A DNA stretch of 64,000 nucleotides from an uncultured Planctomycetota bacterium (GTDB lineage Bacteria; Planctomycetota; Planctomycetia; Isosphaerales; Isosphaeraceae). A model generated the notes under the pieces. That model was not told the DNA's origin and searched no databases. It worked only from the letters and a program-made list of their open reading frames with translations. The stretch is taken from positions 242,692 to 306,691 of the forward strand of contig CAVXHV010000009.1 in NCBI GenBank assembly GCA_963761445.1, written 5' to 3'. This document shows positions 1 through 64,000 of this stretch, piece by piece (positions within the stretch are counted from its first letter, which is position 1; the number at the start of each line of letters is the position of its first letter). The position numbers and the translations under genes were made by a program.

Positions 1-1607
1 CCCGCGCCGACCGCCGGCAGCTCAACCTGATCTGCGCGTTCCTCCTCGCCGTGGCGCTGGCCGTCGCCTCGTTCCAGGCGATCCAGACCGTCGCGCTGGC
101 CCGGCTGCGCGGCAAGCTGGAATCCACTTTGTTGCCGGCATTCTGGGACCGGCTGCTCTCCCTGCCCGTACGATTCTTCGCCCAGTACGAGGCCGGCGAC
201 CTCGCAACCCGGGCCCTCGGCCCCGTCCGGTTGATTCCCGTGCTGACCAGCACGACGATGGCATCGATTCTGGCTTCGATCTTCGCACTCTTCAACGTGT
301 TGGCTCTGCTGATCCTGAACTGGCGGCTCGGCCTGGTGGCCGCGGCTCTGATGACGGTTTTCCCACTGGCGACCGCCATCGCCATGCGACCGCTCTGGAA
401 CTGCCAGCGCGAAATCTCCACCCTCCGCGGCGAGATCTCCGGCTTGCTGTTCGTGCTGCTGGGAGGCATCGCGCGAATTCGCGTCGGCGGGGCCGAACAA
501 CGCGCCTTTGCCCGCTGGGCCGCGCGCTATCAAGAGCAACTGAGGCGGAGCCTTCGTTTCCAGACGATCTGGGGCCGCCTCGTCCTCTTCGGCGACGTCT
601 GGCCGCTCGCCGTGCTGATGGCCGTACTCGCCTCGGCGGTCTTCGCCTCGGCGTTCAAGAGCGCCGGCGAATTCCTCGCCTTCAATTCCTCCCTCATGCT
701 CGGAGTTGCCGCCGCGGCCGGCCTGAGCAAGGGGGCCGTCTCCTTGATGGACGGCTTGAGGGAGTGCGAGCGATTCGCCCCGATCCTCGCCGCTGCGCCC
801 GAGGTCAACGAATCCAGCGGCGAAGTGGTCCGCCTGGGCGGAGCCATCCGGCTCGACAACCTCTCGTTCCGCTACGCACCCGACGGACCGCTGATCCTCG
901 ACTCGGTCAATTTCCAGGTCCGGCCCGGCGAGTTCGTCGCGATCGTCGGCCCTTCCGGTTCCGGTAAGTCGACCTTGCTGCGGCTGCTGCTCGGCTTCGA
1001 GACTCCCACCGACGGCTCTGTCTCCTACGACGGCCGCGAGCTCGAGACACTCGACGTCCAGGAGGTTCGCCGGCAGATCGGTGTCGTCCTCCAGGACGCA
1101 CGGCTCCGCCCCGGCGACATCTATTCCAACATCGTCGGGCTCTCCACCAACCTGACGCGCGACGACGCCTGGGACGCAGCCGAGCTCGCCGGCCTCGCCG
1201 AAGACATCGAGCAGATGCCCATGGGCATTCACACAGTTGTCACCGAGGGCGGCAGCGGCCTCTCCAGCGGCCAGCGACAACGCTTGATCATCGCCCGCGC
1301 CCTGGCCGGGCGGCCCCGGATCCTGCTGTTTGACGAGGCCACAAGCGCTCTGGACAACCGCACCCAGGCCCACGTGAGCCAGAGCATCCATGCCAAGCTC
1401 GGCGGGACCACGCGGGTAGCAATCGCCCACCGGCTCAGCACCATAATCGACGCCGATCGCATCTACGTCTTGAGCGGCGGAAAAATCGTCCAGACCGGCC
1501 GATATTCCCAACTGATCAAGGAGCCCGGTCCGTTCCGGGACCTCGCCCGCCGGCAGATGCTGGCCGAAGCACCCGAGCCTGCCGCCGGTACGAGTTCCAG
1601 GCCCTGA
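1..1607 (+). CDS. ABC exporter, fused permease/ATPase (peptide/bacteriocin-exporter-like); 5' end lies outside the window
   Basis: Frame is open from the window edge. Hydrophobic TM part is followed by an NBD with Walker A GPSGSGKST, signature LSSGQRQR, Walker B ILLFDEATSALD and H-loop AIAHRLS. Confidence 0.85.
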   Translation, partial: RADRRQLNLICAFLLAVALAVASFQAIQTVALARLRGKLESTLLPAFWDRLLSLPVRFFAQYEAGDLATRALGPVRLIPVLTSTTMASILASIFALFNVLALLILNWRLGLVAAALMTVFPLATAIAMRPLWNCQREISTLRGEISGLLFVLLGGIARIRVGGAEQRAFARWAARYQEQLRRSLRFQTIWGRLVLFGDVWPLAVLMAVLASAVFASAFKSAGEFLAFNSSLMLGVAAAAGLSKGAVSLMDGLRECERFAPILAAAPEVNESSGEVVRLGGAIRLDNLSFRYAPDGPLILDSVNFQVRPGEFVAIVGPSGSGKSTLLRLLLGFETPTDGSVSYDGRELETLDVQEVRRQIGVVLQDARLRPGDIYSNIVGLSTNLTRDDAWDAAELAGLAEDIEQMPMGIHTVVTEGGSGLSSGQRQRLIIARALAGRPRILLFDEATSALDNRTQAHVSQSIHAKLGGTTRVAIAHRLSTIIDADRIYVLSGGKIVQTGRYSQLIKEPGPFRDLARRQMLAEAPEPAAGTSSRP

Positions 1608-1670
1608 CAGCGAATCCGAGCGTGGCTCAATGTCGGGTAAAATCCGCGGCACACTAGCCCCAAGCGCAAC

Positions 1671-1896
1671 TTTTGATGTTCCGCATCTTGATTCTCGCCC
1701 TGAAAGGGCAAAATAAATCAGCCCAGGGCACCGCCCTGGGGTCTCGCGCGTTTTGATGTTCCGCATCTTGATTCTCGCCCTGAAAGGGCAAAACAAATCA
1801 GCCCAGGGCACCGCCCTGGGGTCTCGCGGTTTTGATGTTCTGCATCTTGATTCTCACCCTGAAAGGGCAAAACAAATCAGCCCAGGGCACCGCCCT
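1671..1896 (+). repeat. Three tandem ~80-bp REP-like units (family 1), each with two short hairpins
   Basis: Units at 1671-1750, 1751-1829 and 1830-1896 are near-identical. Each carries gccctgaaagggc and cccagggcaccgccctggg hairpins. The third unit is interrupted at 1896. Confidence 0.9.
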
Positions 1897-2165
1897 CGTC
1901 CTTACCCACAAGTCATAACACGATATTTAACAAGAGTTTACGATAAGATACGGAAGCATTATCGATCGACATACACAATTGTGATGTTATGCGCACTATT
2001 CACTTTCTCGGTTTTTCCGGGGAACTCTCAATATTGGCCGGCTCGTCATGTGAGTGCCTTTTGAATGCACCTGGTGTACATGTAGTACACATTTTCCAAT
2101 CAAAGCTCCGTTCTGTCGCCGTAACTTAATGAGCCATAACTGGTTCAGACTTGTGGGTAAGGACG
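1897..2165. mobile_element. MITE-like 269-bp AT-rich insertion inside REP unit 3
   Basis: Perfect 18-bp terminal inverted repeats: cgtccttacccacaagtc (1897-1914) and gacttgtgggtaaggacg (2148-2165). Flanked by a 13-bp direct repeat agggcaccgccct (1884-1896 and 2166-2178). No credible ORF inside. Confidence 0.55.
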
Positions 2166-2264
2166 AGGGCACCGCCCTGGGGTCTGGCGCGGAAATCCCG
2201 ACCCGTGTGGTTCGGGCGGCTTGTTTCGCCCTTTCAGGGCGATACCCTCTTTCGTTGACGTAAT

Positions 2265-2343
2265 CCCCGAGGGCGTTGCCCTGGGCTTTCTTGTGACTGC
2301 CCCATTCGGGGCGAGGAGAAGAACAGCGCAACATCACAAAACG
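2265..2343 (-). repeat. REP family 1 copy in inverted orientation
   Basis: Matches the reverse complement of the 1671-1750 unit (gttgccctgggc ... aacatcacaaaacg). A partial copy lies at about 2216-2250. Confidence 0.7.
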
Positions 2344-2575
2344 CAACCTAGGGTAAGGTGCGGGTCCTCCCTCTGGGAGACGGCCGGGGTGAGGGTCCCC
2401 CCGCACCCGACTCGAGCCCAAGGGGTTGCGAGACGGACTCGCCTCCCGTTACCCTAAGCCGGTCCCGCGTGAAGACGATGATCCGCCCCCAGGCGGCCGT
2501 TCCGAGCCTCCGTACCAGCCCGAAGCGGCCTCTTCGTCGGTCCGATCGCGAATCAAGGCTCAAGGAAATCCGACG

Positions 2576-3532
2576 GTGCAGATAACAAAGGCGGTGATCA
2601 CGGCCGCCGGCCGCGGGGCAAGGCAGTATCCCGCGTCCGACACCGTGCAGAAAGCGATGCTGCCCCTGGTCGACCGCGACGGCCTCACCAAGCCCGTCCT
2701 CCAGATCATCGCCGAGGAAGCACTCGAAAGCGGAATCGAGGAGATCGGCATCGTCACCGCGCCCGGTGACGAAGCCGTCTATCGCAACCACTTTCGCAAC
2801 TACGCCTCGAACCTCCGCTCGACGTATCGCGGCGTCGAGTGGGCCGAACAGCAAGCCCGGCGACTCAGCGACCTCGAGCAGCGCCTCTGCTTTGCCGTCC
2901 AGCCTCAACCCGACGGTTACGGCCATGCGGTCTGGTGCAGCCGGGCCTTCGTCGCCGATAAACCGTTCCTCCTCCTGCTGGGCGACCATCTCTATATCTC
3001 CGCGGAGCCGCGGCGATGCGCGCGGCAATTGATCGACCTGGCCGTCGCCCAGAACTGCCCGGTCTCGGCCGTCCAGGCCACGCGTGAACATCTGATCCAT
3101 CAATATGGCACCGTGACCGGGCGGCGGCTGCCCCAGCATCCCGAGGTCTACACCATCGAGGAAATCATCGAGAAGCCGAACCCGACGCTCGCCGAGCTGC
3201 GGCTTCAAGTCTCCGGCCTGCGGGCCGGCCACTACCTCTGTTTCTTCGGCATGCACGTGCTCTCGCCGGCCGTATTCGACCTGCTCGATCAACTGGTCCG
3301 CGACAACGTCCGCGAGCTGGGCCAGATTCAGCTCACCACCGCACTCGATGCACTGGCCCGCACCGAGCGTTATCTCGCGCTCGAAACCCGCGGCAGCCGA
3401 TACAACATCGGAGTCAAGTTCGGCGTGGTCGAAGCCCAGGTCGCACTGGCTCTGGCGGGCGTCGACCGCGAGCGAATCCTCGCGCTCCTGCTCGAATCGA
3501 TCGTTCGTGTCGAACAAAACCTTCCCCGGTAA
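2576..3532 (+). CDS. Sugar-phosphate nucleotidyltransferase, GalU (UTP-glucose-1-phosphate uridylyltransferase)-like
   Basis: N-terminal AVITAAGRGARQYPASDTVQKAMLPLVD resembles the GalU G-x-G-T-R/PxxKxxPKEMLP motif. An in-frame GTG at 2576 is preceded by aagga. The track ORF 2426-3532 probably overextends at its 5' end. Confidence 0.7.
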   Translation: MQITKAVITAAGRGARQYPASDTVQKAMLPLVDRDGLTKPVLQIIAEEALESGIEEIGIVTAPGDEAVYRNHFRNYASNLRSTYRGVEWAEQQARRLSDLEQRLCFAVQPQPDGYGHAVWCSRAFVADKPFLLLLGDHLYISAEPRRCARQLIDLAVAQNCPVSAVQATREHLIHQYGTVTGRRLPQHPEVYTIEEIIEKPNPTLAELRLQVSGLRAGHYLCFFGMHVLSPAVFDLLDQLVRDNVRELGQIQLTTALDALARTERYLALETRGSRYNIGVKFGVVEAQVALALAGVDRERILALLLESIVRVEQNLPR

Positions 3533-3620
3533 GCTCACGCTCACGGCAATCACGGTGCATTTCCTGTTAACGGTTGTGGTTTCGAGCGGGATGTCAGGCT
3601 AGAAGCCTGACCTTTAATTC

Positions 3621-6600
3621 ATGTCGCAACTCGGCCAGACGCTCATCTCGACGATCACCGACACCGATCCGGCAGTCCGCGACCGCTCGGCAAGAGAGCT
3701 GGCGGGCCGGGTGAGTCTGGCCGAGAAGCTCGAGGCCTGCCGGGAGCTCGAGGAATTCCGGCGGGGCCGGCAAAACCTCTACGAGCGCGTGCGTGCGTCG
3801 CTTTTCCTGCACGCGCTTTACCGCTTCGAGATCCAGGAAGACCCGGCCATCCCTGGCGCCGGGCTCATTCCGTTTTCCGGCTTCACGCACTTGATGGACC
3901 GGCGCTACGAGCAGGCGATCGCCGAGCTCCTGGACGCGATGGCGCACGACGGACCCAGCGGCACGCTTGCCAGCGCCCTGCGCGAGCGTACGAACAGATC
4001 GCGTTCCAGACGCTCGCCGACCAGGTACGCAGCTCGGTTCGATCGTGCCAGGGCAATCGCTGGATGTTCCGCGTGGGATGCGCCGACGAGCATCCGCTGC
4101 GAATCGCCCCGCAGCTCCTGGTGCGCGACCCCGACCTCGGGCTCTTCCCCATCCTGGTCGAGCGCACGCCCGTGCGGCTCGACCTCTCCCACAGCGCCTG
4201 GTCCGACATCTTCTTCCTGGGAATGGATTTTCCCGAAGGCGCGAGGGTGCTGAATATCTCCGTCGACCTGGGCGTCCACGGCCGCGACCGCCAACCACGC
4301 CCGCCCATCGAGTCGCGGCTGCGGGTGATCACCGAGCCGATCCTGCGGCTGACGAGCATCGACCTGAACGCATGCAAGGACGTCGATAGTCTCGACGAGC
4401 TGTTCAACTTCGGCAACGACTACCTGGGGCTGGTCAAGGCGGCGGTGGTCGCCTCGGGGTTGATCCCCCCTGCCCTGGAAGGCACCAGCACACCGCTCGC
4501 CGACCTGCTCGCGACGATCGTCCGCCCCGGTCACGGACTGGAGATCGTCAGCAAGGTCAACGATATTCCCAAGGGGTCGCGGCTCGCGGTCTCGACCAAC
4601 CTGCTCGCGTCGCTCATCTCGCTCATGATGCGCGCCACCGGCCAGGTGCCCAGTCTGATCGGACCGCTCGGCCCCCAAGAATCCAAAGTCGTCGTGGCCA
4701 GGGCAATCCTGGGCGAATGGCTGGGAGGTTCGGGAGGCGGCTGGCAAGACTCCGGGGGCGTCTTCCCGGGCATCAAGCTGATCGAAGGAGTGTCGGCCTC
4801 GGAAGGCGACCCGGAGTGGGGCATCAGCCGGGGGCGACTGCTCCCCTCGCACCGGCTGCTGAACAGTGCCGAGATCGACCAGGCAATATCGAAGCCGGCG
4901 GCTCCGTCCACCGCGCCCGCGTTGCCGGAGGCACTGGCGGAAAGCCTGGTTGTCGTCCACGGCGGAATGGCCCAGAATGTCGGGCCCATCCTCAACATGG
5001 TCACGACGAAGTATCTGCTCCGCGATCCCGACGCCTGGGTCGCCCGGCTTGAGAGCTTGCAGATCTTTGACGAGCTCATCGCGGCGGTCGAGGGAGCGGA
5101 CGTGCGCACGATCGGGCGCTGCACGACCCGGAACTGGGAAGGCCCCTTGAAGCAGATCATCCCCTGGGTCACCAATCTCTTCACCGAGACCATCATCCGC
5201 CAGGCCCGAGACTTGCTTCAAAGCGACTTCTGGGGTTTCCTGATGCTGGGCGGCATGTCGGGCGGCGGCATGGCCTTCTTCGTGGCACCCCACCGGCACA
5301 ATGAATTCCAGGAGCGGATCGCCGCGATCATGCGCGAGGCCAAGGAGGCGCTCGACGACGCCTTGCCGTTCGCGATGGAGCCGGTCGTCTACGACTTCCG
5401 GATCAACCCGCACGGCACGCTGGCAGCCCTTGATTCGGCGCGCGAGGCGATGATGCCTTCCCAGTATTACGCCCTGCAAACCCCCCGGATGATCGCGGCG
5501 GCGGCCGGTAGCGTGCCTTACGACCGCCGCGCCGACGTCGACCATTTCGCCAATCGCTGCCCGGATAGCGGCGAGCTGGTGCGCGTGTTTCGCACGATGA
5601 TCAACCATCTGTTCCCCGTCTCGCGGAGCAGCGACTCCGGCTCGAAATCGCAGTGGGACGCCGAGGCCGCGCTTATTCGCCGGGATAACGGCTTCGACCC
5701 GGTCCAGCACGCGCAGCTTCGCGACGACCTCGAGCGCGGCCGAATCGGCCTGGCGCGCAACCGTTTGCCCGTCGATCTCGATATCAGCGACGTGCACGAT
5801 TCCGAGCTGATCATGGCCCACGGGCCGCCCGGCCACTCGGCGATCGCCCGTGGAACCTCGGTGATCGAACGTGGCGGCGTGGCCGTGGTGACGCTTGCCG
5901 CGGGCGTCGGCAGCCGGTGGACGACTGGCGCGGGTGTGGTCAAGGCCGTGAACCCGTTCGTCATGCTGGATGGCCGGCATCGCAGTTTCCTGGAAATCCA
6001 TTTTGCCAAGACGCGGAAGAGCCAGGGTCGCTCGGCCCAAGCGATTCCGCATGTCGTCACGACCAGCTATCTCACGCATGCCGCGATCGAGCGTCATCTG
6101 AAAGCGACCGGCAATTTCGGCCACAGCGGCCCGGTCTATCTCTCGCCGGGCCGATCGATCGGCCAGCGGCTGGTGCCGATGACCCGCGACCTGGTCTTCC
6201 TCTGGGAAGAGTCCGCGCACGAGGTGCTTCAGGAAACCAAGCAGAAGGTGCGCGAGGCCTCGCGGCGGGCGATCCTCGAGTGGGCCAAGAGTCAGGGCGA
6301 GGGCACCGACTACACGGACAACCTGCCGATCCAGCGTTTCAATCCGCCGGGCCATTTCTACGAGGTCCCGAATTTGCTATTGAACGGGGTGCTCGCGCAG
6401 CTTCTGGACGAGTATCCCCACCTGGAGTGGCTGCTGGTGCACAATATTGACACCCTGGGAGCGACGATTGACCCCGGAGTGCTGGGCCTGGCGATCGAGT
6501 CCGGCTCTTGCCTGAGCTTCGAGGTGATTGCGCGGCGAATCGACGACCGCGGCGGCGGCCTGGCCAAAGTGGCCGGGCGGCTGCGACTGCTGGAGGGCCT

Positions 6601-7009
6601 GGCTCAGCCGCGTGAAGAAACTGAGTTTGCGCTGCGCTACTACAACTCGCTGACAACCTGGGTTCGGATCGACGGTCTGTTGGCGGCATTCGGGATCACT
6701 CGAGGGGACTTGAAGAACGACCACGCGAAAGTGAGCGCGGCCGTGCGGAACATGGCGTCGCGCTTGCCGACATACGTCACGATCAAGGACGTGAAGCGGC
6801 GGTGGGGTCATGGTCAGGAAGACATTTACCCGGTGGCCCAGTTCGAGAAGTTGTGGGGCGACATGAGTTCCCTGCCGGACCTGCACAGCGCGTTCCTGGC
6901 CGTCTCGCGCCAGCGCGGCCAGCAGCTCAAGGATGTCGCGCAGCTCGATGGGTGGGCCGACGATGGGAGCCTCGAGTACGTAAGGTTGTTGTGTGAATTC
7001 GGCCGGTGA
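3621..7009 (+). CDS. Large fusion protein: GHMP/fucokinase-like sugar kinase region plus C-terminal UDPGP-type (eukaryotic-type) UDP-sugar pyrophosphorylase. One apparent frameshift near 3987.
   Basis: ORFs 3621-4253 and 4064-7009 join if one base is restored at about 3987 (..LASALRE|AYEQIAFQTLADQV..). Motifs: GGSGGGWQDSGG, LGGMSGGGMAFFV (GHMP-like), then AAGVGSRW.., VHNIDTLGA (UDPGP-like). Confidence 0.7.
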
Positions 7010-7051
7010 CAAGTTTGGGGTGATTTTCGATAGATGGGCTCGCGCGAATAT

Positions 7052-7152
7052 CATTGTCGCCCTTCGCTCCGCGAAGGGACCTGCTTTCTGATGTCTGTCG
7101 TTGGGATGAGCTTTCGCCCATAACATTGTCGCCCTTCGCTCCGCGAAGGGAC
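7052..7152 (+). repeat. Two direct copies of REP family 2 hairpin (cattgtcgcccttcgctccgcgaagggac)
   Basis: Identical 29-mers at 7052-7080 and 7124-7152. The core cccttcgc/gcgaaggg forms an 8-bp stem. They lie just downstream of the stop at 7009. Related copies occur at 41759-41788 and 48638-48664. Confidence 0.85.
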
Positions 7153-7572
7153 TTTCTCACCGAAAACGCCAGAAAACGGGGTAAAACCGTCGGAAGTACG
7201 CCGAGATGACGGCCTCGCCGTTGTTGAAGCACGCGCGCAGCAGATGCAGCCCCCCGTCACTTGCGTCATCTGCGTCATTGACTTCGTCACAGCGAGCGAA
7301 TCCCAGCAGCCGCCAGCGCGACGGAAGCGCTTCACCAATGGCCAAGGTCGTCCCACGGTCGATCCTGGGCTCGACCGACGACACGGCAAAGCTGCCAGGG
7401 CGACTTGCGCACTCATCCCGGCGAACATACCAACCCGAAGCGCAAGCGAGGATTCCGGTTACTCTCGCTCGCCCTTCGGGCAAGTGTGCTGACGGTATTA
7501 CCCGCAATTGAACCAGGCCCGAGTTCGTTTTGTATATTTGACGGTGTTCCTTTCTCCACGAGGGGTTAGGGG

Positions 7573-9056
7573 CAATACCGTTTAATGAGTCATAACCACG
7601 GACTCCAGAAAGCTTTTCCTCAAGGGCGGACGGCGGCGGTGTTCGGGGCGTTTCTTCTTCCATTTCGACATCTTTCGCTTGATCACGCGCGGGTTGATTC
7701 GGTTACGCCGCGGCTCCGTGCGCTCGGTTTGCATCTCCCAGAGGACTGCTTTGTACCAACTTTCCAATTCCGCGCGTGTCTTACCTTTGCATTCGGGCAG
7801 CCGGCATTTCAGGATCTGGAAACATCCCGTGAACGACAGCCGATCGGGGTCGAGATCGGCCGTTGCAGCGGCCTCGAACATCAGCGACCGGATCACGAAA
7901 TGGGCCAGGGCCAACGCATAGACTTCCTGGATCACACCTGTGGGGGTTTCGCTCCGCAACTGCGCTGGCTTGGTCGCTCGTCGTGGGTCTTGGTGGGTCT
8001 TTTGCTCGTCGAAAACGAGTTCTTCCTCCCACCGTTCATGGTAAAGAAGGATCAATTCCATCGCGGGATAAAGTTCGTCGTCGAGGAGATTCGTCATGAG
8101 AACATGTTCCTCGCCGTGTCCGACCCGCTGGGGGTCGTCCAGCGTGTAGCGGATCACCCGGACTTCAATCCCATTGCGGTCGTGCTTCCGATCATAATCG
8201 CACTTGTAAATCTTTGTGATGTACGAACCATCGGCCAAGGTTCGAATAGGTCGCAAGATCAAACTGCTGGTCACACGCGCCAGCACCTTTACTTTTCGCT
8301 CGGTCAGCCTCTGCCACTGTGTATAGCTGAAAAAACCTCGATCCCAGAGCAGGAGCATTTCCGGAGTAAAGTGAGGGAGCAAACCCTCGACCATCGAGTG
8401 CTCGCCACAACTGCTACACCCCACGACCAAGGCGACTTCAACGTGAGTCCCCAACTCGACCAAGCTCAGCTTGCGAATTTGGGGGAAAGCCGCCATCGCC
8501 CCGCTCGCCCGCGGAGGGGCGTGCAAAGTTGGCCGCGTTGGCATCCGAGTCGGGGACATCGAGGATGGTCCCGTCGATGCCCATCAGACGCCACCCACGA
8601 TAAAATGCTCCCGGTGTCTCGGGCCGAGCGAGTGGATGAACGATCTGTTCGAAGAGATGTTGCACGGGTTCCACACCCAACCGCTGCCGGGCGACGCACA
8701 GGCTGGAACGATGGGGCGAGTCTTCACCGTGGTGAAATCGCCGAGCGAGCTTGAAGACCTGCCGAATCGGCACGTCGGTGAACAATCCCATCGCAAGCAC
8801 CACCCACAACATGATCTCATGGGTCAACGTGCATTGTCGCGAATTAATCCGGCCTGTGGCCGCAAGAGCTTGTTGAATGTCCTCGGGGCGGATAACCTTT
8901 TCGAGTCCAGCCAATCGGTCCAATACCCGGCCTGCTTCATCAGCCGGCAACGCACATCGTCCTTGATGCATGCGAGTCGCAGCCTCCTTGTTTCCCTGGT
9001 TGTTGCCAAACACAAGGTAACAAGAGGCTGTGACTTGCGCCTATTTCAACGGTATT
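7573..9056 (-). mobile_element. IS4-family insertion sequence, copy A (1484 bp)
   Basis: Termini are caataccgtt... and ...aacggtattg. A 10-bp direct repeat gggttagggg lies at 7563-7572 and 9057-9066. Roughly 90 percent identical by eye to copy B at 36477-37960. Confidence 0.9.
7582..9013 (-). pseudogene. IS4-family DDE transposase, frameshifted (copy A)
   Basis: ORFs 8438-9013 and 7582-8559 align to the N and C parts of the intact 476-aa copy B protein. One extra base relative to copy B lies in 8480-8530 (around ..GDGxFPQ..). Confidence 0.85.
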
Positions 9057-9555
9057 GGGGTTAGGGGAACGGCTCGAGTCCGCCCGCCGCACGGGGTTTG
9101 CCACTACAAAACGGCCAGATCGATGGCCTGTGGAGCATCCCCGAGCAGGAACGCCGGAATGTCCGCGTCCAGTCTGAGCGTTGTTTCCCATCGCTCGGCC
9201 CTCCAACTTCGTTCCCTTCGTTTGCTTCTGTTCAACATCGATTGCTGATTTCCATGCTCTCCGTGCCGTCCGTGGTTAACAATCTCGTTTGTCTCCCCCA
9301 TGATCCCCTCCGCCTTGACTCCAGTCCTCCGCCCTCCGCCCTCCGCCCTGTTTCCCGTCCTCCGCCCGGTCTCTAAAACTAGTGAACAACACCCGCGATT
9401 TTTAGTGGCAGTATTGGGGTGAGTACTGCCACAAGGTTTTTGAATCGCCGGAAGACACACGGATAGACTCCGATCCCTGGTTATCTCTTCGACTTGCAGA
9501 TCGAATAATCCGCCTCTGATGATCGCTCGCGCACATCGCAAAGTGGCAGAAAGTG

Positions 9556-9607
9556 GCAGTCCTGGAGGTGTTTTTCGAGCATCCGTACACCGGTGTAAAT
9601 CAGCCGC
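9556..9607 (+). repeat. Dispersed repeat containing the perfect palindrome TACACCGGTGTA (copy 1)
   Basis: tcctggagg..agcatc.gtacaccggtgtaaatc..ccgc is shared with 10390-10441. The palindrome is at 9586-9597. Confidence 0.8.
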
Positions 9608-10389
9608 TTTCAGAGGCGGCCGCTGGCAATCTTCCGTCGCGTGTCGAGATTCGTTCAATGAAGCAGAACTAGAAGCTGAAGCTAGATTCATGCTTTGTTC
9701 CCGCGACGATTGGACTGGAATGAAATGGATTGGAATCGATTGGATTTAGATGAAGCAAGGAGTTCTCGGTTATCTGCCCAGATCTCCGTCCGCGCCGTGC
9801 GCCCACCCGCGGGTCTGCGCAGACACGGCTCACACTAGAATGATCAGCACAAACCGCGATCCAGTTGCCAAAAGAAAAAAGAATTCGTCCGTTTCGAGTC
9901 GGTATTCCTCCCCTCGGCCTCCGCTTGCCGTCCTCCGCTCGGGTTCGTTCGCGAATTCCAGCCACGTTGTCAAGTGCCAGTTCCTTATCGTTTCCTGATC
10001 CAATCATATTTCCAGTCTCATCTTATGCATTTCCAGCCGCCTGATCCCCTTGGGTTCGTTCGTCACATTTTGGTATTCTGAGCGCCGCGAGGGCCACCCC
10101 TCAATTGTCCGACCGCGATCGCCGTCATTGACAGCAACGAATCCTCCATTCGCACGAATCACCCAACGCGTTTCCGAAGATCAACTGACAACTGACCGTC
10201 CTCTCTCTAAGCATACTGGACAACACCTCCATTCCAGAGTGCCGGTTTTGGGGCCATTGGTGCGCGAGGCCTTTTGAATCGCTGTGACACGCACGCCTCA
10301 TCTCCGATCCATTGATTTATGCTCGACTTACAAATCGCACGCCGCGCCGTGGACGCCCCGTTTTCGGATTGCACTTTTTGGCACGTTTC

Positions 10390-10441
10390 GGCACTCCTGG
10401 AGGAAAAGTCCAGCATCAGTACACCGGTGTAAATCGACCGC
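10390..10441 (+). repeat. Dispersed repeat containing the perfect palindrome TACACCGGTGTA (copy 2)
   Basis: Palindrome at 10420-10431. A second shared motif gcgatccagttgc..gaagaattc.tc.gtttcga occurs at 9855-9905 and 10631-10675 in the same order. Confidence 0.8.
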
Positions 10442-10453
10442 AGATCGAAGCCG

Positions 10454-10531
10454 TTTTGGATGCATTCCGGTTCTCGGCCTGAAAGGCCGCAACAAAATAG
10501 CCCAACGGCAACGCCTTGGGTTCCCGCCGCG
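10454..10531 (+). repeat. Diverged REP family 1 copy
   Basis: ttttggatgcattccggttctcggcctgaaaggccgcaacaaaatagcccaacggcaacgccttggg parallels the 1671-1750 unit, including both hairpins. Confidence 0.6.
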
Positions 10532-10932
10532 AATTTGCTCCTCGAGTTTCAGGTTGTCGTCTTTGATCTTGTTCGCGCCTCCGCACCCGCCGGCGCACTC
10601 TTCCCCGCTACCAAGATGATCTGCAAGAACTGCGATCCAGTTGCGCCAATCCACGAAGAATTCTTCAGTTTCGAAGAACCGACGTCCGGTTGTGCGGGTC
10701 GTACGGCACAGCGCGAAAAATTCGGCCGCCAAGCGCGCCGGAATGGCCTCGACCGTCCCATGAGCCTTTCCCATCCTCGCAGCCCCGGCAACGTGGCGAC
10801 ATCGTCCAGCCCAGGGTGTGAACCCCGGGAGTGCGCATGCGATCACCGCCCAGTCTGGGAAAATCCCTGTGCTCCGAGGATAATGGCGAGATGGATTTAC
10901 CCAACGGCATCAAGCGCACTGAGGAACCGTCC

Positions 10933-11157
10933 ATGACGAAAACGATCCACGGCAAGATCCACGGCAAGACCATCGAACTCGATGAAGACCTCGGCGTGGC
11001 CGAGGGCCAGGAAGTCGAGGTCCAGGTGAGGATCGTTCAACCTGCCCGAACATGGGGCGAAGGCATTTTGCGGACCGCCGGCGCGCTCGCCGACGACCCC
11101 GAATGGGACACGATCATGGAGCAGATCTATCAAGAACGCAAAGGGGGCATGTCATGA
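10933..11157 (+). CDS. Putative antitoxin (paralog 1) of a VapC module
   Basis: ATG at 10933. [32 protein letters not shown].. is paralogous to the next ORF. Its stop overlaps the next start (ATGA). Confidence 0.55.
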
Positions 11158-11462
11158 CCAGGGTATTGCATGGAATTGTCCACGGCAAAATTATCGAGGT
11201 CACCGAAGATCTGGGCATGTCGGACGGCCAAGCTGTGGAACTGATTGTCACGGCTTCACCCGCACCAGATCCATGCGATGAGGAAATCGGGTCGCGTAAA
11301 TCACCCAAGAAACTTCCGGGACCACCACCCGGATGGCAGCCCGGTTCCAAGCGAACGGCCGCAGGGATGTTGGCGGATTCGTGGACGGAGGAAGATGATC
11401 GAATTCTGGAAGAGATCTATCGGGATCGCAGGCGAGAAACCCGGCGAGGGGTCCCTGAATGA
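11154..11462 (+). CDS. Putative antitoxin (paralog 2) of a VapC module
   Basis: [32 protein letters not shown].. with a C-terminal ..EEDDRILEEIYRDRR. Its stop overlaps the vapC start (ATGA at 11459-11462). Confidence 0.55.
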   Translation: MTRVLHGIVHGKIIEVTEDLGMSDGQAVELIVTASPAPDPCDEEIGSRKSPKKLPGPPPGWQPGSKRTAAGMLADSWTEEDDRILEEIYRDRRRETRRGVPE

Positions 11463-11860
11463 GCTTTCTCCTGGACACCAACATCCTCTCCGCTCATTTG
11501 CGCCGCCCTTCAGGCTTGGCCCACCGGTTCTTTCAGTATTCCGGGCGTCTTTTGACAACGAGCGTCGTCTTGAGCGAATTGTTTGTCTGGGCGTACAACC
11601 GCCCAGATCCGACGAAGATAATGGTCGCCATTGATGAATTGCTATCCCAGGAGGTGAGCGTTCTGGACTTCGACCGGGACTGTGCCAACGAGTTTGGGCG
11701 AGTCCGAATTCAACTCAGGCGACGCGGCGTTGAGGTGCCTTCCGTAGACTTGATGATTGGTGCTGCGGCCCTTGTTTATGACCTGACGCTCGTCACCCAC
11801 AACACCGCCGACTTCCAGAACATCCCCGGTCTCAGGATGGAGGATTGGCTCAAGCCCTGA
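11459..11860 (+). CDS. vapC: PIN-domain toxin VapC
   Basis: MSFLLDTNIL.., ..SELF.., ..LTLVTHNTADF.. Typical PIN acidic residues. 133 aa. Confidence 0.85.
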   Translation: MSFLLDTNILSAHLRRPSGLAHRFFQYSGRLLTTSVVLSELFVWAYNRPDPTKIMVAIDELLSQEVSVLDFDRDCANEFGRVRIQLRRRGVEVPSVDLMIGAAALVYDLTLVTHNTADFQNIPGLRMEDWLKP

Positions 11861-12174
11861 GCCGACAGGCACGTCATGATCGAGTCCTGGTTGACCGGCC
11901 ACGTCAATCATCTGAAGGGCGAAAGTATCATCATCCTCGCCGATCCAAGCGGATGATCCGGTCCGGCGCCGGCGCCGACGCCGTCGAGAGCCGGGCCAAG
12001 GCGATTGGATTCACTGTGCTTTTTCGAAGCGGGAACCTCGCCCGTCGGGAGCTGTACGAACACCTGCAAGAACCCCGGGAACCCCGACCCCGACCCCAAC
12101 CCCGCCATCCGGCCATCCCCCGAGCCCCGGAACGGGGCGACATCATAGAGCCCGGGGTGCAAACCCCGGGGAAC

Positions 12175-12543
12175 TCATCCGAGACCCTCGGCGGCCATCT
12201 CGGAATCCCACATCTCCCGGTAGAATCCCACGTACGAAGCCGTCGCGACAGGATCGATATCCCAATAGTGCCGGCACAGCCTTCGGTACAATTGCAGAAC
12301 AGGGTCGTAGCCGCAGAAATCGAGCAAACCATCGAGAGTATGTTCGATCAGGCGAACATCCGGGCTGCGCGAGCGAATGATGTCCTGCACGCGGGGGGTG
12401 TATTCCACTTCCGCACGGTGATTCAGGCCCTGAATCTGCGCAGCGAGTTCAAAAATAAGCGGTTCGATGTCTTTAGCCGCGTCCGAGGCTCGCGCTACAG
12501 CTCGCCGCTTGATCCCGTCTTTCCGCCCGCGTTTGCTGCCCAT
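12175..12543 (-). CDS. Hypothetical protein (122 aa), last gene of the minus-strand cluster
   Basis: ATG at 12543, 25 nt after the stop of the upstream gene. Basic N-terminus MGSKRGRKDGIKRR. No recognisable domain. Confidence 0.45.
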   Translation of the reverse strand: MGSKRGRKDGIKRRAVARASDAAKDIEPLIFELAAQIQGLNHRAEVEYTPRVQDIIRSRSPDVRLIEHTLDGLLDFCGYDPVLQLYRRLCRHYWDIDPVATASYVGFYREMWDSEMAAEGLG

Positions 12544-12568
12544 CGCCGCTCCCGCCCCCACTCCGGCA

Positions 12569-13753
12569 TCACGCCCCCGCGGTGGTGTGTCCGGCTTCAA
12601 CAGTATCATCACCGGCCCCGACATCCTCCACATTCTTAATCTCAGACAGCATCCAGTCAAACGCCTCCAGGAACTTCGCCAGCGTCGCGGGTTCTTTCAA
12701 TAAGCTGAGACCGAAACCCGGCCGTCGATTCAGAGCGTCTTGCGGGATCGGGAGTCCGATCGCCAAAAGCCGCCGGAGAAGTTCTCTGCGTTTCGCTTCT
12801 TCGCCGAACGGCGGCCTCTTCATGTGTTGAAACTGAATCTCGACGGTGCCGTATGTCCACACGGAAAAAAGGAAGTGCGGTCCGAATTTGTTGTCGTACA
12901 TCGGAAAGAACGACCCGTCTTTCCTCCCTTGGCCCCACCAAACTCGCAGGCCGTGATCATTGGCCCAGAGCAGGAGCTTCCGTGCGATTGTCGTCTCCGA
13001 TTCCCCTCGCCTTTCGAGGATGCTGTCGAAGAACGACGCCTGATCCCACTGCCGTGATTCAGCCCGTGAAGCGCCCTTTTTTCCGCGAGCCGTTTCGGTT
13101 TGACCGAGCACGCGCGGGACGAGAGTCTTGAGGTTCTCGCCCACGAACTGCTTGACCTCGATGGCGAGCACCTCGGCCGGGTCCATCTGACTATTGAGGA
13201 ACTCGACAACCCGCCGCAGCTCAGGCGGAATCTCGTCGGCGATGAACAGCAAGCGGACCCGCCCGGCCTGAAGGTTCGTTTTCACTCGCTGCCAGAACGT
13301 CGCGGCGTCCTGACCTTCCCTGACGAGGTCGACAACTTCCGCCTCGGGGTCGACGCCATCCTCCTTGCATCGGTTCTCGAACCTGGCTTTGATCTCCTCG
13401 ACGGGCCAGTATGCGACCGCATTAGCCGCGTAGTCGAGCATCTGGCCGACGACCTCGCGCCGGACGCGGGTATCCGCGCTTCGCTTCACTTCGACGAGCG
13501 TGGGGATGGCTTCCTGATCGAGAAATAGATGGTCGAGCGCCCATCGACTCGACCCATCCTGTTCACCGGGGACGGCCATCTCACGGGTCACGAGCAACCA
13601 ACGCCTCGGCTGCTCGGCATTGATCTGCTCCCCGGCGAGCAGGTCCGGGTGATCGGCCAGGAGCTTCTGCAAAAGGCTTTCCGAGTCGTACGGCGCCTCG
13701 TCCATGGCGACCAGCTTCGTGTCATTACTCAGAAGGTAGATGCGACCACCCAC
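12569..13753 (-). CDS. PD-(D/E)xK (NucS/DUF91-like) nuclease-fold protein with an unknown C-terminal half
   Basis: ..LDHLFLDQEAIPTLVEVKRSADTRVRREVVGQMLDYA.. fits the D...(D/E)xK restriction-endonuclease-like core. 394 aa. Confidence 0.6.
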   Translation of the reverse strand: MGGRIYLLSNDTKLVAMDEAPYDSESLLQKLLADHPDLLAGEQINAEQPRRWLLVTREMAVPGEQDGSSRWALDHLFLDQEAIPTLVEVKRSADTRVRREVVGQMLDYAANAVAYWPVEEIKARFENRCKEDGVDPEAEVVDLVREGQDAATFWQRVKTNLQAGRVRLLFIADEIPPELRRVVEFLNSQMDPAEVLAIEVKQFVGENLKTLVPRVLGQTETARGKKGASRAESRQWDQASFFDSILERRGESETTIARKLLLWANDHGLRVWWGQGRKDGSFFPMYDNKFGPHFLFSVWTYGTVEIQFQHMKRPPFGEEAKRRELLRRLLAIGLPIPQDALNRRPGFGLSLLKEPATLAKFLEAFDWMLSEIKNVEDVGAGDDTVEAGHTTAGA

Positions 13754-13819
13754 GTGTTTACCTGTCTTGAAAACGGTAGCGCCGAGAGTGTCCAGCTCGA
13801 GCCGCAGTCACGACTCGCT

Positions 13820-14191
13820 TCACTTCTGCAACCGGTGCATCACGGCCCAGACCTCGTGCAGCGAATGTTCGTAAGGCGCTCCAGCCCGTCCCTGATGGCG
13901 TGCGACCTCCGACTTGAAGTTGTCGTAGTCGGTACCTTCCGCCAGCCCCGCGAGCAAACTCGCCCACGGAGATTTCTCAACGAATAGCCGGTACGCGTAG
14001 TCCCTCCCCACAGTTTCCTGGATTTCGCATGCACCGAGAAGGCCAGGGAACCGCTGTTTCAAGGCCTCGAGATGACCTCGGACTCTCGCGCGCACCATGA
14101 TGCGGTCGGGATTGACGGCCTGGCCATGCTTGCCGTCACCCTGCCGGGCGCAGACCGCACTAAAGAATCGGTGCTTTGTGAAAATCCACAT
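13820..14191 (-). CDS. Hypothetical protein (123 aa)
   Basis: ATG at 14191 preceded by ggag. MWIFTKHRFFSAVCA..IMVRARVRGHLEALK..DYDNFKSEV. The track ORF 13820-14404 overextends. Confidence 0.5.
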   Translation of the reverse strand: MWIFTKHRFFSAVCARQGDGKHGQAVNPDRIMVRARVRGHLEALKQRFPGLLGACEIQETVGRDYAYRLFVEKSPWASLLAGLAEGTDYDNFKSEVARHQGRAGAPYEHSLHEVWAVMHRLQK

Positions 14192-14247
14192 ATTTCGCTC
14201 CGCCTGCTCCAGCGTTTTGGTGTTGAAAACTCCCGCCGCTGCTCCAA

Positions 14248-14766
14248 TCAGAACGGCTCGAAAAACGACGGTTGCGGCCGCCGGTCCGGTTTCGTCAGGA
14301 CCTCGGCCCGCTCGGGATCCCGCAGCAGCCAGGCAAATCCTCCGGTCGTCTCGGTTATCGCGAAGCAGGCAGGCAGGCTGTGCCGCGGTTCGAGTGGTTC
14401 GCATCCCACGATCTCGACCGTCCCCACAAGCACGCCTCTTGGTAAGGCGTCGATGTCCATCTCGAACTCCGCCGCGATCCGACTTTCCTCGTGCCGCTCG
14501 ATACGCTGCAAACCGGCATAGATGTGAACGCGCTCTCCCTTCTTATGAGTCCGTCTCGGTCGGGCCTCGACGGTTTTCGCGCCACGCAGGATCAACTCAG
14601 CCCAAGGCTGTCGGACGCTGAGGGCTCGCACTGATATTCTCCAGTTTCGATACCTGTCATCGTTCAAATCGGAGCCGGTGCCTCGCTCCGTTTCCTGATC
14701 GACTGCTTCTTCGGGCTCGCAGCGCTGGAACACCCTCGGTCCTGGCGGACGTTCAACCGAACTCAA
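14248..14766 (-). CDS. ASCH (ASC-1 homology, PUA-like) domain protein
   Basis: ALSVRQPWAELILRGAKTVEAR..GERVHIYA.. is the typical ASCH N-terminal strand-helix. A TTG at 14766 overlaps the upstream stop. An alternative GTG at 14631 would give a 128-aa protein. Confidence 0.7.
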   Translation of the reverse strand: MSSVERPPGPRVFQRCEPEEAVDQETERGTGSDLNDDRYRNWRISVRALSVRQPWAELILRGAKTVEARPRRTHKKGERVHIYAGLQRIERHEESRIAAEFEMDIDALPRGVLVGTVEIVGCEPLEPRHSLPACFAITETTGGFAWLLRDPERAEVLTKPDRRPQPSFFEPF

Positions 14767-15323
14767 GTCTGCCGAGCGTCTACAACTGTCTTCGCCGCAT
14801 CGAGCAGTTTCCGGGCCTGACGGTCCGCTTCCTCTGCCATCTGGACGCTGACATGCGGCTTCAGCTCATGGAGTCGTGCGGCAACGCCGTCAGGATCGAC
14901 AACCCCCTCTCGCATTCGAATCCAGATTGCAGTTGCCAGGGGCTCCAGTTCGATAACGCCCATTCGCCCAATCTGGCCACAAACAAATTCCACGGCCTTC
15001 TGTGACGCCTCTGGCAGGGGCGAAAAATCCTTCACCAACAAAGCGTTCATGCCCGGACTCAACCGGACCCCGTACCAGCCTTCCACCGTGTCCGACTTCA
15101 GGGCCGCATAACTCTTCATTTGCTCGAGCTCAATCTCAAAGTCCGTCAGGTATGGACCGTGTTTGTAGAGAACGAAGTTAAATGGCGCCTCCAGCAGCCC
15201 GCAGGCATCCAAAAGGAATAGGGCTTTCTGGACATGGGTCTTTCCCGTCCTGCTTTCGTGCTTGTTCAGACTTTCGACGACCGCCAAGATGAGAGCGTGC
15301 TTGTCAAACCGCATTTCGTTCAC
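14763..15323 (-). CDS. DUF4065 / Panacea (SocA-like antitoxin domain)-like protein
   Basis: ..KTHVQKALFLLDACG..FNFVLYKHGPYLTDFEIELEQMK.. resembles the DUF4065 core (KLQKLLY...W.yGPv). The GTG start overlaps the corrected HD-gene stop (GTGA). Confidence 0.5.
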   Translation of the reverse strand: MNEMRFDKHALILAVVESLNKHESRTGKTHVQKALFLLDACGLLEAPFNFVLYKHGPYLTDFEIELEQMKSYAALKSDTVEGWYGVRLSPGMNALLVKDFSPLPEASQKAVEFVCGQIGRMGVIELEPLATAIWIRMREGVVDPDGVAARLHELKPHVSVQMAEEADRQARKLLDAAKTVVDARQT

Positions 15324-16634
15324 CCTTTCCTTTCGGGCGAATCACCCAGTAGTCGCCCCAGCTCGGATTCGATCTTTGGCTTTGCCTGATCCTTGGTATC
15401 AGGCGGAACGAAAATCAAGCCAATCTCGATCGCCGGCAATTGGGCGATAACCTTGGAGACTGACGGTGAGCTGACCACGGAGTGATCATCTGTCAGGACC
15501 GGAAAATCGTTCGTCTCTGACTTGGGCCCGTATCGATCCCAAAGGACCTGTTCCGCGCCGCAGACCCCCTTCGTGAATTCCAGGAGGTTTTCGAAAGATC
15601 GTCGGGCACCTCTCCTTGTAAGAACCGAGCAATTCGAACACCGTGCGAAAATGCTTCCGAGAGACTAACCTTGAAGCGAGTTCATGGAGCCGATGGTCTG
15701 GATGCGTCGCACACCGTCTGATCGCGGCGGTCACTTCATGATCGGTGTAATTCATCATCGCCTCCCAATCGGCTGAGAACTTGCCACCGTCAAGCCACCC
15801 TTGGAGGAAGTCTCTGAGATGGAGGTCATACACGCGCCGTACATCGTGGAAGTAAACCTGAGTGTACATGAAGTAGCGGGCCAGCAAGAGGGCCTCCGCG
15901 GAGTGAATACTGCCAACGTCAAGCCCGAGCGCGATCTCGTTGTTATCAGGATGGATCACGGCTCGCAAGCCTGCGATGAGGCGGTCCTCGTCGAATCGTC
16001 CATAGGAGACGCCAGCATGCCATGAATCGCGAAGAAGGTAATCGATCCGATCGGCCCCGAACGTGTTACCCGTAATGATTTCATTGAGCAGCGTCTTCCA
16101 CGGCGACAGATTCACGTTCGGTTCAACCCGAAGACGTTTCTTCAAGTCCCAAGACAGGTCGATGACGTCCTCTGGGCGGATCGAATCGTCCTCCAAAATC
16201 CCAGCGATCTCTGAGTGCCGGATCGTCTCGGCTGTGATGCGCTCGTGGTTCCATCCTTCCGGTAGCAACGCCTCCTCGGCGGCGTGGGAGAACGGCAAGT
16301 GCCCGACGTCATGAAGAAGCGCCGCGACTCGTACGACTTGCCGCCAGTTTTCCTTACGCCGCGGTTCCAGCTCGTCGGCGATCCTCTCGCGGACAAGATC
16401 CGGGACCGTGACGTCGAAAACCGCATGGAAAATCTGATCGGCTACCTCCATGACCCCGATCGAGTGTTCGAACCGCGTGTGCGTGGCCCCGGGGTACACC
16501 TGGTAACACATCGCAAGTTGATGGATACAACGCAATCGCTGAAACGGCTCGGAGTCGATGAGCCGCTTCTCAAGATTGTTGAAGCGCACGAAGCCATGAA
16601 CCCCGTCACGCACCTCGTGCCGCACTTTCGCCAT
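15320..16634 (-). CDS. SAMHD1-like HD-domain (d)NTP triphosphohydrolase; one apparent frameshift near 15593
   Basis: VHGFVRF..EPFQRLRCIHQLAM..VYPGATHTRFEHSIGV.., LHDVGHLPFSH, GADRIDYLLRDS. A 92-codon stop-free frame (15320-15598) continues the protein after a 1-nt shift. Confidence 0.8.
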
Positions 16635-16739
16635 GTCCCCGGTTCCCCGTTCTATACTAATAGTGGACTTGCGTCAACTTCCTTGCGGTACCCCTGTCTA
16701 TCCCCACATCTCAGAATCTGGCCGGCGCCCGCTGGTAAA

Positions 16740-16777
16740 GGGGCGTGAGTAGCAATGGAACAGAAAACTGGCATAAG
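16740..16777 (+). repeat. Tn3-family terminal inverted repeat, left
   Basis: GGGGCGTGAGTAGCAATGGAACAGAAAACTGGCATAAG. Has the canonical GGGG...TAAG architecture. Confidence 0.9.
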
Positions 16778-16796
16778 GACCGTCTACGCCGCCAGG

Positions 16797-19791
16797 TCAT
16801 CCTGCTCGTCGGGGCTCGCGAAGCGGTCGTAGCTGCCCCTGCCGGACTGATTCCTTCAGGGCGAACTCGTACCGGCCCAGCACGTTGACGTGGTCGAGCA
16901 GCAGCGGCGAGAGCCGTTCGACATCTTCCGGCTTGACCGCCTCGCCGGTGGCGCGGACCTTGGCCAGGGCGGCGTCCAGATAGCGGGTGTTCCAGAGCAC
17001 CACCGCATTGACCACCAGACCCAGCGCCCCCAGTTGGTCCTCCTGGCCTTCGCGGTAGCGTTGCCGCAGTTCGCCCCGCTGGCCGTGGAAGATCGCCCGC
17101 GCCACGGCGTGCCGGCTCTCGCCCCGGTTGAGCTGGGTGAGGATGCGGCGGCGATACGCCTCGTCGTCCAGGTAGTTCAGCAGGTACAGCGTCTTGGCCA
17201 CGCGGCCCAGCTCGCCGATCGCCCGGCCCAGCGTCGAGGGGCGACCGCCGCCCTGCAAGCCGCGGATCAGCTCCGAGGCGCTGACGGCCCCCATCTTCAA
17301 CGACCCGGCCACCCGTAGCAGGTCGTCCCAGTTCCGCTCGATCCGCGGGATGTTGATCCGCTGGCGGGCCACGCCGTCGAGCGCCCCGTAATCGGCCTTC
17401 GGGTCCATCCGCCAGAACCGGGCATCCCCGAAGTCGGCCAGCCGGGGGCTGAACTGGTAGCCCAGGAGCCAGAACAGGCCGAAGACCAGGTCGCTGTAGC
17501 CGGCCGTGTCGCTCATGACCTCGTGAGGGCGAAGGCCGGTCTGCTGCTCGAGCAGGCCCTCGAGGATGAACAGGGAGTCGCGGATCGTGCCCGGCACGAC
17601 GATGGCGTGGAAGCCGGTGAACTGGTCGCTGGTGAAGTTGTAGTAGGTGACGCCGCGTCCGGTGTTGAAGTACTTCGGGTTCGGGCCGGCGTTGAGGGTG
17701 CGGACCGGGACGACGAAGCGGAGGCCGTCGGCCGAGGCGACCTCGCCGCCGCCCCAGGCCCGCGCCAGGGGGATCTGGGCCTGGTAGTCGACCAGCCGGG
17801 CGTTGGCCTTGGTGATGGTCTCGGCGCGGATGTAGTTCTGCTGGACCCAGGAGAGCCGGCCGCGGGTCAACGCGGGGACGTCGGGGCGGACCAGGGGCTC
17901 CAGGCCGATGTTGCACGCCTCGGCCAGGAGCACCGCGCAGAGGCTCAGGTCGAGGTCGCCGACCCGGGCGTCGCCCTCGCTGACGTGGCGGAATTCGCCG
18001 GCGAAGTTGGTCCAGGCCAGGACTTCCAGGAGGACCTCGGTCAGGTCCACGCGGGGCAGCCGCGCGGTCACGTCCCTGCGGAGATCGACCAGGCTGGCGG
18101 GCTCGTCCAGCTTGTCCAGCGGGGTGAGCGTCAGGACGTCGCGCCGGCCGACCCGCTCGATCGTCACGGCGGAGTTGGTCGGCAAGTTGTTCGCGGTCCG
18201 CCGGTAGGCTTCGTCGAGCTGCTTGCCGAGGCTTTCCAGTTCCCGGCCGCCGTGGGCGATCGTCCCAACGTCCGACAGACGCGCGACCGCACCTTCTCCC
18301 AGGCCGGCCCTTGCAGGAGCTTGGCGTGCGGGTCGCCCCAGCGGCGGCTGGCGGGCACGAACAGGTCGCGGCGCTTGAGGCCGTCCTGGAGCCGTTCCAG
18401 GACGCAGAACGTGTAGAGTTGGCGGTCGATCCGGCCCTCCGGCCCGATCACGACCCGCTTCCAGGCCGGGGTCAGGAGGGCCTGGGGTGCCTGACTCATG
18501 TCGGGCCGCTTCTGTCCCTCGATGGTCTTGAGGAAGCGGAATGCCTCGGTCGCGGGCCGGCCCGCGTCGGTCGCCGCGAACTCGACCGCCTCCAGGAGTG
18601 CGGGCAGGAAGCGACGCACCTGACTGTATCGGCTCCGCAGATCCTCGAAGTAGTGGTCATCGGGTGTCCCGACCAGGTCGGCGACCTGGGCCACGGCTTG
18701 GGTGAGCTGGTCTCGGGAGACGCGGGCGAAGACGGCGTTGCGGACGCCTCGGTCGGCACACCCGGGGTCGAGCACGACGAGGCATGCCTCGTGGAGCAGC
18801 AACGCGGCGACGTCCAGATCCTTGAGCGTGCGGAGGCGCCGCTGCTGGCCGGCGCGTTCGACGCGGCCGAGCATCGCCGTGACCAACTGATCGAGCAGGT
18901 CCACGACGTCATCAAGGGCCGCGATTTCCTGAACCTTGGCGAAGGCGAGGAGGGTCGCCTGGCGGCGGGGCGGAGGCATCCGGGCGATGGCCTGCGCCCG
19001 TGCCGCGGCGGCGAACCGGGCCAGGGCATGGACCCGCACGGGCGGCACGGCGGACAGGTCGATGTGGCTCACCCCCAGTGCCCGGATCTCCTGGAGCCGT
19101 CGCAGCGCCTCGACCAGGCCCGCCATGCTGACCCGGGTCGGGGCGCGGCGGAGACGCTCCAGGGGCGACTGGCGGGAAACCGCGTCGGCGACCAGCAACA
19201 TCTCCAGGCGGGCCGCTTGCCGAGGCTTCAGGGCGCGTGCCAGGGTGCGCCACAACCGCAAGGCGGCCCGGTCGCGGACCTGGGCCACCAGGCGGGCGAG
19301 CACCGTCACCCCCGGCAGAGAGGATCTTGCGCTCGACCAGCCGAGCCGTGGCCAGGTCGAAGAGGACGCTGGGACGTTCGGCACAGACCCAGGCCCGGTT
19401 GGCGAGCCAGCGGGACAAGGCCGCGGCTCGGCACCCTGGTGGAAATCGCGGTAGCCGTAGTGGCGGCGGATCTCGGCGGCATGGTCCCAGCGCTTCTCGC
19501 CCGCCGCGTAGCGCTTCAAGCCGCCGGTGTCGGCGATGCCGAGTTGCCGGCCGAGGTAGGCGACAACGCCCGGCGGGACCTCGGTCGGGTCGGGCAGGAA
19601 GGTCCCCAGGAACCGCACGGTCCCGAGCTGCACGGCGAACCCGAGGCGGTTGTGATCGCCCCGGCGCTGGGCGATGAGACGCGGTCCGTGTCGTCGAGAT
19701 GGAAGTAGCGTTCGAGTTGGGCGGGCGACGGCTCGCCTGCGTAGCGACCGTAGCGGCGCTGTTGCTCCTCGGTCAGGAAGTCGACGGGCAT
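16797..19791 (-). pseudogene. tnpA: Tn3-family transposase TnpA, at least 4 apparent frameshifts
   Basis: N-terminal [31 protein letters not shown] (DUF4158-like). C-terminal DDE_Tn3 part is ORF 16797-18185. Frame changes near 19685, 19425, 19320 and 18243 (the last in a CCC run). Confidence 0.9.
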
Positions 19792-19817
19792 CCTTGCCCT
19801 CCTTCGTCGCGGCGGGC

Positions 19818-20722
19818 CTACTCGCTCTCGCCGATCCGCTCGACGGCCCGCTCCAGGTCGAGGCGTGACGGCGTGCAATAGCGTCGGGTGGTCTCCAGGC
19901 TCTCGTGCCCGGCGAGGGCGGCAACCTGCTCCAGACCGACCCCGGCGTCGATCAGGTTCTTGCAGAACGTGTGGCGCAGGGCATGGGGCGAGAGGTCGTC
20001 GAGCCGGGCCAGGGCTCCGTATCTGGCCAGGAGCGTCTGGACGCCCGGGGCGTCATCGGCCCGCGCTGGCCCTGAAGGATCACGGCCTCCTCGCCGGCAT
20101 GCTGCGAATAACCCAGGGCCGTCAGCGCGGCCCGGGCGTCCTGATTGAGCGGCACCTGGCGGTGCTTTCCCCCCTTGCCTTGGCGGACCGTCAGCAGGCC
20201 CTTGCGTTCGGAGAGGGCGACGTCCTTCCAGGTCAAGTCACAGAGTTCCTGGACTCGCAGGCCGGTGTTGAGCAGGAGCCGGACGACGGCCAGGTCCCGC
20301 GGCTTTCCGGCGCGTTCGACGGCTCGGAGCAGGGCGTTCTGCTCGCGGCGGTCGAGCCAGCGCGGCCCGGGCCGCTCCTGGGGAACGGCCGAGGGCCGCT
20401 CCAGGATCGGCCTTGGGCGGGAACCGGGAGGCCGGGAGCGATACCCGCCGCGGCCGCCCAGGTCAGAAAGCTCTTCAGGGTGGCGAGCTTGCGGTTGACG
20501 CTGCTGGGCTTGAGCTTCCGTTGCTCGACCAGCCATCGCTTGAACTGCCTCAGGTCGGTCGGGGTGACCTTGGCCGGCTCCATCGGCTCGCCGTTGACAT
20601 CCTCGAACCAGGCGGCGAAGGCGGCGAGGTCGCCGCGGTAGTTCTTGATCGTCAGGGGGCTGCGCTCGGCCTGGGCCAGGAAGCCGGCGAAGCGATTCGA
20701 TGGGGTCGGAGGCACGGGCCAT
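19818..20722 (-). pseudogene. Tyrosine recombinase (TnpI/XerC-like) of the transposon, at least 2 apparent frameshifts
   Basis: N-terminal SAM-like part ..LTIKNYRGDLAAFAAWF... Catalytic motifs TGLRVQEL, HALRHTF and [11 protein letters not shown] are spread over three frames. Stop at 19818-19820. Confidence 0.8.
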
Positions 20723-20810
20723 CGTTATACGTCGAGTATTTCGGGGATCGGGATCGGAATCGGGCGGTCTTATACGCCGAGTCGGCCCGGAAGTCAACGT
20801 ATAACGTCAG
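20723..20810. promoter_or_regulatory. Putative recombination (res/IRS-like) site and recombinase promoter region
   Basis: cgttatacgt (20723-20732) and its inverted partner acgtataacg (20796-20805) flank a third half-site cttatacgccgag (20769-20781). Lies immediately upstream of the recombinase start. Confidence 0.4.
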
Positions 20811-20970
20811 TTCTACGACCACTTGGCGGATGCACCATAGGGTTCATCCTTGAGCCCAGTGGCTGGGGTGGATAGGCTGCAAAGGATCGTCGATGACTTT
20901 GAACCGTGGTCCTCTCAGTCCGCTGTTCCGCCACCAAGCCGCGACCACTGTCACTTGAGAGGACGGGACC

Positions 20971-23900
20971 ATGGCCGGAAACTGGCGTACCGTCCGCGTG
21001 TTCATCTCCTCGACGTTTCGCGACATGCATGCGGAGTGCGATCACCTCGTGCAGGTCGTCTTCCCCAAACTCCGCGAGCGGCTAGCTTCCTACCGTGTCG
21101 AGCTGATCGACATCGATCTCCGCTGGGGCGTCACGCGGGAGCAAGCTGAAAACGACCAGGCAGCTCGATGTCTGTCTGCACTGGATCGACGAGTGTCGGC
21201 CCTTCTTTATTGGCCTGCTGGGTGAACGCTATGGCTACGTCCCTTCCCGCCATCCGATCGTCGCCCAGTCGAAGTACGGTGAAGTGCAGTTCGAGACCGG
21301 CCGCAGTATCACCGAGTTGGAAATTCTCTTCGGTGTCCTACTCAACGACCCGCCGAATGCGCGGTCGGTCCTTCTTCTACTTTCGCGACCCCGACGCGTT
21401 GAAGGACGTCCCCGAGGACGTAAAGCGATCGACCTACCTTGAAACCGATTCCGCCTTCCAGGTGAAGCTGGCCGTGCTGAAGGAAAAGATCCGTGCCAGC
21501 GGGGTGCAGCTCATCGAGGACTACCCAGCCAGTTGGAACTCAGACACTTTCGACCGTCCGACAAAGTCCCTTGGCCGCCTCGACGGCCTGGAGGCGTTTG
21601 GCGAGCGGGTTTACGAGCAACTCTGGCGAGCCATCCAGATCGAGCACACTCTTCTCGATGCGCCCCCGGCCCCCGCTGGCCAGGACGAGCTGCGCGGCTG
21701 GCCTCCGAGGTTGACGACTACTGGCGCGGTTCATGGAGTCTCGCCTCCGCGTCTATGTCGGCCGCGGCGAATTGCAAGACGCCCTTATCACTTACGCTGA
21801 CGGCAACCATCACTATCCCTGTCTCCTAACCGGCCAATCCGGCTCGGGCAAGTCGTCAGCTTTGTGCGCTTCGTCATCGCATACCAGGAACAGCACCGCA
21901 ATGTGCTTGTCATCCCTCACTTCATCGGTGCCAGTCCCCGCTCGGGCAGCCTTCGCGACCTGCTGCGCCGACTTTGCCTGACGCTAAAGGGTGCCTTTGG
22001 CTATGGAGAGGACGTTCCCCTGGAGATCGCCCCGCTCGTTACGACCTTCCGCGACTTCCTGGTCCGCGTCCCGGCTGACTGCCGCGTCCTGATCGTGTTG
22101 GACGCCCTCAACCAAATCGAAGAGAGCGATCGTGCCTGCGAATTGTATTGGTTGCCATACGAATTATTACCTCATGTGAAAATTATAAGCAGCTGCATCA
22201 TCGATCCGAGGTCTCCCGGGGCCGAGCTCGACCCAGTCGCGAACGCCTTCCAACACCGGCCTGCTCACCTGCTCCGCGTCACAGACCTCAGCGACACCGA
22301 CCGCCGGACGATGATCTGCGAGTACCCCTCGCTCTTCGCCAAAACGCTCGACGCCTCCCAGATTGGTATGCTCCTGTCCAACCCGGCTACGTCCACCCCG
22401 CTCTACCTACGTGTCGCTCTGGAGGAGCTTCGCGGGTTCGGCTCGTTCGACGATCTCGATGACCGCATCAAGGCTCTCCCTCGCGACGGCCTACCCGACG
22501 CCGTCTTGCTCCACGCCGGCTTTTCGCCCAAGGCGATGCGAAAGGCCGGTGACCCGCTCACAGCGCTTTTCGTGCAGGTAATCGAGCGGCTGGAATCCGA
22601 GTTCGAATGCGAAGACGTCCGCTCGATCCTCACCCTGCTCGCCTCCGCGCGGTTTGGGCTGTCGGACCGCGAGCTGCTCGAATTGCTCGAGGGGCCAGGC
22701 GTGGCGATCGAGGCCAGCACGAGCGACCTGTTTCCCAGACTGCGCCAGCTCCGTCCTTACCTCCAAAATGTCGGCGGCCTGCTCGGTTTCTTCCACGGCA
22801 ACTTACTCCAGGCCGTCCGGCGGCATTATCTCGATACCGATGACCAACGGCGTACCGCACACGCCCGGCTTGGTGACTATTTCGAGCCTCAAACCACCTG
22901 GCTCGAATCGCCGGACGCGTTCTGGGAACGAGCCCGTCACTCGGCACCGTCACCTCGCCTCGCCAACCTCCGCAAGGTCGATGAGCTGGTATGGCAACGG
23001 ATCGAGGCACAGGAATGGATTCTCGTTGTGAAATTGCTGACAAGCCTCGATTGCCTCGAGGCCAAGGCCGAAGGCGGCCGCACATTCGATCTAGCCGGTG
23101 AGTTGGCCAGGGTTACTCAGAGGATGCCCGAAAACGATTCCGCTCGGCAGCTCCTTCGGCTGCTCGAACAAGCGATCCGGGGCGACATCCATTTTCTGGT
23201 GCGTCATCCGACAACGCTGTTCCAGTGCCTCTGGAATCGCTGCTGGTGGTACGACTGCCCGGAGTCCGCTGAGCACTATCTGCCGGGGGACAAGCCACCA
23301 GTGCAGAGCGGTTCCAACTCGAGGACTCTTCGACTTGATGGAAGCCTGGCGAAGAACCAAGGAGGCCGTGCAGCCAGGTTTCATCTGGCTCCGCTCGCTC
23401 CGCCCCTCCCCCACGCGTCTGGGGCGGGTCTACTGGCGGTCCTTCAGGGACACGCTGGCCCGGTCCTGGGTGTGGCGTTCTCGGCTCAGGGTGATCGAAT
23501 CGCGAGCGGCGCGGAGGACCAGACGGTGAGGGTCTGGGACACCGCGTCCGGGTGTGAGGTCGGATGCCTCAGAGGACATACCGCCGCCGTCGGCTGCGTG
23601 GCGTTCTCGCCCGACGGCCGGTGGATCGCCAGCGGGTCGAAGGACCAGACCCTACGCCTCTGGGACTCCCGCACCGGCGCGAGCTCCTCTGCCTGGACGG
23701 ACACACCTCCGAGGTCGTGTGTGTGGCATTCTCGCCCGACGGCCGGTGGATCGCCAGTGCGTCTCATGACTGCACCGCCCGTCTCTGGGAGGCCGATTCC
23801 GGCGCGAACGCGTCTGCCTCCGCGGACACTCCTCTTGGGTCGATGCCTCGCATCTTCGCCCGACGGCGAGCGAATCGCGACGGGCTCCTCGGACCAGACC

Positions 23901-24972
23901 TTGCGTGTTTGGGATACCAGCGTCGGAGTCGAGCTCGTCTGCTCGAGCAACGCCGGGTGTTCCATTGAGGATCTGGCCTTCTTACCTGGTGGCCGTCGCA
24001 TCATCACCGGCTCAAGAGGCGGCACCATCCAGCTTTGGGACGCCGATTCGGGCGACGAGCTCGGCGGCCAGCCGGGAAACAGCCAGATCATGGGCGTGGC
24101 GGTGGCACCCGACGGTCGCAGGATCATCGACGTCTTCTGGGATCTCAACCTCCGCCTCCACGACACCTTCTCGGGCCACACATACGCCATCTACCGCGGC
24201 GCGGACGCTGTCGTCGGGAGCGTCGCTTTTTCGCCCGACGGACAACGCATCGCCAGTGGCTCGTGGGACCACCTGGTGCGGGTCTGGGATGCCGGCTTCA
24301 GCAGTGAACCCTCTTCCCTCCGAGGCCACACCACGGAAATCGCCGGCATCCAGTTCTCGCCTGACGGACGACTGGTCGCAAGCCACTCAGAGGACGGCTC
24401 TCTGCGTGTCTGGGACGCTGGCTCCGGGCGAGAAATCGCCTGTTGTCGCGACGGCGACTACTCCTCCGAGATCGTCAGTATGGTCTTCGCACCCGAGGGC
24501 CGATGGCTGGCGTTCACTCGGTCGAATGGCACCACACGTGTCTGGGACGCCCAATCCGAGGGAGAACCTGTCACCCTGCAAGGACTTGGCCCGGGAGTGA
24601 CTGGTTGGATGAAACGGCTTGACTTCACCTCCGACGCCCGGCGCATGCGTGGGCGTCTTACTCGACGACACCGTGGCCGCCTGGAACCCCAAGACCGGGG
24701 CCCGACTCGAAGCTCATGATATCCAAAGAGAGGTGCCCGGACCTGCTCCAGCGAACGGGGAATTCCCGTGGCGCGCCCGATCTGAACCGGGCGGGGACAC
24801 AGCGATCGTGCCGGCGAGTGGGGGAGCCCCTGTGGCATGGTTCCCCGCAACGCCCGACGAGTTGAAAACCTCGCCTTCCGGTCGTACCTGGGCTGGGAAT
24901 GTCTTTAAACACCTATATCTCATCCGCCTGGAAGGCGACTCAAGGTTCCGCGAGCAAGATTGTAACGGTTAG
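20971..24972 (+). pseudogene. DUF4062-NACHT-WD40 STAND NTPase (NWD1-like architecture), at least 8 apparent frameshifts
   Basis: N-terminal VRVFISSTFRDMHAECDHL..DLRWGV (DUF4062-like). Walker A LLTGQSGSGKSS, Walker B VLIVLDALNQ. Many GH..V..VAFSPDG..IASGS.D.T.R.WD repeats. Pieces lie in ORFs 20971-, 21168-, 21733-, 21864-, 23564- and 24619-. Confidence 0.85.
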
Positions 24973-25036
24973 ACTATCCATTTCGCCTTCAGGTCGGTTG
25001 GCCACAGTGTCCAGGTGCTTCGGTATTTGGCGTGGG

Positions 25037-25074
25037 CCTATTCCAGTTTTCTGTTCCATTGCTACTCACGGGCC
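25037..25074 (-). repeat. Tn3-family terminal inverted repeat, right
   Basis: cctattccagttttctgttccattgctactcacgggcc. Reverse complement of IR-L with 4 mismatches; the outer GGGG has become GGCC. Confidence 0.85.
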
Positions 25075-25288
25075 GTAAAGCTCGAGTTAGATTTCCTTCC
25101 ACCAATGCCAAGATTGGTGCGGAACTCCCGTGCGCCGTCGTTCGCACATGAGGCTGAAAGTCCGGCAACTGAAGCACGCCGCGATGGCAGTCTCCGAGCA
25201 GTTTGTGGAGGTCAAACGGGTTTCTCTGGAATGTTGATCCGGGCATGATTCGAGCTTTCCTTCTCGGGCAACCGTTTCGTTAAACGGC

Positions 25289-25790
25289 TCACACGCCAAG
25301 GTCGTCCAAGAACTCCGACGCGGGCTCCACGCTGCTAACAAGCAAGTGATCCCTCGCGCGCGTGCAAGCCACGTACAGTAGCTGGCGCTCGGTGTCATAC
25401 ACCTCTTGCAGGTCAGCATCGTCGCCAACCGCCTCGATTCGCGCCTGCGAGGGAATGACCTCGTCGTCGCAGGCAATCACCGCGATCGCGCGAAACTCCA
25501 AGCCCTTGGCAAGGTGCATGGTGCAGATCGACACGTGACCAACGGCGGTCTCGACGTGTTCGTCGAGATTCTTGAACGGCACTCCCGCTCCGCGCGCGGC
25601 CGCCACGGCCCTGTCCCTTTCGCGTTCGGACCGAACAAAGAGCCCGATCTCGTGGGGCAGCAGCCCCTCCTTCGCGCTCGGCGAGCCAGTCGCCCACCGC
25701 TGTAGTCTCTTCGCGTTCGTCCTTGAATTTCCGAATCGTTGCGCAGGCCCATTGAAAACGGAAACGGTGTCGCTCCGCTTCTCACTGTTG
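25289..25790 (-). pseudogene. 3' fragment of a UvrD/Rep-type SF1 helicase
   Basis: ..ICTMHLAKGLEFRAIAV.. and ..ERQLLYVACTRARDHLLVS are C-terminal UvrD motifs. The N-terminal roughly 400 aa are absent. One frame change near 25660. Abuts the ISAzo13 end. Confidence 0.7.
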
Positions 25791-25794
25791 CCGT

Positions 25795-27128
25795 CTAAGG
25801 AACAGGCCGAGAATAAGTTCCCGGCGTTATACGGTCTTGGGTTCGGGGACTGCTCGGTAGTTCCACTTGGGCAGGATCTTGTCGAAGATGATCTTCATGG
25901 TCTTCTTGAATCCCGCGGCACACTTGCGTCCTGTCTGATACATCTTGTAGAGGATACGCACGCTGATTGTCAGGCCCGTCGTGGTTTCGGTCTTGGATAT
26001 GTAGTGCTGCACCGTTTCCAACGTCCGAAAGATCACGCCCCGACACGCTCGCGTCACATGCGGGAAAAGGCGATGCTCGATCGGGTTATACTTCGAGCAG
26101 TAAGGCGGGTAGTGGGCCACCCGGATTTCGACGCCCAGCCGGTTCGCTAGCTCTTGGAGCTGCTCCTTGAAGACGTACCTCGACGCACTGTTACTCCCGC
26201 CGCCGTCGCACAGCACTAGGATCTTCTTAGCCCTGGGATAACTCACCCGTCCGTGATCCTCCCACCACGCTGCGATACTGTCACAAGCCAGCTCGCTGGT
26301 GTCGTGGCTGGTGTTCAGGTGGATGAATCCTCGATTTCGCCCTACATCGTAGACGCCGTGAGGAATTACCACGCCCGAGCCTGCACTACTGAAATCATGG
26401 TCGTTGGTTTCAATCGTCTCCTGCGTGTCGATTACGCCGTCACGGTGGAAGTCACCCATCAACTCCTTCTTCTTCGTGTCGATGCTGATGACCGGCAAAC
26501 CGGCCTTCAGGTACTTCTTCTTGAGACGGGCGATGTTCTCGAACTGGACGTTGCGGTCCGGGTGACGCGGTCCCATCGTCTTCTTCTTCAATGCTTTTCG
26601 CCTTCGGTATCCGTGTTTGCGAAGCAACTGGGACACGATGTGTCGACTGGTCGGAGTACCCAAAGCCGTGACCCGAAGCGCTATCTGTCTACGTGACAAG
26701 TTCGTCCATTTCACGTCGGTGCGCATCGGATCTCCAGCAGTGTGGTCCTCGAGAACCTTTAAGAAGTTCGCTTCGACGGCAGCGTTGATCTCGATCGCCT
26801 TTTTGCACCCCCCCCTTTTTTTCGGACACGAGTCGTGTCCAGCTCATCTGTCGCTTCCAGCTCCGCCTTTCCACGGCGGATCGTCTTTGGATCGCATTCA
26901 AGGATCTGGGCAATGTACTCAGTTCCACCATGACCCAGTTTGGCAGCCTCGATGGCCGCGTACCGCCGTCGATCGTCCTCCGAAAGTGACTCATACAGCC
27001 GCTTCATCATCCGCTCAATTTCCGGTGCATACGCGTCCATGCTGCCCTCCTTGGCGTTTCCCTACGGACAGCGAGCTTGATATCATACTTCAGGGAAAAC
27101 GGGAAGTTAATTTCGGCCCGTTCCTAAG
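25795..27128 (-). mobile_element. ISAzo13-family insertion sequence (about 1334 bp)
   Basis: Imperfect 29-bp IRs (24 of 29): ctaaggaacaggccgagaataagttcccg at 25795-25823 and cgggaagttaatttcggcccgttcctaag at 27100-27128. Confidence 0.75.
25827..27040 (-). CDS. ISAzo13-family (Rhodopirellula-type DDE) transposase; frame change in an A7G8 run
   Basis: ORF 26759-27040 (..RVRKKGGG) and ORF 25827-26726 (..DPMRTDVKWTNLS..YPPYCSKYNPIEHRLF) join across the homopolymer at 26808-26822. Confidence 0.8.
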
Positions 27129-29731
27129 CATGCCGGACGAAGAAGCTCTCTTCGTTGTAATCGGTATCGATGAACCAACAAGCGATGCCCGCAGCGCCGT
27201 CGCTTCGAACTTCGCCGGTGTTGGGATGGAAGACATCCACCCCGTTGATCTTCACTCGCATCTGACCGTTAATTTCCGGCATGAGCGTGATGTCCGGCTC
27301 GCCGAAGATGACGAAGAGATTACCTTTGCCGGTGTTCTTCAGATCATCAGACATGTGCAGGTCGGCGTTCATTCGCGCCTTCAGCACGGGAATGCGGCCG
27401 AGCTTGTTGAATTCCGTCGTATGCGCCTCGTAGTTAAACGCGCAGGCGATCAGCACATCGAAACCCGCATCGCCGGCCTCGCGGGCGGCCGCCACCAGGT
27501 CGGCGCGCTGAACCGTGCCGAACTCCGGCCCGAGAAAGATAGCGGCGCGTTTTTCATTGTCCCCTTCCAAGTACCGCCCCTCGGCGCAGACAAAGCTCCC
27601 TGGCCAGGGCGTCAGCGCAGTGAACGTGATTCGGTCTTCCTTACGCGCCTGCTGCACGCCGGCCGTCTTCAGATTCTCCAGAATCATCTGGTCGAAACTG
27701 CCGCCTTCGTCCCTGATGTTCGAAAGCGGATCGATCAGCTCGTCGTTTTCATCCACGCCGAGCGTGCGGTGGGGAGAGAGACTCTCGACGGTGAAGGGGC
27801 CGGCCACTCGCACCTTCTTTTTGTCTTCATAGGGTTTGTCATAGAGGAATTCAAACTCGGCCTTGGCGGCGATCGAGGCGTCGATCTCCTTCTGCCGCGA
27901 GGTGCGGGCCTGCCACCACTCGGCGTGAAGCTTCCGCACGGGCTGTGACCACTCATCCTCCGGCTCGCGCGGAATCTCCCACTCCCGCCAGGACCTCCCG
28001 ACGGCGGCGTTTAGCGAGTCGCGCAGCGGCCCCAGCGCGCCCTGCCACTTTTCCCAGATGACGTCGATCTCCGCATTATCGGCGATGGACTTGAGCGTGA
28101 TGTGCGGCACCCGCTCATAGACAAAGCCGTGGCGGACATTGCCGTGAACGGGCTGCGAAGAGGGCGCGGTCCGGGAGACCTCGGCTTCTTTGAGCTGGCC
28201 ATCGCGGGAATCAGCTAGGAGGTAGTACGAGTATCGCGCGCCCATGATGCGGGCACGGGCTAGCGCCAGCGCGACGCGCGAGGTGTCAATCGTGATCCAG
28301 CGACGGCCCCATTGCTCTGAGACAGCCGCAGTGGTTCCCGACCCACAAGTCGGGTCGAGCACGAGGTCACCGGGATCAGTCGCCATCAGGATACATCGCT
28401 GGACTACCTTTTCGTTTGTCTGGACGACATAAACCTTGTCCGACGCACCTCCTACGTCGGTCCAAGCGCCGCCCAAGCTGACGGTTGGGTCGTCACCGAA
28501 GAAACGCCGGAGGCTGATTTGCTTACCGTCAATGACAATGCGACCAGCGCGCGCAACTCTTCCAAGTCCATCTACAGTGACTTTCCAGTGCGCCGCCTTT
28601 CCAGGGTGGAAGGTCACGCAGTTAAACTGGAAGTCAACAGTCGTATTTGGGCGGAAGCCGTCGGAGGTTAATGGATAGGACCTCCACACGACACTCAAAT
28701 CCTTTATCAATGACGGATCATCTCTTTCGTCTCGAGTTAGAGATCGGCTGTCCACAGGCGACGTCGCAATCTTGGTGTAGCCGCTGCCACCTTCACCCTT
28801 CAGATCTCGAGGACGTAGCAATGCCCTAAACTTGCTCTCAGCGGCACGCCTTGAGCGGGCAAACCATAGGATTCGATCAGAATTAGACTGAATAAACGCT
28901 CCCACAAGGCTTCCAGTCTTCTGAACCGCGATCTCAACAACGAAGTTCTCTTCTCCAAATATCTCCTCAAGTCAGCGCTCGAATGCGATGCACGTTCTCA
29001 TCGCCGATCTGCACGAAGATGGAACCAGAATCAGTGAGCAAATCCCGCGCAACGGTGAGACGATCACGTAGGTAGGTGAGATAGCTGTGGATACCATCGC
29101 GCCACGTGTCACGAAACGCTTTAACCTGCTCCGGCTCACGCGTGATGTGATCGGCCTTACCATCCTTCACGTCGCGGCTCGTCGTCGACCACTGAAAGTT
29201 ACTATTGAACTTGATCCCATAAGGAGGGTCGATGTAGATGCATTGCACCTTGCCACGCAACCCCTCGCGCTCGGCCAAGCTGGCCATGACTTGGAGCGAA
29301 TCCCCGAGGATCATGCGGTTCGACCAGTTCTGGTCATGCTGATAGAAATCGGTCTTGTCCACCCCGTCCGGAATCCCGTTGAACTCGGCAAACAAGTCAA
29401 GTTGAACCTGCTTGCCCGGCTTCTCCTGTTGCTGCGACTGCCTCAGCAGGTCGTCAATGAGAACCTTCGGATGCACCTTCTCCTGGATATAGAGCGGCGG
29501 CGCGTGCACGACCAGGTCGCTCCAGTCCTGGGTATCCTTCCCACGCCAAACAAGCTGCGGGTCGAGATCGCGATTCCGCCGCTCGTACGCAACCCGGATC
29601 AGCCGCTCCGCCTCCTGTTTCACAACGGACTGGAATTCCGCCGTCGGGATGTTCTTCCGCTTGTCCGCCTCGTGCATGAGGGTCTCGACCGTCTTCTTCG
29701 CCGGTTCCTTCGCGGATTTCTTCGCCGCCAT
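27124..29731 (-). CDS. mod: Type III R-M DNA methyltransferase (Mod, beta-class N6A/N4C); frameshift near 28970 and 3' end cut by ISAzo13
   Basis: IYIDPPYGIKF (motif IV) in ORF 28967-29731. DPTCGSGTTAAV (motif I) in ORF 27124-28905. The join reads ..RIRAL|LEEIFGEENFVVEIAVQKTGSLVGAFIQ. The stop codon lies within the IS terminus. Confidence 0.85.
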
Positions 29732-29770
29732 GACGGGCCCCTTCCTACGAGTCCAATGTGTCCGGATTCT

Positions 29771-30586
29771 TCAAGGCTTTCTTCCCCTCGGAGGCAAGGC
29801 GGCGCTCGACCTTTTTGACGTCTTCGGCGGCTGGGAGACTCTCGGGCCGGATGCCGCGCCGAGCAGCGTTTTGCGCACCGCCTGGTTGTTCGTGACATGC
29901 TCTCGCGAGATTGCGCTTTCACTCGCCAGGCCGTGTTCGCGGGTATTGAAGATCGTGATCTCGGCGGCGAAGTCCTTCGCTTTCAGAATGATCGTTGGAG
30001 CAAAGTCTGCCAGGGGCCGGCTGTCCGGTACTTTCCACTGGGCTTTCATCGCCAGCGTGCTTTTGCCGAAGAGCGCCTGGTCGCCCTTGCTTCGGATCAG
30101 GGCGAAGTCCTGATTCACGCTGATCCGCTCGTAGATAACCCCGGAAAGCTCCCGCTCAGTCGTCGTGAGTTTCTGACGTGCCGCGACGCGTTCGGCCTCC
30201 AGGATCCGCTGTTCGATCAACTCCGCCCGGCGAGTCTGGACAGCGAAGTAGGTCTGGGCGAACGCGATTTCCTGCTTCTTGGGATCGCCATTCTGAGCAG
30301 CGAGGTAGCACGCGTACCGGGTGAGCATCATGTCGTCCACTTCGCGCTGGCTTCCGGAGCCGAGATCGACCATTTTGTTGACGTCAACAAAATGGTCGGA
30401 AACCTCGTGTCCGGAGAGCTCGCACGCGGTTTTCGCCTTGGTGATCACGGCCGTGAAGTTCCGCCACTCCGTGTATCCCAGCAAATGCTGAAGGTCGCGG
30501 GCGAGCCAGAATTCGACGCCGCCATCGGTCTGCTGAGCGTGGCCTTCAAATGTGTCCGTCAACGCGTGAATCAGCTCGGTTTTCAT
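29771..30586 (-). CDS. dinD: DNA damage-inducible protein D (DinD)-like
   Basis: FWLARDLQHLLGYTEWRNF..AKTACELSGH..LTRYACYLAAQNGDP..AQTYFAVQTRR matches my recollection of the DinD family. Overlaps the res stop by 4 nt. Confidence 0.8.
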   Translation of the reverse strand: MKTELIHALTDTFEGHAQQTDGGVEFWLARDLQHLLGYTEWRNFTAVITKAKTACELSGHEVSDHFVDVNKMVDLGSGSQREVDDMMLTRYACYLAAQNGDPKKQEIAFAQTYFAVQTRRAELIEQRILEAERVAARQKLTTTERELSGVIYERISVNQDFALIRSKGDQALFGKSTLAMKAQWKVPDSRPLADFAPTIILKAKDFAAEITIFNTREHGLASESAISREHVTNNQAVRKTLLGAASGPRVSQPPKTSKRSSAALPPRGRKP

Positions 30587-33500
30587 GATGCGTGCCCCAC
30601 ATGCGTCAGAATCGCCGGACTCACTGCCGCCTCGATCATCTTGTTGAACCCACTCTCAACCTTGGCCTTGAAATCAGCCTGAATCCCATAGACATCCGTA
30701 AACTCGGCAAACGCCCAGCGGCCGTAGCTCTTGAGGTTGTTGACGCCCGGAACCCAGTACGTCTCCATCGTCGATTTCTTCTCTTTCGCATCCTCGCGCC
30801 GATAGCCCTTGATCTCGACCAAGAGATGCAAGAGATCATCATCGCCATGCCCGTCATCCACAAGCACGATAAAGTCCGGCCGATACGTACGCGTTTCCGA
30901 TCCATAGCGATACGGCACGTCCAGCCCGAGATTATGGTTTTTCGCGTAGGCGCGGACGTTCGGATGCCACTCCGCCACGCGGCAAAACTCAGCTTCCCAA
31001 TCGCTGTCCAGTATCACCCAGTTAATGTGACATCGCGCCGCGCTTGTCTCCCACCGATCGCTCTTCGACGTGTTGAAGCGCACGTGCCTCGTTGAGCCGG
31101 CCGGGTTGTAAGGGTCGAGCAGCGCCTTGATGGGGCGATCGCCCAGGAAGGCCCGCGTCACCCCCGCCGTGATACGGTTGCACGCCATGTCGGCCAGCTC
31201 CTGATACATGAGAAGCGCCGGGTAGGTCTCGCCCTTGCAGACCAGGCAGGTTTCCAGCCACTCCTTGGTAACCCGCTTGAGCTGCCCAAAAAGGTGCAGC
31301 TTGGGCTCCTCGCCAGGATCGCGCCACTTGGTATAAAGCAGGCGATGGGTGACATGAAAAAGCAGCGTAGACGGCCGCATATCCGCCAGGTGTTCGAGAT
31401 TGAGGTCCACACCCTCGCCAATGATCCCCGCGTTCCGCGTGATCGAAGGGCCGACGAGGTCCGGCGTGAGAACCAGTATCGAGTCGTCATTGAACTCAGC
31501 CGTGAGCCGCTCCTCGGGCAGCTCGACCCGGTAACCCTCGACCCTCGGGAAACGGATCTCCAGCGCATCACGCTCCGGGCGCATGGCCTTCACCTGAATC
31601 GTTTCACGCGGCTTCTGCGGCGGTGCGACGACCGGCTTCGCGGTGAAGTCGAACGGAATGCCGAAGATATCGGCATATTCGACGTTGAACAGCCCTTCCT
31701 CGTTCAAGTCGTACGACTGCCGGCGAAGAGCACGCCCAATGACCTGCTCGCACAGGAGCTGTGTGCCAAACGCACGGATACCAAGCACGTGCGTCACCGT
31801 GTTCGCATCCCAGCCCTCGGTCAGCATCGATACAGAAACCACACATCGAATGGCGCCACCGAGCTGGCCGCCCTTGCCCACAGTGTTCATGACCTCACGC
31901 AGCAACTCCTGATCCGTGATGTTCTCGGCTGCCTGCCGGTCGCCCGTGCGCTCGATGATCTCGCCTCGGAATCGGGCGATCTCATCGCCGGCCATCGCAC
32001 GAAAATTGTCATCGAGGGCGTCTCCCGCTTCGAGCTGCTCGCTATCAATCAGCAACGTATTCGGCCGTGGAAGCGCGTTGCCCGTGGTCTCGTCGAAGTT
32101 GCGGAATAGAGCAAGACGGCCGTTCTCCAGCGTCGTCGTTCCGTCCTCGTTCTTCCGGTGAAAGCCCGAGACGAAGTCGTAAACCAGCTTCGAGATCGCG
32201 GTGTTCTGGCAGACGATGATGAAGCAGGGCGGCACGCGGATGCCCTCAGCATCCCAAAGCCTGAATGTCTTCTCATAGTGGCCGTAAAGCGCCTGAAGGG
32301 CAGTCTGAAGGCGAGTCGGCAGTTTGAGCGGGTCAAGCTCCCCGCCCCTTCCGCGGCCTTTCTTGGGCATGTCCTGTCGGATGTTCTCCCACAGATTGCG
32401 ATAAACCGGCATCTCGTCGCCGGGTATATTCTCCGCCACCGGAACCCGCGGCAGCTTCACGATGCCGCACTCGATCGCGTCCATGAGTGAGAAGTCGCTC
32501 ACCGTCCACGGGAACAACGTGCCCTCGGCGTAGCCCGAGCCGCGCAGAAAGAAGGGAGTGGCCGACAGATCGATCACTTGTGCCAGGCCGAGCTTGCGAT
32601 TCACGGCTTCCAGGCCCGAGATCCACAACCGGGCTGCCTCGTTGTTCCGCTTGGCTTCCTGTTTCTCGTCCCCTTTGAATTCCGGACCATCCTCATCTTC
32701 CGGCTTCGCCCGGTAGCAGTGATGGGCCTCGTCGTTGAGTACGAGAATGTTCTTCATGCCCATGAGGTCGGGCATCACCCGCTGTAGCATCTGGCCTTCC
32801 GTCTCAAGCGTATTCAGCTCCTCGCCTCGCCCTTGAAGCAATGACCTTCCTCCGGCGGAGAGCTCGATGCGCTCGCGCAGCTTGAAGGAGTGGAAGTTGG
32901 TGATCACGATCTTCGCGCGGTTCACGTCGTCCAGCATGTCGCCGGGCACGAGCTCGCGGCTCGAGTAGTAGCTATCAGGGTCATTCGGCTGGAGCACGCG
33001 AAGGCGGTCTTTGATCGTCAGCCCGGGCGCGACGACCAGAAATCCACGCGTGAAGTTCTTGCTACCCGGCCGTCGCACGGCGTTGATTGTTTGCCACGCG
33101 ATCAGCATCGCCATGACGGTGGTCTTGCCCGCGCCGGTAGCCAGCTTGAGCGCGATTCGCAAGAGACCAGGGTTCGCATCCTCGCTCGATGCACCCAGGT
33201 TCTCGAGGATCTGCTTACCCCGCTTCGAGTGCGGTGCAACCTCGGTCAGCCAGATAGCCGTCTCCAGGGCTTCAACCTGGCAAAAGAACGGCCGTACCCA
33301 CGCGAACTTGTGGTGCCGCCAGTGCTCGAGCAGCCGCGCCGTCTCGGGGGTCACCTGCCACTCGCTCGGTTTGGGCCAGGCCCGCCACTGGCTCACCTGC
33401 CCGCGCACCTCGTTGATGAGCGAAGTGGGATCATATTGCTGCTCTTTGGTCGAAAGTCCCTTACCTTCGTCGAAGACAAAATCCCGCTGCCCGGCCCCTT

Positions 33501-33669
33501 TCTTTCTTTTCTTCGCCCGGGGAATTGGTGTGATGAACTCGGCGCGCCGACGGCTCTCGATAATTCGTTGTGTCGGCTGACCCTGCTCGTCCAGTTCCCA
33601 GTGTCGCTGCGGCGTCTCATACGGAGAGTTCAGGATCGGATGTTCAAAAAAGGGATTCGCCATCTTCAA
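30583..33669 (-). CDS. res: Type III restriction endonuclease/helicase subunit (Res), 1028 aa, intact
   Basis: Walker A LATGAGKTTVM, DEAH box VLNDEAHHCY, motif VI ..MLTEGWDANTVTHVLG. A C-terminal nuclease-like region follows. Confidence 0.9.
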   Translation of the reverse strand: MKMANPFFEHPILNSPYETPQRHWELDEQGQPTQRIIESRRRAEFITPIPRAKKRKKGAGQRDFVFDEGKGLSTKEQQYDPTSLINEVRGQVSQWRAWPKPSEWQVTPETARLLEHWRHHKFAWVRPFFCQVEALETAIWLTEVAPHSKRGKQILENLGASSEDANPGLLRIALKLATGAGKTTVMAMLIAWQTINAVRRPGSKNFTRGFLVVAPGLTIKDRLRVLQPNDPDSYYSSRELVPGDMLDDVNRAKIVITNFHSFKLRERIELSAGGRSLLQGRGEELNTLETEGQMLQRVMPDLMGMKNILVLNDEAHHCYRAKPEDEDGPEFKGDEKQEAKRNNEAARLWISGLEAVNRKLGLAQVIDLSATPFFLRGSGYAEGTLFPWTVSDFSLMDAIECGIVKLPRVPVAENIPGDEMPVYRNLWENIRQDMPKKGRGRGGELDPLKLPTRLQTALQALYGHYEKTFRLWDAEGIRVPPCFIIVCQNTAISKLVYDFVSGFHRKNEDGTTTLENGRLALFRNFDETTGNALPRPNTLLIDSEQLEAGDALDDNFRAMAGDEIARFRGEIIERTGDRQAAENITDQELLREVMNTVGKGGQLGGAIRCVVSVSMLTEGWDANTVTHVLGIRAFGTQLLCEQVIGRALRRQSYDLNEEGLFNVEYADIFGIPFDFTAKPVVAPPQKPRETIQVKAMRPERDALEIRFPRVEGYRVELPEERLTAEFNDDSILVLTPDLVGPSITRNAGIIGEGVDLNLEHLADMRPSTLLFHVTHRLLYTKWRDPGEEPKLHLFGQLKRVTKEWLETCLVCKGETYPALLMYQELADMACNRITAGVTRAFLGDRPIKALLDPYNPAGSTRHVRFNTSKSDRWETSAARCHINWVILDSDWEAEFCRVAEWHPNVRAYAKNHNLGLDVPYRYGSETRTYRPDFIVLVDDGHGDDDLLHLLVEIKGYRREDAKEKKSTMETYWVPGVNNLKSYGRWAFAEFTDVYGIQADFKAKVESGFNKMIEAAVSPAILTHVGHAS

Positions 33670-34908
33670 ATCCTGGACGCTGTCGAGCAGGACTTCGTCG
33701 TGCGTGATCCAACCATGCGTTCTCTATTAGTGATAAAGAAGCACGTGGATACGACGCTGTATCCGTTCCGGCAAGCGCCTGGTTAACTTATCACAGTGGA
33801 TGAGCCTGTGTACAGTGGGTAGTGAACGTCGGCGGCGGCGGCCCAGGAAACCACCGAGCGGCCTTGGTCGTCCCGACTGGATGGATCAACCCGTCCCAAC
33901 GGAGCTGCTTCGGGCAAGGATGAACCTCGTCAATGGACGACCCCCATACGCGTTTCCGCGCAGCCATGACACACGTACCGCCCATCGATGGCGTGAGCCT
34001 GCTCCGGAGGCGTGGGCCTCCGGCAAATCCCGCAGGGTCGGATCTCGCGGCTTCGCTGCAGGCGGCCGGCTGGGATCAGTGCTTGTGGGTCCAAGGCAAT
34101 TGTGTCACCAGAGGTGACAGTTTTGGTTGGTCAAGCGCATCCCTCGATTCTGTCGCCATTTCGCCGCGAGCGGCTCGGGCTGTTTTGCCTCCAGTCCACA
34201 GCCGCAATCGAACGACTCCGTGGGCCCAAGTCATTTGCTCCCAAATTCTATGACGACGGCGTTTCGGTCACGTGAGTCATGCTCCTGTCTGGCTCACAAA
34301 TGCCTCATTTTCGTTCTCCCTGGGCCAAAATCATATGCCCCGACCCGAAAACCACCGGGTATTCCGCTTTGTTCCCTTCCGGTGGACCTGGATCTCTTTC
34401 TGTAGTTCATCAAGCAAGCTACTAAGCCTGCCCGGGGTCAGATCTTCCAAGTGCTCACACGCAGTCTCAATCTAACTCAGAACCCGCCCAACAACGGGAG
34501 CGTCGAGCCCAAATCGCGAAGCGAGCCCCCTTCCAAAGAAATTACAAGCGAGCACATGCATTGAGCCGCCCCGCCCCGATTGATATCCCGCTCATCCCGA
34601 ACGACAAAGTCTACAAACGGATCGCATCTGTTCCCGGCGATTTTGGAACGTCCTGATCAGTCACCCTGGAGCAACCAGAAGCATGATCCGTGTTCGATCA
34701 GTGTTTCGTGAGCCGCTTAGAAGCGACGAGTTCGGCGAAATCGAGAAGCCCGCACGTCAGCTTCGGCCAAGCTTGGAGCACGATGAACGACGATCATCCG
34801 AAAAACGTCCAAAAAGAACTGGCACGAAGCAGGCCCGGCTCTCGAAAATGAAATGTGGCACGCGGACGTCCCGGCAAAGAAGGCCTCTGACTGGAAAGCC
34901 TCACTCAT

Positions 34909-35166
34909 GTGGAGATTACCATGACTCGTATGGTTATTCATTCGCGAATCGGCGCTGATGGTGTTCTGCACATCACCGTACCGATAGGCAAAGAGGACGC
35001 CGACCGGGAAGTGCAAGTGACCATCGATCCGGCTCCGGTCGGGCCACCCACGATGACCGAGCAAGAGTGGCGGGCCTTCGTCCTGTCAACAGCCGGCAGC
35101 ATCACGGACCCGTCGTTCGTGCGCCATGAGCAAGGTGAATACGAAGAGCGCGAGGAGTTGCCTTGA
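34909..35166 (+). CDS. Putative VapB-type antitoxin
   Basis: Small acidic-tailed protein whose stop overlaps the vapC start. The start may be the internal ATG at 34921 (MTRMVIHSRIG..). Confidence 0.55.
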   Translation: MEITMTRMVIHSRIGADGVLHITVPIGKEDADREVQVTIDPAPVGPPTMTEQEWRAFVLSTAGSITDPSFVRHEQGEYEEREELP

Positions 35167-35564
35167 CGCACTTGCTGGACACAAACTCCTGCGTCGATCA
35201 CCTCCGACGCGGCCAAGCGTCAAACGTTACCGCGAAACTTGCTGCCGCCCTTCCCGGCAGCGTCGTTCTCTGTTCGGTCGTCGCGGCAGAACTACTGTAT
35301 GGAGCACACCGGAGCGCACGCAAAGCCCAAACCTTGAGCCACGTCCGTCAGTTCTGCAGAAATTTCCAATCCCTCGCGTTCGACGACCCGGCGGCCGAAG
35401 AGTATGGCCGGATTCGCGCGCACCTGGTCGGCCTGGGCACGACCATCGGCCCCAACGACCTGCTGATCGCCTCGATCGCGCTTACGAACGGGCTCACTCT
35501 CGTTACCCATAACACCAGAGAATTCAGCCGTGTCCCCGGCCTGAAGGTGGAGGATTGGCAATGA
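35163..35564 (+). CDS. vapC: PIN-domain toxin VapC
   Basis: MTHLLDTNSCV.., ..AAELLYG.., ..LTLVTHNTREF... 133 aa. Paralogous to 11459-11860. Confidence 0.85.
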   Translation: MTHLLDTNSCVDHLRRGQASNVTAKLAAALPGSVVLCSVVAAELLYGAHRSARKAQTLSHVRQFCRNFQSLAFDDPAAEEYGRIRAHLVGLGTTIGPNDLLIASIALTNGLTLVTHNTREFSRVPGLKVEDWQ

Positions 35565-36476
35565 CGACCGGCCGGGGAGCGAAACAGGGAGCGACCTGGT
35601 TCGCGCGTGGAACCTACTCGTCGTACTTCAGCAGAAACTTCGGGTTGATCACCTTGAAGCTCAGTCTACCCCCGATCTCCTCGTCATATTCCTCGGTAAT
35701 CGGCCGGAGAACGATCCCTTCCCGCTGAATCTTCGGGTTGAGAACGCTCGCGCCTTCGGAGAGCGCGACAAGCTCGTCCACCGAATGGTCCAGCACCAGC
35801 GGGCCAAGCTGAGGCACCGATTCCAGTTCCAGACCTTTTAACAGCTCCACGGAGTCGGGCCCGTCGAGGAGCCGATAGCGATCCACATTCAGGACGCTGA
35901 ACACTCGAAGCGTCGCAGCCGGCAGAGCGTATTTGTTCTTCTGGATGCCCGGCCCGATGACTTCGGCCTGGAGAGCGAAGTCGAAGCCCAACTGATCGCG
36001 AGCAGCTCGGAGCTTTTCCTGGATACGCATTCCTTTCGCAACTCTCGCGTGAATGTTCGATTCGTCGGTCTCATCCATCCAAAAGTTACGGCTGCAGATT
36101 CCAAACTTGCCCTCACGCAGAAAGGCAGTGAACGACGTCCCATCAAGCTTCTCGGTCACGTAGAACGTCTTCCCGCGATGCCGGCTCAAGACGCCTTCAA
36201 GGACTTGAATGCGCGTCTCGTCCGTCTTCGGAATGAAACCGGGAAACGGCCCTTTCACCCTTCCCCGCATGCCAACCGGGATTGGTGGCTCCCACTTCAC
36301 GACGCCGAGCAAATCGGTAACGTCTGTTCCTTCGTCTGTCGGAGCTCCGGCCGGGAGAATCGCGAGCGGAAAGCAGATCCCCTGAGACACCTGGCCCCGT
36401 AGTCGCACGGTCTTGATACGAAAGCCAGCGCGAAGGCTCTCCGCTCCGGACGCGTCCGTCTGAGCGGGCTTAAAAC

Positions 36477-37960
36477 CAATACCGTTTAACGAGTCATAAC
36501 CACTGAGTCTCTAAAGCTTTTTTTCAAGGGCGGAAGGCGGTGATGTTGGGGACGTTTCTTCTTCCATTTCGACATCTTTCGCTTGATCACTCGCGGATTG
36601 ATCCGGTTACGGCGTGGCTCCGTACGCTCTCTTTGTACTTCCCAGAGGATTGCTTTGTACCAACTCTCCAACTCCGCGGGCGTCTTGCCTTGGCACTCGG
36701 GCAGCCGGCATTTCAGGATCTGGAAACATCCCGTAAACGATAACCGGTCGGGGTCGAGGTCAACCGTTGCGGCGGCCTCAAACATCAGCGACCTGATCAC
36801 GAAATGGGCTAGTGACAACGCATAGACTTCCTGAATCACTCCCGTGGGGGTCTCGCTCCGCAACTGCGCCGGCTTCGTCGCCCTTCGTGGGTCTTGGTGG
36901 GTTTTTTGCTCGTCGAAAACGAGTTCTTCCTCCCATCGTTCATGGTAAAGAAGAATCAATTCCATTGCCGGGTAGAGTTCGCCATCGAGGAGATTCGTGA
37001 TCAGAACATGTTCCTCGCCGTCTCCGATCCGCTGAGGGTCGTCCAGAGTGTAACGGATCACCCGGACTTCAATCCCATTGCGGTCCTTCTTCCGTTCATA
37101 ATCAGACTTGTAGATCTTTGCGATGTACGAACCGTCGGCCAGGGTTCGAATCGGTCGCAAGATCAACCGGCTAGTCACCTGCGCCAGCACGTTCACCTTG
37201 CGCTCGGTCAGCCTTTGCCACTGTGTATAGCTGAAAAAGCCTCGATCCCAGAGCAGGAGCATTTCCGGGGTCAGGTGAGGGAGCAAACTCTCGACCATCG
37301 AGTGTTCGCCGCAACTACTGCACCCGACAACCATGGCAACTTCGACGTGGGTACCCAACTCGACCAGACTGAGCTTGCGAACTTGGGGGAAAGCTCCGTC
37401 GCCACGCGCCCCTGCAGAGGGGCGGGCGAAGGCGGCCGCGTTGGCATCCGAGTCGGGGACATCGAGGATGGTGCCGTCGATGCCCATCAGACGCAAGCCA
37501 CGATAAAACGCTCCTGGTGTCCCGAGGCGAGCCAGCGGATGAACGATATGCTCGAAGAGATGTCGCACGGGTTCCACGCCCAACCGCTGACGTGCGACGC
37601 AAAGGCTGGAACGATGGGGCGAGTCTTCCCCAGAGCGCAGCCGTCGGGCGAGCTTGAAGACCTGTCGGATCGGCACTTCAGTAAACAACCCCATCGCAAG
37701 CACCACCCACAACATGATCTCATGGGTCAACGTGCATTGTCGCGAATTGATCCGGCCAGTGGCCGCAAGAGCTTGTTGAATGTCCTCCGGGCGGATAATC
37801 TTTTCGAGTCCCGCCAGCCGGTCCAATACCCGGCCTGCTTCATCAGCCGGCAATGCACATCGTCCTTGATGCATGCGAGTCGCAGCCTCCTTGTTGCCCT
37901 GGTTGTTTGCAAACACAAGGTAACAAGAGGCTGTGACTTGCGCCTATTTCAACGGTATTG
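36477..37960 (-). mobile_element. IS4-family insertion sequence, copy B (1484 bp)
   Basis: Same termini as copy A. A 10-bp direct repeat ggcttaaaac lies at 36467-36476 and 37961-37970. Confidence 0.9.
36486..37916 (-). CDS. IS4-family DDE transposase, intact (476 aa)
   Basis: N-terminal IS4-type region (..INSRQCTLTHEIMLWVVLAMGLF..) followed by a DDE region (..LLWDRGFFSY.., ..YHERWEEE..). Confidence 0.9.
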   Translation of the reverse strand: MFANNQGNKEAATRMHQGRCALPADEAGRVLDRLAGLEKIIRPEDIQQALAATGRINSRQCTLTHEIMLWVVLAMGLFTEVPIRQVFKLARRLRSGEDSPHRSSLCVARQRLGVEPVRHLFEHIVHPLARLGTPGAFYRGLRLMGIDGTILDVPDSDANAAAFARPSAGARGDGAFPQVRKLSLVELGTHVEVAMVVGCSSCGEHSMVESLLPHLTPEMLLLWDRGFFSYTQWQRLTERKVNVLAQVTSRLILRPIRTLADGSYIAKIYKSDYERKKDRNGIEVRVIRYTLDDPQRIGDGEEHVLITNLLDGELYPAMELILLYHERWEEELVFDEQKTHQDPRRATKPAQLRSETPTGVIQEVYALSLAHFVIRSLMFEAAATVDLDPDRLSFTGCFQILKCRLPECQGKTPAELESWYKAILWEVQRERTEPRRNRINPRVIKRKMSKWKKKRPQHHRLPPLKKSFRDSVVMTR

Positions 37961-38605
37961 GGCTTAAAACTGCTGGCGCGCAGGAATTCGAATTCGGGCC
38001 GTTCTGGAAGAAGCGAGTCGATTTCGCAGTAGACGAGCTTATCGCCGGCGACGTGCTCCCCCTTCTTGGCGACAACCCACCATCCGAGAACCCGGATCTT
38101 CTCAATGGCGTCGGCGTTCGGGATCGGCTCGACGGCGTTTACGGTCTGGATACTGGCGAGACTGCGCATGGTATCTTCGTTCCCTCAAGACGAGTAGCAC
38201 CCACATCGATGGCATATTTTTCTCCAGACACCGATCCCTCGCAAAGGGTTCTCGCATCGCCAATCAACCCCGCTCTGCCCTATCGAACATCGCCGCAAGC
38301 TGGACTCCACTCGCCCGCGGCACGCGCCTCGTCCGCTCGAATCATCAGTGCGAATCCGTCGGCCCTTGCCCAGAGGTTCCAGACTCAAGCCCGACCTCCG
38401 TCCCCCTCGGGCTCTTGTTCCCCCGCTTCGTTACCTTCGTTCCCTCCTGTTCAAAACTGGTTCTGCACCGCCCGTGGCAAGCCTTCTGTACGGTCCGTCC
38501 CAAATCACTCTGCGAAGATCCGTGCCATCCGTGGTCAACCAGCATTCCACCGATTCCGACCCTCGCCGACTCCCGCCCTTTCAGGAGGTCATTCCCAGTT
38601 CCAAT

Positions 38606-38851
38606 CTAATCTTCGAGATCCTCAATCCGCGTGCCTCGACCTTCCTCGATGCTCTTGCTTGCCGCCTCGAGACGTCGACGGAACCGCGGATCATGCTCGA
38701 GGCGATAGTCAAACCAGTCGTCTTCGCTTCCAAAACCGATCAGCACCCCCGCCGGCTTACCGTGCCGAGTGATAACAATCTCCTCGCTCGCCGCGAGGCG
38801 CAGGTACTTTGACAAGTCATCCTTCACTTCCGACAGTGGGACCGTTTTCAT
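38606..38851 (-). CDS. Phd/YefM-family antitoxin
   Basis: MKTVPLSEVKDDLSKYLRLAASEEIVITRHGKPAGVLI.. ATG at 38851. Confidence 0.75.
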   Translation of the reverse strand: MKTVPLSEVKDDLSKYLRLAASEEIVITRHGKPAGVLIGFGSEDDWFDYRLEHDPRFRRRLEAASKSIEEGRGTRIEDLED

Positions 38852-39074
38852 CGCGCTCTCCAGCTTGTGCCAGCCACTCATCCGCATTCGATTTTTCGAC
38901 CACGCCGAGGACTCGGACGTTCTCACCCTCGACGCCGTAAAAGACCCGAAGGTCGTCAACGCGAAGTCGATACCACGGCCGCGAAATCCCGCGAAGTCGC
39001 TTGATGCGGCTCTTGCTGAGCTTGGTCGGCTCATGCCGCAAATGGACCTCGATCGCATCGCGCGACCTTGCCAC
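38817..39074 (-). CDS. RelE/ParE-family toxin
   Basis: ..SRPWYRLRVDDLRVFYGVEGENVRVLGVVEKS.. is the typical RelE/ParE core. Lies upstream of, and overlaps, the antitoxin gene. Confidence 0.7.
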   Translation of the reverse strand: MARSRDAIEVHLRHEPTKLSKSRIKRLRGISRPWYRLRVDDLRVFYGVEGENVRVLGVVEKSNADEWLAQAGERDENGPTVGSEG

Positions 39075-39198
39075 GTTCGTATCCGCTCAGGCGGCGCATA
39101 TCGTCCACGGCTTCCGGGGCGAAGATGATGTCGAATCGCATCTGGCTAGATGATAGCCAGAATCCCGCCCCCGGACAATGGGAAGAAGAAGCCGCGCC

Positions 39199-40631
39199 TC
39201 AGGGCTTCACAAGGCTTCCAAGCCGCGGCGCAGTCGCCGTGATTTCCGAAGGTGACGCGGTTCGCTTATCCCTCGCATCAAGCAGATCACGCAGCGCCGT
39301 CACCAACACATCCTCGACCTCCGGCCCCACCCGCGACGGCGTTCCCGTCTCGTAGCCGCCCTGCGGGTAGGCCACCCGCGTGCCGATGTAGCCCGGAGAA
39401 TAGTCTCCATACGCGGCCATCGCCACGAAGAGATCGGGCCGAAGCCGCTGCGCGAAGAGCTGATACTCCACGAAAAGCTCGCCGGGCATGTGCAGGATGC
39501 GGGCATTCCCGAGCTCGAGCACGCTCAAGTCGATCGTCTGCCCCTGGCGCCTCAAGCGCGCCCACGCCAGGTCAACAGCCTGCGCAAACGTCGGCGCGCC
39601 GAGAATTCCTTCCCAAGCTCCTCCTGATCGACCCAGGCCGCAACCGGCAGCGCGACTGGCACCACTCGCCAGTGCACGTCCACAGCCGTGATCGGCATCT
39701 TGTGAGCAGCCGAATCAGCCTTCGCCCTCGCCATGCCATCGGCCAGACGACGCGCCAGCACCAGGCGGTTGTCCGGTGACCCGTCGTTGTACTTGCCCGC
39801 GGTCACGTTACCCGATGCCCCATTGAAGTGTACGAAAAAGGTGCCGGGACTGGCCTGGTCGCGCAGCCGCCGCGCGATGCCGACGAAATCGCAGCTCACC
39901 CCCCCTTTTCCATAGTGGCTCTGCGGATGCGTGGCGTAATAGCTCAGCACGGCCAACGGCTGCTCGCCGTTCCACAGACTCACGACTCGAACGGTTGGAT
40001 CAACAATCCCCTCCGGGGCGGCCGTGGCTTCCGGGTCGCGGGTCGCGCTCCAGCGAATGTGGCGGACCTTTCCGTCCGGGCCCAGCACCCGGCGGTTCGA
40101 TGCCACGTGGTTGACGTCGGCTTTTCCTAGCCCGACGTGCGTGGCCACTTTCGGCCGGGTGACGGCAGTTTTGATCGCGACCGCGGCCCGGCTGAAGACA
40201 ACCTGGTCGAATCCGGGAGGATATCCAAGTCCCGGAAGGTTCCGCGCCACCATCAATTCCTCGGCGTCGGGGTCAAAACCGGGCGCGTCGTGTTGATGCA
40301 GGCAGTGCACCGCGACTCGCTCCGATGATGTACCCGCTGCGTCTGCAATCGCTTTCCGCCACGCCCGGTGGCCCGTTCCTGAGATTCCAACCCAGTCGAC
40401 CCCGCACAGGACGATCGGTTTTTCGTCGCTCAACAAAATGATCCCGCGGCATGTGAGCGGGTCATCGATCCGCTTGGCTTTTTCCACCGCACCTTCACAC
40501 AGGGACGAGCCCAGCGGCGGCGTCACATCGAATTCAAAAGTGGCGATCTGCAGTGGCTCGTCGCCGCGTGAGGCAGTGAAACCCGCCGCGAAAAAGACCA
40601 CCGGAAAAGCCAGCACGGCAAGCCATCGCAT
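39199..40631 (-). CDS. Secreted hydrolase, neutral/alkaline ceramidase-N-terminal-domain-like; frameshift near 39610
   Basis: Signal-like N-terminus MRWLAVLAFPVVFFAAG. ORFs 39552-40631 and 39199-39555 join as ..GKE|ILGAPTFAQAVDLAWARLRRQGQTIDL... Confidence 0.5.
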
Positions 40632-40679
40632 GGGTCGGCTCCTCGGGATTGTGCGGTTCGCCTGGCTCAGAAGAGCAAT

Positions 40680-41761
40680 TCACACGTGGCACAAACCGAC
40701 CAGGTCGCGGATGGCGGCGTGGGCAACCGGCGTCGGGCACGACCAGACCAGGAAGAAGAGAGCTTGCCGCGCCCAGCGCCTGCGCGGGCTCGGCCTTCAG
40801 GAACCCGGTTCCCTTCATGACGGCGAGGTAAGCTTGAGTCGATCGGAGCACCAGCGTGTTGGCGGCGCTGCGGATTTGCGAAGCGGGAGTAGCCCCGGGC
40901 TCACCGCGTGCCTGGGCGACGAGCTGGCCCCACAACGTGTTCCAGCTCTCGCAGAGGACTTCAAGCGGCTCGGCAAGCTCGCCCGGCGCCGCGATTCGCG
41001 CGAGCGCAGAAAGTGCGGCATGCGCCTGACCGAGCGCAAGTGCCGAGGTCTCCAGTCCGGCGGTACCGACGGCACCCGGTCGTGACAACACGTCGATCGC
41101 CGGGCCTGCCAGCACGTCGGAGCTACGGATTTCAACGCCCTTCGAGCGCAACTTCGCTCGTGCACGAAGCCTGGAGCGCGGCCAGCGCAAGAGGCGGGCG
41201 CACCACGACCCCCGGGCGGTTCGTGGGCAAGACGACGAGCAGTTTCCGTCCGTCAGCCAGTGTCGCGCCGGTCACAAGCACTTGCGCGCGCCCGGCTGCC
41301 GTGACCCAGGGAATCGCACCATCGATCCGGAACGACCCGGGCGACGTTTCGACTGCGTTGGCGCCCGAGCGGCGCGACGTCGTCAGGTGCGAGATGCCCA
41401 CGGTGGCAAACGCGCGGCCGGCCCCGATCTCGCGCAGCCAGTGAGCGGCGCACGGATGATTCGCCCCATCCTCGGCCAGCCGGCGCACGGCAGCGTCATG
41501 CTGCGACAGGATGAAAACGGCGGTGAGGCTTCCCGTGGCAAGCTGGGCGTAACGTTGAACCAGGAGCGGGCGCGGGCACGAATCGCCGCCGAACTCGGCA
41601 GGCAAAGACCATCGGGTCGTCCCCGATTTCTCGATCAGGTCCCAGAGAGCCGCCGGCCATTCCGCATCGTCGGCGCAACTGTCTTCCTCAGCAAGCGCGG
41701 CGACCAGATCACCGATCCGTGCCGAATGGGGGTCGGGCTCGGTCCACTCCAGCGATCTCAT
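40680..41761 (-). CDS. Acyl-CoA dehydrogenase-family protein; about 2 apparent frameshifts
   Basis: ORF 41132-41797 (..TAVFILSQHDAA..), ORF 40534-41190 middle part, and the terminal frame ..ARQALFFLVWSCPTPV..CHV* ending at 40680. Confidence 0.55.
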
Positions 41762-41804
41762 AGTCGCCTTTCGCTCCGCGAAAGTGCGTTCCCCCAAAAA
41801 CCCA

Positions 41805-42299
41805 TCACCCCCCCAGATCGGCCTCGCAGAGAACTTCGAACCCCATGTTGTGCAGAGTCACACTCGCCTGTTCAACGTTGTCGATGTGCATGGCGACGGC
41901 GGGGCGATTTCGCGGATGCACGATCAAGGGGTAGGCGTAGTGAATATTGATCTCGGCCTGAAGCAGGGCCATGCAGAGGTCGGAGAGCGATTGAGGGCCA
42001 AGCGGCAGCTCGACGACGATCAGCTCGTTCTCGGCAAACGCATGCTTGTTCAAGACCAAAATCTCACGCCCTTGCTCGGAATGGCTCAAAATCAGCCGCA
42101 GGATCGAGCAATCGGCCGAATCGGATATGGTCAGTCCGAGGATCTTCACACGCGTTCCCTGGAACGACCGGTGGACCTCAAGCAACTGGCCGACCCGGTT
42201 CTCCAGGAAGACGGAGTACTGGGTCACTGTCGGCCAGCTTCGAGCTTTGAGTGTTTCAAGCTCGACTTCGCTGCCGCCGTCATCCTCACCGTAGTTCAT
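41805..42299 (-). CDS. Tandem ACT-domain protein
   Basis: Two beta-alpha-beta-beta-alpha-beta-like halves: ..YSVFLENRVGQLLEV.. and ..VVELPLGPQSLSDLCMALL... 164 aa. Confidence 0.55.
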   Translation of the reverse strand: MNYGEDDGGSEVELETLKARSWPTVTQYSVFLENRVGQLLEVHRSFQGTRVKILGLTISDSADCSILRLILSHSEQGREILVLNKHAFAENELIVVELPLGPQSLSDLCMALLQAEINIHYAYPLIVHPRNRPAVAMHIDNVEQASVTLHNMGFEVLCEADLGG

Positions 42300-42405
42300 G
42301 GGGAGCCTCGCGGGGCGCGTTCGATCCCGGCTGAAAACGCGATCTTACGCCAACGTAAGTTTAATGATTCCAAAACACTCCGGTCAATGGTCACTGGGCG
42401 CGAAC

Positions 42406-43044
42406 TCAAGCGGTGTGCAAGCGCTCGGGAAAAAGTAGCTGCCCGGCCGACGTATCGGCCAGCGCGCTGAACCCCAGCTCGCGGGCCAGTTGTTCGTAGT
42501 TCTTGATGAACTTCTCGGCTCGGGGCTTCAGTTTCCGCTGATGCTTCGGCCGGGCCTGATGATCCGGCACGAAGACCTCCGAGACCAGGGCGATGTCGAG
42601 CAGGGTGGATTGAAGCCAGTCGACCGGCGTGGTGTAGCCCGAAACCCATCGGGCACCGGTTGCCTGGGAGACCTTTTCATGGGTCTGGCGGCGGGCCGAA
42701 GAAGCGATCATCTCGCAGCAGCCGAAATGAACAAACGCGATCGCGCCGGCTTTCGCTTTGGCAAGGGCCTCGAGCAACCCTTCCGGAGCAACGGTCGACC
42801 GGCCGTCGGAGGGAGAGAGCCGTTGCCGCTTGCCGTGGCAGGCGAAATAGAGGAAGGCTCCCGCATTTCGCGAGATTTTCGACACGTAGTACGCAATGTC
42901 GTCGGCGCCCCGGATCGTGCGGTGACTGAGATCGATCTCGCGATGACTGGTCGCCAGCGCGTGGAAATACGGCAGAATCAGTGGAACCTCGTGGTTGCTC
43001 CACCACGTGCCTTCCAGTATGCAAACAGGCGCTCGCTTGGACAT
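42406..43044 (-). CDS. Hypothetical protein with a caspase/CHAT-like His-Cys arrangement
   Basis: ..AFLYFACHGKR.. and ..AIAFVHFGCCEM.. are each preceded by a hydrophobic strand, as in caspase-fold proteases. Confidence 0.5.
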   Translation of the reverse strand: MSKRAPVCILEGTWWSNHEVPLILPYFHALATSHREIDLSHRTIRGADDIAYYVSKISRNAGAFLYFACHGKRQRLSPSDGRSTVAPEGLLEALAKAKAGAIAFVHFGCCEMIASSARRQTHEKVSQATGARWVSGYTTPVDWLQSTLLDIALVSEVFVPDHQARPKHQRKLKPRAEKFIKNYEQLARELGFSALADTSAGQLLFPERLHTA

Positions 43045-43851
43045 GGCTGGCCACTAGCTGCGTTAAGGGTTTGACCGCTTGTTCGACGACCCTTTCGTAT
43101 ACCGAGTCGTGTGCACGCCACGGATCATCGCACCCTCCTCCGAGATGCTCGAACTCTACTTTCGCTCCCAGATCGACGAGCACCCGTCCACGCGTTCGGG
43201 GCAACATCTATACGATCGTATACATAATACGGAGGAGTTCTAACCGCGCCAACCGGAATGTCAGGACCGCAGCACCGCGCGTTCGTCGGTTGCTACCACT
43301 CGCGAATGAACCACCGCGGGGACGCTGAATTGTAACCCACCAATAGAGGAAGGATTCCGCTTGTCGAATTTCGGGCTGGTCCAATCGTTCGACTTTTTGG
43401 GGTAAGACTCTCGGCAGTCGCTGCCGCGACCAAACTAACCCGACGCACCAGCGAGGGTTCAGGCGATCTACCTCCGGCATTCGCTTTCCGGTCGTCGCTG
43501 GCGCGTCGGGCTGGTGTATCTCATCCCGCCGGCAGAACGATGCCGAAGCTCTCGCCCACAGGTCCCGACAAATTGTCTTTCCCCAAAGTGCGATGTAGAC
43601 TCTATCTTGTGAACTTCGGTTTCGCTCTGGCGATTCGGCCGATGCCCGCCAGTCTTGCGGCCGAAAATAAAATGAGCGGCGGGTTCGAATAAGCACGCGT
43701 ACGGCGGCGTCATCCAATCTGAGAAGATGAGGGAGCGATGCGCCGTGTAGGAATTGAATCACCTCCAAAAGTTTTGGCGGAGATCGGGCCTGTGAGGGTG
43801 CGGAAGGATCGGCCCTTCGGCGGCGGACCCGTCCAGAAAGGCACAAGCGCA

Positions 43852-45232
43852 ATGCTAGGGCGACACCTTTGTCTGGTCCGTGCCGGGTTGGCTGCGGGCC
43901 TGCTGAGCAGCATCATCTTGATGGCGGGTGGGGCGGCGAGGGGGCAAGCTCCCGGTGCAAAAGATTCCGAGCCGTCTTCGGCCCCGGCGGGGCTGGCGAC
44001 CGAGACAGTCGACCTTCTGGGCGGCCGCAATGCGGGCGATCTGGACGTGGTCGCGCGTGGCCACGGGCAAGACCGCGTAAAGCTTTCGATCCACAACCGA
44101 TCGAATCATCGATTGAATGTGGTCATTCCGCCGGGCCTGGTGGCCTCAAGTGCGGTTGGCCAGCCGGGCGGTGGCGGCGGCGCGGGCGGCCGACTCCAGA
44201 GCATCGGACTGGGCTCCGTCTCCAATCGTGAAGGGGCCTTCGGCGAATTTCGGACGGCTTCCTCTTCCGGCGGCTTGCTGTCAGTCGGTACCGCCAACGA
44301 GGCCATCTCGAACCAGGTGGCCGTGCCGGTCGGCGAAACCGTCGACTTGACCATTCCGGGCGTGTGCCTGAATTACGGTCTTCCCAGCCCGACTCCCCGC
44401 AACACCTTCCGGCTCGTCGACGTCAGCGAATACACGACGAATGCCCGCGTTCGCAAGGCGCTTCGCAGCCTGGCGACTTATGGAACCAGCCACGGCGTTG
44501 CTCAGGCCGTCATGTGGCACGTGTGCAATGACCTGCCGTTCGAGCTGATGGCCGAGCAGACCGGAAAAGTCATGAACTTCCATGAGATCGCGCCTGGCGG
44601 CGCGGTTCGTCGACGCGCTCGACGCGCCGAGTGCAAGCGAGCTGATTGACCCAGCGGCGCTCTCCCACTCGCGCATCTACGTCCAGGTGCGGGGACAGGG
44701 CCCACTCGCCGCCGATGCCAAACGGCTCGCCGGCCAGCTCGAGGGGCTGTACATCCTGGGCCTGCCGATTCAAGTCGCCGAATCACAGGAGCTGACCACC
44801 GCGGCTGCTCCCGCCCTGTTCCTGAACGTGATGCTGACAGACGCGAAGGTCGGCGAAACGCGCGGCGTCATCGTGGCCAGCTCCTGCACGCAGGGGCAGG
44901 CCTGGGTGCCGCTCGGCAAGCTCGCGTTCCGCGACAATTCCTCGGTTTCCGTGCTCGACGGCACCACCCTCAGCAAGGTCGTTGACCGCACGGTCGCCTC
45001 GAACTTCGTGACAGTCAAGCCTGCCAGGCGCACCCTGGGCAGCACGACACTCAAGGTCGAGAACCGGCTACCGTTCACGATTTCCAACCTCGTTGTCAAA
45101 GCCGGCACCTCTGCGGGATCGCCGTCGGTGCCGTTTGCGGGCGTCGGAGTCGGTCCGGCCCGGTCGGCGCTCTTGCCAATCCAGGCGGCCACCGCCTCGC
45201 TCGTAGAGCACGTCGACCTGAACGGACTTTGA
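43852..45232 (+). CDS. Secreted hypothetical protein; frameshift near 44585
   Basis: Signal-like MLGRHLCLVRAGLAAGLLSSIILMAGG. ORFs 43738-44649 and 44582-45232 join as ..KVMNFHEIA|LAARFVDAL... Confidence 0.5.
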
Positions 45233-45243
45233 AATTAGGACGA

Positions 45244-45269
45244 GGGGGCCTCGCTCGCGTGAGGCCCCC
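45244..45269 (+). terminator. Rho-independent-terminator-like hairpin
   Basis: gggggcctc-gctcgcgt-gaggccccc (9-bp GC stem) lies 12 nt after the stop at 45232 and is followed by a T-containing tract. Confidence 0.6.
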
Positions 45270-45399
45270 CTTCCATCCTTTCATCGTGTCGCACTTCGCG
45301 CCGCGAATGGTCATTCCATCTCCTGCCAGAATAGCGGCTTGCTATAATCGGGCGCAGACCGATAGGATGGTCTCTGCTTGAACGATCGCAGTCGCGGGA

Positions 45400-45687
45400 A
45401 TGACCTCCATGCTGCGGGTTCGTCGCCGAGTGCGCTTCTCGGGCCGGGTCCAAGGTGTCGGGTTTCGGTTCACGTGCCACTCGCTGGCGCGCGCGTACGA
45501 GGTTGCTGGCTATGTGCGAAACTTGCCAGACGGGGATGTGGAGCTGGTGGCGGAGGGCGATCCGGTCGAGCTCGACAATTTCGTCGGGGCTATCAAGCTC
45601 GAAATGAACCATTACATTCGCGATGTGGACATCTGTACTGTATCTGACGACTCTGAGCCGTTCTCTGGATTCTCGATTCGCCATTGA
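45400..45687 (+). CDS. acyP: Acylphosphatase
   Basis: VRFSGRVQGVGFRF.. and ..GYVRNLPDGDVELVAEG signatures. 95 aa. Confidence 0.85.
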   Translation: MTSMLRVRRRVRFSGRVQGVGFRFTCHSLARAYEVAGYVRNLPDGDVELVAEGDPVELDNFVGAIKLEMNHYIRDVDICTVSDDSEPFSGFSIRH

Positions 45688-45793
45688 TCAGGCACATCGA
45701 TCGAACCGGGCTGCGTATAACTGTTAAGCTGGCACAGCGCCGGCCACGGGTGAATCTGCGCACGACTTCCCCATTCGGACTAGACCAGGAATC

Positions 45794-46612
45794 ATGAAAT
45801 CAATCACCATTGCTCTTGCGACAGCCAAAGAGGCGATTCGGCAGCCCGCGTTCTTCGTGATGGCGTTCTTTGCCGGTGCACTTCTCCTCGTGACCATTTT
45901 CGTGTCCTACTTCACCTTTGGTGAAGACATCAAGATGTACAAGGACACAGGTCTCACGACGATCTCGTTTTTCTGCATGCTGCTGGCTCTTTTGACGGCG
46001 AGCTCGACCGTGGCGGATGAGATCGAGGGAAAGACCGCGATCACTTTGCTTTCGAAGCCGATCACAAGGCGGCAGTTCATCGTGGGCAAGTTCCTGGGAA
46101 TCGAGCTCGGAGTGCTGGCGCTCTATCTCGTGCTGGGGGCGTTGTTTGCGGCCGGCGTCTGGTACAAGTTCGCCTACGATGCCCGAGAAGGCGGGTCGGT
46201 AGCCGACCCGGCAAAGCAATGGGAGCAGGTGATGCAAGTCCTGCCCGGGCTGGCGCTGGGGTTTTTTGAGGTCACGGTCCTGACGGCGATCAGCGTGGCG
46301 ATTTCGACCCGCTTGCCGATGCTGGCCAATCTCGTCGTGTGCATTCTGGTGTTCTTCCTGGGGCATTTGAGCCCGGTGCTGGTAGAGGTTGCCGACCAGC
46401 GGCATGTGAACCCGCTCGTGAATTTCATGGCGAAGTTATTCGCGTGGGCGCTGCCCGCGCTCGAGTTCTTCAATGCCGGCCCATCGATTTCAACCGGTGC
46501 GGCCATTCCCTGGTTCGGCTATGTATTGCCTGCATTCCTCTACTGCGTGTTGTACAGTGGAGCAGCGGTGTTGTTGGCCTTTATCTTCTTCGAGGACCGT
46601 GACCTGGCCTGA
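45794..46612 (+). CDS. ABC-2-type transporter permease
   Basis: Six predicted TM segments. ..VADEIEGKTAITLLSKPITRRQFIVGKFLG.. is typical of ABC-2/NosY-like permeases. Confidence 0.6.
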   Translation: MKSITIALATAKEAIRQPAFFVMAFFAGALLLVTIFVSYFTFGEDIKMYKDTGLTTISFFCMLLALLTASSTVADEIEGKTAITLLSKPITRRQFIVGKFLGIELGVLALYLVLGALFAAGVWYKFAYDAREGGSVADPAKQWEQVMQVLPGLALGFFEVTVLTAISVAISTRLPMLANLVVCILVFFLGHLSPVLVEVADQRHVNPLVNFMAKLFAWALPALEFFNAGPSISTGAAIPWFGYVLPAFLYCVLYSGAAVLLAFIFFEDRDLA

Positions 46613-46621
46613 CGAAGGGGA

Positions 46622-48709
46622 TTGCGCATGCAAGCCGAGGGATATCGCCGGGCACGAAAACTCTTGACATCCCGCGGTGACTACATCGCCGCGCGGGTGC
46701 TGGGGTTCGTGCAATCGCTGTTGCTGGTCGTGCTGCTGGGTATCATCGCGATTTTCGTGTCGGTGCTCTCCTCGCGGGGCGAGGCGCGTTTTCCGTTGCG
46801 GGCAGCCGGCCGGCTGCCCGCGTGGGTCGCCAGCGCCGCCAGCGGCGAGGATGCCCGGCAGCCCGTGTTTCGCGACACGGGGGTCTTTCCGCTGGCAGCC
46901 AGGGGGCTGCTGTCCGACAACCCTGTCGAGCGGTGGCCGGCGCAGGCGCTGTTGGGGCTGACTCGCGTGCTCCCATCGTTGCGCAAAAACGTAGGCGCGC
47001 TGGCGACGCTCCTGGGGCTGGGGCTGGCCTGCATCATCCTGATCGCGGTCATCGCGATCTGGCGCCGCAGAGTGACCGCCCGGGCTGCCACCGAAGTCGC
47101 GGCCGCGCTGCGGCGACAGATCCATCGGCAGATGTACCGCCTGGGCCAGTCGTCGCTGCCGACAGAGGGAGTTGGCCCGGTCATCAATTTGTGGACGCGG
47201 GAGGTCAACGACGTTCGCGATGGTGTGATGGCCGACCTGGACGCCACTCCCAGGCTCCACGTTCTGGCCGGGGGCCTTTTGATCATCGCGCTTCTGGTTT
47301 CGCCGATCTTGACCGTCTTCCTGGCATCGCTGGGAATTCTGGTCTGGCTGATCGCGCGGGTGCTCGACCGCGACGCCCGTCAAGCAAGCGAAGTAGCGCT
47401 CCGCGACGCTTCGGTGCAGCTTTGCCTGCTCCATGAAGACCTGGGCCTCTTGCGCACCGTGCGCGTCTACGGCGTCGGCGAATACGACCGGCAGCGATTC
47501 GACGAGCATCTCGAGCGGTATCAGCAGGCCGACACCAGGCGGATCATCACCAGTCTGCCGCTCAACCCGAGCACGGCCCTGCTTTACGGCGCGGGAGTGG
47601 CGATCGCGCTCGGGCTCCTGGGCTACAACGTAATCGTCAACGAGGTCATCACCTTCGCCACCATGCTGATCCTGCTGGTTTCGCTGGCGGGGCTGGCATA
47701 CCCGGTCGCCGAGTGGCTGCGATTGCAAAAGACCCTTCGCCATGCCGGCCGCTCGGCCCGCGGCATCTTCGAGTTTCTGGAGCGGCGGCCCGAGCTTCAT
47801 CAGAACGTGGGCGCGCACTTCTTGAACGCTCTCAAGGAGCAGATCACGATCGAGAACGTCGAGCTCGAGAGCCGGTCGGGCCGATCGCTGCTTGACGGCG
47901 TGTCGGTGGAAATTCCGGCGGGCTCGCGCACCGCCGTGATGGGCGACAACGACGACTCCAAGCTGGCACTCGCCTGTTTGATCCCGCGCTTGATCGACCC
48001 GCGGTCGGGCCGCATCTTGATCGACGGCCACGACCTGCGCGACGTCACTCTCGACTCGGTTCGCGCCCAGGTCGGCACCGTGCTCCAGGCCGATCTGGTG
48101 TTCACCGATTCGGTCCTGGTGAATATCGGCCTGGGCGACCCCATGAACACGCTGCCCCGGATCATCGAGGCGGCCAAGGTGACCCACGCCCACCATTTCA
48201 TTCAAGACCTGCCGCATGGCTACGACACCATGATCGGCCCGCTCGGGCACTACTTGAAGCCCGACGAGCAGTTTCGCGTCGCGCTGGCCCGAGCCTATCT
48301 CCACGACCCCTCGATCCTGATCATCGAAGAGCCCAAGGCGCCGCTCGATGAACACACGCGGCACTTCATCGACGACACGCTCTCGCGGCTGTCGATCGGT
48401 CGCACGCTCATCATCATTCCCCACCGGTTTTCGACCGTCCAGTCCTGCGACCACGTGATCGTGCTGGCCAACGGCCGGGTCGAGGACGCGGGGTCGCCGG
48501 AAAAGCTCATGGCCGAAAACAAGATGTTCCGCCACCTGGTCTATTCCGAGTTCAACGAGTTTGCCAGCGGCGAGATCGAGGCAGGGCTCTTGCACCAGAT
48601 CGAGCCGGCGCGAAGGGCTGAGCCGCCGGCCGAATATCATTGTCGGCCTTCGCTCCGCGAAGGCATGGTCCCTCACGTCTTTAGCAGAAGTCGTCGACCG
48701 TCGGCGTGA
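46622..48709 (+). CDS. ABC transporter, fused permease/ATPase (MsbA-like)
   Basis: TM domain followed by an NBD (..PAGSRTAVMGDNDDSKL.., ..ILIIEEP.., ..IIIPHRFST..) with degenerate Walker A and signature motifs. The 3' end reads through a REP family 2 copy. Confidence 0.75.
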   Translation: MRMQAEGYRRARKLLTSRGDYIAARVLGFVQSLLLVVLLGIIAIFVSVLSSRGEARFPLRAAGRLPAWVASAASGEDARQPVFRDTGVFPLAARGLLSDNPVERWPAQALLGLTRVLPSLRKNVGALATLLGLGLACIILIAVIAIWRRRVTARAATEVAAALRRQIHRQMYRLGQSSLPTEGVGPVINLWTREVNDVRDGVMADLDATPRLHVLAGGLLIIALLVSPILTVFLASLGILVWLIARVLDRDARQASEVALRDASVQLCLLHEDLGLLRTVRVYGVGEYDRQRFDEHLERYQQADTRRIITSLPLNPSTALLYGAGVAIALGLLGYNVIVNEVITFATMLILLVSLAGLAYPVAEWLRLQKTLRHAGRSARGIFEFLERRPELHQNVGAHFLNALKEQITIENVELESRSGRSLLDGVSVEIPAGSRTAVMGDNDDSKLALACLIPRLIDPRSGRILIDGHDLRDVTLDSVRAQVGTVLQADLVFTDSVLVNIGLGDPMNTLPRIIEAAKVTHAHHFIQDLPHGYDTMIGPLGHYLKPDEQFRVALARAYLHDPSILIIEEPKAPLDEHTRHFIDDTLSRLSIGRTLIIIPHRFSTVQSCDHVIVLANGRVEDAGSPEKLMAENKMFRHLVYSEFNEFASGEIEAGLLHQIEPARRAEPPAEYHCRPSLREGMVPHVFSRSRRPSA

Positions 48710-49415
48710 TGACCAGCTCCGGCACGTGCGCCCGCGGATGCAGCTCGACCAGGAAGCGCACCGCGGCGGCAATGTCTTCGGGCTGCAAGATGACCGCTCG
48801 CCGCTCGCTTGGCACCGGAACGGGCCGGGCGTCGAGGATCGGCGTTTCCACCTCGCCCGGATAAATCACCGACGAGCGCACTCCACGCGTTCCCTCTTCC
48901 CTGCCCAGACAGATTCCCAGCGCGGCCTGGCCGAACTTCGAAGCCGAATACCCCACGCCTCCCAGCGTGCTCGCGCGCATGCCGGAAATCGAACAGATCT
49001 GGATCACCAGGCCGTTCCGCTTTTCGCGCATGAGTGGAAGCACATAATGGAGAACATTGAACGACCCGGTGAGGTTGGTCGCGATCATGCGGTCCCAGTC
49101 CGCGGGATCGAGTGACTCGAGACTACGGTTGCGGACGTTCGTGCCCGCGTTGCAAACCAGGACGTCGATGGTTCCCATGGCGGCCGTGATTTCGGCGACG
49201 GCCGTCTTCACGGACGAGCGGTCGGCGATGTCGCAGGTGGCGACCAGCGCGCGATCGCCCGCCTTTTTGAGGCCGGCCCGCGCGTGTTCGAGCTTCTGGC
49301 GATCCCGGCCCACCAGCGCGACGCGCAAGCCCAGGCCGGCGAGCGCTTCCGCGATGCCCCGGCCGATTCCACTTCCAGCGCCCGTTACCAGAGCGGTTTG
49401 CAAGATTGCGGCCAA
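48681..49415 (-). CDS. SDR-family oxidoreductase
   Basis: TGAGSGIGRG cofactor motif, NAG, and the YSASK catalytic motif. Confidence 0.9.
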   Translation of the reverse strand: MAAILQTALVTGAGSGIGRGIAEALAGLGLRVALVGRDRQKLEHARAGLKKAGDRALVATCDIADRSSVKTAVAEITAAMGTIDVLVCNAGTNVRNRSLESLDPADWDRMIATNLTGSFNVLHYVLPLMREKRNGLVIQICSISGMRASTLGGVGYSASKFGQAALGICLGREEGTRGVRSSVIYPGEVETPILDARPVPVPSERRAVILQPEDIAAAVRFLVELHPRAHVPELVITPTVDDFC

Positions 49416-49439
49416 GCCGATCTCCTTTCAACAACAGAA

Positions 49440-49477
49440 CAGCCGCGGCGATCCCGGGGTCGGGATCGCCGCGGCTG
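49440..49477 (-). terminator. Perfect 16-bp-stem hairpin downstream of the protease gene
   Basis: cagccgcggcgatccc-ggggtc-gggatcgccgcggctg lies between the protease stop (49528) and the SDR start (49415). Confidence 0.55.
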
Positions 49478-49527
49478 TCAAATGAACGGACAGGACGAAC
49501 CCATCCTTCTATCTCACCGGAAACCGC

Positions 49528-50984
49528 TCACGCGTTCCAGATCTGAACCTGGGCTCCCGAGAAGATCGAGGAATCCGTGGAGGTTGCCTGGTATGCGGTC
49601 ATCGCCTGGAGGATCGCCTCGAACTCGGCTTCATCGAGCGCGGTCGATGAATTTGAGGTCGACGAGTTGACCGGCTGCCCGTTCACGTAGACCAGAACAC
49701 CGGCCGCAGTCTGGGTGGTCGTGGTCACTGGAGTCGAAACCACGGGAGGAGCCGGCGGAGGAGGAGGCGGGGGCGGCGGAGACGGGATCAGGCTCGCGCT
49801 CTGCATGACGTTGAGCTCGCCCAGCGTGATTCCCGTCGCGGGGTCGCTGATCGGCGTCGCACCTTGCTGGAGCCACGACTTGATCTGTGCAACCGTGGGC
49901 AGGCTGCCGAACCGCGAGTGGTAGATCTCCTGGAGCAGCGTCACGCTGCCGGTGACCAGGGACGCGGCGAAGCTGGTTCCGTCACCCGTGACCTCGCCGG
50001 AATCGCCGGACGGAGCCGTCAGACCGTCGCCCGGGGCGGCGATCGTGGTGGCAGAGGCTCCTCCGAGCGTCGTGCCCAATCGCTGGGCGTCGCTCAAGAG
50101 ATTGTCCGAGAGGTCCGTCGCCGTCACGCTGATCGTTCCGGCGACGATCGCCGCGAATCCTTCACCCTGTGATCCGGAAAAGCTATTGCCGGTGGCGACG
50201 ATCACGGGGATGTTGAGCGCGGTGAGCTGCCCGATCAACTGAGTGACCCGCTCGCCGTCGCCGTTGTCGTTGGCAAAAAGGTTCTGCGTGTAGTTTCCGC
50301 CGTCGGAGAGCGACATGTTGACTGCGGTGATATTGTAGGCGCTGTGGTTGGTGATCACCCACTGCAGTGCATTGGCGACACTGGTCAGGCTGGCGGTGTT
50401 GGTGTCGTCGGTGACGCGCAACGCGACGATATCGACGCCTGGCGCCACGCCCAGGTCACTGGGGTCATCCGAGCCGATCAAGCCGGCCACTGACGTGCCG
50501 TGCTGGGAGGCGGTGGCCATCGGGTCGTCGGTGTTGTCGGCGAAGTCGTAGCCGGCGATGACCTTGTAACCGGGCCCGAAGCCGCCGCCTAAGGCCGGAT
50601 TGTCATAGTCGACGCCGGTGTCGATGACGGCGACCGTCATTCCGGTTCCGTCGACATTGTAGGCCGATCGCGTGGCGGCCGCCTGGATGATCGGGTCGTA
50701 GGGAGTCGGTGCGCCGGTTTCGATCGTGCCAACGGGGTGCTCGACGTCCGCTGTTGATGCTGCGGGCGCAGGCGCCGACTCTGCGCGGCCCGTTCGGCCT
50801 GTCGCGCCTTGTTGTGATGGTGGTGGGTGACGACGGCATGACGGTGCTCCGCCGCCGCCCTCACGCCATGTTCGAGGAGTTTGAGTGCGCCGCCGGTCGA
50901 GAGCAGACAGCGTTCATCCAGCAGCTCGAGCTGTGGCCGACGGCGCAGTCGGCGTCGCTGGTGTTTTTTCTCGGTCCATCCCAT
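49528..50984 (-). CDS. Secreted subtilisin-like (S8) serine protease; at least 1 frameshift near 50760
   Basis: AVIDTGVDYDN (Asp), HGTSVAGLIG (His), GTSFAASLVTG (Ser). The N-terminal ..RRPQLELLDERCLLS leader lies in ORF 50637-51023. Confidence 0.8.
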
Positions 50985-51654
50985 GAGTCGAGTCTCCCCA
51001 GACGGCCGCCACGCCATTGGCACAGGCCGCCTCGCGAATCAGTTGTGATCGCTCTCCTTCCCTGGCGCGGCAGGACCTGCGGCCGGCTCGGATCCGGCCC
51101 GTGCGATCCCGACGCGGGGAGCCGCCACGATCAATCGATCGAGGCGTCTCCTGCAGAGCGCAAGCAATGGTTGTTTGAGACGGACCACCTGAAGGCTCAG
51201 GGCCGGTCGAGAAAGTCGTGAGACTCTTCTGCGCGATCGATCCCTGACCTGCGGGCGGATTGCCCGAGTGCGGAGAACCGACGGCCCTTGGGAGCCACAA
51301 TCGGGGATCTGGGGAACCTCCCCTACTCTGCTCCGTGGGGACGGCGGTTCGGATCTGACCTCCTGTGTCAGATCAGGCGGAGCCATTCCACCCGATCCAT
51401 GGGGCTTTGAGCCAGCTTGGCCGAGCCCTCACCGTCGCGAATCCAATCGCGACGGTCTCTTTGAACGAACGCCGGTCGAGCCGCTACTGGCACCGGTGCC
51501 GATCGCGCTTGAGAACGACACTTTCCCACTCCGGCTTGTGCCCCATCATGAGACCACCTAGAGTAACAACACGTCGCTTCAAGCCTGGTCGAGCGCATGT
51601 CTCGATCAGTGCCTCTTGTATCGGACCGGCCCGCGGGAGTTATTCTTTAGAATC

Positions 51655-52436
51655 ATGGAAATCGTCGGCGTGATCCCAGCCCGTTTCGCTTCGACCCGAC
51701 TACCCGGCAAAGCCCTTTTATCCGAAACCGGCCGGCCGCTCATCCAGCACGTGATCGAAGCGGCGCGACGGCGCAATCGTTACAACGGATCATCGTCGCA
51801 ACCGACGACCCGCGCATCGCCGCGGCCGTGGAGCTCTGCGGCGGCGAATTCATGATGACCCGCGCCGACCATGCGACCGGCACGGACCGTGTCGCCGAAG
51901 TCGCCGCTGCCCTCGAAAGTGCCCGCGTGATCGTGAACCTTCAGGGCGACGAGCCCGAGATCTCCGGCGCAGCGCTCGACCGCGTGGCAGCGCTCCTGGA
52001 CGAGGACCCCGACTCACCGATGGCCACTCTCGCGACGCCGATCCGCGACGAATCGATCTATCGCGATCCTGCCTGCGTCAAGGTGGTGTGCTCCGCAGGC
52101 GGCCGTGCGCTGTACTTCTCGCGCAGCCCGATCCCCCATCACCGCGACGGTCTGGCAGGCCCCGCCCCAGGCGCGACCCCGATCGCCTACCTTCACCTGG
52201 GCATCTACGCCTATCGCCGCGAGTTCCTGCTGGGGCTGGGCAAGCTTCCCCCTTCGCAACTCGAGGCCGCCGAAAAGCTCGAGCAGCTCCGGGTGCTGGA
52301 CGCCGGGTACCCGATTGCCGTCGGGATCGTCGAGGAGGCGGGCATCGGCATCGATACGCCCGAAGACTACCGCCGATTCGTGGCGCGGTGGAACGCGCGG
52401 CAGTCGAGTTGCCTGGCGCCGGCACAATCCCTATGA
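51655..52436 (+). CDS. kdsB: 3-deoxy-manno-octulosonate cytidylyltransferase; frameshift near 51760
   Basis: [21 protein letters not shown].. (ORF 51616-) joins ..[27 protein letters not shown].. (ORF 51828-). Confidence 0.85.
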
Positions 52437-52493
52437 TTGCGCCGTCAGGCGCGTCTTGATAAAGAGCGCGGCACCGGCCTGACATGTGCGGTC

Positions 52494-53462
52494 ATGGGCT
52501 CGCTCGCGAAAGGCTTATGGACGATGAGCACCGATCTCGCTTTCAAGCAATCGACTGCCTCGATCACGCTACGGATCGTCGACACATACGACACGTGCGG
52601 CGCGATCCACCACCTGGGCCATTGCCCGCTGCCGAGCTATCGCGAGGTGGTCGACATCCTGGGTGATCTGCGCGAAATCCTCTATCCGGGGTATGGCCGG
52701 CGCCAGAATCTGAACCGGGGCAACGTCGGCGACCATGTCGGCAGTCTCGTCGACTCGCTGCACGATCGGCTGACCGAGCAAATCGCCCGCGCCTTCCGGC
52801 ACGACTGCGAGGCCGGGGTAAATGCGATGAACCCCCTGGTGAAGGCCGAAGGAATTGCCGTTCGTTTTCTGGATGAAATCCCCGAGCTGCGGCGGACGCT
52901 GGCCGATGACGTGCAGGCCGCATTCGACGGCGACCCGGCGGCCAAGGGGCTCGACGAGATCATCTTCTGCTATCCGGGGACAGGCGCGGTCACGGTCTAT
53001 CGCCTGGCGAATGTGCTTTTTCGCCTGGGCGTGCCGCTCATTCCCCGAATGATGACCGAATACGCGCACGCCAAGACGGGCATCGATATCCACCCCGGCG
53101 CGACCATCGGCCGGCGATTCTTCATCGATCACGGCACGGGCGTCGTGATCGGCGAGACAACCCGCATCGGCGACGGCGTCAAGCTCTATCAGGGCGTCAC
53201 CCTGGGCGCTCGATCCTTCCCGCGCGACGCGCATACCGGCGAGATTGTTCGAGAAGCCAAACGCCACCCCACGCTCGAGGACGAGGTGGTGATCTACGCC
53301 AATGCCACCATTCTGGGGGGCGAGACCGTGATCGGGCACCACTCGGTGATCGGCTCGTCCGCGTGGGTCACCCGCAGCGTCGCGCCCTACACAACCGTCA
53401 CGATCGAAAGCCCCAGCATGCGGATTCGCGAAGGGCACGAGGGCGCGGCGGAGCCTGATTAA
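52494..53462 (+). CDS. cysE: Serine O-acetyltransferase
   Basis: ..[42 protein letters not shown].. hexapeptide-repeat core. The start is uncertain (a TTG at 52437 is also possible). Confidence 0.85.
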
Positions 53463-54787
53463 ATCTCGTCGACAGCTTCCGGCTTGCCTGAAGTCTCCGG
53501 CACCATCGGTGGCGGCGAAACCCGGTCGAGCAGCACCGCCACGGTCATGTCGCCCAGCACATTCGATGTGGTGCGGCAGCGGTCGAGCAGCCAGTCGACC
53601 GTGAGCAAGATCGGGATCTTCTCCGTGGGCAGACGAACAGCCGCGAAGATCAGCGGCATCGTCACGAAGCTCCCCGAAGGAATGCCGCCGGCACCCACGC
53701 TGGCGACCAGCGTCGTGAGCATGATCAAGATCTGGTCCGGTAAGCTCAGATCAAAGCCGAGAGCCTGCGCCATGAAGAGGACCGCGGTCGCCATGTAGAG
53801 CGCCGTACCGTCGTTGTTGAAGTTGGTGCCGATGCACGCCGTCAACTGGCTCGAGCGCCGCGAGATTCCCATCCGCTCGAGCGATCTGAGCGTGATCGGA
53901 ATCGTGGCGGCGGTACTGGATGTGCTGATTGTGCTGGCCATCACGTCGAGCGACCCGCTCAGAAACCGCAGGGGCGACATCCGGGCCACGACCGCCATTT
54001 GCAGCAGATACCAGAGTACCTGCAGCGACAGCCCGAGGATCACCACGACAATCAGCGAGAGCAACGAGCTAAGGACCGCCAGCCCCTCTTTCTTGCCGAC
54101 GCTCGACGCGACAATTCCAAAGACCGCAAACGGCACCAGAGCCACAACCCAGAGCAGCACCTTCATCAATAACTCAAAGCCGATCGTGAGCAGGTCGACA
54201 ACGACCTTGAACGACGTCTCACCCTTCGCTTTCTGCTGCTCACGAATCTTCACGAGCCCGATGCCCAGGGCGATCGTCAAGACGACGAGCTGGGCGAGGT
54301 GGTTCTTGGTGAACGGCTCGCCGACGCTGGTCGGGATCAGATCCAGCAGCAAGTCGGAGGCGGTCTTCTTGGCGATGCGGCGCCGGGGGTGACCCCGGCT
54401 CGACGAACGCCGCACCCTTGCCGGGGTTGATGAGATTGGTGAGGGTCAGCCCGATGAGCATCGCGACCAGTGTGTTCAGCAGATAGAAGCCCATCATGAG
54501 GGCACCGAGCCGGCCTTTGACATCGTTGGTGACGATCGCACTCAAGATTGCGAGCACGACCAAGGGCGCGGCCAGCGCCGTCAGGCGCGGAGGATCACCG
54601 TGGGCAAGAGTTCCAATCGGCCGGCGCCGTCGCCCCAGAGCAGTCCTGTCGGGATCGCCAGGGCGACCGCGAGAACGACCCAAACGTAAAGCGGCAGGCC
54701 CGCAATCCGGCTCCCGCCCTCCTCGTCAGCTTCGGCTGCCGGTGCCGGGGCGTTGTCTTTGACAGGTGTGCTCGGCGACTGGCTCAT
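53459..54787 (-). CDS. Dicarboxylate/amino acid:cation symporter (DAACS family); about 2 frameshifts
   Basis: Pieces lie in ORFs 54581-54814, 54240-54683 and 53459-54415. Motifs: ..[12 protein letters not shown].., ..[10 protein letters not shown].., ..GAGGIPSGS... Confidence 0.8.
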
Positions 54788-55002
54788 CAAACTCTCCTGG
54801 ACGATAATTCGCAACGGACACCTTGCCCGCGGCCTCTACGTGCGATGGAATGTGGAATTATGCCGGCTCGCGGCTGCGGATGCGAGTGGTGGGTTGCTGT
54901 AGGTCGGGCTTCAGCCTGACGTCCCAGGTAGGTCAGGCTTCAGCCCGACGATCCGAGGGGTTGGGGAAAGATGTGCGCAAGCCGTCGTAGGGGGCGGGTG
55001 GA

Positions 55003-55767
55003 ATGCTCGGCGGCGTGAACGTCTGTCACGTATATCCGTTTGAATTGGGGGACGGCCCGGCGAACATGGCGCTGGACGAGGTGCTTTTGGAGGCGGTGGG
55101 AGCCGGTGAGCTGGCGGCCGTGCTGCGGGTTTATGGCTGGTCGGTGCCGACGCTGAGTCTGGGTTACTTTCAGCGGTTGGCGGAGGTGCGGGCCGAAGCG
55201 CGCTGGTCTGACGTGCCGATTGTGCGGCGGCCGACAGGCGGCGGTGCGATCTGGCACGATCACGAAGTGACCTACGCACTGGCGGTGCCGGAGGGGCATG
55301 TGCTGTCGCGACCCAGCTCCCGGCTGTATCGAGCAGTGCACGGGGCGATTTCAGATGGTTTGGTGGGGTTAGGTATTGGTGCGGTTCGGTCGGGTGAAGT
55401 TTTTTCTCCAGGAGATTGTGGACGCAGCCGACCGTTATTATGCTTTACGGACCGAAGTCCGGAAGATATCGTTTGCGAAGGAAACAAGATTGTGGGAAGC
55501 GCGCAGCGTCGGCGCTGGGGGGCTGTCCTCCAACATGGATCCGTGCTACTGGCCCGGTCGTCCCGGACGCCCGAGCTACCTGGTCTGGGCGATGTTGCGC
55601 AGCAATCTGACGATCCCAGAGATTGGTCCGGAAGATTGGTGGAGTGGATCACCACGGGGCTGGGACTCTGTCGCCTCCCTTCAACCATTCCCGATTCGAT
55701 TCGAGTGCAGGCGGCCGCGAGGGAGGTTGCACGCTACGGGGACCCGGTCTGGACGGAAATTCGGTAA
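55003..55767 (+). CDS. Biotin/lipoate A/B protein ligase-family protein (LplA/LipB-like)
   Basis: ..NMALDEVLLE..LRVYGWSVPTLSLGYFQ..VRRPTGGGAIWHD.EVTY..NKIVGSAQRR... Confidence 0.7.
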   Translation: MLGGVNVCHVYPFELGDGPANMALDEVLLEAVGAGELAAVLRVYGWSVPTLSLGYFQRLAEVRAEARWSDVPIVRRPTGGGAIWHDHEVTYALAVPEGHVLSRPSSRLYRAVHGAISDGLVGLGIGAVRSGEVFSPGDCGRSRPLLCFTDRSPEDIVCEGNKIVGSAQRRRWGAVLQHGSVLLARSSRTPELPGLGDVAQQSDDPRDWSGRLVEWITTGLGLCRLPSTIPDSIRVQAAAREVARYGDPVWTEIR

Positions 55768-56152
55768 TTAGATTCTTGCGAGTTAGAGTTACTATCTTTA
55801 ATCTCCGAAAGATTAAGTTACAATGATAGCGCTCGGTCTTGGGCGTGCCACACGACCGCCTTTCAGCAGTGTTGATCCCACATCAGCTCGATTGCATTCT
55901 TTGCGCCCCCGGGGGAAAACCATGGCGAGGGGAGTGGTGTGGCCGCGTGGACAGTCGCGCAGGGTTTTCACGCGTGTCGGTCGTGGTCCCGAACCTGAGG
56001 AGACGCGGTGCCGATCGTTGCTCGGCGGTCGGCTCATGGCGGCTTCGAACCGGGCATTGCCTCATACTTTCGTATTCCCCGAGTTCTCCTTAGAGCGTTG
56101 GTGTCGGCGCTGATCCCTATCGTTGGAGACCATCGAGGACGGGACGATTCTC

Positions 56153-56972
56153 ATGAAAGTGCAACTCGTTGTCGTTCGAGGCAAACCAGAGGGTAAGGTG
56201 ATCCCGCTGGTCGGGTCTCGCTTCAAGATCGGCCGGGGCGAGACTTGTCACCTGCGTCCCAATAGCGAACAAGTCAGTCGAGAGCATGCCGAGTTTGTGA
56301 TTGCCGGCGAAGCCGTGACTGTCAAAGACCTGGGCAGTCGAAACGGAACATTGGTGAACGGCAAGGCGCTCACGACGGACTCGTGTCAGCTCAAAGATCG
56401 CGACCTGGTCCAGGTTGGGCCGCTCACCTTTGCTGTTTCGATCCTCGAGGACCCTGATTCCTCGAAGAATAAAGTGCCGAGCCAATCGGCGTCGGGCGGC
56501 AAGCCGTCGATGGATGATGTCAGCACGGACGACATCGATTCGTGGTTAGTCGGGCCGAACAGTCCGTCGGCGGCCGATCTGCCGACGGCGGTATACGGGG
56601 GCGACACGATCACGATCAACGCCTTCAAAGCCGGGAGCCCTCCGCCTGCGGCCAAGCCGGCAACTCCGCCTTCGGCCAGCGATGACGAATACGAACGGCA
56701 GCCCGACGACCTCGACGAGGAGCCGAGAGCCATTCGACGAGGATGAAGACGACGACCAGACGCTCGCCGAAGGCACGGAGACGGTCGCGGACTCGCCCGA
56801 AGAATTCATGGACGAGTCGAACCCGTTCTATGCCGCCAAGAAGGCCCAGCAGCTTCAGGCCAAGCAGGGGCCGGCCGGTCCTGCGAAAGCCAAGTTCAAC
56901 GACACCTCGGACGCGGCCGGCGACATCCTGCGCCGGCTGATGGAGCGGCGCCGAGCTGAGAAGAATTCGTGA
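56153..56972 (+). CDS. FHA-domain protein; frameshift near 56725
   Basis: ..FKIGRGETCHLRPNSEQVSREHAEF..VKDLGSRNGTLVNGK... The tail continues in ORF 56682-56972. Confidence 0.8.
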
Positions 56973-58030
56973 CTTCCGCTCAATATCCCGAGCCATCCGT
57001 CGACGTCGAAGAGTTGCTCGAGGAGCCATCGGTGCCACCACCGGAGGCGATCGCGGCAGCGCGAGCCGGACTGGTCCGGCTGATCGAACGCATGGAAGCG
57101 CAGGTGGTGGGCCAGCGAGTTCTGCTGGAACGGCTCATCATCGCGCTTCTGGCCGGCGGCCACGTTCTGATCGAGGGTGTGCCCGGACTGGCAAAAACAC
57201 GCGCCGTCCGCGCCCTGGCCCAGGCCTTGTATCTCCCGTTCCGGCGGATTCAATTCACTCCGGATCTCCTGCCGGCGGACCTGACCGGCACCCAGATCTA
57301 CCGCCCTGCGACCGGCACGTTCGACGTTCGTCCCGGGCCGATCGTCACCAGCGTCCTGCTCGCCGACGAGATCAACCGGGCACCGGCCAAGGTTCAAAGC
57401 GCCCTGCTCGAGGCCATGCAAGAGGGCCAGATCACGGTCGGTGACGAGACCATCGCGCTGCCCGAGACGTTCTGGGTGCTGGCCACCCAGAACCCGATCG
57501 AGCACGAGGGCACCTACCCACTTCCGGAAGCCCAGCTCGACCGCTTCCTGATGAAGCTCGTGGTCGGCTACCCCGATCGCGCCGCCGAGCTGCGGATGCT
57601 GGATCTGCCCAGCATTTCCGACACGCCCCGCCCCGACTCGGACACGCGCACGAGCGAAGAGCCCCCGCTGTTCGGCCCTACCGACGTGGTCGCCTTCCGC
57701 TCGCTGGCTGCTACGATCCGGATCGCGCCGGCCGTGAAAGAATATATCGTCGACCTGGTCCGCGCCACTCGCGACCCGGCGGCGTTCGGCCTGCCGCTGG
57801 CACCGCTGCTCGAGCTCGGCGCCAGCCCGCGCGCCACCATCGCCCTGCTGCGGGCTTCACGAGCCCACGCACTGCTCGCCGGGCGCGATTTTGTCACCCC
57901 GCATGACGTCAAGACCCTCGGCCGTGACATCATGCGCCATCGCATCCTTGTCAGCTTCGAGGCCGATGCCGAAGGGCTTGGGCCCGACGACATCATCCAG
58001 CGCATCCTCGACCATATTCCCGTTCCCTGA
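56969..58030 (+). CDS. MoxR-family AAA+ ATPase
   Basis: Walker A GVPGLAKT, Walker B LLADEINRA, ..ATQNPIEHEGTYPLPEAQLDRF... The GTG start overlaps the FHA stop (GTGA). Confidence 0.9.
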   Translation: MTSAQYPEPSVDVEELLEEPSVPPPEAIAAARAGLVRLIERMEAQVVGQRVLLERLIIALLAGGHVLIEGVPGLAKTRAVRALAQALYLPFRRIQFTPDLLPADLTGTQIYRPATGTFDVRPGPIVTSVLLADEINRAPAKVQSALLEAMQEGQITVGDETIALPETFWVLATQNPIEHEGTYPLPEAQLDRFLMKLVVGYPDRAAELRMLDLPSISDTPRPDSDTRTSEEPPLFGPTDVVAFRSLAATIRIAPAVKEYIVDLVRATRDPAAFGLPLAPLLELGASPRATIALLRASRAHALLAGRDFVTPHDVKTLGRDIMRHRILVSFEADAEGLGPDDIIQRILDHIPVP

Positions 58031-58057
58031 CAGCGGGGCTTCTTTGCCGGTGCAGCC

Positions 58058-59929
58058 ATGCCGATGGACCTGAGCGAGGCGATCGAGCACCACCGCAGGG
58101 GCGAGCTTGAGCGGGCCGCTCAGATCTATGAGGCGGCCCTGGCTCTGGAGCCGGAGCGGGCGGAAGCCCTGCACCTCCTGGGCCTGGTGGCGCTTCAAAA
58201 AGGGGACGCCCGCAGCGCGGTCGATCTCATCGGCCGCGCCGTCGCCGCGCGACCCGGCGAGGCCGAGTACCACGCCTGTCTTGGCGAGGCTTACTGGGCG
58301 ATCGGGCAACCGGACCGCGCGGTTGCTTGCTATCGAGAATCATTGCGTTTACGGCCCGGCAACGCCGAAGCAATCACCAACCTCGGATCAACGCTATTAG
58401 GTCAGGGGGATATCGACGGGGCGATCGTCTGCTTCTCTGACGCCATCCGGCTCAAGCCCGGTCTCGCCGCCGCTCACAACAATCTGGGTCGCGCCCTCGT
58501 GCTCAAGGGCGATACAGCACGGGCACCCGAGCACTTCCGCTCTGCCGTCTGGCTCGACCCGGCCGCGGCCGATCCCCACAGCAATCTGGGCCTGGTCCTG
58601 CTCGAGCGAGGCGACGCCCAGACAGCTCTGCTCCATTGCCGCGAAGCAATCCGGTTGCGTCCCACCTTCCTGGCAGCACACATCAATCTCGGCAACGTGC
58701 TGCAAGCGCTCGGTCGTCAAGATGAGGCTGAGAAATGCTTCCGCGCGGCAATCCGGCTCGAGCCGAGCTCTGCGGCCGCCCATGCCGCGCTCGCGGGCGT
58801 ACTCGAAGAGCTTGGTGAAAGTTCCGAGTCGCTCGAGTCACTGCGGGAAGCCCTCCGCCAGAATCCGCGTCACACCGGGGCCCTGGCGAGGCTGGCAACT
58901 CAGTTGCGCGGCAGCCTCTCCCCGACCGACCAGGCCGCGATCGAACACCTGGCGGCCGAGCCCGGACTGCCGCCGGAGGGGCGCTGGTTGTTGCTATTCG
59001 GCCTGGCGCAGGTCTGTGACGCCCGCGGCGAGTTCGCGCAGGCCGCCACGCTCGCCGAGGGAGCCAATACCCTTCAAAAGGCGGACTTCGAGAGACGTGG
59101 GCTCGCTTATGACCCGGCCTCACACAGGCTCTTCGTCGACCGTCTGCTCGAGGCGTTCACCCCGATTTTGTTCGAGCGTGTGCGCGGCTGGGGACACGAC
59201 ACAGATCGGCCTGTCTTCGTCGTTGGCATGCCCAGATCGGGCACCACGCTCGTCGAGCAGATTCTTGCCAGCCACCCTCGCGTTTTCGGGGCCGGCGAGC
59301 TGCGGCTCGCGACGAGGACGTTCAACAGCCTGCCCGGCGCGACGCGACGTCGCGGTCTCCCCTACGAATGTCTCGATTACCTCGACCGCGACGCAGTTCT
59401 CCACCTGGCGCAAACACACCTGGAAGGTCTCGCCGAGCGCAACGCCTCGGCAGAACGGATCGTGGACAAGATGCCCGAGAACACGCTCTACCTGGGTTTG
59501 ATGGCCGTTCTGTTTCCTCGCGCACGCTTCATTCATTGTCGCCGCGACCTGCGCGATTCGGCCCTCTCCTGCTGGATCACCAACTTCGGAATGGTGCGGT
59601 GGGCCTGCGACGGCCACCACATCGCCACCCGCGCAGCAGAGTACCGGCGGGTCATGGAACACTGGCGCCGGGTGCTGCCCGTGCCGGTGCTCGATGTCGA
59701 CTATGAATCGCTGGTCGCCGAGCCGGAGCGAGTCTCGCGCCAGATCCTGGCCTGGTGCGGCCTGGAGTGGAACGCGGCCTGCGCGGAGCCTCACAAAACA
59801 CGGCGGCCCGTGCGCACCGCCAGCGCAATACAGGTGCGCCGCCCGGTCTACAGCACCTCGGTCGGTCGCTGGAAAAACTACGCGCAACCACTTGCGCCGA
59901 TGTTCGCGGACCTGGAGAAGCTCGTGTGA
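58058..59929 (+). CDS. TPR-repeat protein with a C-terminal sulfotransferase domain
   Basis: About 7 TPR units (..AEALHLLGLVALQKGD..) followed by the PAPS 5'-PSB motif VVGMPRSGTTLVEQIL. Confidence 0.8.
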   Translation: MPMDLSEAIEHHRRGELERAAQIYEAALALEPERAEALHLLGLVALQKGDARSAVDLIGRAVAARPGEAEYHACLGEAYWAIGQPDRAVACYRESLRLRPGNAEAITNLGSTLLGQGDIDGAIVCFSDAIRLKPGLAAAHNNLGRALVLKGDTARAPEHFRSAVWLDPAAADPHSNLGLVLLERGDAQTALLHCREAIRLRPTFLAAHINLGNVLQALGRQDEAEKCFRAAIRLEPSSAAAHAALAGVLEELGESSESLESLREALRQNPRHTGALARLATQLRGSLSPTDQAAIEHLAAEPGLPPEGRWLLLFGLAQVCDARGEFAQAATLAEGANTLQKADFERRGLAYDPASHRLFVDRLLEAFTPILFERVRGWGHDTDRPVFVVGMPRSGTTLVEQILASHPRVFGAGELRLATRTFNSLPGATRRRGLPYECLDYLDRDAVLHLAQTHLEGLAERNASAERIVDKMPENTLYLGLMAVLFPRARFIHCRRDLRDSALSCWITNFGMVRWACDGHHIATRAAEYRRVMEHWRRVLPVPVLDVDYESLVAEPERVSRQILAWCGLEWNAACAEPHKTRRPVRTASAIQVRRPVYSTSVGRWKNYAQPLAPMFADLEKLV

Positions 59930-59945
59930 AGCGCCGCGATCTCAA

Positions 59946-60812
59946 CTACCGGGCCGGTGCCAGCGTCGCACCTCGCGGCAAGGGCTCGGTTTGCTGGTCG
60001 CGGTACAACTCCTTCGGCTGCTTGAAGAGCCAGGCCCAGAAGACCAGGCCCGTCGCGAAGAGTGCGACGCTGATGTTCTGCGAGATCGTCATCCCGGCGA
60101 AGAAGACGCCCTCGTCATTCCGCAGGAGCTCGACAAAAAACCGCGTGATGGGGTAAGTGACCATCAACAGACCGAGCACTTCTCCATCACGGCGGCGCAG
60201 GGGATAGTAGGCTGACAACAGCAACAGGAGAATCAGCCCGTCGAGCGCGGCATAAAGCTGGGTGGGATGGATGGGAAGCGACCAGGTGGCATCGGGCGAA
60301 ATTAATTTGAGGGCCGCTTGATGCAGCCAGGGAGGCGATTCCTTTGGAAATGAAACGGCCCACGGCAGCGCACACGAATCACCATAGCAGCACCCGTTCA
60401 AGAAGCAGCCGATCCGGCCGAACATGGTTCCAATCGCGATCGAAGGCGCCATCACGTCCATGTAAGGCCGCAGCGGGAAAGGCCTGTACCAGCGGTAAAC
60501 GAAGAAGGCGATCGTGCCGCCGACGATCCCGCCGTAGAACACGATGCCCCCTTTCCAGTACTGCAGCACATCCCAGACAGACTTGATCTCGTGTCCCCAG
60601 TACTCGTAGCAATAGAACAGACGCGCACCGACCATCCCCGAGAAGCAGACCCAGAAGGCCATATCCAGAATGACCTCGGGATCGAGCTTCTCACGCCGTG
60701 CCCGCCACGCCGCAAGCCACGTTGCCGAAATGAACGCCAGCACGATCGACACGCCGAACCCGAAGACGCGCACCCCGCCAAAGATCGGTAAGTTGATCAG
60801 AACCTGTCTCAT
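59946..60812 (-). CDS. lgt: Prolipoprotein diacylglyceryl transferase
   Basis: ..YWKGGIVFYGGIVGG.., ..GRIGCFLNGCCYG... Confidence 0.9.
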   Translation of the reverse strand: MRQVLINLPIFGGVRVFGFGVSIVLAFISATWLAAWRARREKLDPEVILDMAFWVCFSGMVGARLFYCYEYWGHEIKSVWDVLQYWKGGIVFYGGIVGGTIAFFVYRWYRPFPLRPYMDVMAPSIAIGTMFGRIGCFLNGCCYGDSCALPWAVSFPKESPPWLHQAALKLISPDATWSLPIHPTQLYAALDGLILLLLLSAYYPLRRRDGEVLGLLMVTYPITRFFVELLRNDEGVFFAGMTISQNISVALFATGLVFWAWLFKQPKELYRDQQTEPLPRGATLAPAR

Positions 60813-61672
60813 ACAACTCCTTTAAGCAGCATATTGTCGATGAGGCGGGTGCTGCCGAACCGGACAGCCAGGAGTGCGACGGCGCGGGTGCCTTGCTCGA
60901 AATGCGCGAGCGGCTCAAGAGTTTCCGCGCTGGCGACTTCGGCGTAGTCGAGCCTGGCGAGCGGCTCGGATTCTATCGTTTCGCGCAGAATCTGTCGAAC
61001 CTGTCCGGCGTCTTGCTCACCGGCGGTACAGGCCGTGCGGGCATTTTCGAGCGCACAAAAGAGCACGCCGGCCCCCTTGCGCTCGTCCGCGTTCAAATAG
61101 CGGTTGCGACTGCTCATCGCCAGTCCGTCCTCCTCCCGAATCGTAGGGCACGTGTCAATCTCGACGCCTAGGTGCAAGTCTGCAACCATCCGCCTGATCA
61201 CGAGTTGTTGCTGGTAGTCCTTCTGACCGAAGCAAGCGAGATCAGGCCGGACAATCTCGAAGAGTTTGAGGACGACGGTGGCAACGCCGCGGAAATGGCC
61301 CGGCCGGCTGGCGCCTTCGAGAATGTTCGAGAGCAGGGGCACCTCGACGAAAGTCGATTCGAGGGCGCTGGGATACATGGTCTGGACGCTGGGAGCGAAA
61401 ACGACGCTCGCGCCGGAGGCTTCGCATACTTTCAGGTCGTCTTCGAGGGCGCGCGGGTATCGGCTGAAGTCTTCGCTCGGCCCAAACTGGGTGGGATTGA
61501 CGAAGATCGAGACGATCGTGATGCCGGACTGGCTGTGGCAGCGTTCAATCAGCCGGGCGTGGCCGGTGTGGAGAGCGCCCATCGTGGGAACGAGCCCCAC
61601 GCGCCTGCCCGATTCGCGCGCCGCGGAAACCGCGGCGCGCACGGCGACCGTGCTCTCTAGCCGCTCAACCAC
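60809..61672 (-). CDS. panC: Pantoate-beta-alanine ligase
   Basis: ..VGLVPTMGALHTGH.., ..VSIFVNPTQFGP.EDFSRYPR... Confidence 0.9.
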   Translation of the reverse strand: MVERLESTVAVRAAVSAARESGRRVGLVPTMGALHTGHARLIERCHSQSGITIVSIFVNPTQFGPSEDFSRYPRALEDDLKVCEASGASVVFAPSVQTMYPSALESTFVEVPLLSNILEGASRPGHFRGVATVVLKLFEIVRPDLACFGQKDYQQQLVIRRMVADLHLGVEIDTCPTIREEDGLAMSSRNRYLNADERKGAGVLFCALENARTACTAGEQDAGQVRQILRETIESEPLARLDYAEVASAETLEPLAHFEQGTRAVALLAVRFGSTRLIDNMLLKGVV

Positions 61673-62042
61673 GCGACTCGCTCCGAGGCTCGCCGCCGCG
61701 GTGGGGACAGCCGGGGTTGTTCAGGCATTCTTCGGCGATCAGTAGGTCGCTCACGACCTCACCGTTCCTGATCGTGCTGGCAACGATCCGCGGCACGTCG
61801 GCGATCGTGACGCCACCGTACCAGATTCCGGCCGGATAAATCACCACCGTTGGCCCGTGCTCGCACTGGTCGAGACACCCGGCATGGTTGGCGCGCACCG
61901 ATGCGCCGGCGCCGGCGGCCTTCAACTCCTTCTTGAACGCGTCGCGCAGCGCCTGGTTGCCCTCGGGGTCGCAGCAACCACGCTTGTGCCCCGCCTCGCG
62001 AACGTTTCCGCATACAAAGATATGATGAGTAAATTGCGGCAT
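61665..62042 (-). CDS. Thioredoxin-like [2Fe-2S] ferredoxin
   Basis: HIFVCGN..RGCC.., ..AGCLDQCEHGP.VVIYP..WY... Confidence 0.75.
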   Translation of the reverse strand: MPQFTHHIFVCGNVREAGHKRGCCDPEGNQALRDAFKKELKAAGAGASVRANHAGCLDQCEHGPTVVIYPAGIWYGGVTIADVPRIVASTIRNGEVVSDLLIAEECLNNPGCPHRGGEPRSESRG

Positions 62043-62571
62043 GGTGATTCCAGACCAGGTCGGTTACGCGCTCCTCCGCTCCGCTTCACGAAGCATGCTT
62101 GCTCGCACCACATTAGCAATTTGACGTCGGATTTGCAGCATGGGATTCGTCGGGGAGCCGGGTCGGGAGTTCCGCGGCTGGCTGCTCAACTTACTGAGCA
62201 CCGGATGTGGTCAAGTCCTCGGAAGCTGACGAGGGCCGAGCACGACGTCCAGGCGACGACGCCAGTGCTCGGGAGACGCTTGAATCTCTTCCAGGAATCG
62301 GCGGGCCATGCCCTGAGCCGCTGAAAGATTTGCGACTCGCGCGCGGAATAGCGATTATGAGTGAAGATCGTCGTGCCGGTGATTCCGACGGCGGACGTGT
62401 GCTCGTGGACTCTGCAACCTGCGGTCTCGCCGCCATCCGTGAATCCTCGGCGGCGATCAAAACCTGGGGCGTCGCGATGGGCAAAACTTCTTTCGAGCGC
62501 AACGTGGCCGCAAGCCGAAGGCGGGTATCGCGGCCGCGCAGGATGGGAAAAGTCACCGCGCTTCGGCGCGG

Positions 62572-63816
62572 TTGCGACGCGCGCCAGCCCGTCCCTTACG
62601 AGCGGCCGAGGGGCATGGCCCGGCCACGAATTCCGCGCCGCCGGAGGGCCCGCCCGCGGCGGGCGAGGGCGGCAATCAGTTCCATGTTGTCGTTGTTGGC
62701 ACCGGGCCTGTCGGCAAGACGTCATTGGTGAGTGCGCTTCTGGGCCGCTCGGCGGGTGCTACCGGCGCGACCTTTGGCACGACGCACCATCGCTGTTCGC
62801 ACACCTATTCCGTCCAGGGTGTGGAAGGCACGCTGCTTTTGACCGACACGCCGGGCCTCGGCGATTCCGGACCGCAAGGTGCGGCCCGGACGGCCGAGGC
62901 GATCGACCTGGCCTGCGCGGCCGACTTGGTGCTCTTTGTCGTCGACCACGACCTCACTCGCACCGAGCGAGACACGCTGATCGAGCTGGCCCGGCTCGAC
63001 AAGCGGTTGATCGCCGTGCTCAACAAGAAAGATCGTTTCACCGAAGAGGATCGCGGCGCAATTCTAGGCAAGATCTGTGAACGGCTCGACGGCTTCGTGC
63101 CGCCCGAGGATATCCTGGCGGTCGCAGCCGCTCCCGCTCCGGTTCCCGTACGCGCGCGGATGCCGGACGGAACCACCGCGATCGAGCTCGAGGTGGAGCC
63201 CCCTGCCCTTGTTGCGCTCGAAGACCGCGTGGCCGAGATCCTGGCAAACGAGGGCGATGCCCTGCGCGCGGGCAATTTGCTCTTGCGTGAGCGGCTGCGC
63301 GAGCAGGCCAGGCGCACTCAGATCGCGCTGGAGCGCCGCGAGCGGGCGCGCATCTTGATCGAGCGCCACCAGTGGATTGCAGCAGCGACCGCGTTTGCCA
63401 ATCCCGTCCTCGCGCTTGGCCCGCTGGCCGTGGGCGCCGTGCAGCTTCGAATGCTGAGTGAAATCGCGGCTCTCCATGAGGTGCCGCTATCCACCCAATC
63501 GCTGGAGATGGTTGGCCGCCAGATGGCTCAGACGCTTTTCAAGCTTGGCATTGCCGAGGCAGCAGGCAGCGTGCTTGCCGGCATCTTCAAATTCAACCCG
63601 CTCGGTTTTGCCGCCGGTGGGATCGTTCAGGCCACGACGATGGCTTACCTGACGCGCGTCATCGGCGATTCCTTTCTCGAGTACCTCGAGCGCGGGGGAG
63701 TCTGGGGCGAAGGCGGAATGCAGGGAGTGTTATCGAGGCACTTCGCGGCCTCGAGCGCCTCCGGCTGGCTTGTGCAATTCTCCAAAGCCGTGATCTCTCA
63801 CCTGCTCAAACGCTGA
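62572..63816 (+). CDS. GTP-binding protein with a C-terminal DUF697-like membrane-associated domain
   Basis: G1 GTGPVGKTS, G3 DTPG, G4 NKKD. The C-terminal ..AFANPVLALGPLAVGAVQLRM.. resembles YcjF/DUF697. The start is uncertain. Confidence 0.7.
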   Translation: MRRAPARPLRAAEGHGPATNSAPPEGPPAAGEGGNQFHVVVVGTGPVGKTSLVSALLGRSAGATGATFGTTHHRCSHTYSVQGVEGTLLLTDTPGLGDSGPQGAARTAEAIDLACAADLVLFVVDHDLTRTERDTLIELARLDKRLIAVLNKKDRFTEEDRGAILGKICERLDGFVPPEDILAVAAAPAPVPVRARMPDGTTAIELEVEPPALVALEDRVAEILANEGDALRAGNLLLRERLREQARRTQIALERRERARILIERHQWIAAATAFANPVLALGPLAVGAVQLRMLSEIAALHEVPLSTQSLEMVGRQMAQTLFKLGIAEAAGSVLAGIFKFNPLGFAAGGIVQATTMAYLTRVIGDSFLEYLERGGVWGEGGMQGVLSRHFAASSASGWLVQFSKAVISHLLKR

Positions 63817-64000
63817 GTCAACGCCGTGCTGAGGCGTGAGCCAGCGACCGCGCCCTCCCACGTGCCGCCCTCGCGGCCAGGTGCCCGTTGCCCCTGCTCG
63901 CCTACTCGAATGATCGCGTCGCGCTCTCGGCTGCCGCCGGAGGTCGACAAAGCCTGACAAACTATGTGGGCTTATTCGCCTCGTGATTTGGTGTGCTGCT

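Follow-up and report, generated by a model that had tools for sequence, protein, structure and literature searches.

The window analyzed here, a 64,000-nt stretch of a contig from an uncultured Planctomycetota bacterium, carries three closely packed, co-oriented genes on its reverse strand: a SAMHD1-like (COG1078-type) HD-domain phosphohydrolase gene (15320..16634), recognized from its Pfam domains and PDB relatives and broken in frame as assembled; a small middle gene (14763..15314) of 'YwgA' type, whose product resembles the C-terminal domain of DarG; and an ASCH-domain gene (14248..14766). An earlier note, made from the sequence alone, had described them as a coupled trio, a candidate toxin-antitoxin (TA)-type defense module in an island of TA, restriction-modification (R-M) and mobile genes. 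The island is borne out by its contents, which include a split IS4-like transposase gene (7582-9013), a PIN/VapC-like gene (11459-11860), a complete Tn3-family transposon (16740-25074), an ISAzo13-like transposase gene (25827-26726) and a DNA methyltransferase gene (27124-28905). The transposon has inverted repeats (16740-16777 and 25037-25074) identical at 34 of 38 positions, a 5-bp target duplication, GTAAA (16735-16739), present at both ends, and a split tnpA gene (16797-18185 / 18164-19924); its left 38-bp inverted repeat (16740..16777, forward strand) lies 101 nt upstream of the HD start codon. A scan of 13600-17000 found no promoter-like site there, and terminator-like sites no more often than expected from shuffled sequence.

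As assembled, the HD ORF runs from 16634 to 15486 and encodes 382 aa with an aberrant tail, and this truncated product has been recorded in the protein database (P0107). When the homologue P0105 (437 aa) was compared with the window by tblastn, two matches were obtained: residues 1-347 aligned to 16634-15594 in frame -3 (87% identity), and residues 347-437 to 15595-15323 in frame -1 (75% identity), the second abutting the first. Two abutting matches in different frames are explained by one extra base (+1) in a TTT run, ATCTTTCGAAAAC, located on the reverse strand at 15594..15596, where the frame of the P0105 matches changes; HD homologues read ...TIFE[D/N]LL... across this site. The earlier note's claim that a 1-nt shift splits the gene is thereby confirmed: the repaired product has 437 aa, with 91 codons past the shift, ends at TGA 15322-15320, and aligns over 99-100% of its length with homologues of about 430-445 aa. 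The extra base may reflect a true mutation or an error in assembling the homopolymer, and HD disruptions at some other loci may be long-read assembly errors, not true decay.

The HD product exceeds the Pfam gathering thresholds for HD (PF01966; 38.5 bits, cut-off 22) and HD_assoc_2 (PF19276; 54.3 bits, cut-off 23.1). Its best solved relative is 2HEK (Aquifex O67745; E 3e-54, residues 7-418), in agreement with the SAMHD1-like character proposed earlier, and other solved relatives include EF1143 (E 8.5e-28) and SAMHD1 (about 1e-23). These three proteins belong to one structural family (PMC7854603, PMC3190883), in which 2HEK is without reported biochemical characterization (PMC3190883). The HD product has the features expected of a SAMHD1-like enzyme, namely H...HD...D metal ligands, the catalytic His/Glu, and an N-lobe alignable to 2HEK, EF1143 and SAMHD1; residues R54, H57, H108, D109, H112, H117, H130, E131, D195 and D198 are all present and at least 97% conserved among 100 paired homologues. 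By homology, the enzyme is most likely a dNTP triphosphohydrolase, and its conserved catalytic residues suggest that it is likely active. Against the curated anti-phage models, it scored 26.6 bits with NCBIfam antiphage_dGTPase (NF041026; cut-off 400) and matched PADLOC dGTPase over the HD motif region (residues 22-123) with no full-length match; failure with these models counts against the interpretation favored below.

The HD stop codon overlaps a GTG codon in the letters GTGA (GTG 15323-15321, TGA 15322-15320), as the earlier note had observed. Its choice of this GTG as the start of the middle gene is less likely than ATG 15314, which sits 5 nt past the HD stop, since the closest homologues of the middle protein begin MRFDKHALIL. 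The product has 183 aa from the ATG or 186 aa from the GTG, and the coupling of the two genes is tight whichever start is used.

No Pfam family was assigned to the middle protein, and a comparison with DUF4065/SocA_Panacea (PF13274) gave nothing even at E<=10; matches to PF13274 in 9 of 38 relatives were all sub-threshold (best E 0.0043). On these grounds, membership of the DUF4065 family, as first proposed, was rejected, and a link at superfamily level was retained through the C-terminal domain of DarG, to which DUF4065 proteins are homologous (PMC13621843). The middle protein matches positions 164-323 of the 329 in the PADLOC DarG model (E 6.4e-8), and the sole match of its family profile among PDB sequences is 7yk3_B (E 0.002). 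Its AlphaFold2 model (pLDDT 93.5, pTM 0.90) retrieved solely chains B and D of 7yk3 from the PDB by Foldseek at E<=0.001 (TM 0.69, probability 1.0, 186 aligned columns). The region of 7YK3 matched is the C-terminal, DarT-binding domain of M. tuberculosis DarG, with which the middle protein shares the motifs QK..[LY]F and [YK]xGPYS in alignments. The modeled fold supports placing the middle protein in an antitoxin-type fold group, that of the DarG C-terminal domain. With the NCBIfam DarG model, it scored 18.3 (cut-off 250), and the N-terminal macrodomain is absent.

The middle-protein family is not acidic (median pI 6.8); a role as an acidic DNA mimic is therefore unsupported, and DarG-style ssDNA mimicry is not indicated. 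The N-terminal half of the model is winged-helix-like, with weak matches to PadR, MarR and ScpB, which leaves room for DNA binding or autoregulation by this protein. A viral structure library returned weak matches to Sulfolobus virus proteins and nothing stronger. In JGI, middle-protein relatives are named 'uncharacterized protein YwgA' and enzyme relatives 'HD superfamily phosphohydrolase'; no function of YwgA has been published in the literature searched. Small domains of the middle type are fused to DUF4062 in other organisms (P0290, P0296). A 642-aa protein, P0157, was considered as a natural fusion of HD enzyme and partner and was rejected as a frameshift artefact, being apparently out of frame after about 90 partner residues.

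The association of the HD and middle genes was assessed from both sides. Among 72 evaluable metagenome loci seeded with the HD protein (41-71% identity), the middle gene lies directly downstream on the same strand in 68 under a strict window, and also in L157, L167 and L168, where its ORF opens earlier, for a total of 71/72; a single locus has an intact HD gene without a partner. From the other side, a search of genomes with the middle-protein profile gave 80 loci, 57 of which have an intact HD gene directly upstream; next to an apparently intact middle gene the HD gene is frameshifted in 6 of these loci, fragmentary in about 5 and absent in 9. Orphan partners are thus common and orphan enzymes rare, as expected were the HD enzyme dependent on its partner. 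Of 123 pairs, 86 have their predicted middle-gene start within the 3′ end of the HD gene (most commonly at -4, -20 or -1 nt), and 32 more have a gap of 0-30 nt between the genes, making 118/123 overlapping or near-abutting. The distance matrices of the two proteins are strongly correlated (Mantel r 0.86; maximum of 999 permutations 0.12), with the middle protein evolving faster than the HD enzyme (mean distance 0.61 vs 0.49). Paired loci occur in Planctomycetota, Armatimonadota, Nitrospirota, Desulfobacterota, Chloroflexota and Spirochaetia, as well as in the archaea Methanothrix and Methanoperedens; relatives are Planctomycetota MAGs. Grouped at 90% identity, the middle-gene family comprises about 3,280 clusters; at 50% identity, it has about 1,670 representatives. 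The HD and middle genes are a conserved two-gene operon across bacteria and archaea, not a trio.

The ASCH gene shows no such association. Its product is an ASCH protein as the earlier note had stated (PF04266; 32 bits, cut-off 21.2, residues 49-139, above the gathering threshold), and it also matches phrog_3193 (E 3.5e-24). The TTGA overlap with the middle-gene stop is present (TTG 14766-14764, TGA 14765-14763), leaving two candidate starts, TTG 14766 and GTG 14631: the Pfam match opens at residue 49, with GTG 14631 immediately before it. In L081, a relative of the locus with 91% DNA identity, the ASCH ATG is 9 nt past the middle-gene stop. Divergence is faster in the 45-codon extension (dN 0.145) than in the core (dN 0.056), which is itself under purifying selection (dN/dS about 0.23 vs L081). 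This selection, the close packing in the window and the same middle gene/ASCH arrangement in L081 would fit a three-component module of HD toxin, PanA (DUF4065) antitoxin and ASCH sensor or accessory. However, tblastn found an ASCH homologue in 0/160 loci (80 seeded with the middle protein and 80 with the HD protein), and neither a Pfam census of 129 flanking ORFs nor a clustering of downstream ORFs showed ASCH as a recurrent family; the genes downstream of the pair differ in family and strand between loci. The middle gene is followed by ASCH in the window and L081 only, and the latter is too similar to be independent and keeps the arrangement without the HD gene, while closer HD/middle-gene pairs (L085, L090-L094) have no ASCH gene. 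Thus, of the proposed trio the pair stands, synteny of all three genes in other genomes failed to appear, and ASCH was rejected as a third component; a three-component module is very improbable, and the ASCH gene is a lineage-specific downstream neighbor outside the conserved module.

The surroundings of the pair vary widely, with 142 families among 129 flanking ORFs. Recurrent neighbors include type I R-M, MmeI/Eco57I-type R-M, SNF2/NOV_C, AbiEii-like AAA_21, reverse transcriptases and transposases, and some loci lie among housekeeping genes such as gyrase, MetRS and ABC transporters. The middle protein has no match in PLSDB plasmids or INPHARED phages and is rare in IMG/VR (6 loci), and the family does not belong to the cargo of mobile elements catalogued in these databases. 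In B. subtilis, the gene names ywfO-ywgA suggest what is presumably the same adjacency as that of the HD and middle genes. YwfO has been discussed as a sanitizing enzyme (PMC4993169), and COG1078-type enzymes include the non-defense dNTPase EF1143 (PMC3190883). Together with the YwgA label, the loci in housekeeping surroundings and the weak winged-helix resemblance of the small protein, these points would fit a housekeeping or stress enzyme of the nucleotide pool (a dNTPase or sanitizing phosphohydrolase) accompanied by a winged-helix regulator or allosteric subunit, with no part in genetic conflict. Such a role is unlikely, however, given the patchy distribution across phyla, the unconserved neighborhood with its recurrent R-M genes and transposases, the frequent loss or frameshifting of the HD gene, and the fold of the small protein, whose sole strong structural match is to an antitoxin domain that binds a toxin.

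For the window copy, the frameshift deprives the HD enzyme of its conserved C-terminal stretch of some 90 residues and the Tn3-family element has inserted 101 nt upstream, so that this copy is probably impaired, judging from sequence. Other genes in the window are split too (tnpA and the IS4-like transposase), and in the nearest relative, L081, the HD gene has been deleted except for its last 26 codons. These features are what a decaying remnant without present function, its tight packing purely historical, would show. Against this, the middle gene and ASCH gene have dN/dS of about 0.2 vs L081 (about 0.21 for the middle gene), and the frameshift, lying in a homopolymer, may belong to the assembly. 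A remnant of this kind is rather unlikely, and it would concern the local copy alone and not the family.

The interpretation modestly favored here is a two-gene operon in which a dNTPase-like HD enzyme would be restrained by a DarG-CTD-like partner, with ASCH a mere neighbor and the window copy impaired. In the proposed mechanism, gene 2 would be translated in step with gene 1, its start lying at or a few bases from the HD stop, and the middle protein would bind the HD enzyme and restrain its activity, as an antitoxin-like inhibitor or as a trigger-sensitive gate. Nucleotide depletion would then await removal or alteration of the partner, e.g., in phage infection. In its occurrence the module resembles an accessory element, with a patchy spread across bacterial and archaeal phyla, variable neighborhoods, often with R-M genes and transposases, and frequent loss of the enzyme gene. 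The antitoxin-type fold indicated by the PADLOC DarG, Foldseek and PDB profile matches counts for an inhibitor, as does the precedent of Clover, a regulated two-gene dNTPase defense system (PMC12265719), and the winged-helix-like N-terminal half counts against it. The small protein could instead be a positive factor, i.e., an activator, an oligomerization helper or a nucleic-acid-targeting subunit needed by the HD enzyme. Near-obligate pairing and co-divergence are compatible with any obligate heteromer; the allosteric sites of SAMHD1-type enzymes bind nucleic acids (PMC7854603), and the DUF4062 fusions also count for such a factor. But a mere helper would be expected to be lost with the HD gene, and the small gene is kept under purifying selection where that gene is deleted or broken; its structural relative, moreover, is an inhibitor, and a positive factor is quite improbable. 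For the restrained two-gene operon, the data show the protein identities, the pairing, coupling and co-divergence of the genes, their context and their decay; we infer that the two proteins bind each other, that the enzyme is a dNTPase inhibited by its partner, and that the pair acts against phages. A further step, that the pair is a widespread, unnamed nucleotide-depletion immune module in which a DarG-CTD/Panacea-type protein gates a SAMHD1-like dNTPase directly by protein-protein contact, is offered tentatively. Counting against the restrained operon are the loci among housekeeping genes, the absence from PLSDB and INPHARED with rarity in IMG/VR, the non-acidic nature of the middle protein, and the chance that some HD disruptions are assembly errors.

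The pair resembles several known systems in part. With DarTG, the middle protein shares the whole-length fold and motifs of the domain of DarG that inhibits DarT (7YK3). However, it lacks the DarG macrodomain, gives no sign of ssDNA mimicry, and has an HD phosphohydrolase as partner instead of the DarT ADP-ribosyltransferase. PanAT systems are likewise two-gene operons that join a small, largely helical protein to an unrelated enzyme, and middle-protein relatives, as in PanAT, occur with other partners or as fusions; in contrast, the window protein has no PF13274 match (relatives sub-threshold only), and, whereas Panacea partners are promiscuous, the middle family nearly always has one and the same HD enzyme as its partner. 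The Panacea and NetFlax literature searched yielded no HD or dNTPase toxin. A single-gene, Dgt-like anti-phage dGTPase was reportedly described by Tal et al. in 2022. It too is an HD-superfamily enzyme proposed to deplete dNTPs, but it belongs to the Dgt-like structural family and has no partner gene, whereas the window enzyme is SAMHD1-like (PMC7854603). The tetrameric dNTPases SAMHD1, EF1143 and 2HEK share metal-binding and catalytic His/Asp residues with the window enzyme, which aligns to 2HEK over nearly its entire length, but none is described with a dedicated small protein partner. In Clover, also a two-gene system, the HD-domain dNTPase effector CloA is kept in check by what its neighboring gene encodes (PMC12265719); CloB, however, is a nucleotidyltransferase of the Pol-beta type and synthesizes an inhibitory nucleotide, and the middle protein has no such fold, motifs or family match. 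Like type II TA systems, the pair shows adjacency, co-orientation, tight coupling and conservation as a unit, but its enzyme-first gene order and 437-aa 'toxin' would be unusual for classical type II systems and count against a TA-like model. As the earlier note had surmised, neither PADLOC v2 nor the literature searched yielded a named system composed in this way, and the HD/DarG-CTD-like pair is a strong candidate for an unnamed regulated or TA-like nucleotide-depletion module.

This analysis draws attention to a small protein family with no Pfam model and no published function, whose partner is nearly always one SAMHD1-like subfamily in distant phyla, including archaea. At the level of annotation, a mis-called truncated HD gene was corrected, and the ASCH gene should not be counted in the system. 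At about 1.9 kb the pair is compact, and two strains in culture carry it, Geobacter argillaceus ATCC BAA-1139 (L059) and Desulfobulbus alkaliphilus DSM 24258 (L064); it is therefore directly testable. Were the partner to act on the dNTPase as a protein inhibitor or a trigger sensor, it would represent a third control of nucleotide-depletion immunity, beside allosteric nucleotides and the Clover signal nucleotide, and would tie the DarG/Panacea antitoxin fold to SAMHD1-type enzymes. Should the gating interpretation hold, regulated SAMHD1 restriction would have a prokaryotic counterpart in the pair, and dNTPase effectors would be added to the repertoire of the antitoxin domains.

The earlier note had proposed that three adjacent minus-strand genes, encoding a SAMHD1-like HD phosphohydrolase (15320..16634), a DUF4065 (Panacea)-like middle protein (14763..15314) and an ASCH-domain protein (14248..14766), form one toxin–antitoxin-type unit. 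Comparative analysis upheld the pairing of the first two genes but not the trio, and the DUF4065 likeness proved to be only remote. A middle-protein profile recovered 80 loci in species-representative genomes of Planctomycetota, Armatimonadota, Nitrospirota, Desulfobacterota, Chloroflexota, Spirochaetia, Bacillota and methanogenic/methanotrophic archaea, and an HD homologue lies immediately upstream on the same strand in 67 of them. The reverse search, seeded with the HD protein, yielded 80 metagenome loci, and 72 of these had enough downstream sequence; the middle gene directly follows HD in 71 (68 by a strict window and three with an earlier-opening frame). The predicted middle start overlaps the 3′ end of HD in 86 of 123 pairs and lies ≤30 nt away in 32 more, and the HD and middle distance matrices are strongly correlated (Mantel r 0.86; permutation maximum 0.12). 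Given this pairing from both seeds, the start overlap and the co-divergence, the conserved unit is HD plus the middle gene. In the window itself, the GTGA overlap described previously is present in the sequence, but the nearest homologues of the middle protein begin MRFDKHALIL, and the likelier start is therefore the ATG at 15314, 5 nt past the HD stop.

An ASCH homologue was found in none of the 80 middle-seeded loci, among which the strand, size and family of downstream genes vary, and in none of the HD-seeded metagenome loci (80 retrieved); nor was ASCH among the recurrent families in a Pfam census of 129 flanking ORFs (142 families). ASCH directly follows the middle gene only in the window and in the related contig L081, which is 91% identical in DNA to window 13813–15401 and is therefore not independent evidence for the link. 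The ASCH protein scores above the Pfam threshold and also hits a family of phage proteins whose function is unknown. Its TTGA overlap with the middle gene exists in the sequence, but where ASCH translation starts is uncertain: residue 49 is the first of the Pfam domain, next to an alternative GTG at 14631, and divergence is faster in the 45-codon extension than in the core. A 123-aa ORF (13820–14191, −; MWIFTKHRFF...) located 57 nt downstream of ASCH has no match in Pfam or PHROG; it is syntenic with ASCH in L081, so its association may be with ASCH and not with the HD pair.

As assembled, the HD ORF (16634..15486, −) encodes 382 aa with a tail unlike any homologue, and in another frame the HD reading continues open to a TGA at 15322–15320. 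The database protein P0105, a 437-aa HD homologue, gave two abutting tblastn matches, residues 1–347 against 16634–15594 (87% identity) and residues 347–437 against 15595–15323 in a different frame (75% identity), confirming the previously noticed frameshift and the open continuation of the ORF to 15320. The junction falls within ATCTTTCGAAAAC, where homologues read TIFE[D/N]LL, and the break is thus attributed to a single additional base in a short run of Ts. With the frame restored, the product has 437 aa and aligns over 99–100% of its length with many homologues of 430–445 aa; the truncated 382-aa form is already on record as P0107. The HD protein matches both Pfam HD and HD_assoc_2 above threshold. 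Among solved structures its best match is Aquifex O67745 (2HEK; E 3e-54, nearly full length), followed by EF1143 and SAMHD1. These constitute one SAMHD1-like structural family, separate from Dgt-like dGTPases (PMC7854603, PMC3190883). The protein fails the curated anti-phage dGTPase models, and its catalytic residues are ≥97% conserved across 100 homologues.

Pfam assigns the middle protein to no family, even with hits allowed up to E≤10; in PADLOC it matches the DarG model over the model's C-terminal part (E 6.4e-8). A confident AlphaFold2 model built from 38 relatives (pLDDT 93.5, pTM 0.90) was compared with the PDB using Foldseek, and the only matches at E≤0.001 were 7YK3 chains B and D (TM 0.69, probability 1.0), the DarT-binding C-terminal domain (CTD) of Mycobacterium tuberculosis DarG. 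A profile of 64 diverse relatives searched against PDB sequences likewise matched that chain alone (E 0.002), and the alignments show shared QK..[LY]F and GPYS motifs. SocA_Panacea matches were sub-threshold in nine of the 38 relatives. A 2026 paper (PMC13621843) states homology between DUF4065 proteins and the C-terminal domain of DarG; since the middle protein matches that domain yet lies outside the Pfam family, "Panacea-like" is right only at the level of the homology group. The family, whose members JGI names "uncharacterized protein YwgA", is sizeable, with ~3,280 clusters when grouped at 90% identity and 1,670 representatives at 50%. Fusions occur in other organisms: two database proteins, P0290 (453 aa) and P0296 (586 aa), have DUF4062 (Pfam E ~1e-17) joined to the C-terminus of the DarG-CTD-like domain, suggesting that this small domain can attach to or serve other putative effector or sensor modules.

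Decay of the pair is asymmetric. HD is intact at 57 of the 80 middle-seeded loci, frameshifted at six, fragmentary at about five and absent from nine (the remaining three being contig ends or having too little upstream sequence to judge), and the middle gene appears intact at all these loci, whatever the state of HD. Conversely, an intact HD lacking its partner occurred at one of 72 HD-seeded loci. In L081 (7915–9787), a deletion has reduced HD to its last 26 codons, and the middle, ASCH and downstream genes are intact; a dN/dS of about 0.21 between the L081 and window middle genes points to maintenance without the enzyme. Four short-read metagenome contigs from several samples (L086–L089, 5673–6965) carry HD split into an HD and an HD_assoc_2 ORF, followed by an identical middle gene, suggesting a real, fixed disruption rather than sequencing error; some disruptions of HD may instead reflect errors in long-read assembly. 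Frequent loss of HD and rare loss of its partner are as expected if, on its own, the enzyme does harm or is of no use. A rival reading makes the middle protein a positive helper subunit. The window copy is probably impaired, and for this copy a decaying remnant is a further alternative; several genes in the window are split, which suggests either true pseudogenes or assembly indel errors.

Neighbours of the pair vary and are partly defence-like: type I R-M genes and transposases (L090–L093), an SNF2/PLD helicase with MmeI/Eco57I-type enzymes (L094), and SNF2/NOV_C and AAA_14 proteins (L082). Families seen repeatedly in the flanking-gene census are R-M methylases, helicases, AbiEii-like AAA_21 proteins, reverse transcriptases, ImmA/IrrE peptidases and transposases. 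Ordinary housekeeping genes also occur there, and the pair could alternatively be a housekeeping enzyme plus regulator. In the window, a complete 8,335-bp Tn3-family transposon with a flanking 5-bp GTAAA target duplication (16735–25079) lies upstream of HD, 101 nt from its start; GC content is about 70% in the element and about 57% in the HD and middle genes. The transposon has 38-bp inverted repeats (16740–16777 and 25037–25074; 34/38 identical), a split tnpA (16797–18185/18164–19924), a tyrosine recombinase (19952–20797) and, as read by eye, a 951-aa ORF with WD40 repeats whose N-terminal half looks NACHT/STAND-like (21864–24719). Translations inspected by eye further indicated minus-strand genes for a split IS4-like transposase (two ORFs, 7582–9013), an ISAzo13-like transposase (25827–26726) and a DNA methyltransferase (27124–28905). 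At 10831–11860 (+), two small tandem ORFs with alike N-termini (one being HGIVHGKIIEVTEDLG) precede a PIN/VapC-like ORF (11459–11860), in what, on inspection of the translations by eye, looks like a VapBC-type TA locus with a duplicated antitoxin-like gene. A 394-aa ORF (12569–13753, −) without a Pfam or PHROG match bears, as judged by eye, a D...EVK motif that recalls PD-(D/E)xK nucleases.

The best-supported interpretation is a translationally coupled enzyme-plus-partner module, in which a putative SAMHD1-like dNTPase would be bound and restrained, or gated, by the DarG-CTD-like protein, the whole acting as an accessory element, plausibly for anti-phage defence. Against it, gene order and toxin size are atypical for a type II system, the partner is not acidic, its N-terminal half is modeled as winged-helix-like and could bind DNA, and the family was not found in catalogued plasmids and phages. 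The middle protein resembles DarG-CTD in fold and presumably in mode of action, but it lacks the DarG macrodomain and has a different partner enzyme. It would share role and ancestry with PanA antitoxins, but it fails the Panacea Pfam model and keeps to a single partner; no HD or dNTPase toxin is listed in the papers searched on Panacea and NetFlax. The closest functional analogue is Clover, a two-gene regulated dNTPase system whose partner is, in contrast, a nucleotidyltransferase. The expectation that this combination is not a named system holds for the pair, with no PADLOC v2 model and no published description found in the literature searched. The pair would join toxin–antitoxin-like control to nucleotide-depletion effectors, both of known kinds.

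Follow-up and report, generated by a model that had tools for sequence, protein, structure and literature searches.

Does this locus hold an immune receptor gene that became mobile on a transposon? Tn3-family elements carry resistance, catabolic, virulence, and toxin-antitoxin genes, and Tn7-like transposons are well-documented carriers of candidate defence genes. Within the 64,000-nucleotide stretch of DNA analysed here (the window), an earlier note had described positions 16740 to 25074 as a Tn3-family transposon whose only passenger is an NLR-like STAND NTPase gene. The segment and its borders comprise the following features.

16735-16739, no strand: left copy of the target-site duplication, GTAAA, identical to 25075-25079
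16740-16777, plus strand: IR-L, 38-bp tnpA-proximal inverted repeat (GGGG...TAAG), aligning base for base with the ends of loci L001, L002, and others
16784-19791, minus strand: tnpA, Tn3-family transposase gene (DUF4158 plus DDE_Tnp_Tn3; 1002 aa after repair), assigned from Pfam and relatives
19818-20722, minus strand: tnpI, tyrosine recombinase gene (301 aa after repair), assigned from Pfam and PDB matches
20725-20823, no strand: putative internal resolution site (IRS), a cluster of 13-bp motifs spanning about 100 bp
20824-20970, plus strand: cargo-specific spacer upstream of the passenger gene, dissimilar to all other IR-bearing loci
20971-24972, plus strand: passenger gene, a DUF4062-NACHT-helical-WD40 STAND NTPase of about 1333 aa, assigned from Pfam and homologues
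25037-25074, minus strand: IR-R, 38-bp inverted repeat at the cargo end, with a GGCC tip and a TAGG inner end, pairing with IR-L
25075-25079, no strand: right copy of the target-site duplication, GTAAA, identical to the left copy

Segment 16740-25074 (8,335 bp) is a complete Tn3-family unit transposon that inserted in one piece and moved as a single unit. Its ends are 38-bp inverted repeats, the length typical of the family; IR-L has the canonical GGGG and TAAG termini, and IR-R has GGCC and TAGG in their place. IR-L (GGGGCGTGAG...CATAAG) matches the reverse complement of 25037-25074 at 34 of 38 positions, as the earlier note had reported, and a 28-nt core of the repeat occurs exactly twice in the window, compared with an expectation of zero from 100 shuffles. 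The 5-bp direct duplication of the target, GTAAA, is likewise present on both sides. We considered whether the four mismatches between the repeats represent decay and rejected this reading, because the IR family is polymorphic at all four positions; GGCC tips, for example, are found in 45 of 122 ends, including those of elements with intact duplications.

The insertion site is intergenic and island-like, in a chromosome of Planctomycetota type. The left end of the element lies 106 bp from the ATG at 16634 of the HD operon, the distance given previously. The accompanying suggestion that the insertion had separated this operon from its promoter gained nothing from a search for a sigma-70-like site, which was undetectable either way; relatives diverge upstream of the HD gene. 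The site adjoins a type III restriction-modification system and other defence-like genes, a neighbourhood that says little about the origin of the cargo.

The transposition module has the parts expected of the family. After correction of five one-base indels (near 19680, 19427, 19318, 18244, and 16815, mapped against six relatives), tnpA reads without an internal stop codon as a protein of about 1000 aa with an N-terminal DUF4158 followed by DDE_Tnp_Tn3 (PF01526, 503.6 bits; PF13700, 94.7 bits), and residues 33-993 align with the Tn4430 TnpA (PDB 7qd8, E = 1.9e-136). The repaired frame, like that of its relatives, ends at a TAG at 16784-16786, 6 nt from IR-L; the earlier figure of 20 nt from IR-L applies to the frameshifted ORF only.

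A tyrosine recombinase gene lies upstream of tnpA in the same orientation, with 26 nt between the tnpI stop (19818) and the tnpA start (19791), so the Tn4430/Tn5401-like arrangement recognized earlier is borne out. Its product, restored by correcting three one-base indels (near 20695, 20389, and 20046), matches Phage_integrase (126.5 bits) and Phage_int_SAM_1, and its PDB matches are Xer-like. It is 45-50% identical to plasmid recombinases, one of which adjoins a DUF4158 gene, and about 34% identical to the products of tnpI-like genes of Bacillus thuringiensis. The 13-bp motif TTATACGYCGAGT lies immediately upstream of tnpI, with plus-strand copies at 20725-20737 and 20770-20782 and an inverted copy at 20792-20804. 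After the inverted copy comes a 6-bp spacer, CGTCAG, and then a degenerate fourth copy at 20811-20823. Of the three strong copies, which cluster in 80 bp, two are exact and one has 2 mismatches. The region is conserved in L001 and in a second relative, L026, and similar motifs follow the IR in miniature members of the family (L019 and L029). We regard this cluster as the putative IRS, with its core assigned from motif spacing alone. Predicted TnpI and the putative IRS together would form the cointegrate-resolution module. By analogy with the Tn3 family and Tn4430, TnpA would bind both IRs and transpose the element replicatively (copy-in) through a cointegrate, which TnpI would resolve at the repeat cluster.

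The organization of the module is that of Tn4430 and Tn5401: IRS, tnpI, and tnpA follow one another in one direction, a layout shared with a B. thuringiensis pBMB28 locus, with a roughly 300-aa Xer-like TnpI and repeated binding-type motifs directly upstream of its gene. Tn4430 also has 38-bp IRs and makes a 5-bp duplication, as this element does, and its TnpA, represented by cryo-EM chains, aligns with ours over the full length. However, the host phylum and G+C content differ, TnpI is distant from the Bacillus proteins, and we know of no passenger in Tn4430. In a similarity ranking, which is the sole basis of our subgroup placement, TnpA scores 1000-1117 bits (55-60% identity) against plasmid TnpAs associated with TnpR serine resolvases and about 460 bits against Tn4430, a result that does not favour assignment to the Tn4430 subgroup. 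The closest TnpAs are found in Tn3-subgroup-like elements with serine resolvases (Nostoc pNOS3756_1, E. coli pKPC-bca9, L002, and L068). L068 and L002 share the same IR and 87-91% nucleotide identity with the element over tnpA, but a divergent PF00239 resolvase takes the place of the co-oriented tyrosine recombinase. Identity to these relatives stops exactly at the tnpA start, at 19791-19793, so a single TnpA lineage has exchanged its resolution module.

The earlier note had named the absence of any related element with the same IRs as a ground for rejecting its reading; such elements clearly exist. The IR family is present in 116 other public loci, mostly from Planctomycetota (40 genome and 76 metagenome stretches). 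It includes autonomous members, miniatures, solo IRs, and decayed relics such as L002 and L031, and related genomes are rich in non-autonomous IR-IR and IR-IRS-IR miniatures. Perfect 5-bp duplications flank 11 of the 36 IR pairs found elsewhere. The DUF4062-NACHT-WD40 cargo is absent from all other IR-bearing loci searched, and the collections searched yielded neither another copy of the element with its cargo nor an empty site. The element is thus of an ordinary kind with an unusual, so far unique, cargo.

How was this cargo acquired? The module is 94% identical in nucleotide sequence to L001 and 88% identical to L026, and in both cases similarity ends at 20817/20818, within the outer arm of the putative recombination core. 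The IRs themselves come from different sub-lineages: over 37 nt, IR-R is identical to the IR on the tnpA side in L026/L027, and it matches one end in L037 at 43 of 44 nt. The G+C content is 0.703 in the module, 0.630 in the cargo, and 0.587 in the flanks. Because similarity stops in the core, the IRs are of different sub-lineages, and the cargo (63% G+C) differs in composition from the module (70%), it is probable that recombination of the TnpI type between two members of the family attached the cargo arm (the outer arm of the IRS, the gene, and IR-R) to the arm with tnpA and tnpI.

The passenger gene was described earlier as filling the rest of the element with one DUF4062-NACHT-WD40 gene of about 4 kb. 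Homology does extend from end to end: the product is collinear with homologues of 1250-1350 aa at 52-55% identity. As assembled, it is not an intact ORF and contains about nine frame changes (near 21160, 21355, 21685, 21722, 21868, 23690, 23800, 23845, and 24630). The spliced protein matches DUF4062 (54.1 bits) and NACHT (33.5 bits; cut-off, 26.7). WD40 scores 207.8 bits in at least six stretches, with a 126-nt repeat period in the DNA. The central STAND NTPase retains a Walker A motif (GQSGSGKS) and a Walker B motif (LIVLDALNQ). In the predicted N-terminal effector domain, the TELE motif is kept; its context, S-I-T-E-L-E, fits the family consensus TELEI with the conserved Glu, a putative catalytic residue. 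The C-terminal WD40 repeats would form the sensor, completing a predicted NLR-like architecture. The spacer at 20824-20970 presumably holds the passenger promoter; no sigma-70 consensus was found in it. Among family columns with at least 90% conservation, the passenger deviates at 10.3% (rank 2 of 118), which could reflect relaxed constraint.

That the passenger is an immune receptor is an idea taken from this architecture and from 2026 preprints in which DUF4062 was shown to be a TIR-like effector with NADase activity in Avs2, Swarozyc, Vulcan, and TEP1 (10.64898/2026.05.01.722283; 10.64898/2026.09.04.749371). If it acts in this way, the WD40 part would bind a ligand, the NACHT domain would oligomerize, and the activated NADase would deplete NAD+. 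The passenger keeps the Glu-containing motif of the NIR/DUF4062 defence proteins (PsAvs2, Swarozyc, Vulcan, Vesta, and Evangelion). Like PsAvs2 and TEP1/NWD1, it has DUF4062 followed by a STAND NTPase and C-terminal repeats, and its DUF4062-NACHT-WD40 order is that of human NWD1 and TEP1. PsAvs2 differs in having TPR repeats and a STAND domain of another clade, and the passenger matches no PADLOC model. In PADLOC-DB v2.0.0, a library older than the NIR papers, no NLR, Avs, or bNACHT model matched, and membership in a described defence family (Avs1-5, bNACHT, or others) was accordingly not supported.

The claim that an immune receptor had been mobilised stands as far as a Tn3-family unit with a STAND NTPase as its sole passenger is concerned; its immune function is not established by PADLOC or by the chromosomal homologues. 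The passenger could instead be a planctomycete STAND/WD40 signalling paralogue acquired by chance, with no selective link to defence, which we hold to be possible but rather unlikely. PADLOC gives only a partial HEAT-ARM_XIII match over the WD40 region, as it does for two intact homologues. The three closest homologues lie among ordinary metabolic genes (DAHP synthase, FMN dehydrogenase, glutaminase, FGGY kinase, and permease), and neither transposase nor defence genes occur near them. The family is very large in Planctomycetota (2308 matches at E <= 1e-10 among 8000 candidates scored), and the other IR-bearing loci searched lack such a gene. What speaks for an immune role is that DUF4062 has been shown to deplete NAD+ in several antiphage systems, including the STAND-type Avs2, that the catalytic-Glu motif is kept, and that an N-terminal effector, a STAND NTPase, and a C-terminal repeat sensor make up the canonical bacterial NLR-like architecture. 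The defence-like genes and restriction-modification system beside the insertion also point in this direction, with little bearing on the cargo's origin.

None of tnpA, tnpI, and the passenger gene is an open frame as assembled, a point that the earlier note had overlooked. The element contains about 19 disruptions, or about 2.3 per kb, whereas the other window genes tested, 12.3 kb in total, have about 0.33 per kb (P <= 4e-5), a roughly sevenfold difference. We consider it likely, though well short of certain, that these are long-read consensus errors in a region with weaker read support. This reading is favoured over decay by three observations: each of the 10 indels of measurable size is exactly 1 bp long, no nonsense codon was seen, and TnpA shows no relaxed selection. 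The 10 (6 deletions and 4 insertions) fall in coding and non-coding parts of the module (five in tnpA, three in tnpI, and two in non-coding sequence), and correcting the indels yields full-length TnpA and TnpI. Codon differences from L001 (99 synonymous, 52 non-synonymous) resemble those of intact pairs and are far from the 69% non-synonymous changes expected under neutrality (P = 3e-18). Because the density is about seven times that elsewhere, an error origin would require something specific to this region, for instance reduced read coverage of an insertion that varies between strains. Module (70% G+C) and cargo (63% G+C) have similar densities, and a simple effect of composition does not account for them. 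In favour of errors, L001, whose assembly has a similar name, contains 10 one-base indels (8 insertions), the short-read relative L068 and the relative L032 are intact, and inferred CCGCGG sites hold 3 of the 10 module indels (P ~0.0015, post hoc). Against errors, L022 and L039, apparently from the same kind of assembly, are intact as well.

Were the element instead a genuine fossil, its three genes would have been killed after insertion by real one-base indels while the ends and the duplication stayed intact, and it would have lost the capacity to move or to express its cargo; we hold this account to be possible but rather unlikely. The high density, its similarity in module and cargo, the excess substitutions at conserved passenger positions, the many decayed members of the IR family (L002, L031, and solo IRs), and the lack of another copy in the collections searched all fit it. 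However, decay would have had to proceed by 1-bp indels only (10 of 10; P ~0.001-0.03 if 1-bp events make up 50-70% of small indels in nature), with no larger deletion and no nonsense codon seen in about 2,640 codons, whereas the relics L002 and L031 have large deletions. Non-synonymous change in tnpA is not raised, and at the usual indel:substitution ratio of about 1:10, some 9 changes would be expected at 177 TnpA positions, whereas the 177 columns of the DDE region conserved at 95% or more show none. Moreover, lesions of the same kind affect nearby housekeeping-type genes: four conserved chromosomal genes of the window are frameshifted without loss of aligned residues. A mis-join or chimera that brought in the 8.3-kb segment from another organism deserves very little credence. 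The module is well above the flanks in G+C (70% and 59%), metagenomes of the same kind contain many related modules, and the local indel density is high, but a mis-join would not place a 38-bp IR pair exactly at both junctions with a 5-bp repeat outside, a signature that recurs at other members of the family.

If the disruptions are consensus errors, the element in the cell would be intact and recently inserted; if they are real, inactivation would be very recent. Because neither a second cargo-bearing copy nor an empty site was found, recent mobility is not demonstrated. Since the disruptions are concentrated in the element, neither "pseudogene" nor "active" can be called from the consensus alone. 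The fullest version of the proposal, in which the element is intact and currently mobile and a TEP1/NWD1-type NIR-NACHT-WD40 receptor was acquired through TnpI-mediated recombination at the resolution site and is now being spread as a one-gene immune cassette, seems improbable to us. If true, no NLR-like receptor would have been shown on a Tn3-type unit transposon before, and the element would offer a concrete means by which this bacterial-eukaryotic architecture spreads horizontally.

Tn7-like elements carry defence systems as cargo (Benler et al. 2021, PMC8649781), and the element resembles them as a DDE transposon with a candidate defence gene; it differs in belonging to the Tn3 family, in its predicted Tn3-type replicative transposition, and in having a single cargo gene. 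In TnXax1 (PMC4337579) and miniature Tn3 derivatives (TIMEs/MICs), passengers likewise lie between the resolution site and one IR, but these are virulence, resistance, and toxin-antitoxin genes rather than an NLR-like NTPase. Our literature search found no paper linking Tn3-family elements with NACHT/NLR or candidate defence cargo. A precisely bounded element with a DUF4062-NACHT-WD40 gene as its sole cargo is a clean example of how NLR-like genes can become mobile. Its IR family, in which nearly identical tnpA genes are paired with one or the other of two interchangeable resolution modules, offers a ready handle for surveying the mobile elements of Planctomycetota.

Our analysis upheld the central reading of the earlier note, that positions 16740-25074 are a genuine Tn3-family unit transposon with exact ends and one unusual passenger. 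The element belongs to a known Tn3 kind; what is unusual is the NACHT-WD40 gene that it carries. Both of its 38-bp terminal inverted repeats (IRs) were recovered: IR-L (16740-16777; GGGGCGTGAGTAGCAATGGAACAGAAAACTGGCATAAG) and the reverse complement of IR-R (25037-25074) are identical at 34 of 38 positions, and the target duplication GTAAA lies directly outside both ends. A 28-nt IR core occurs at only two sites in the 64-kb window, namely IR-L and IR-R, where shuffled sequences lead one to expect none.

A search for the IR in other genomes, as the earlier note had proposed, found the exact 24-nt core in 40 stretches of GTDB species-representative genomes. The hosts include Singulisphaera, Paludisphaera, many Isosphaeraceae, and other Planctomycetota metagenome-assembled genomes, and, beyond this phylum, Nostocales, Chloroflexia, Nocardioidaceae, Verrucomicrobiae, and Dormibacterota. 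The core is also present in 76 metagenome contigs; viral contigs yielded no matches to it. In other public loci bearing this IR family (designated L001 to L120), the element tip coincides base for base with that in the window, and perfect 5-bp repeats flank 11 of 36 IR pairs. Family-wide, the tip reads GGGG at 65 and GGCC at 45 of 122 ends. The GGCC-tipped ends (in the window, 25070-25074) include those of mixed-tip elements such as L025. Because such elements keep intact target duplications, the transposase appears to tolerate both tips. The four mismatches between IR-L and IR-R fall at positions that are polymorphic across the family, and over 37 nt IR-R matches the IR on the tnpA side of loci L026 and L027 without a difference; the mismatches thus mark two IR sub-lineages rather than erosion.

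The interior of the element is laid out as follows.

16784-19791, minus strand: tnpA, with DUF4158 and DDE_Tnp_Tn3 domains; 1002 aa when repaired in silico
19818-20722, minus strand: tnpI, with a Phage_integrase domain and a SAM-like N-domain; 301 aa when repaired
20725 (+), 20770 (+), and 20792 (-): copies of a 13-bp motif, TTATACGYCGAGT, directly upstream of the tnpI start
after the 20792 copy: 6-bp spacer CGTCAG, then a degenerate fourth copy at 20811-20823
before the passenger: 147-bp spacer
20971-24972, plus strand: passenger region, collinear with DUF4062-NACHT-WD40 proteins of 1250-1350 aa
between passenger and IR-R: 64-bp gap

All 8,335 bp of the element are thereby assigned, and the DUF4062-NACHT-WD40 gene is therefore its only passenger, as originally proposed. 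The tyrosine recombinase that had been placed upstream of tnpA, as in Tn4430, is tnpI, separated from tnpA by 26 nt. The repeat cluster beside it would contain the putative TnpI binding and crossover sites. Its layout resembles that of the Tn4430 internal resolution site (IRS): accessory repeats next to tnpI and, farther out, two inverted copies flanking a 6-bp spacer. The statement that tnpA ends 20 nt inside IR-L was the product of a frameshift; the natural stop codon, TAG at 16784-16786, is 6 nt from the IR. A terminator-like hairpin with a T-run (16770-16790, minus strand) follows closely on this stop and extends into IR-L at its inner end.

As assembled, all three genes of the element are broken in frame, which the earlier note overlooked. 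Alignment of the transposition module (IR-L, tnpA, tnpI, and the putative IRS) to six relatives mapped 10 window-specific indels, six deletions and four insertions, each of exactly 1 bp. Five are in tnpA (near 19680, 19427, 19318, 18244, and 16815), three in tnpI (near 20695, 20389, and 20046), and two in noncoding sequence (near 20746 and 16784). Once they were removed, TnpI and TnpA were uninterrupted by stop codons. The cargo has about nine frame changes (near 21160, 21355, 21685, 21722, 21868, 23690, 23800, 23845, and 24630); all aligned residues are kept across them, and no in-frame stop is met when the frames are followed. The WD40 region (23456-24422) is a 126-nt repeat at the DNA level; where the repeat starts are 125 and 124 nt apart instead, three one-base deletions have put one blade out of frame. 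Programmed frameshifting was rejected, the indels being lineage-specific singletons at unrelated positions.

Frameshifts also occur elsewhere in the window: in the HD phosphohydrolase gene adjoining the element (near 15594), in mod, the methyltransferase gene of a type III system (near 28935), and in two conserved genes (near 39595 and 44593). They were called against homologs at 84-95% identity or against a defense-model profile. Because these four chromosomal genes are shifted without loss of a single aligned residue, the assembly seems to have a general indel-error problem. Their rate is 4 events in ~12.3 kb tested, or 0.33 per kb. Codon-usage Viterbi segmentation of the whole window gave at most 27 same-strand frame switches in 55.7 kb, a figure that includes true gene junctions, which the model cannot separate from frameshifts; we used it as an upper bound only, as the model found the module shifts and missed most of those in the cargo. 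Measured against these two values, the ~19 events in the element (2.3 per kb) represent a roughly 5- to 7-fold enrichment (P <= 4e-5).

We consider it fairly probable that the disruptions are consensus errors of the assembly, and likelier than decay. Real decay, in which indels have truly inactivated the genes, seems to us rather unlikely, although it would fit the local enrichment, the intact state of relatives L022 and L039 in apparently similar assemblies, and the deviation of the cargo at 10.3% of conserved columns (rank 2 of 118). Against it, all 10 indels that could be sized are 1 bp, and neither larger deletions nor nonsense codons are present, whereas the evident relics L002 and L031 have large deletions. 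Codon differences between the window and L001 comprise 99 synonymous and 52 nonsynonymous changes, a proportion like that between intact copies, where neutrality would predict ~69% nonsynonymous. At 177 columns of the DDE region that are at least 95% conserved among 120 homologs, the window shows no deviation, against an average of 1.6% for the others. L001 comes from an ENA assembly whose contig names are Flye-style and repeats the pattern: it has ten indels, each of 1 bp and eight being insertions, and the ATP synthase genes next to it are intact; L068 (short-read) and L032 are intact.

Sequence context also bears on the question. Three of the 10 module indels, the deletions at 19680, 19427, and 18244, lie in or beside inferred CCGCGG sites (P ~0.0015, post hoc). 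This hints at an error motif linked to methylation in basecalling, significant in the module only and post hoc only; the cargo showed no excess of the signature over chance. GCGCGG is found at several other frameshift sites (21360, 21693, 21725, and 44593). We rejected base composition as the only driver of error, because the cargo at 63% G+C is hit as densely as the module at 70%. If consensus error is the cause, its local excess would be accounted for by an insertion that varies between strains and so has weaker read support. Under error and decay alike, any inactivation is very recent relative to divergence from the relatives.

From IR-L to the IRS, the module shares 94% identity with L001 and 88% with L026. 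Similarity to both ends at 20817/20818, 7 bases past the 6-bp spacer and within the outer arm of the putative core; beyond this point, no other fetched locus shows any likeness to the window. G+C content is 0.70 in the module, 0.63 in the cargo, and 0.59 in the flanks. The break, the drop in G+C, and the differing IR sub-lineages fit a hybrid element, in which site-specific recombination at the IRS would have joined two family members, one of them carrying the NACHT gene. A second exchange is visible at the other side of tnpI. The tnpA genes of L068 and L002 are 91% and 87% identical to that of the window at the nucleotide level, and their identity stops precisely at the tnpA start codon (tnpI side in the window, 19791-20722); there they have a divergent serine resolvase (L068, ~3150-3870; L002, 8095-8682), whereas in the window, L001, and L026 tnpA is paired with a tyrosine recombinase in the same orientation. 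Among plasmid TnpAs, the closest (55-60% identical) adjoin serine recombinases, and Tn4430 TnpA, a full-length homolog, is more distant than these. Judged by sequence relationships, a Tn4430-like organization thus appears to be built on a TnpA from outside the Tn4430 clade.

In L001 (651-7426), an entire N-type ATPase operon (AtpR, ATPase_gene1, and F1Fo subunits) directly adjoins the module on its IRS side and is possibly the cargo of that element; no second IR was found within the 22-kb locus. The family also includes many miniature, nonautonomous derivatives of 234-1600 bp (L014, 4553-5579; L019, 11-507; L025, 1517-2202; L029, 5872-6286; also L058, L070, L111, and L114-L116). Some consist of resolution-site motifs between two IRs, several have perfect 5-bp duplications, and they resemble Tn3-derived miniature elements. 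ORFs at lone IR ends are mixed (M56 peptidase, transglutaminase-like, DDE_5 transposase, DUF1800, PMT_2, and short-chain dehydrogenase); with a single end to go by, they are at most candidate cargo.

The spliced cargo protein matches DUF4062 (54 bits) and NACHT (33.5 bits, above the cutoff) and has a WD40 propeller; its DUF4062 part retains the ISSTFRDM and TELE motifs, and Walker A and B are likewise conserved. Preprints from 2026 (including bioRxiv 10.64898/2026.05.01.722283 and 10.64898/2026.09.04.749371) show that DUF4062 is an NADase of TIR-like type ("NIR") that has a catalytic Glu and is also active in human TEP1; an Avs2 protein and the defense systems Swarozyc, Vulcan, Vesta, and Evangelion use it as their effector. 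Together with the domain order, which is the NWD1/TEP1 architecture, this work supports an NLR-like mechanism for the cargo, in which the repeats would sense, NACHT would oligomerize, and NAD+ would be depleted. Membership in a described defense family was unsupported, PADLOC giving one partial match, to the WD40 region. The nearest homologs are 52-55% identical, and the protein search found none between 55% and 100%. Three of the nearest have ordinary metabolic genes as neighbors, and neither transposase nor defense genes lie close to them. At the other IR-bearing loci fetched, tblastn detected no DUF4062-NACHT gene, and there were no nucleotide matches to the cargo or its junctions. The element may be active, and its cargo is a candidate immune gene.

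The left end of the element lies 106 bp from the ATG of the HD gene (16634), as the earlier note had it. We found no sigma-70-like promoter in these 106 bp or in the scanned adjacent inner part of the element. HD-gene orthologs, 73-76% identical in nucleotide sequence, are present in two related assemblies. Their likeness to the window gives out 58-71 nt short of the insertion point, the genes upstream differ, and the sequence there is unrelated, so the empty site could not be reconstructed from them. An exact 24-mer across a reconstructed empty site had no matches in JGI metagenome contigs. The insertion is in a variable, island-like stretch, and the flanks (12569-16634 and 25827-33669) resemble a defense island:

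one flank: HD/dGTPase-like, DarG-like, ASCH-domain, and PDC-S11-like genes
15323-16634: true span of the HD gene, ~437 aa
other flank: ISAZ013-family insertion sequence and a type III restriction-modification system
~28935: point at which mod of this system is split
30583-33669: res-like gene of this system

The ISAZ013-family insertion sequence has a 299-aa transposase fragment, of which identical copies exist on other contigs of multi-megabase size.
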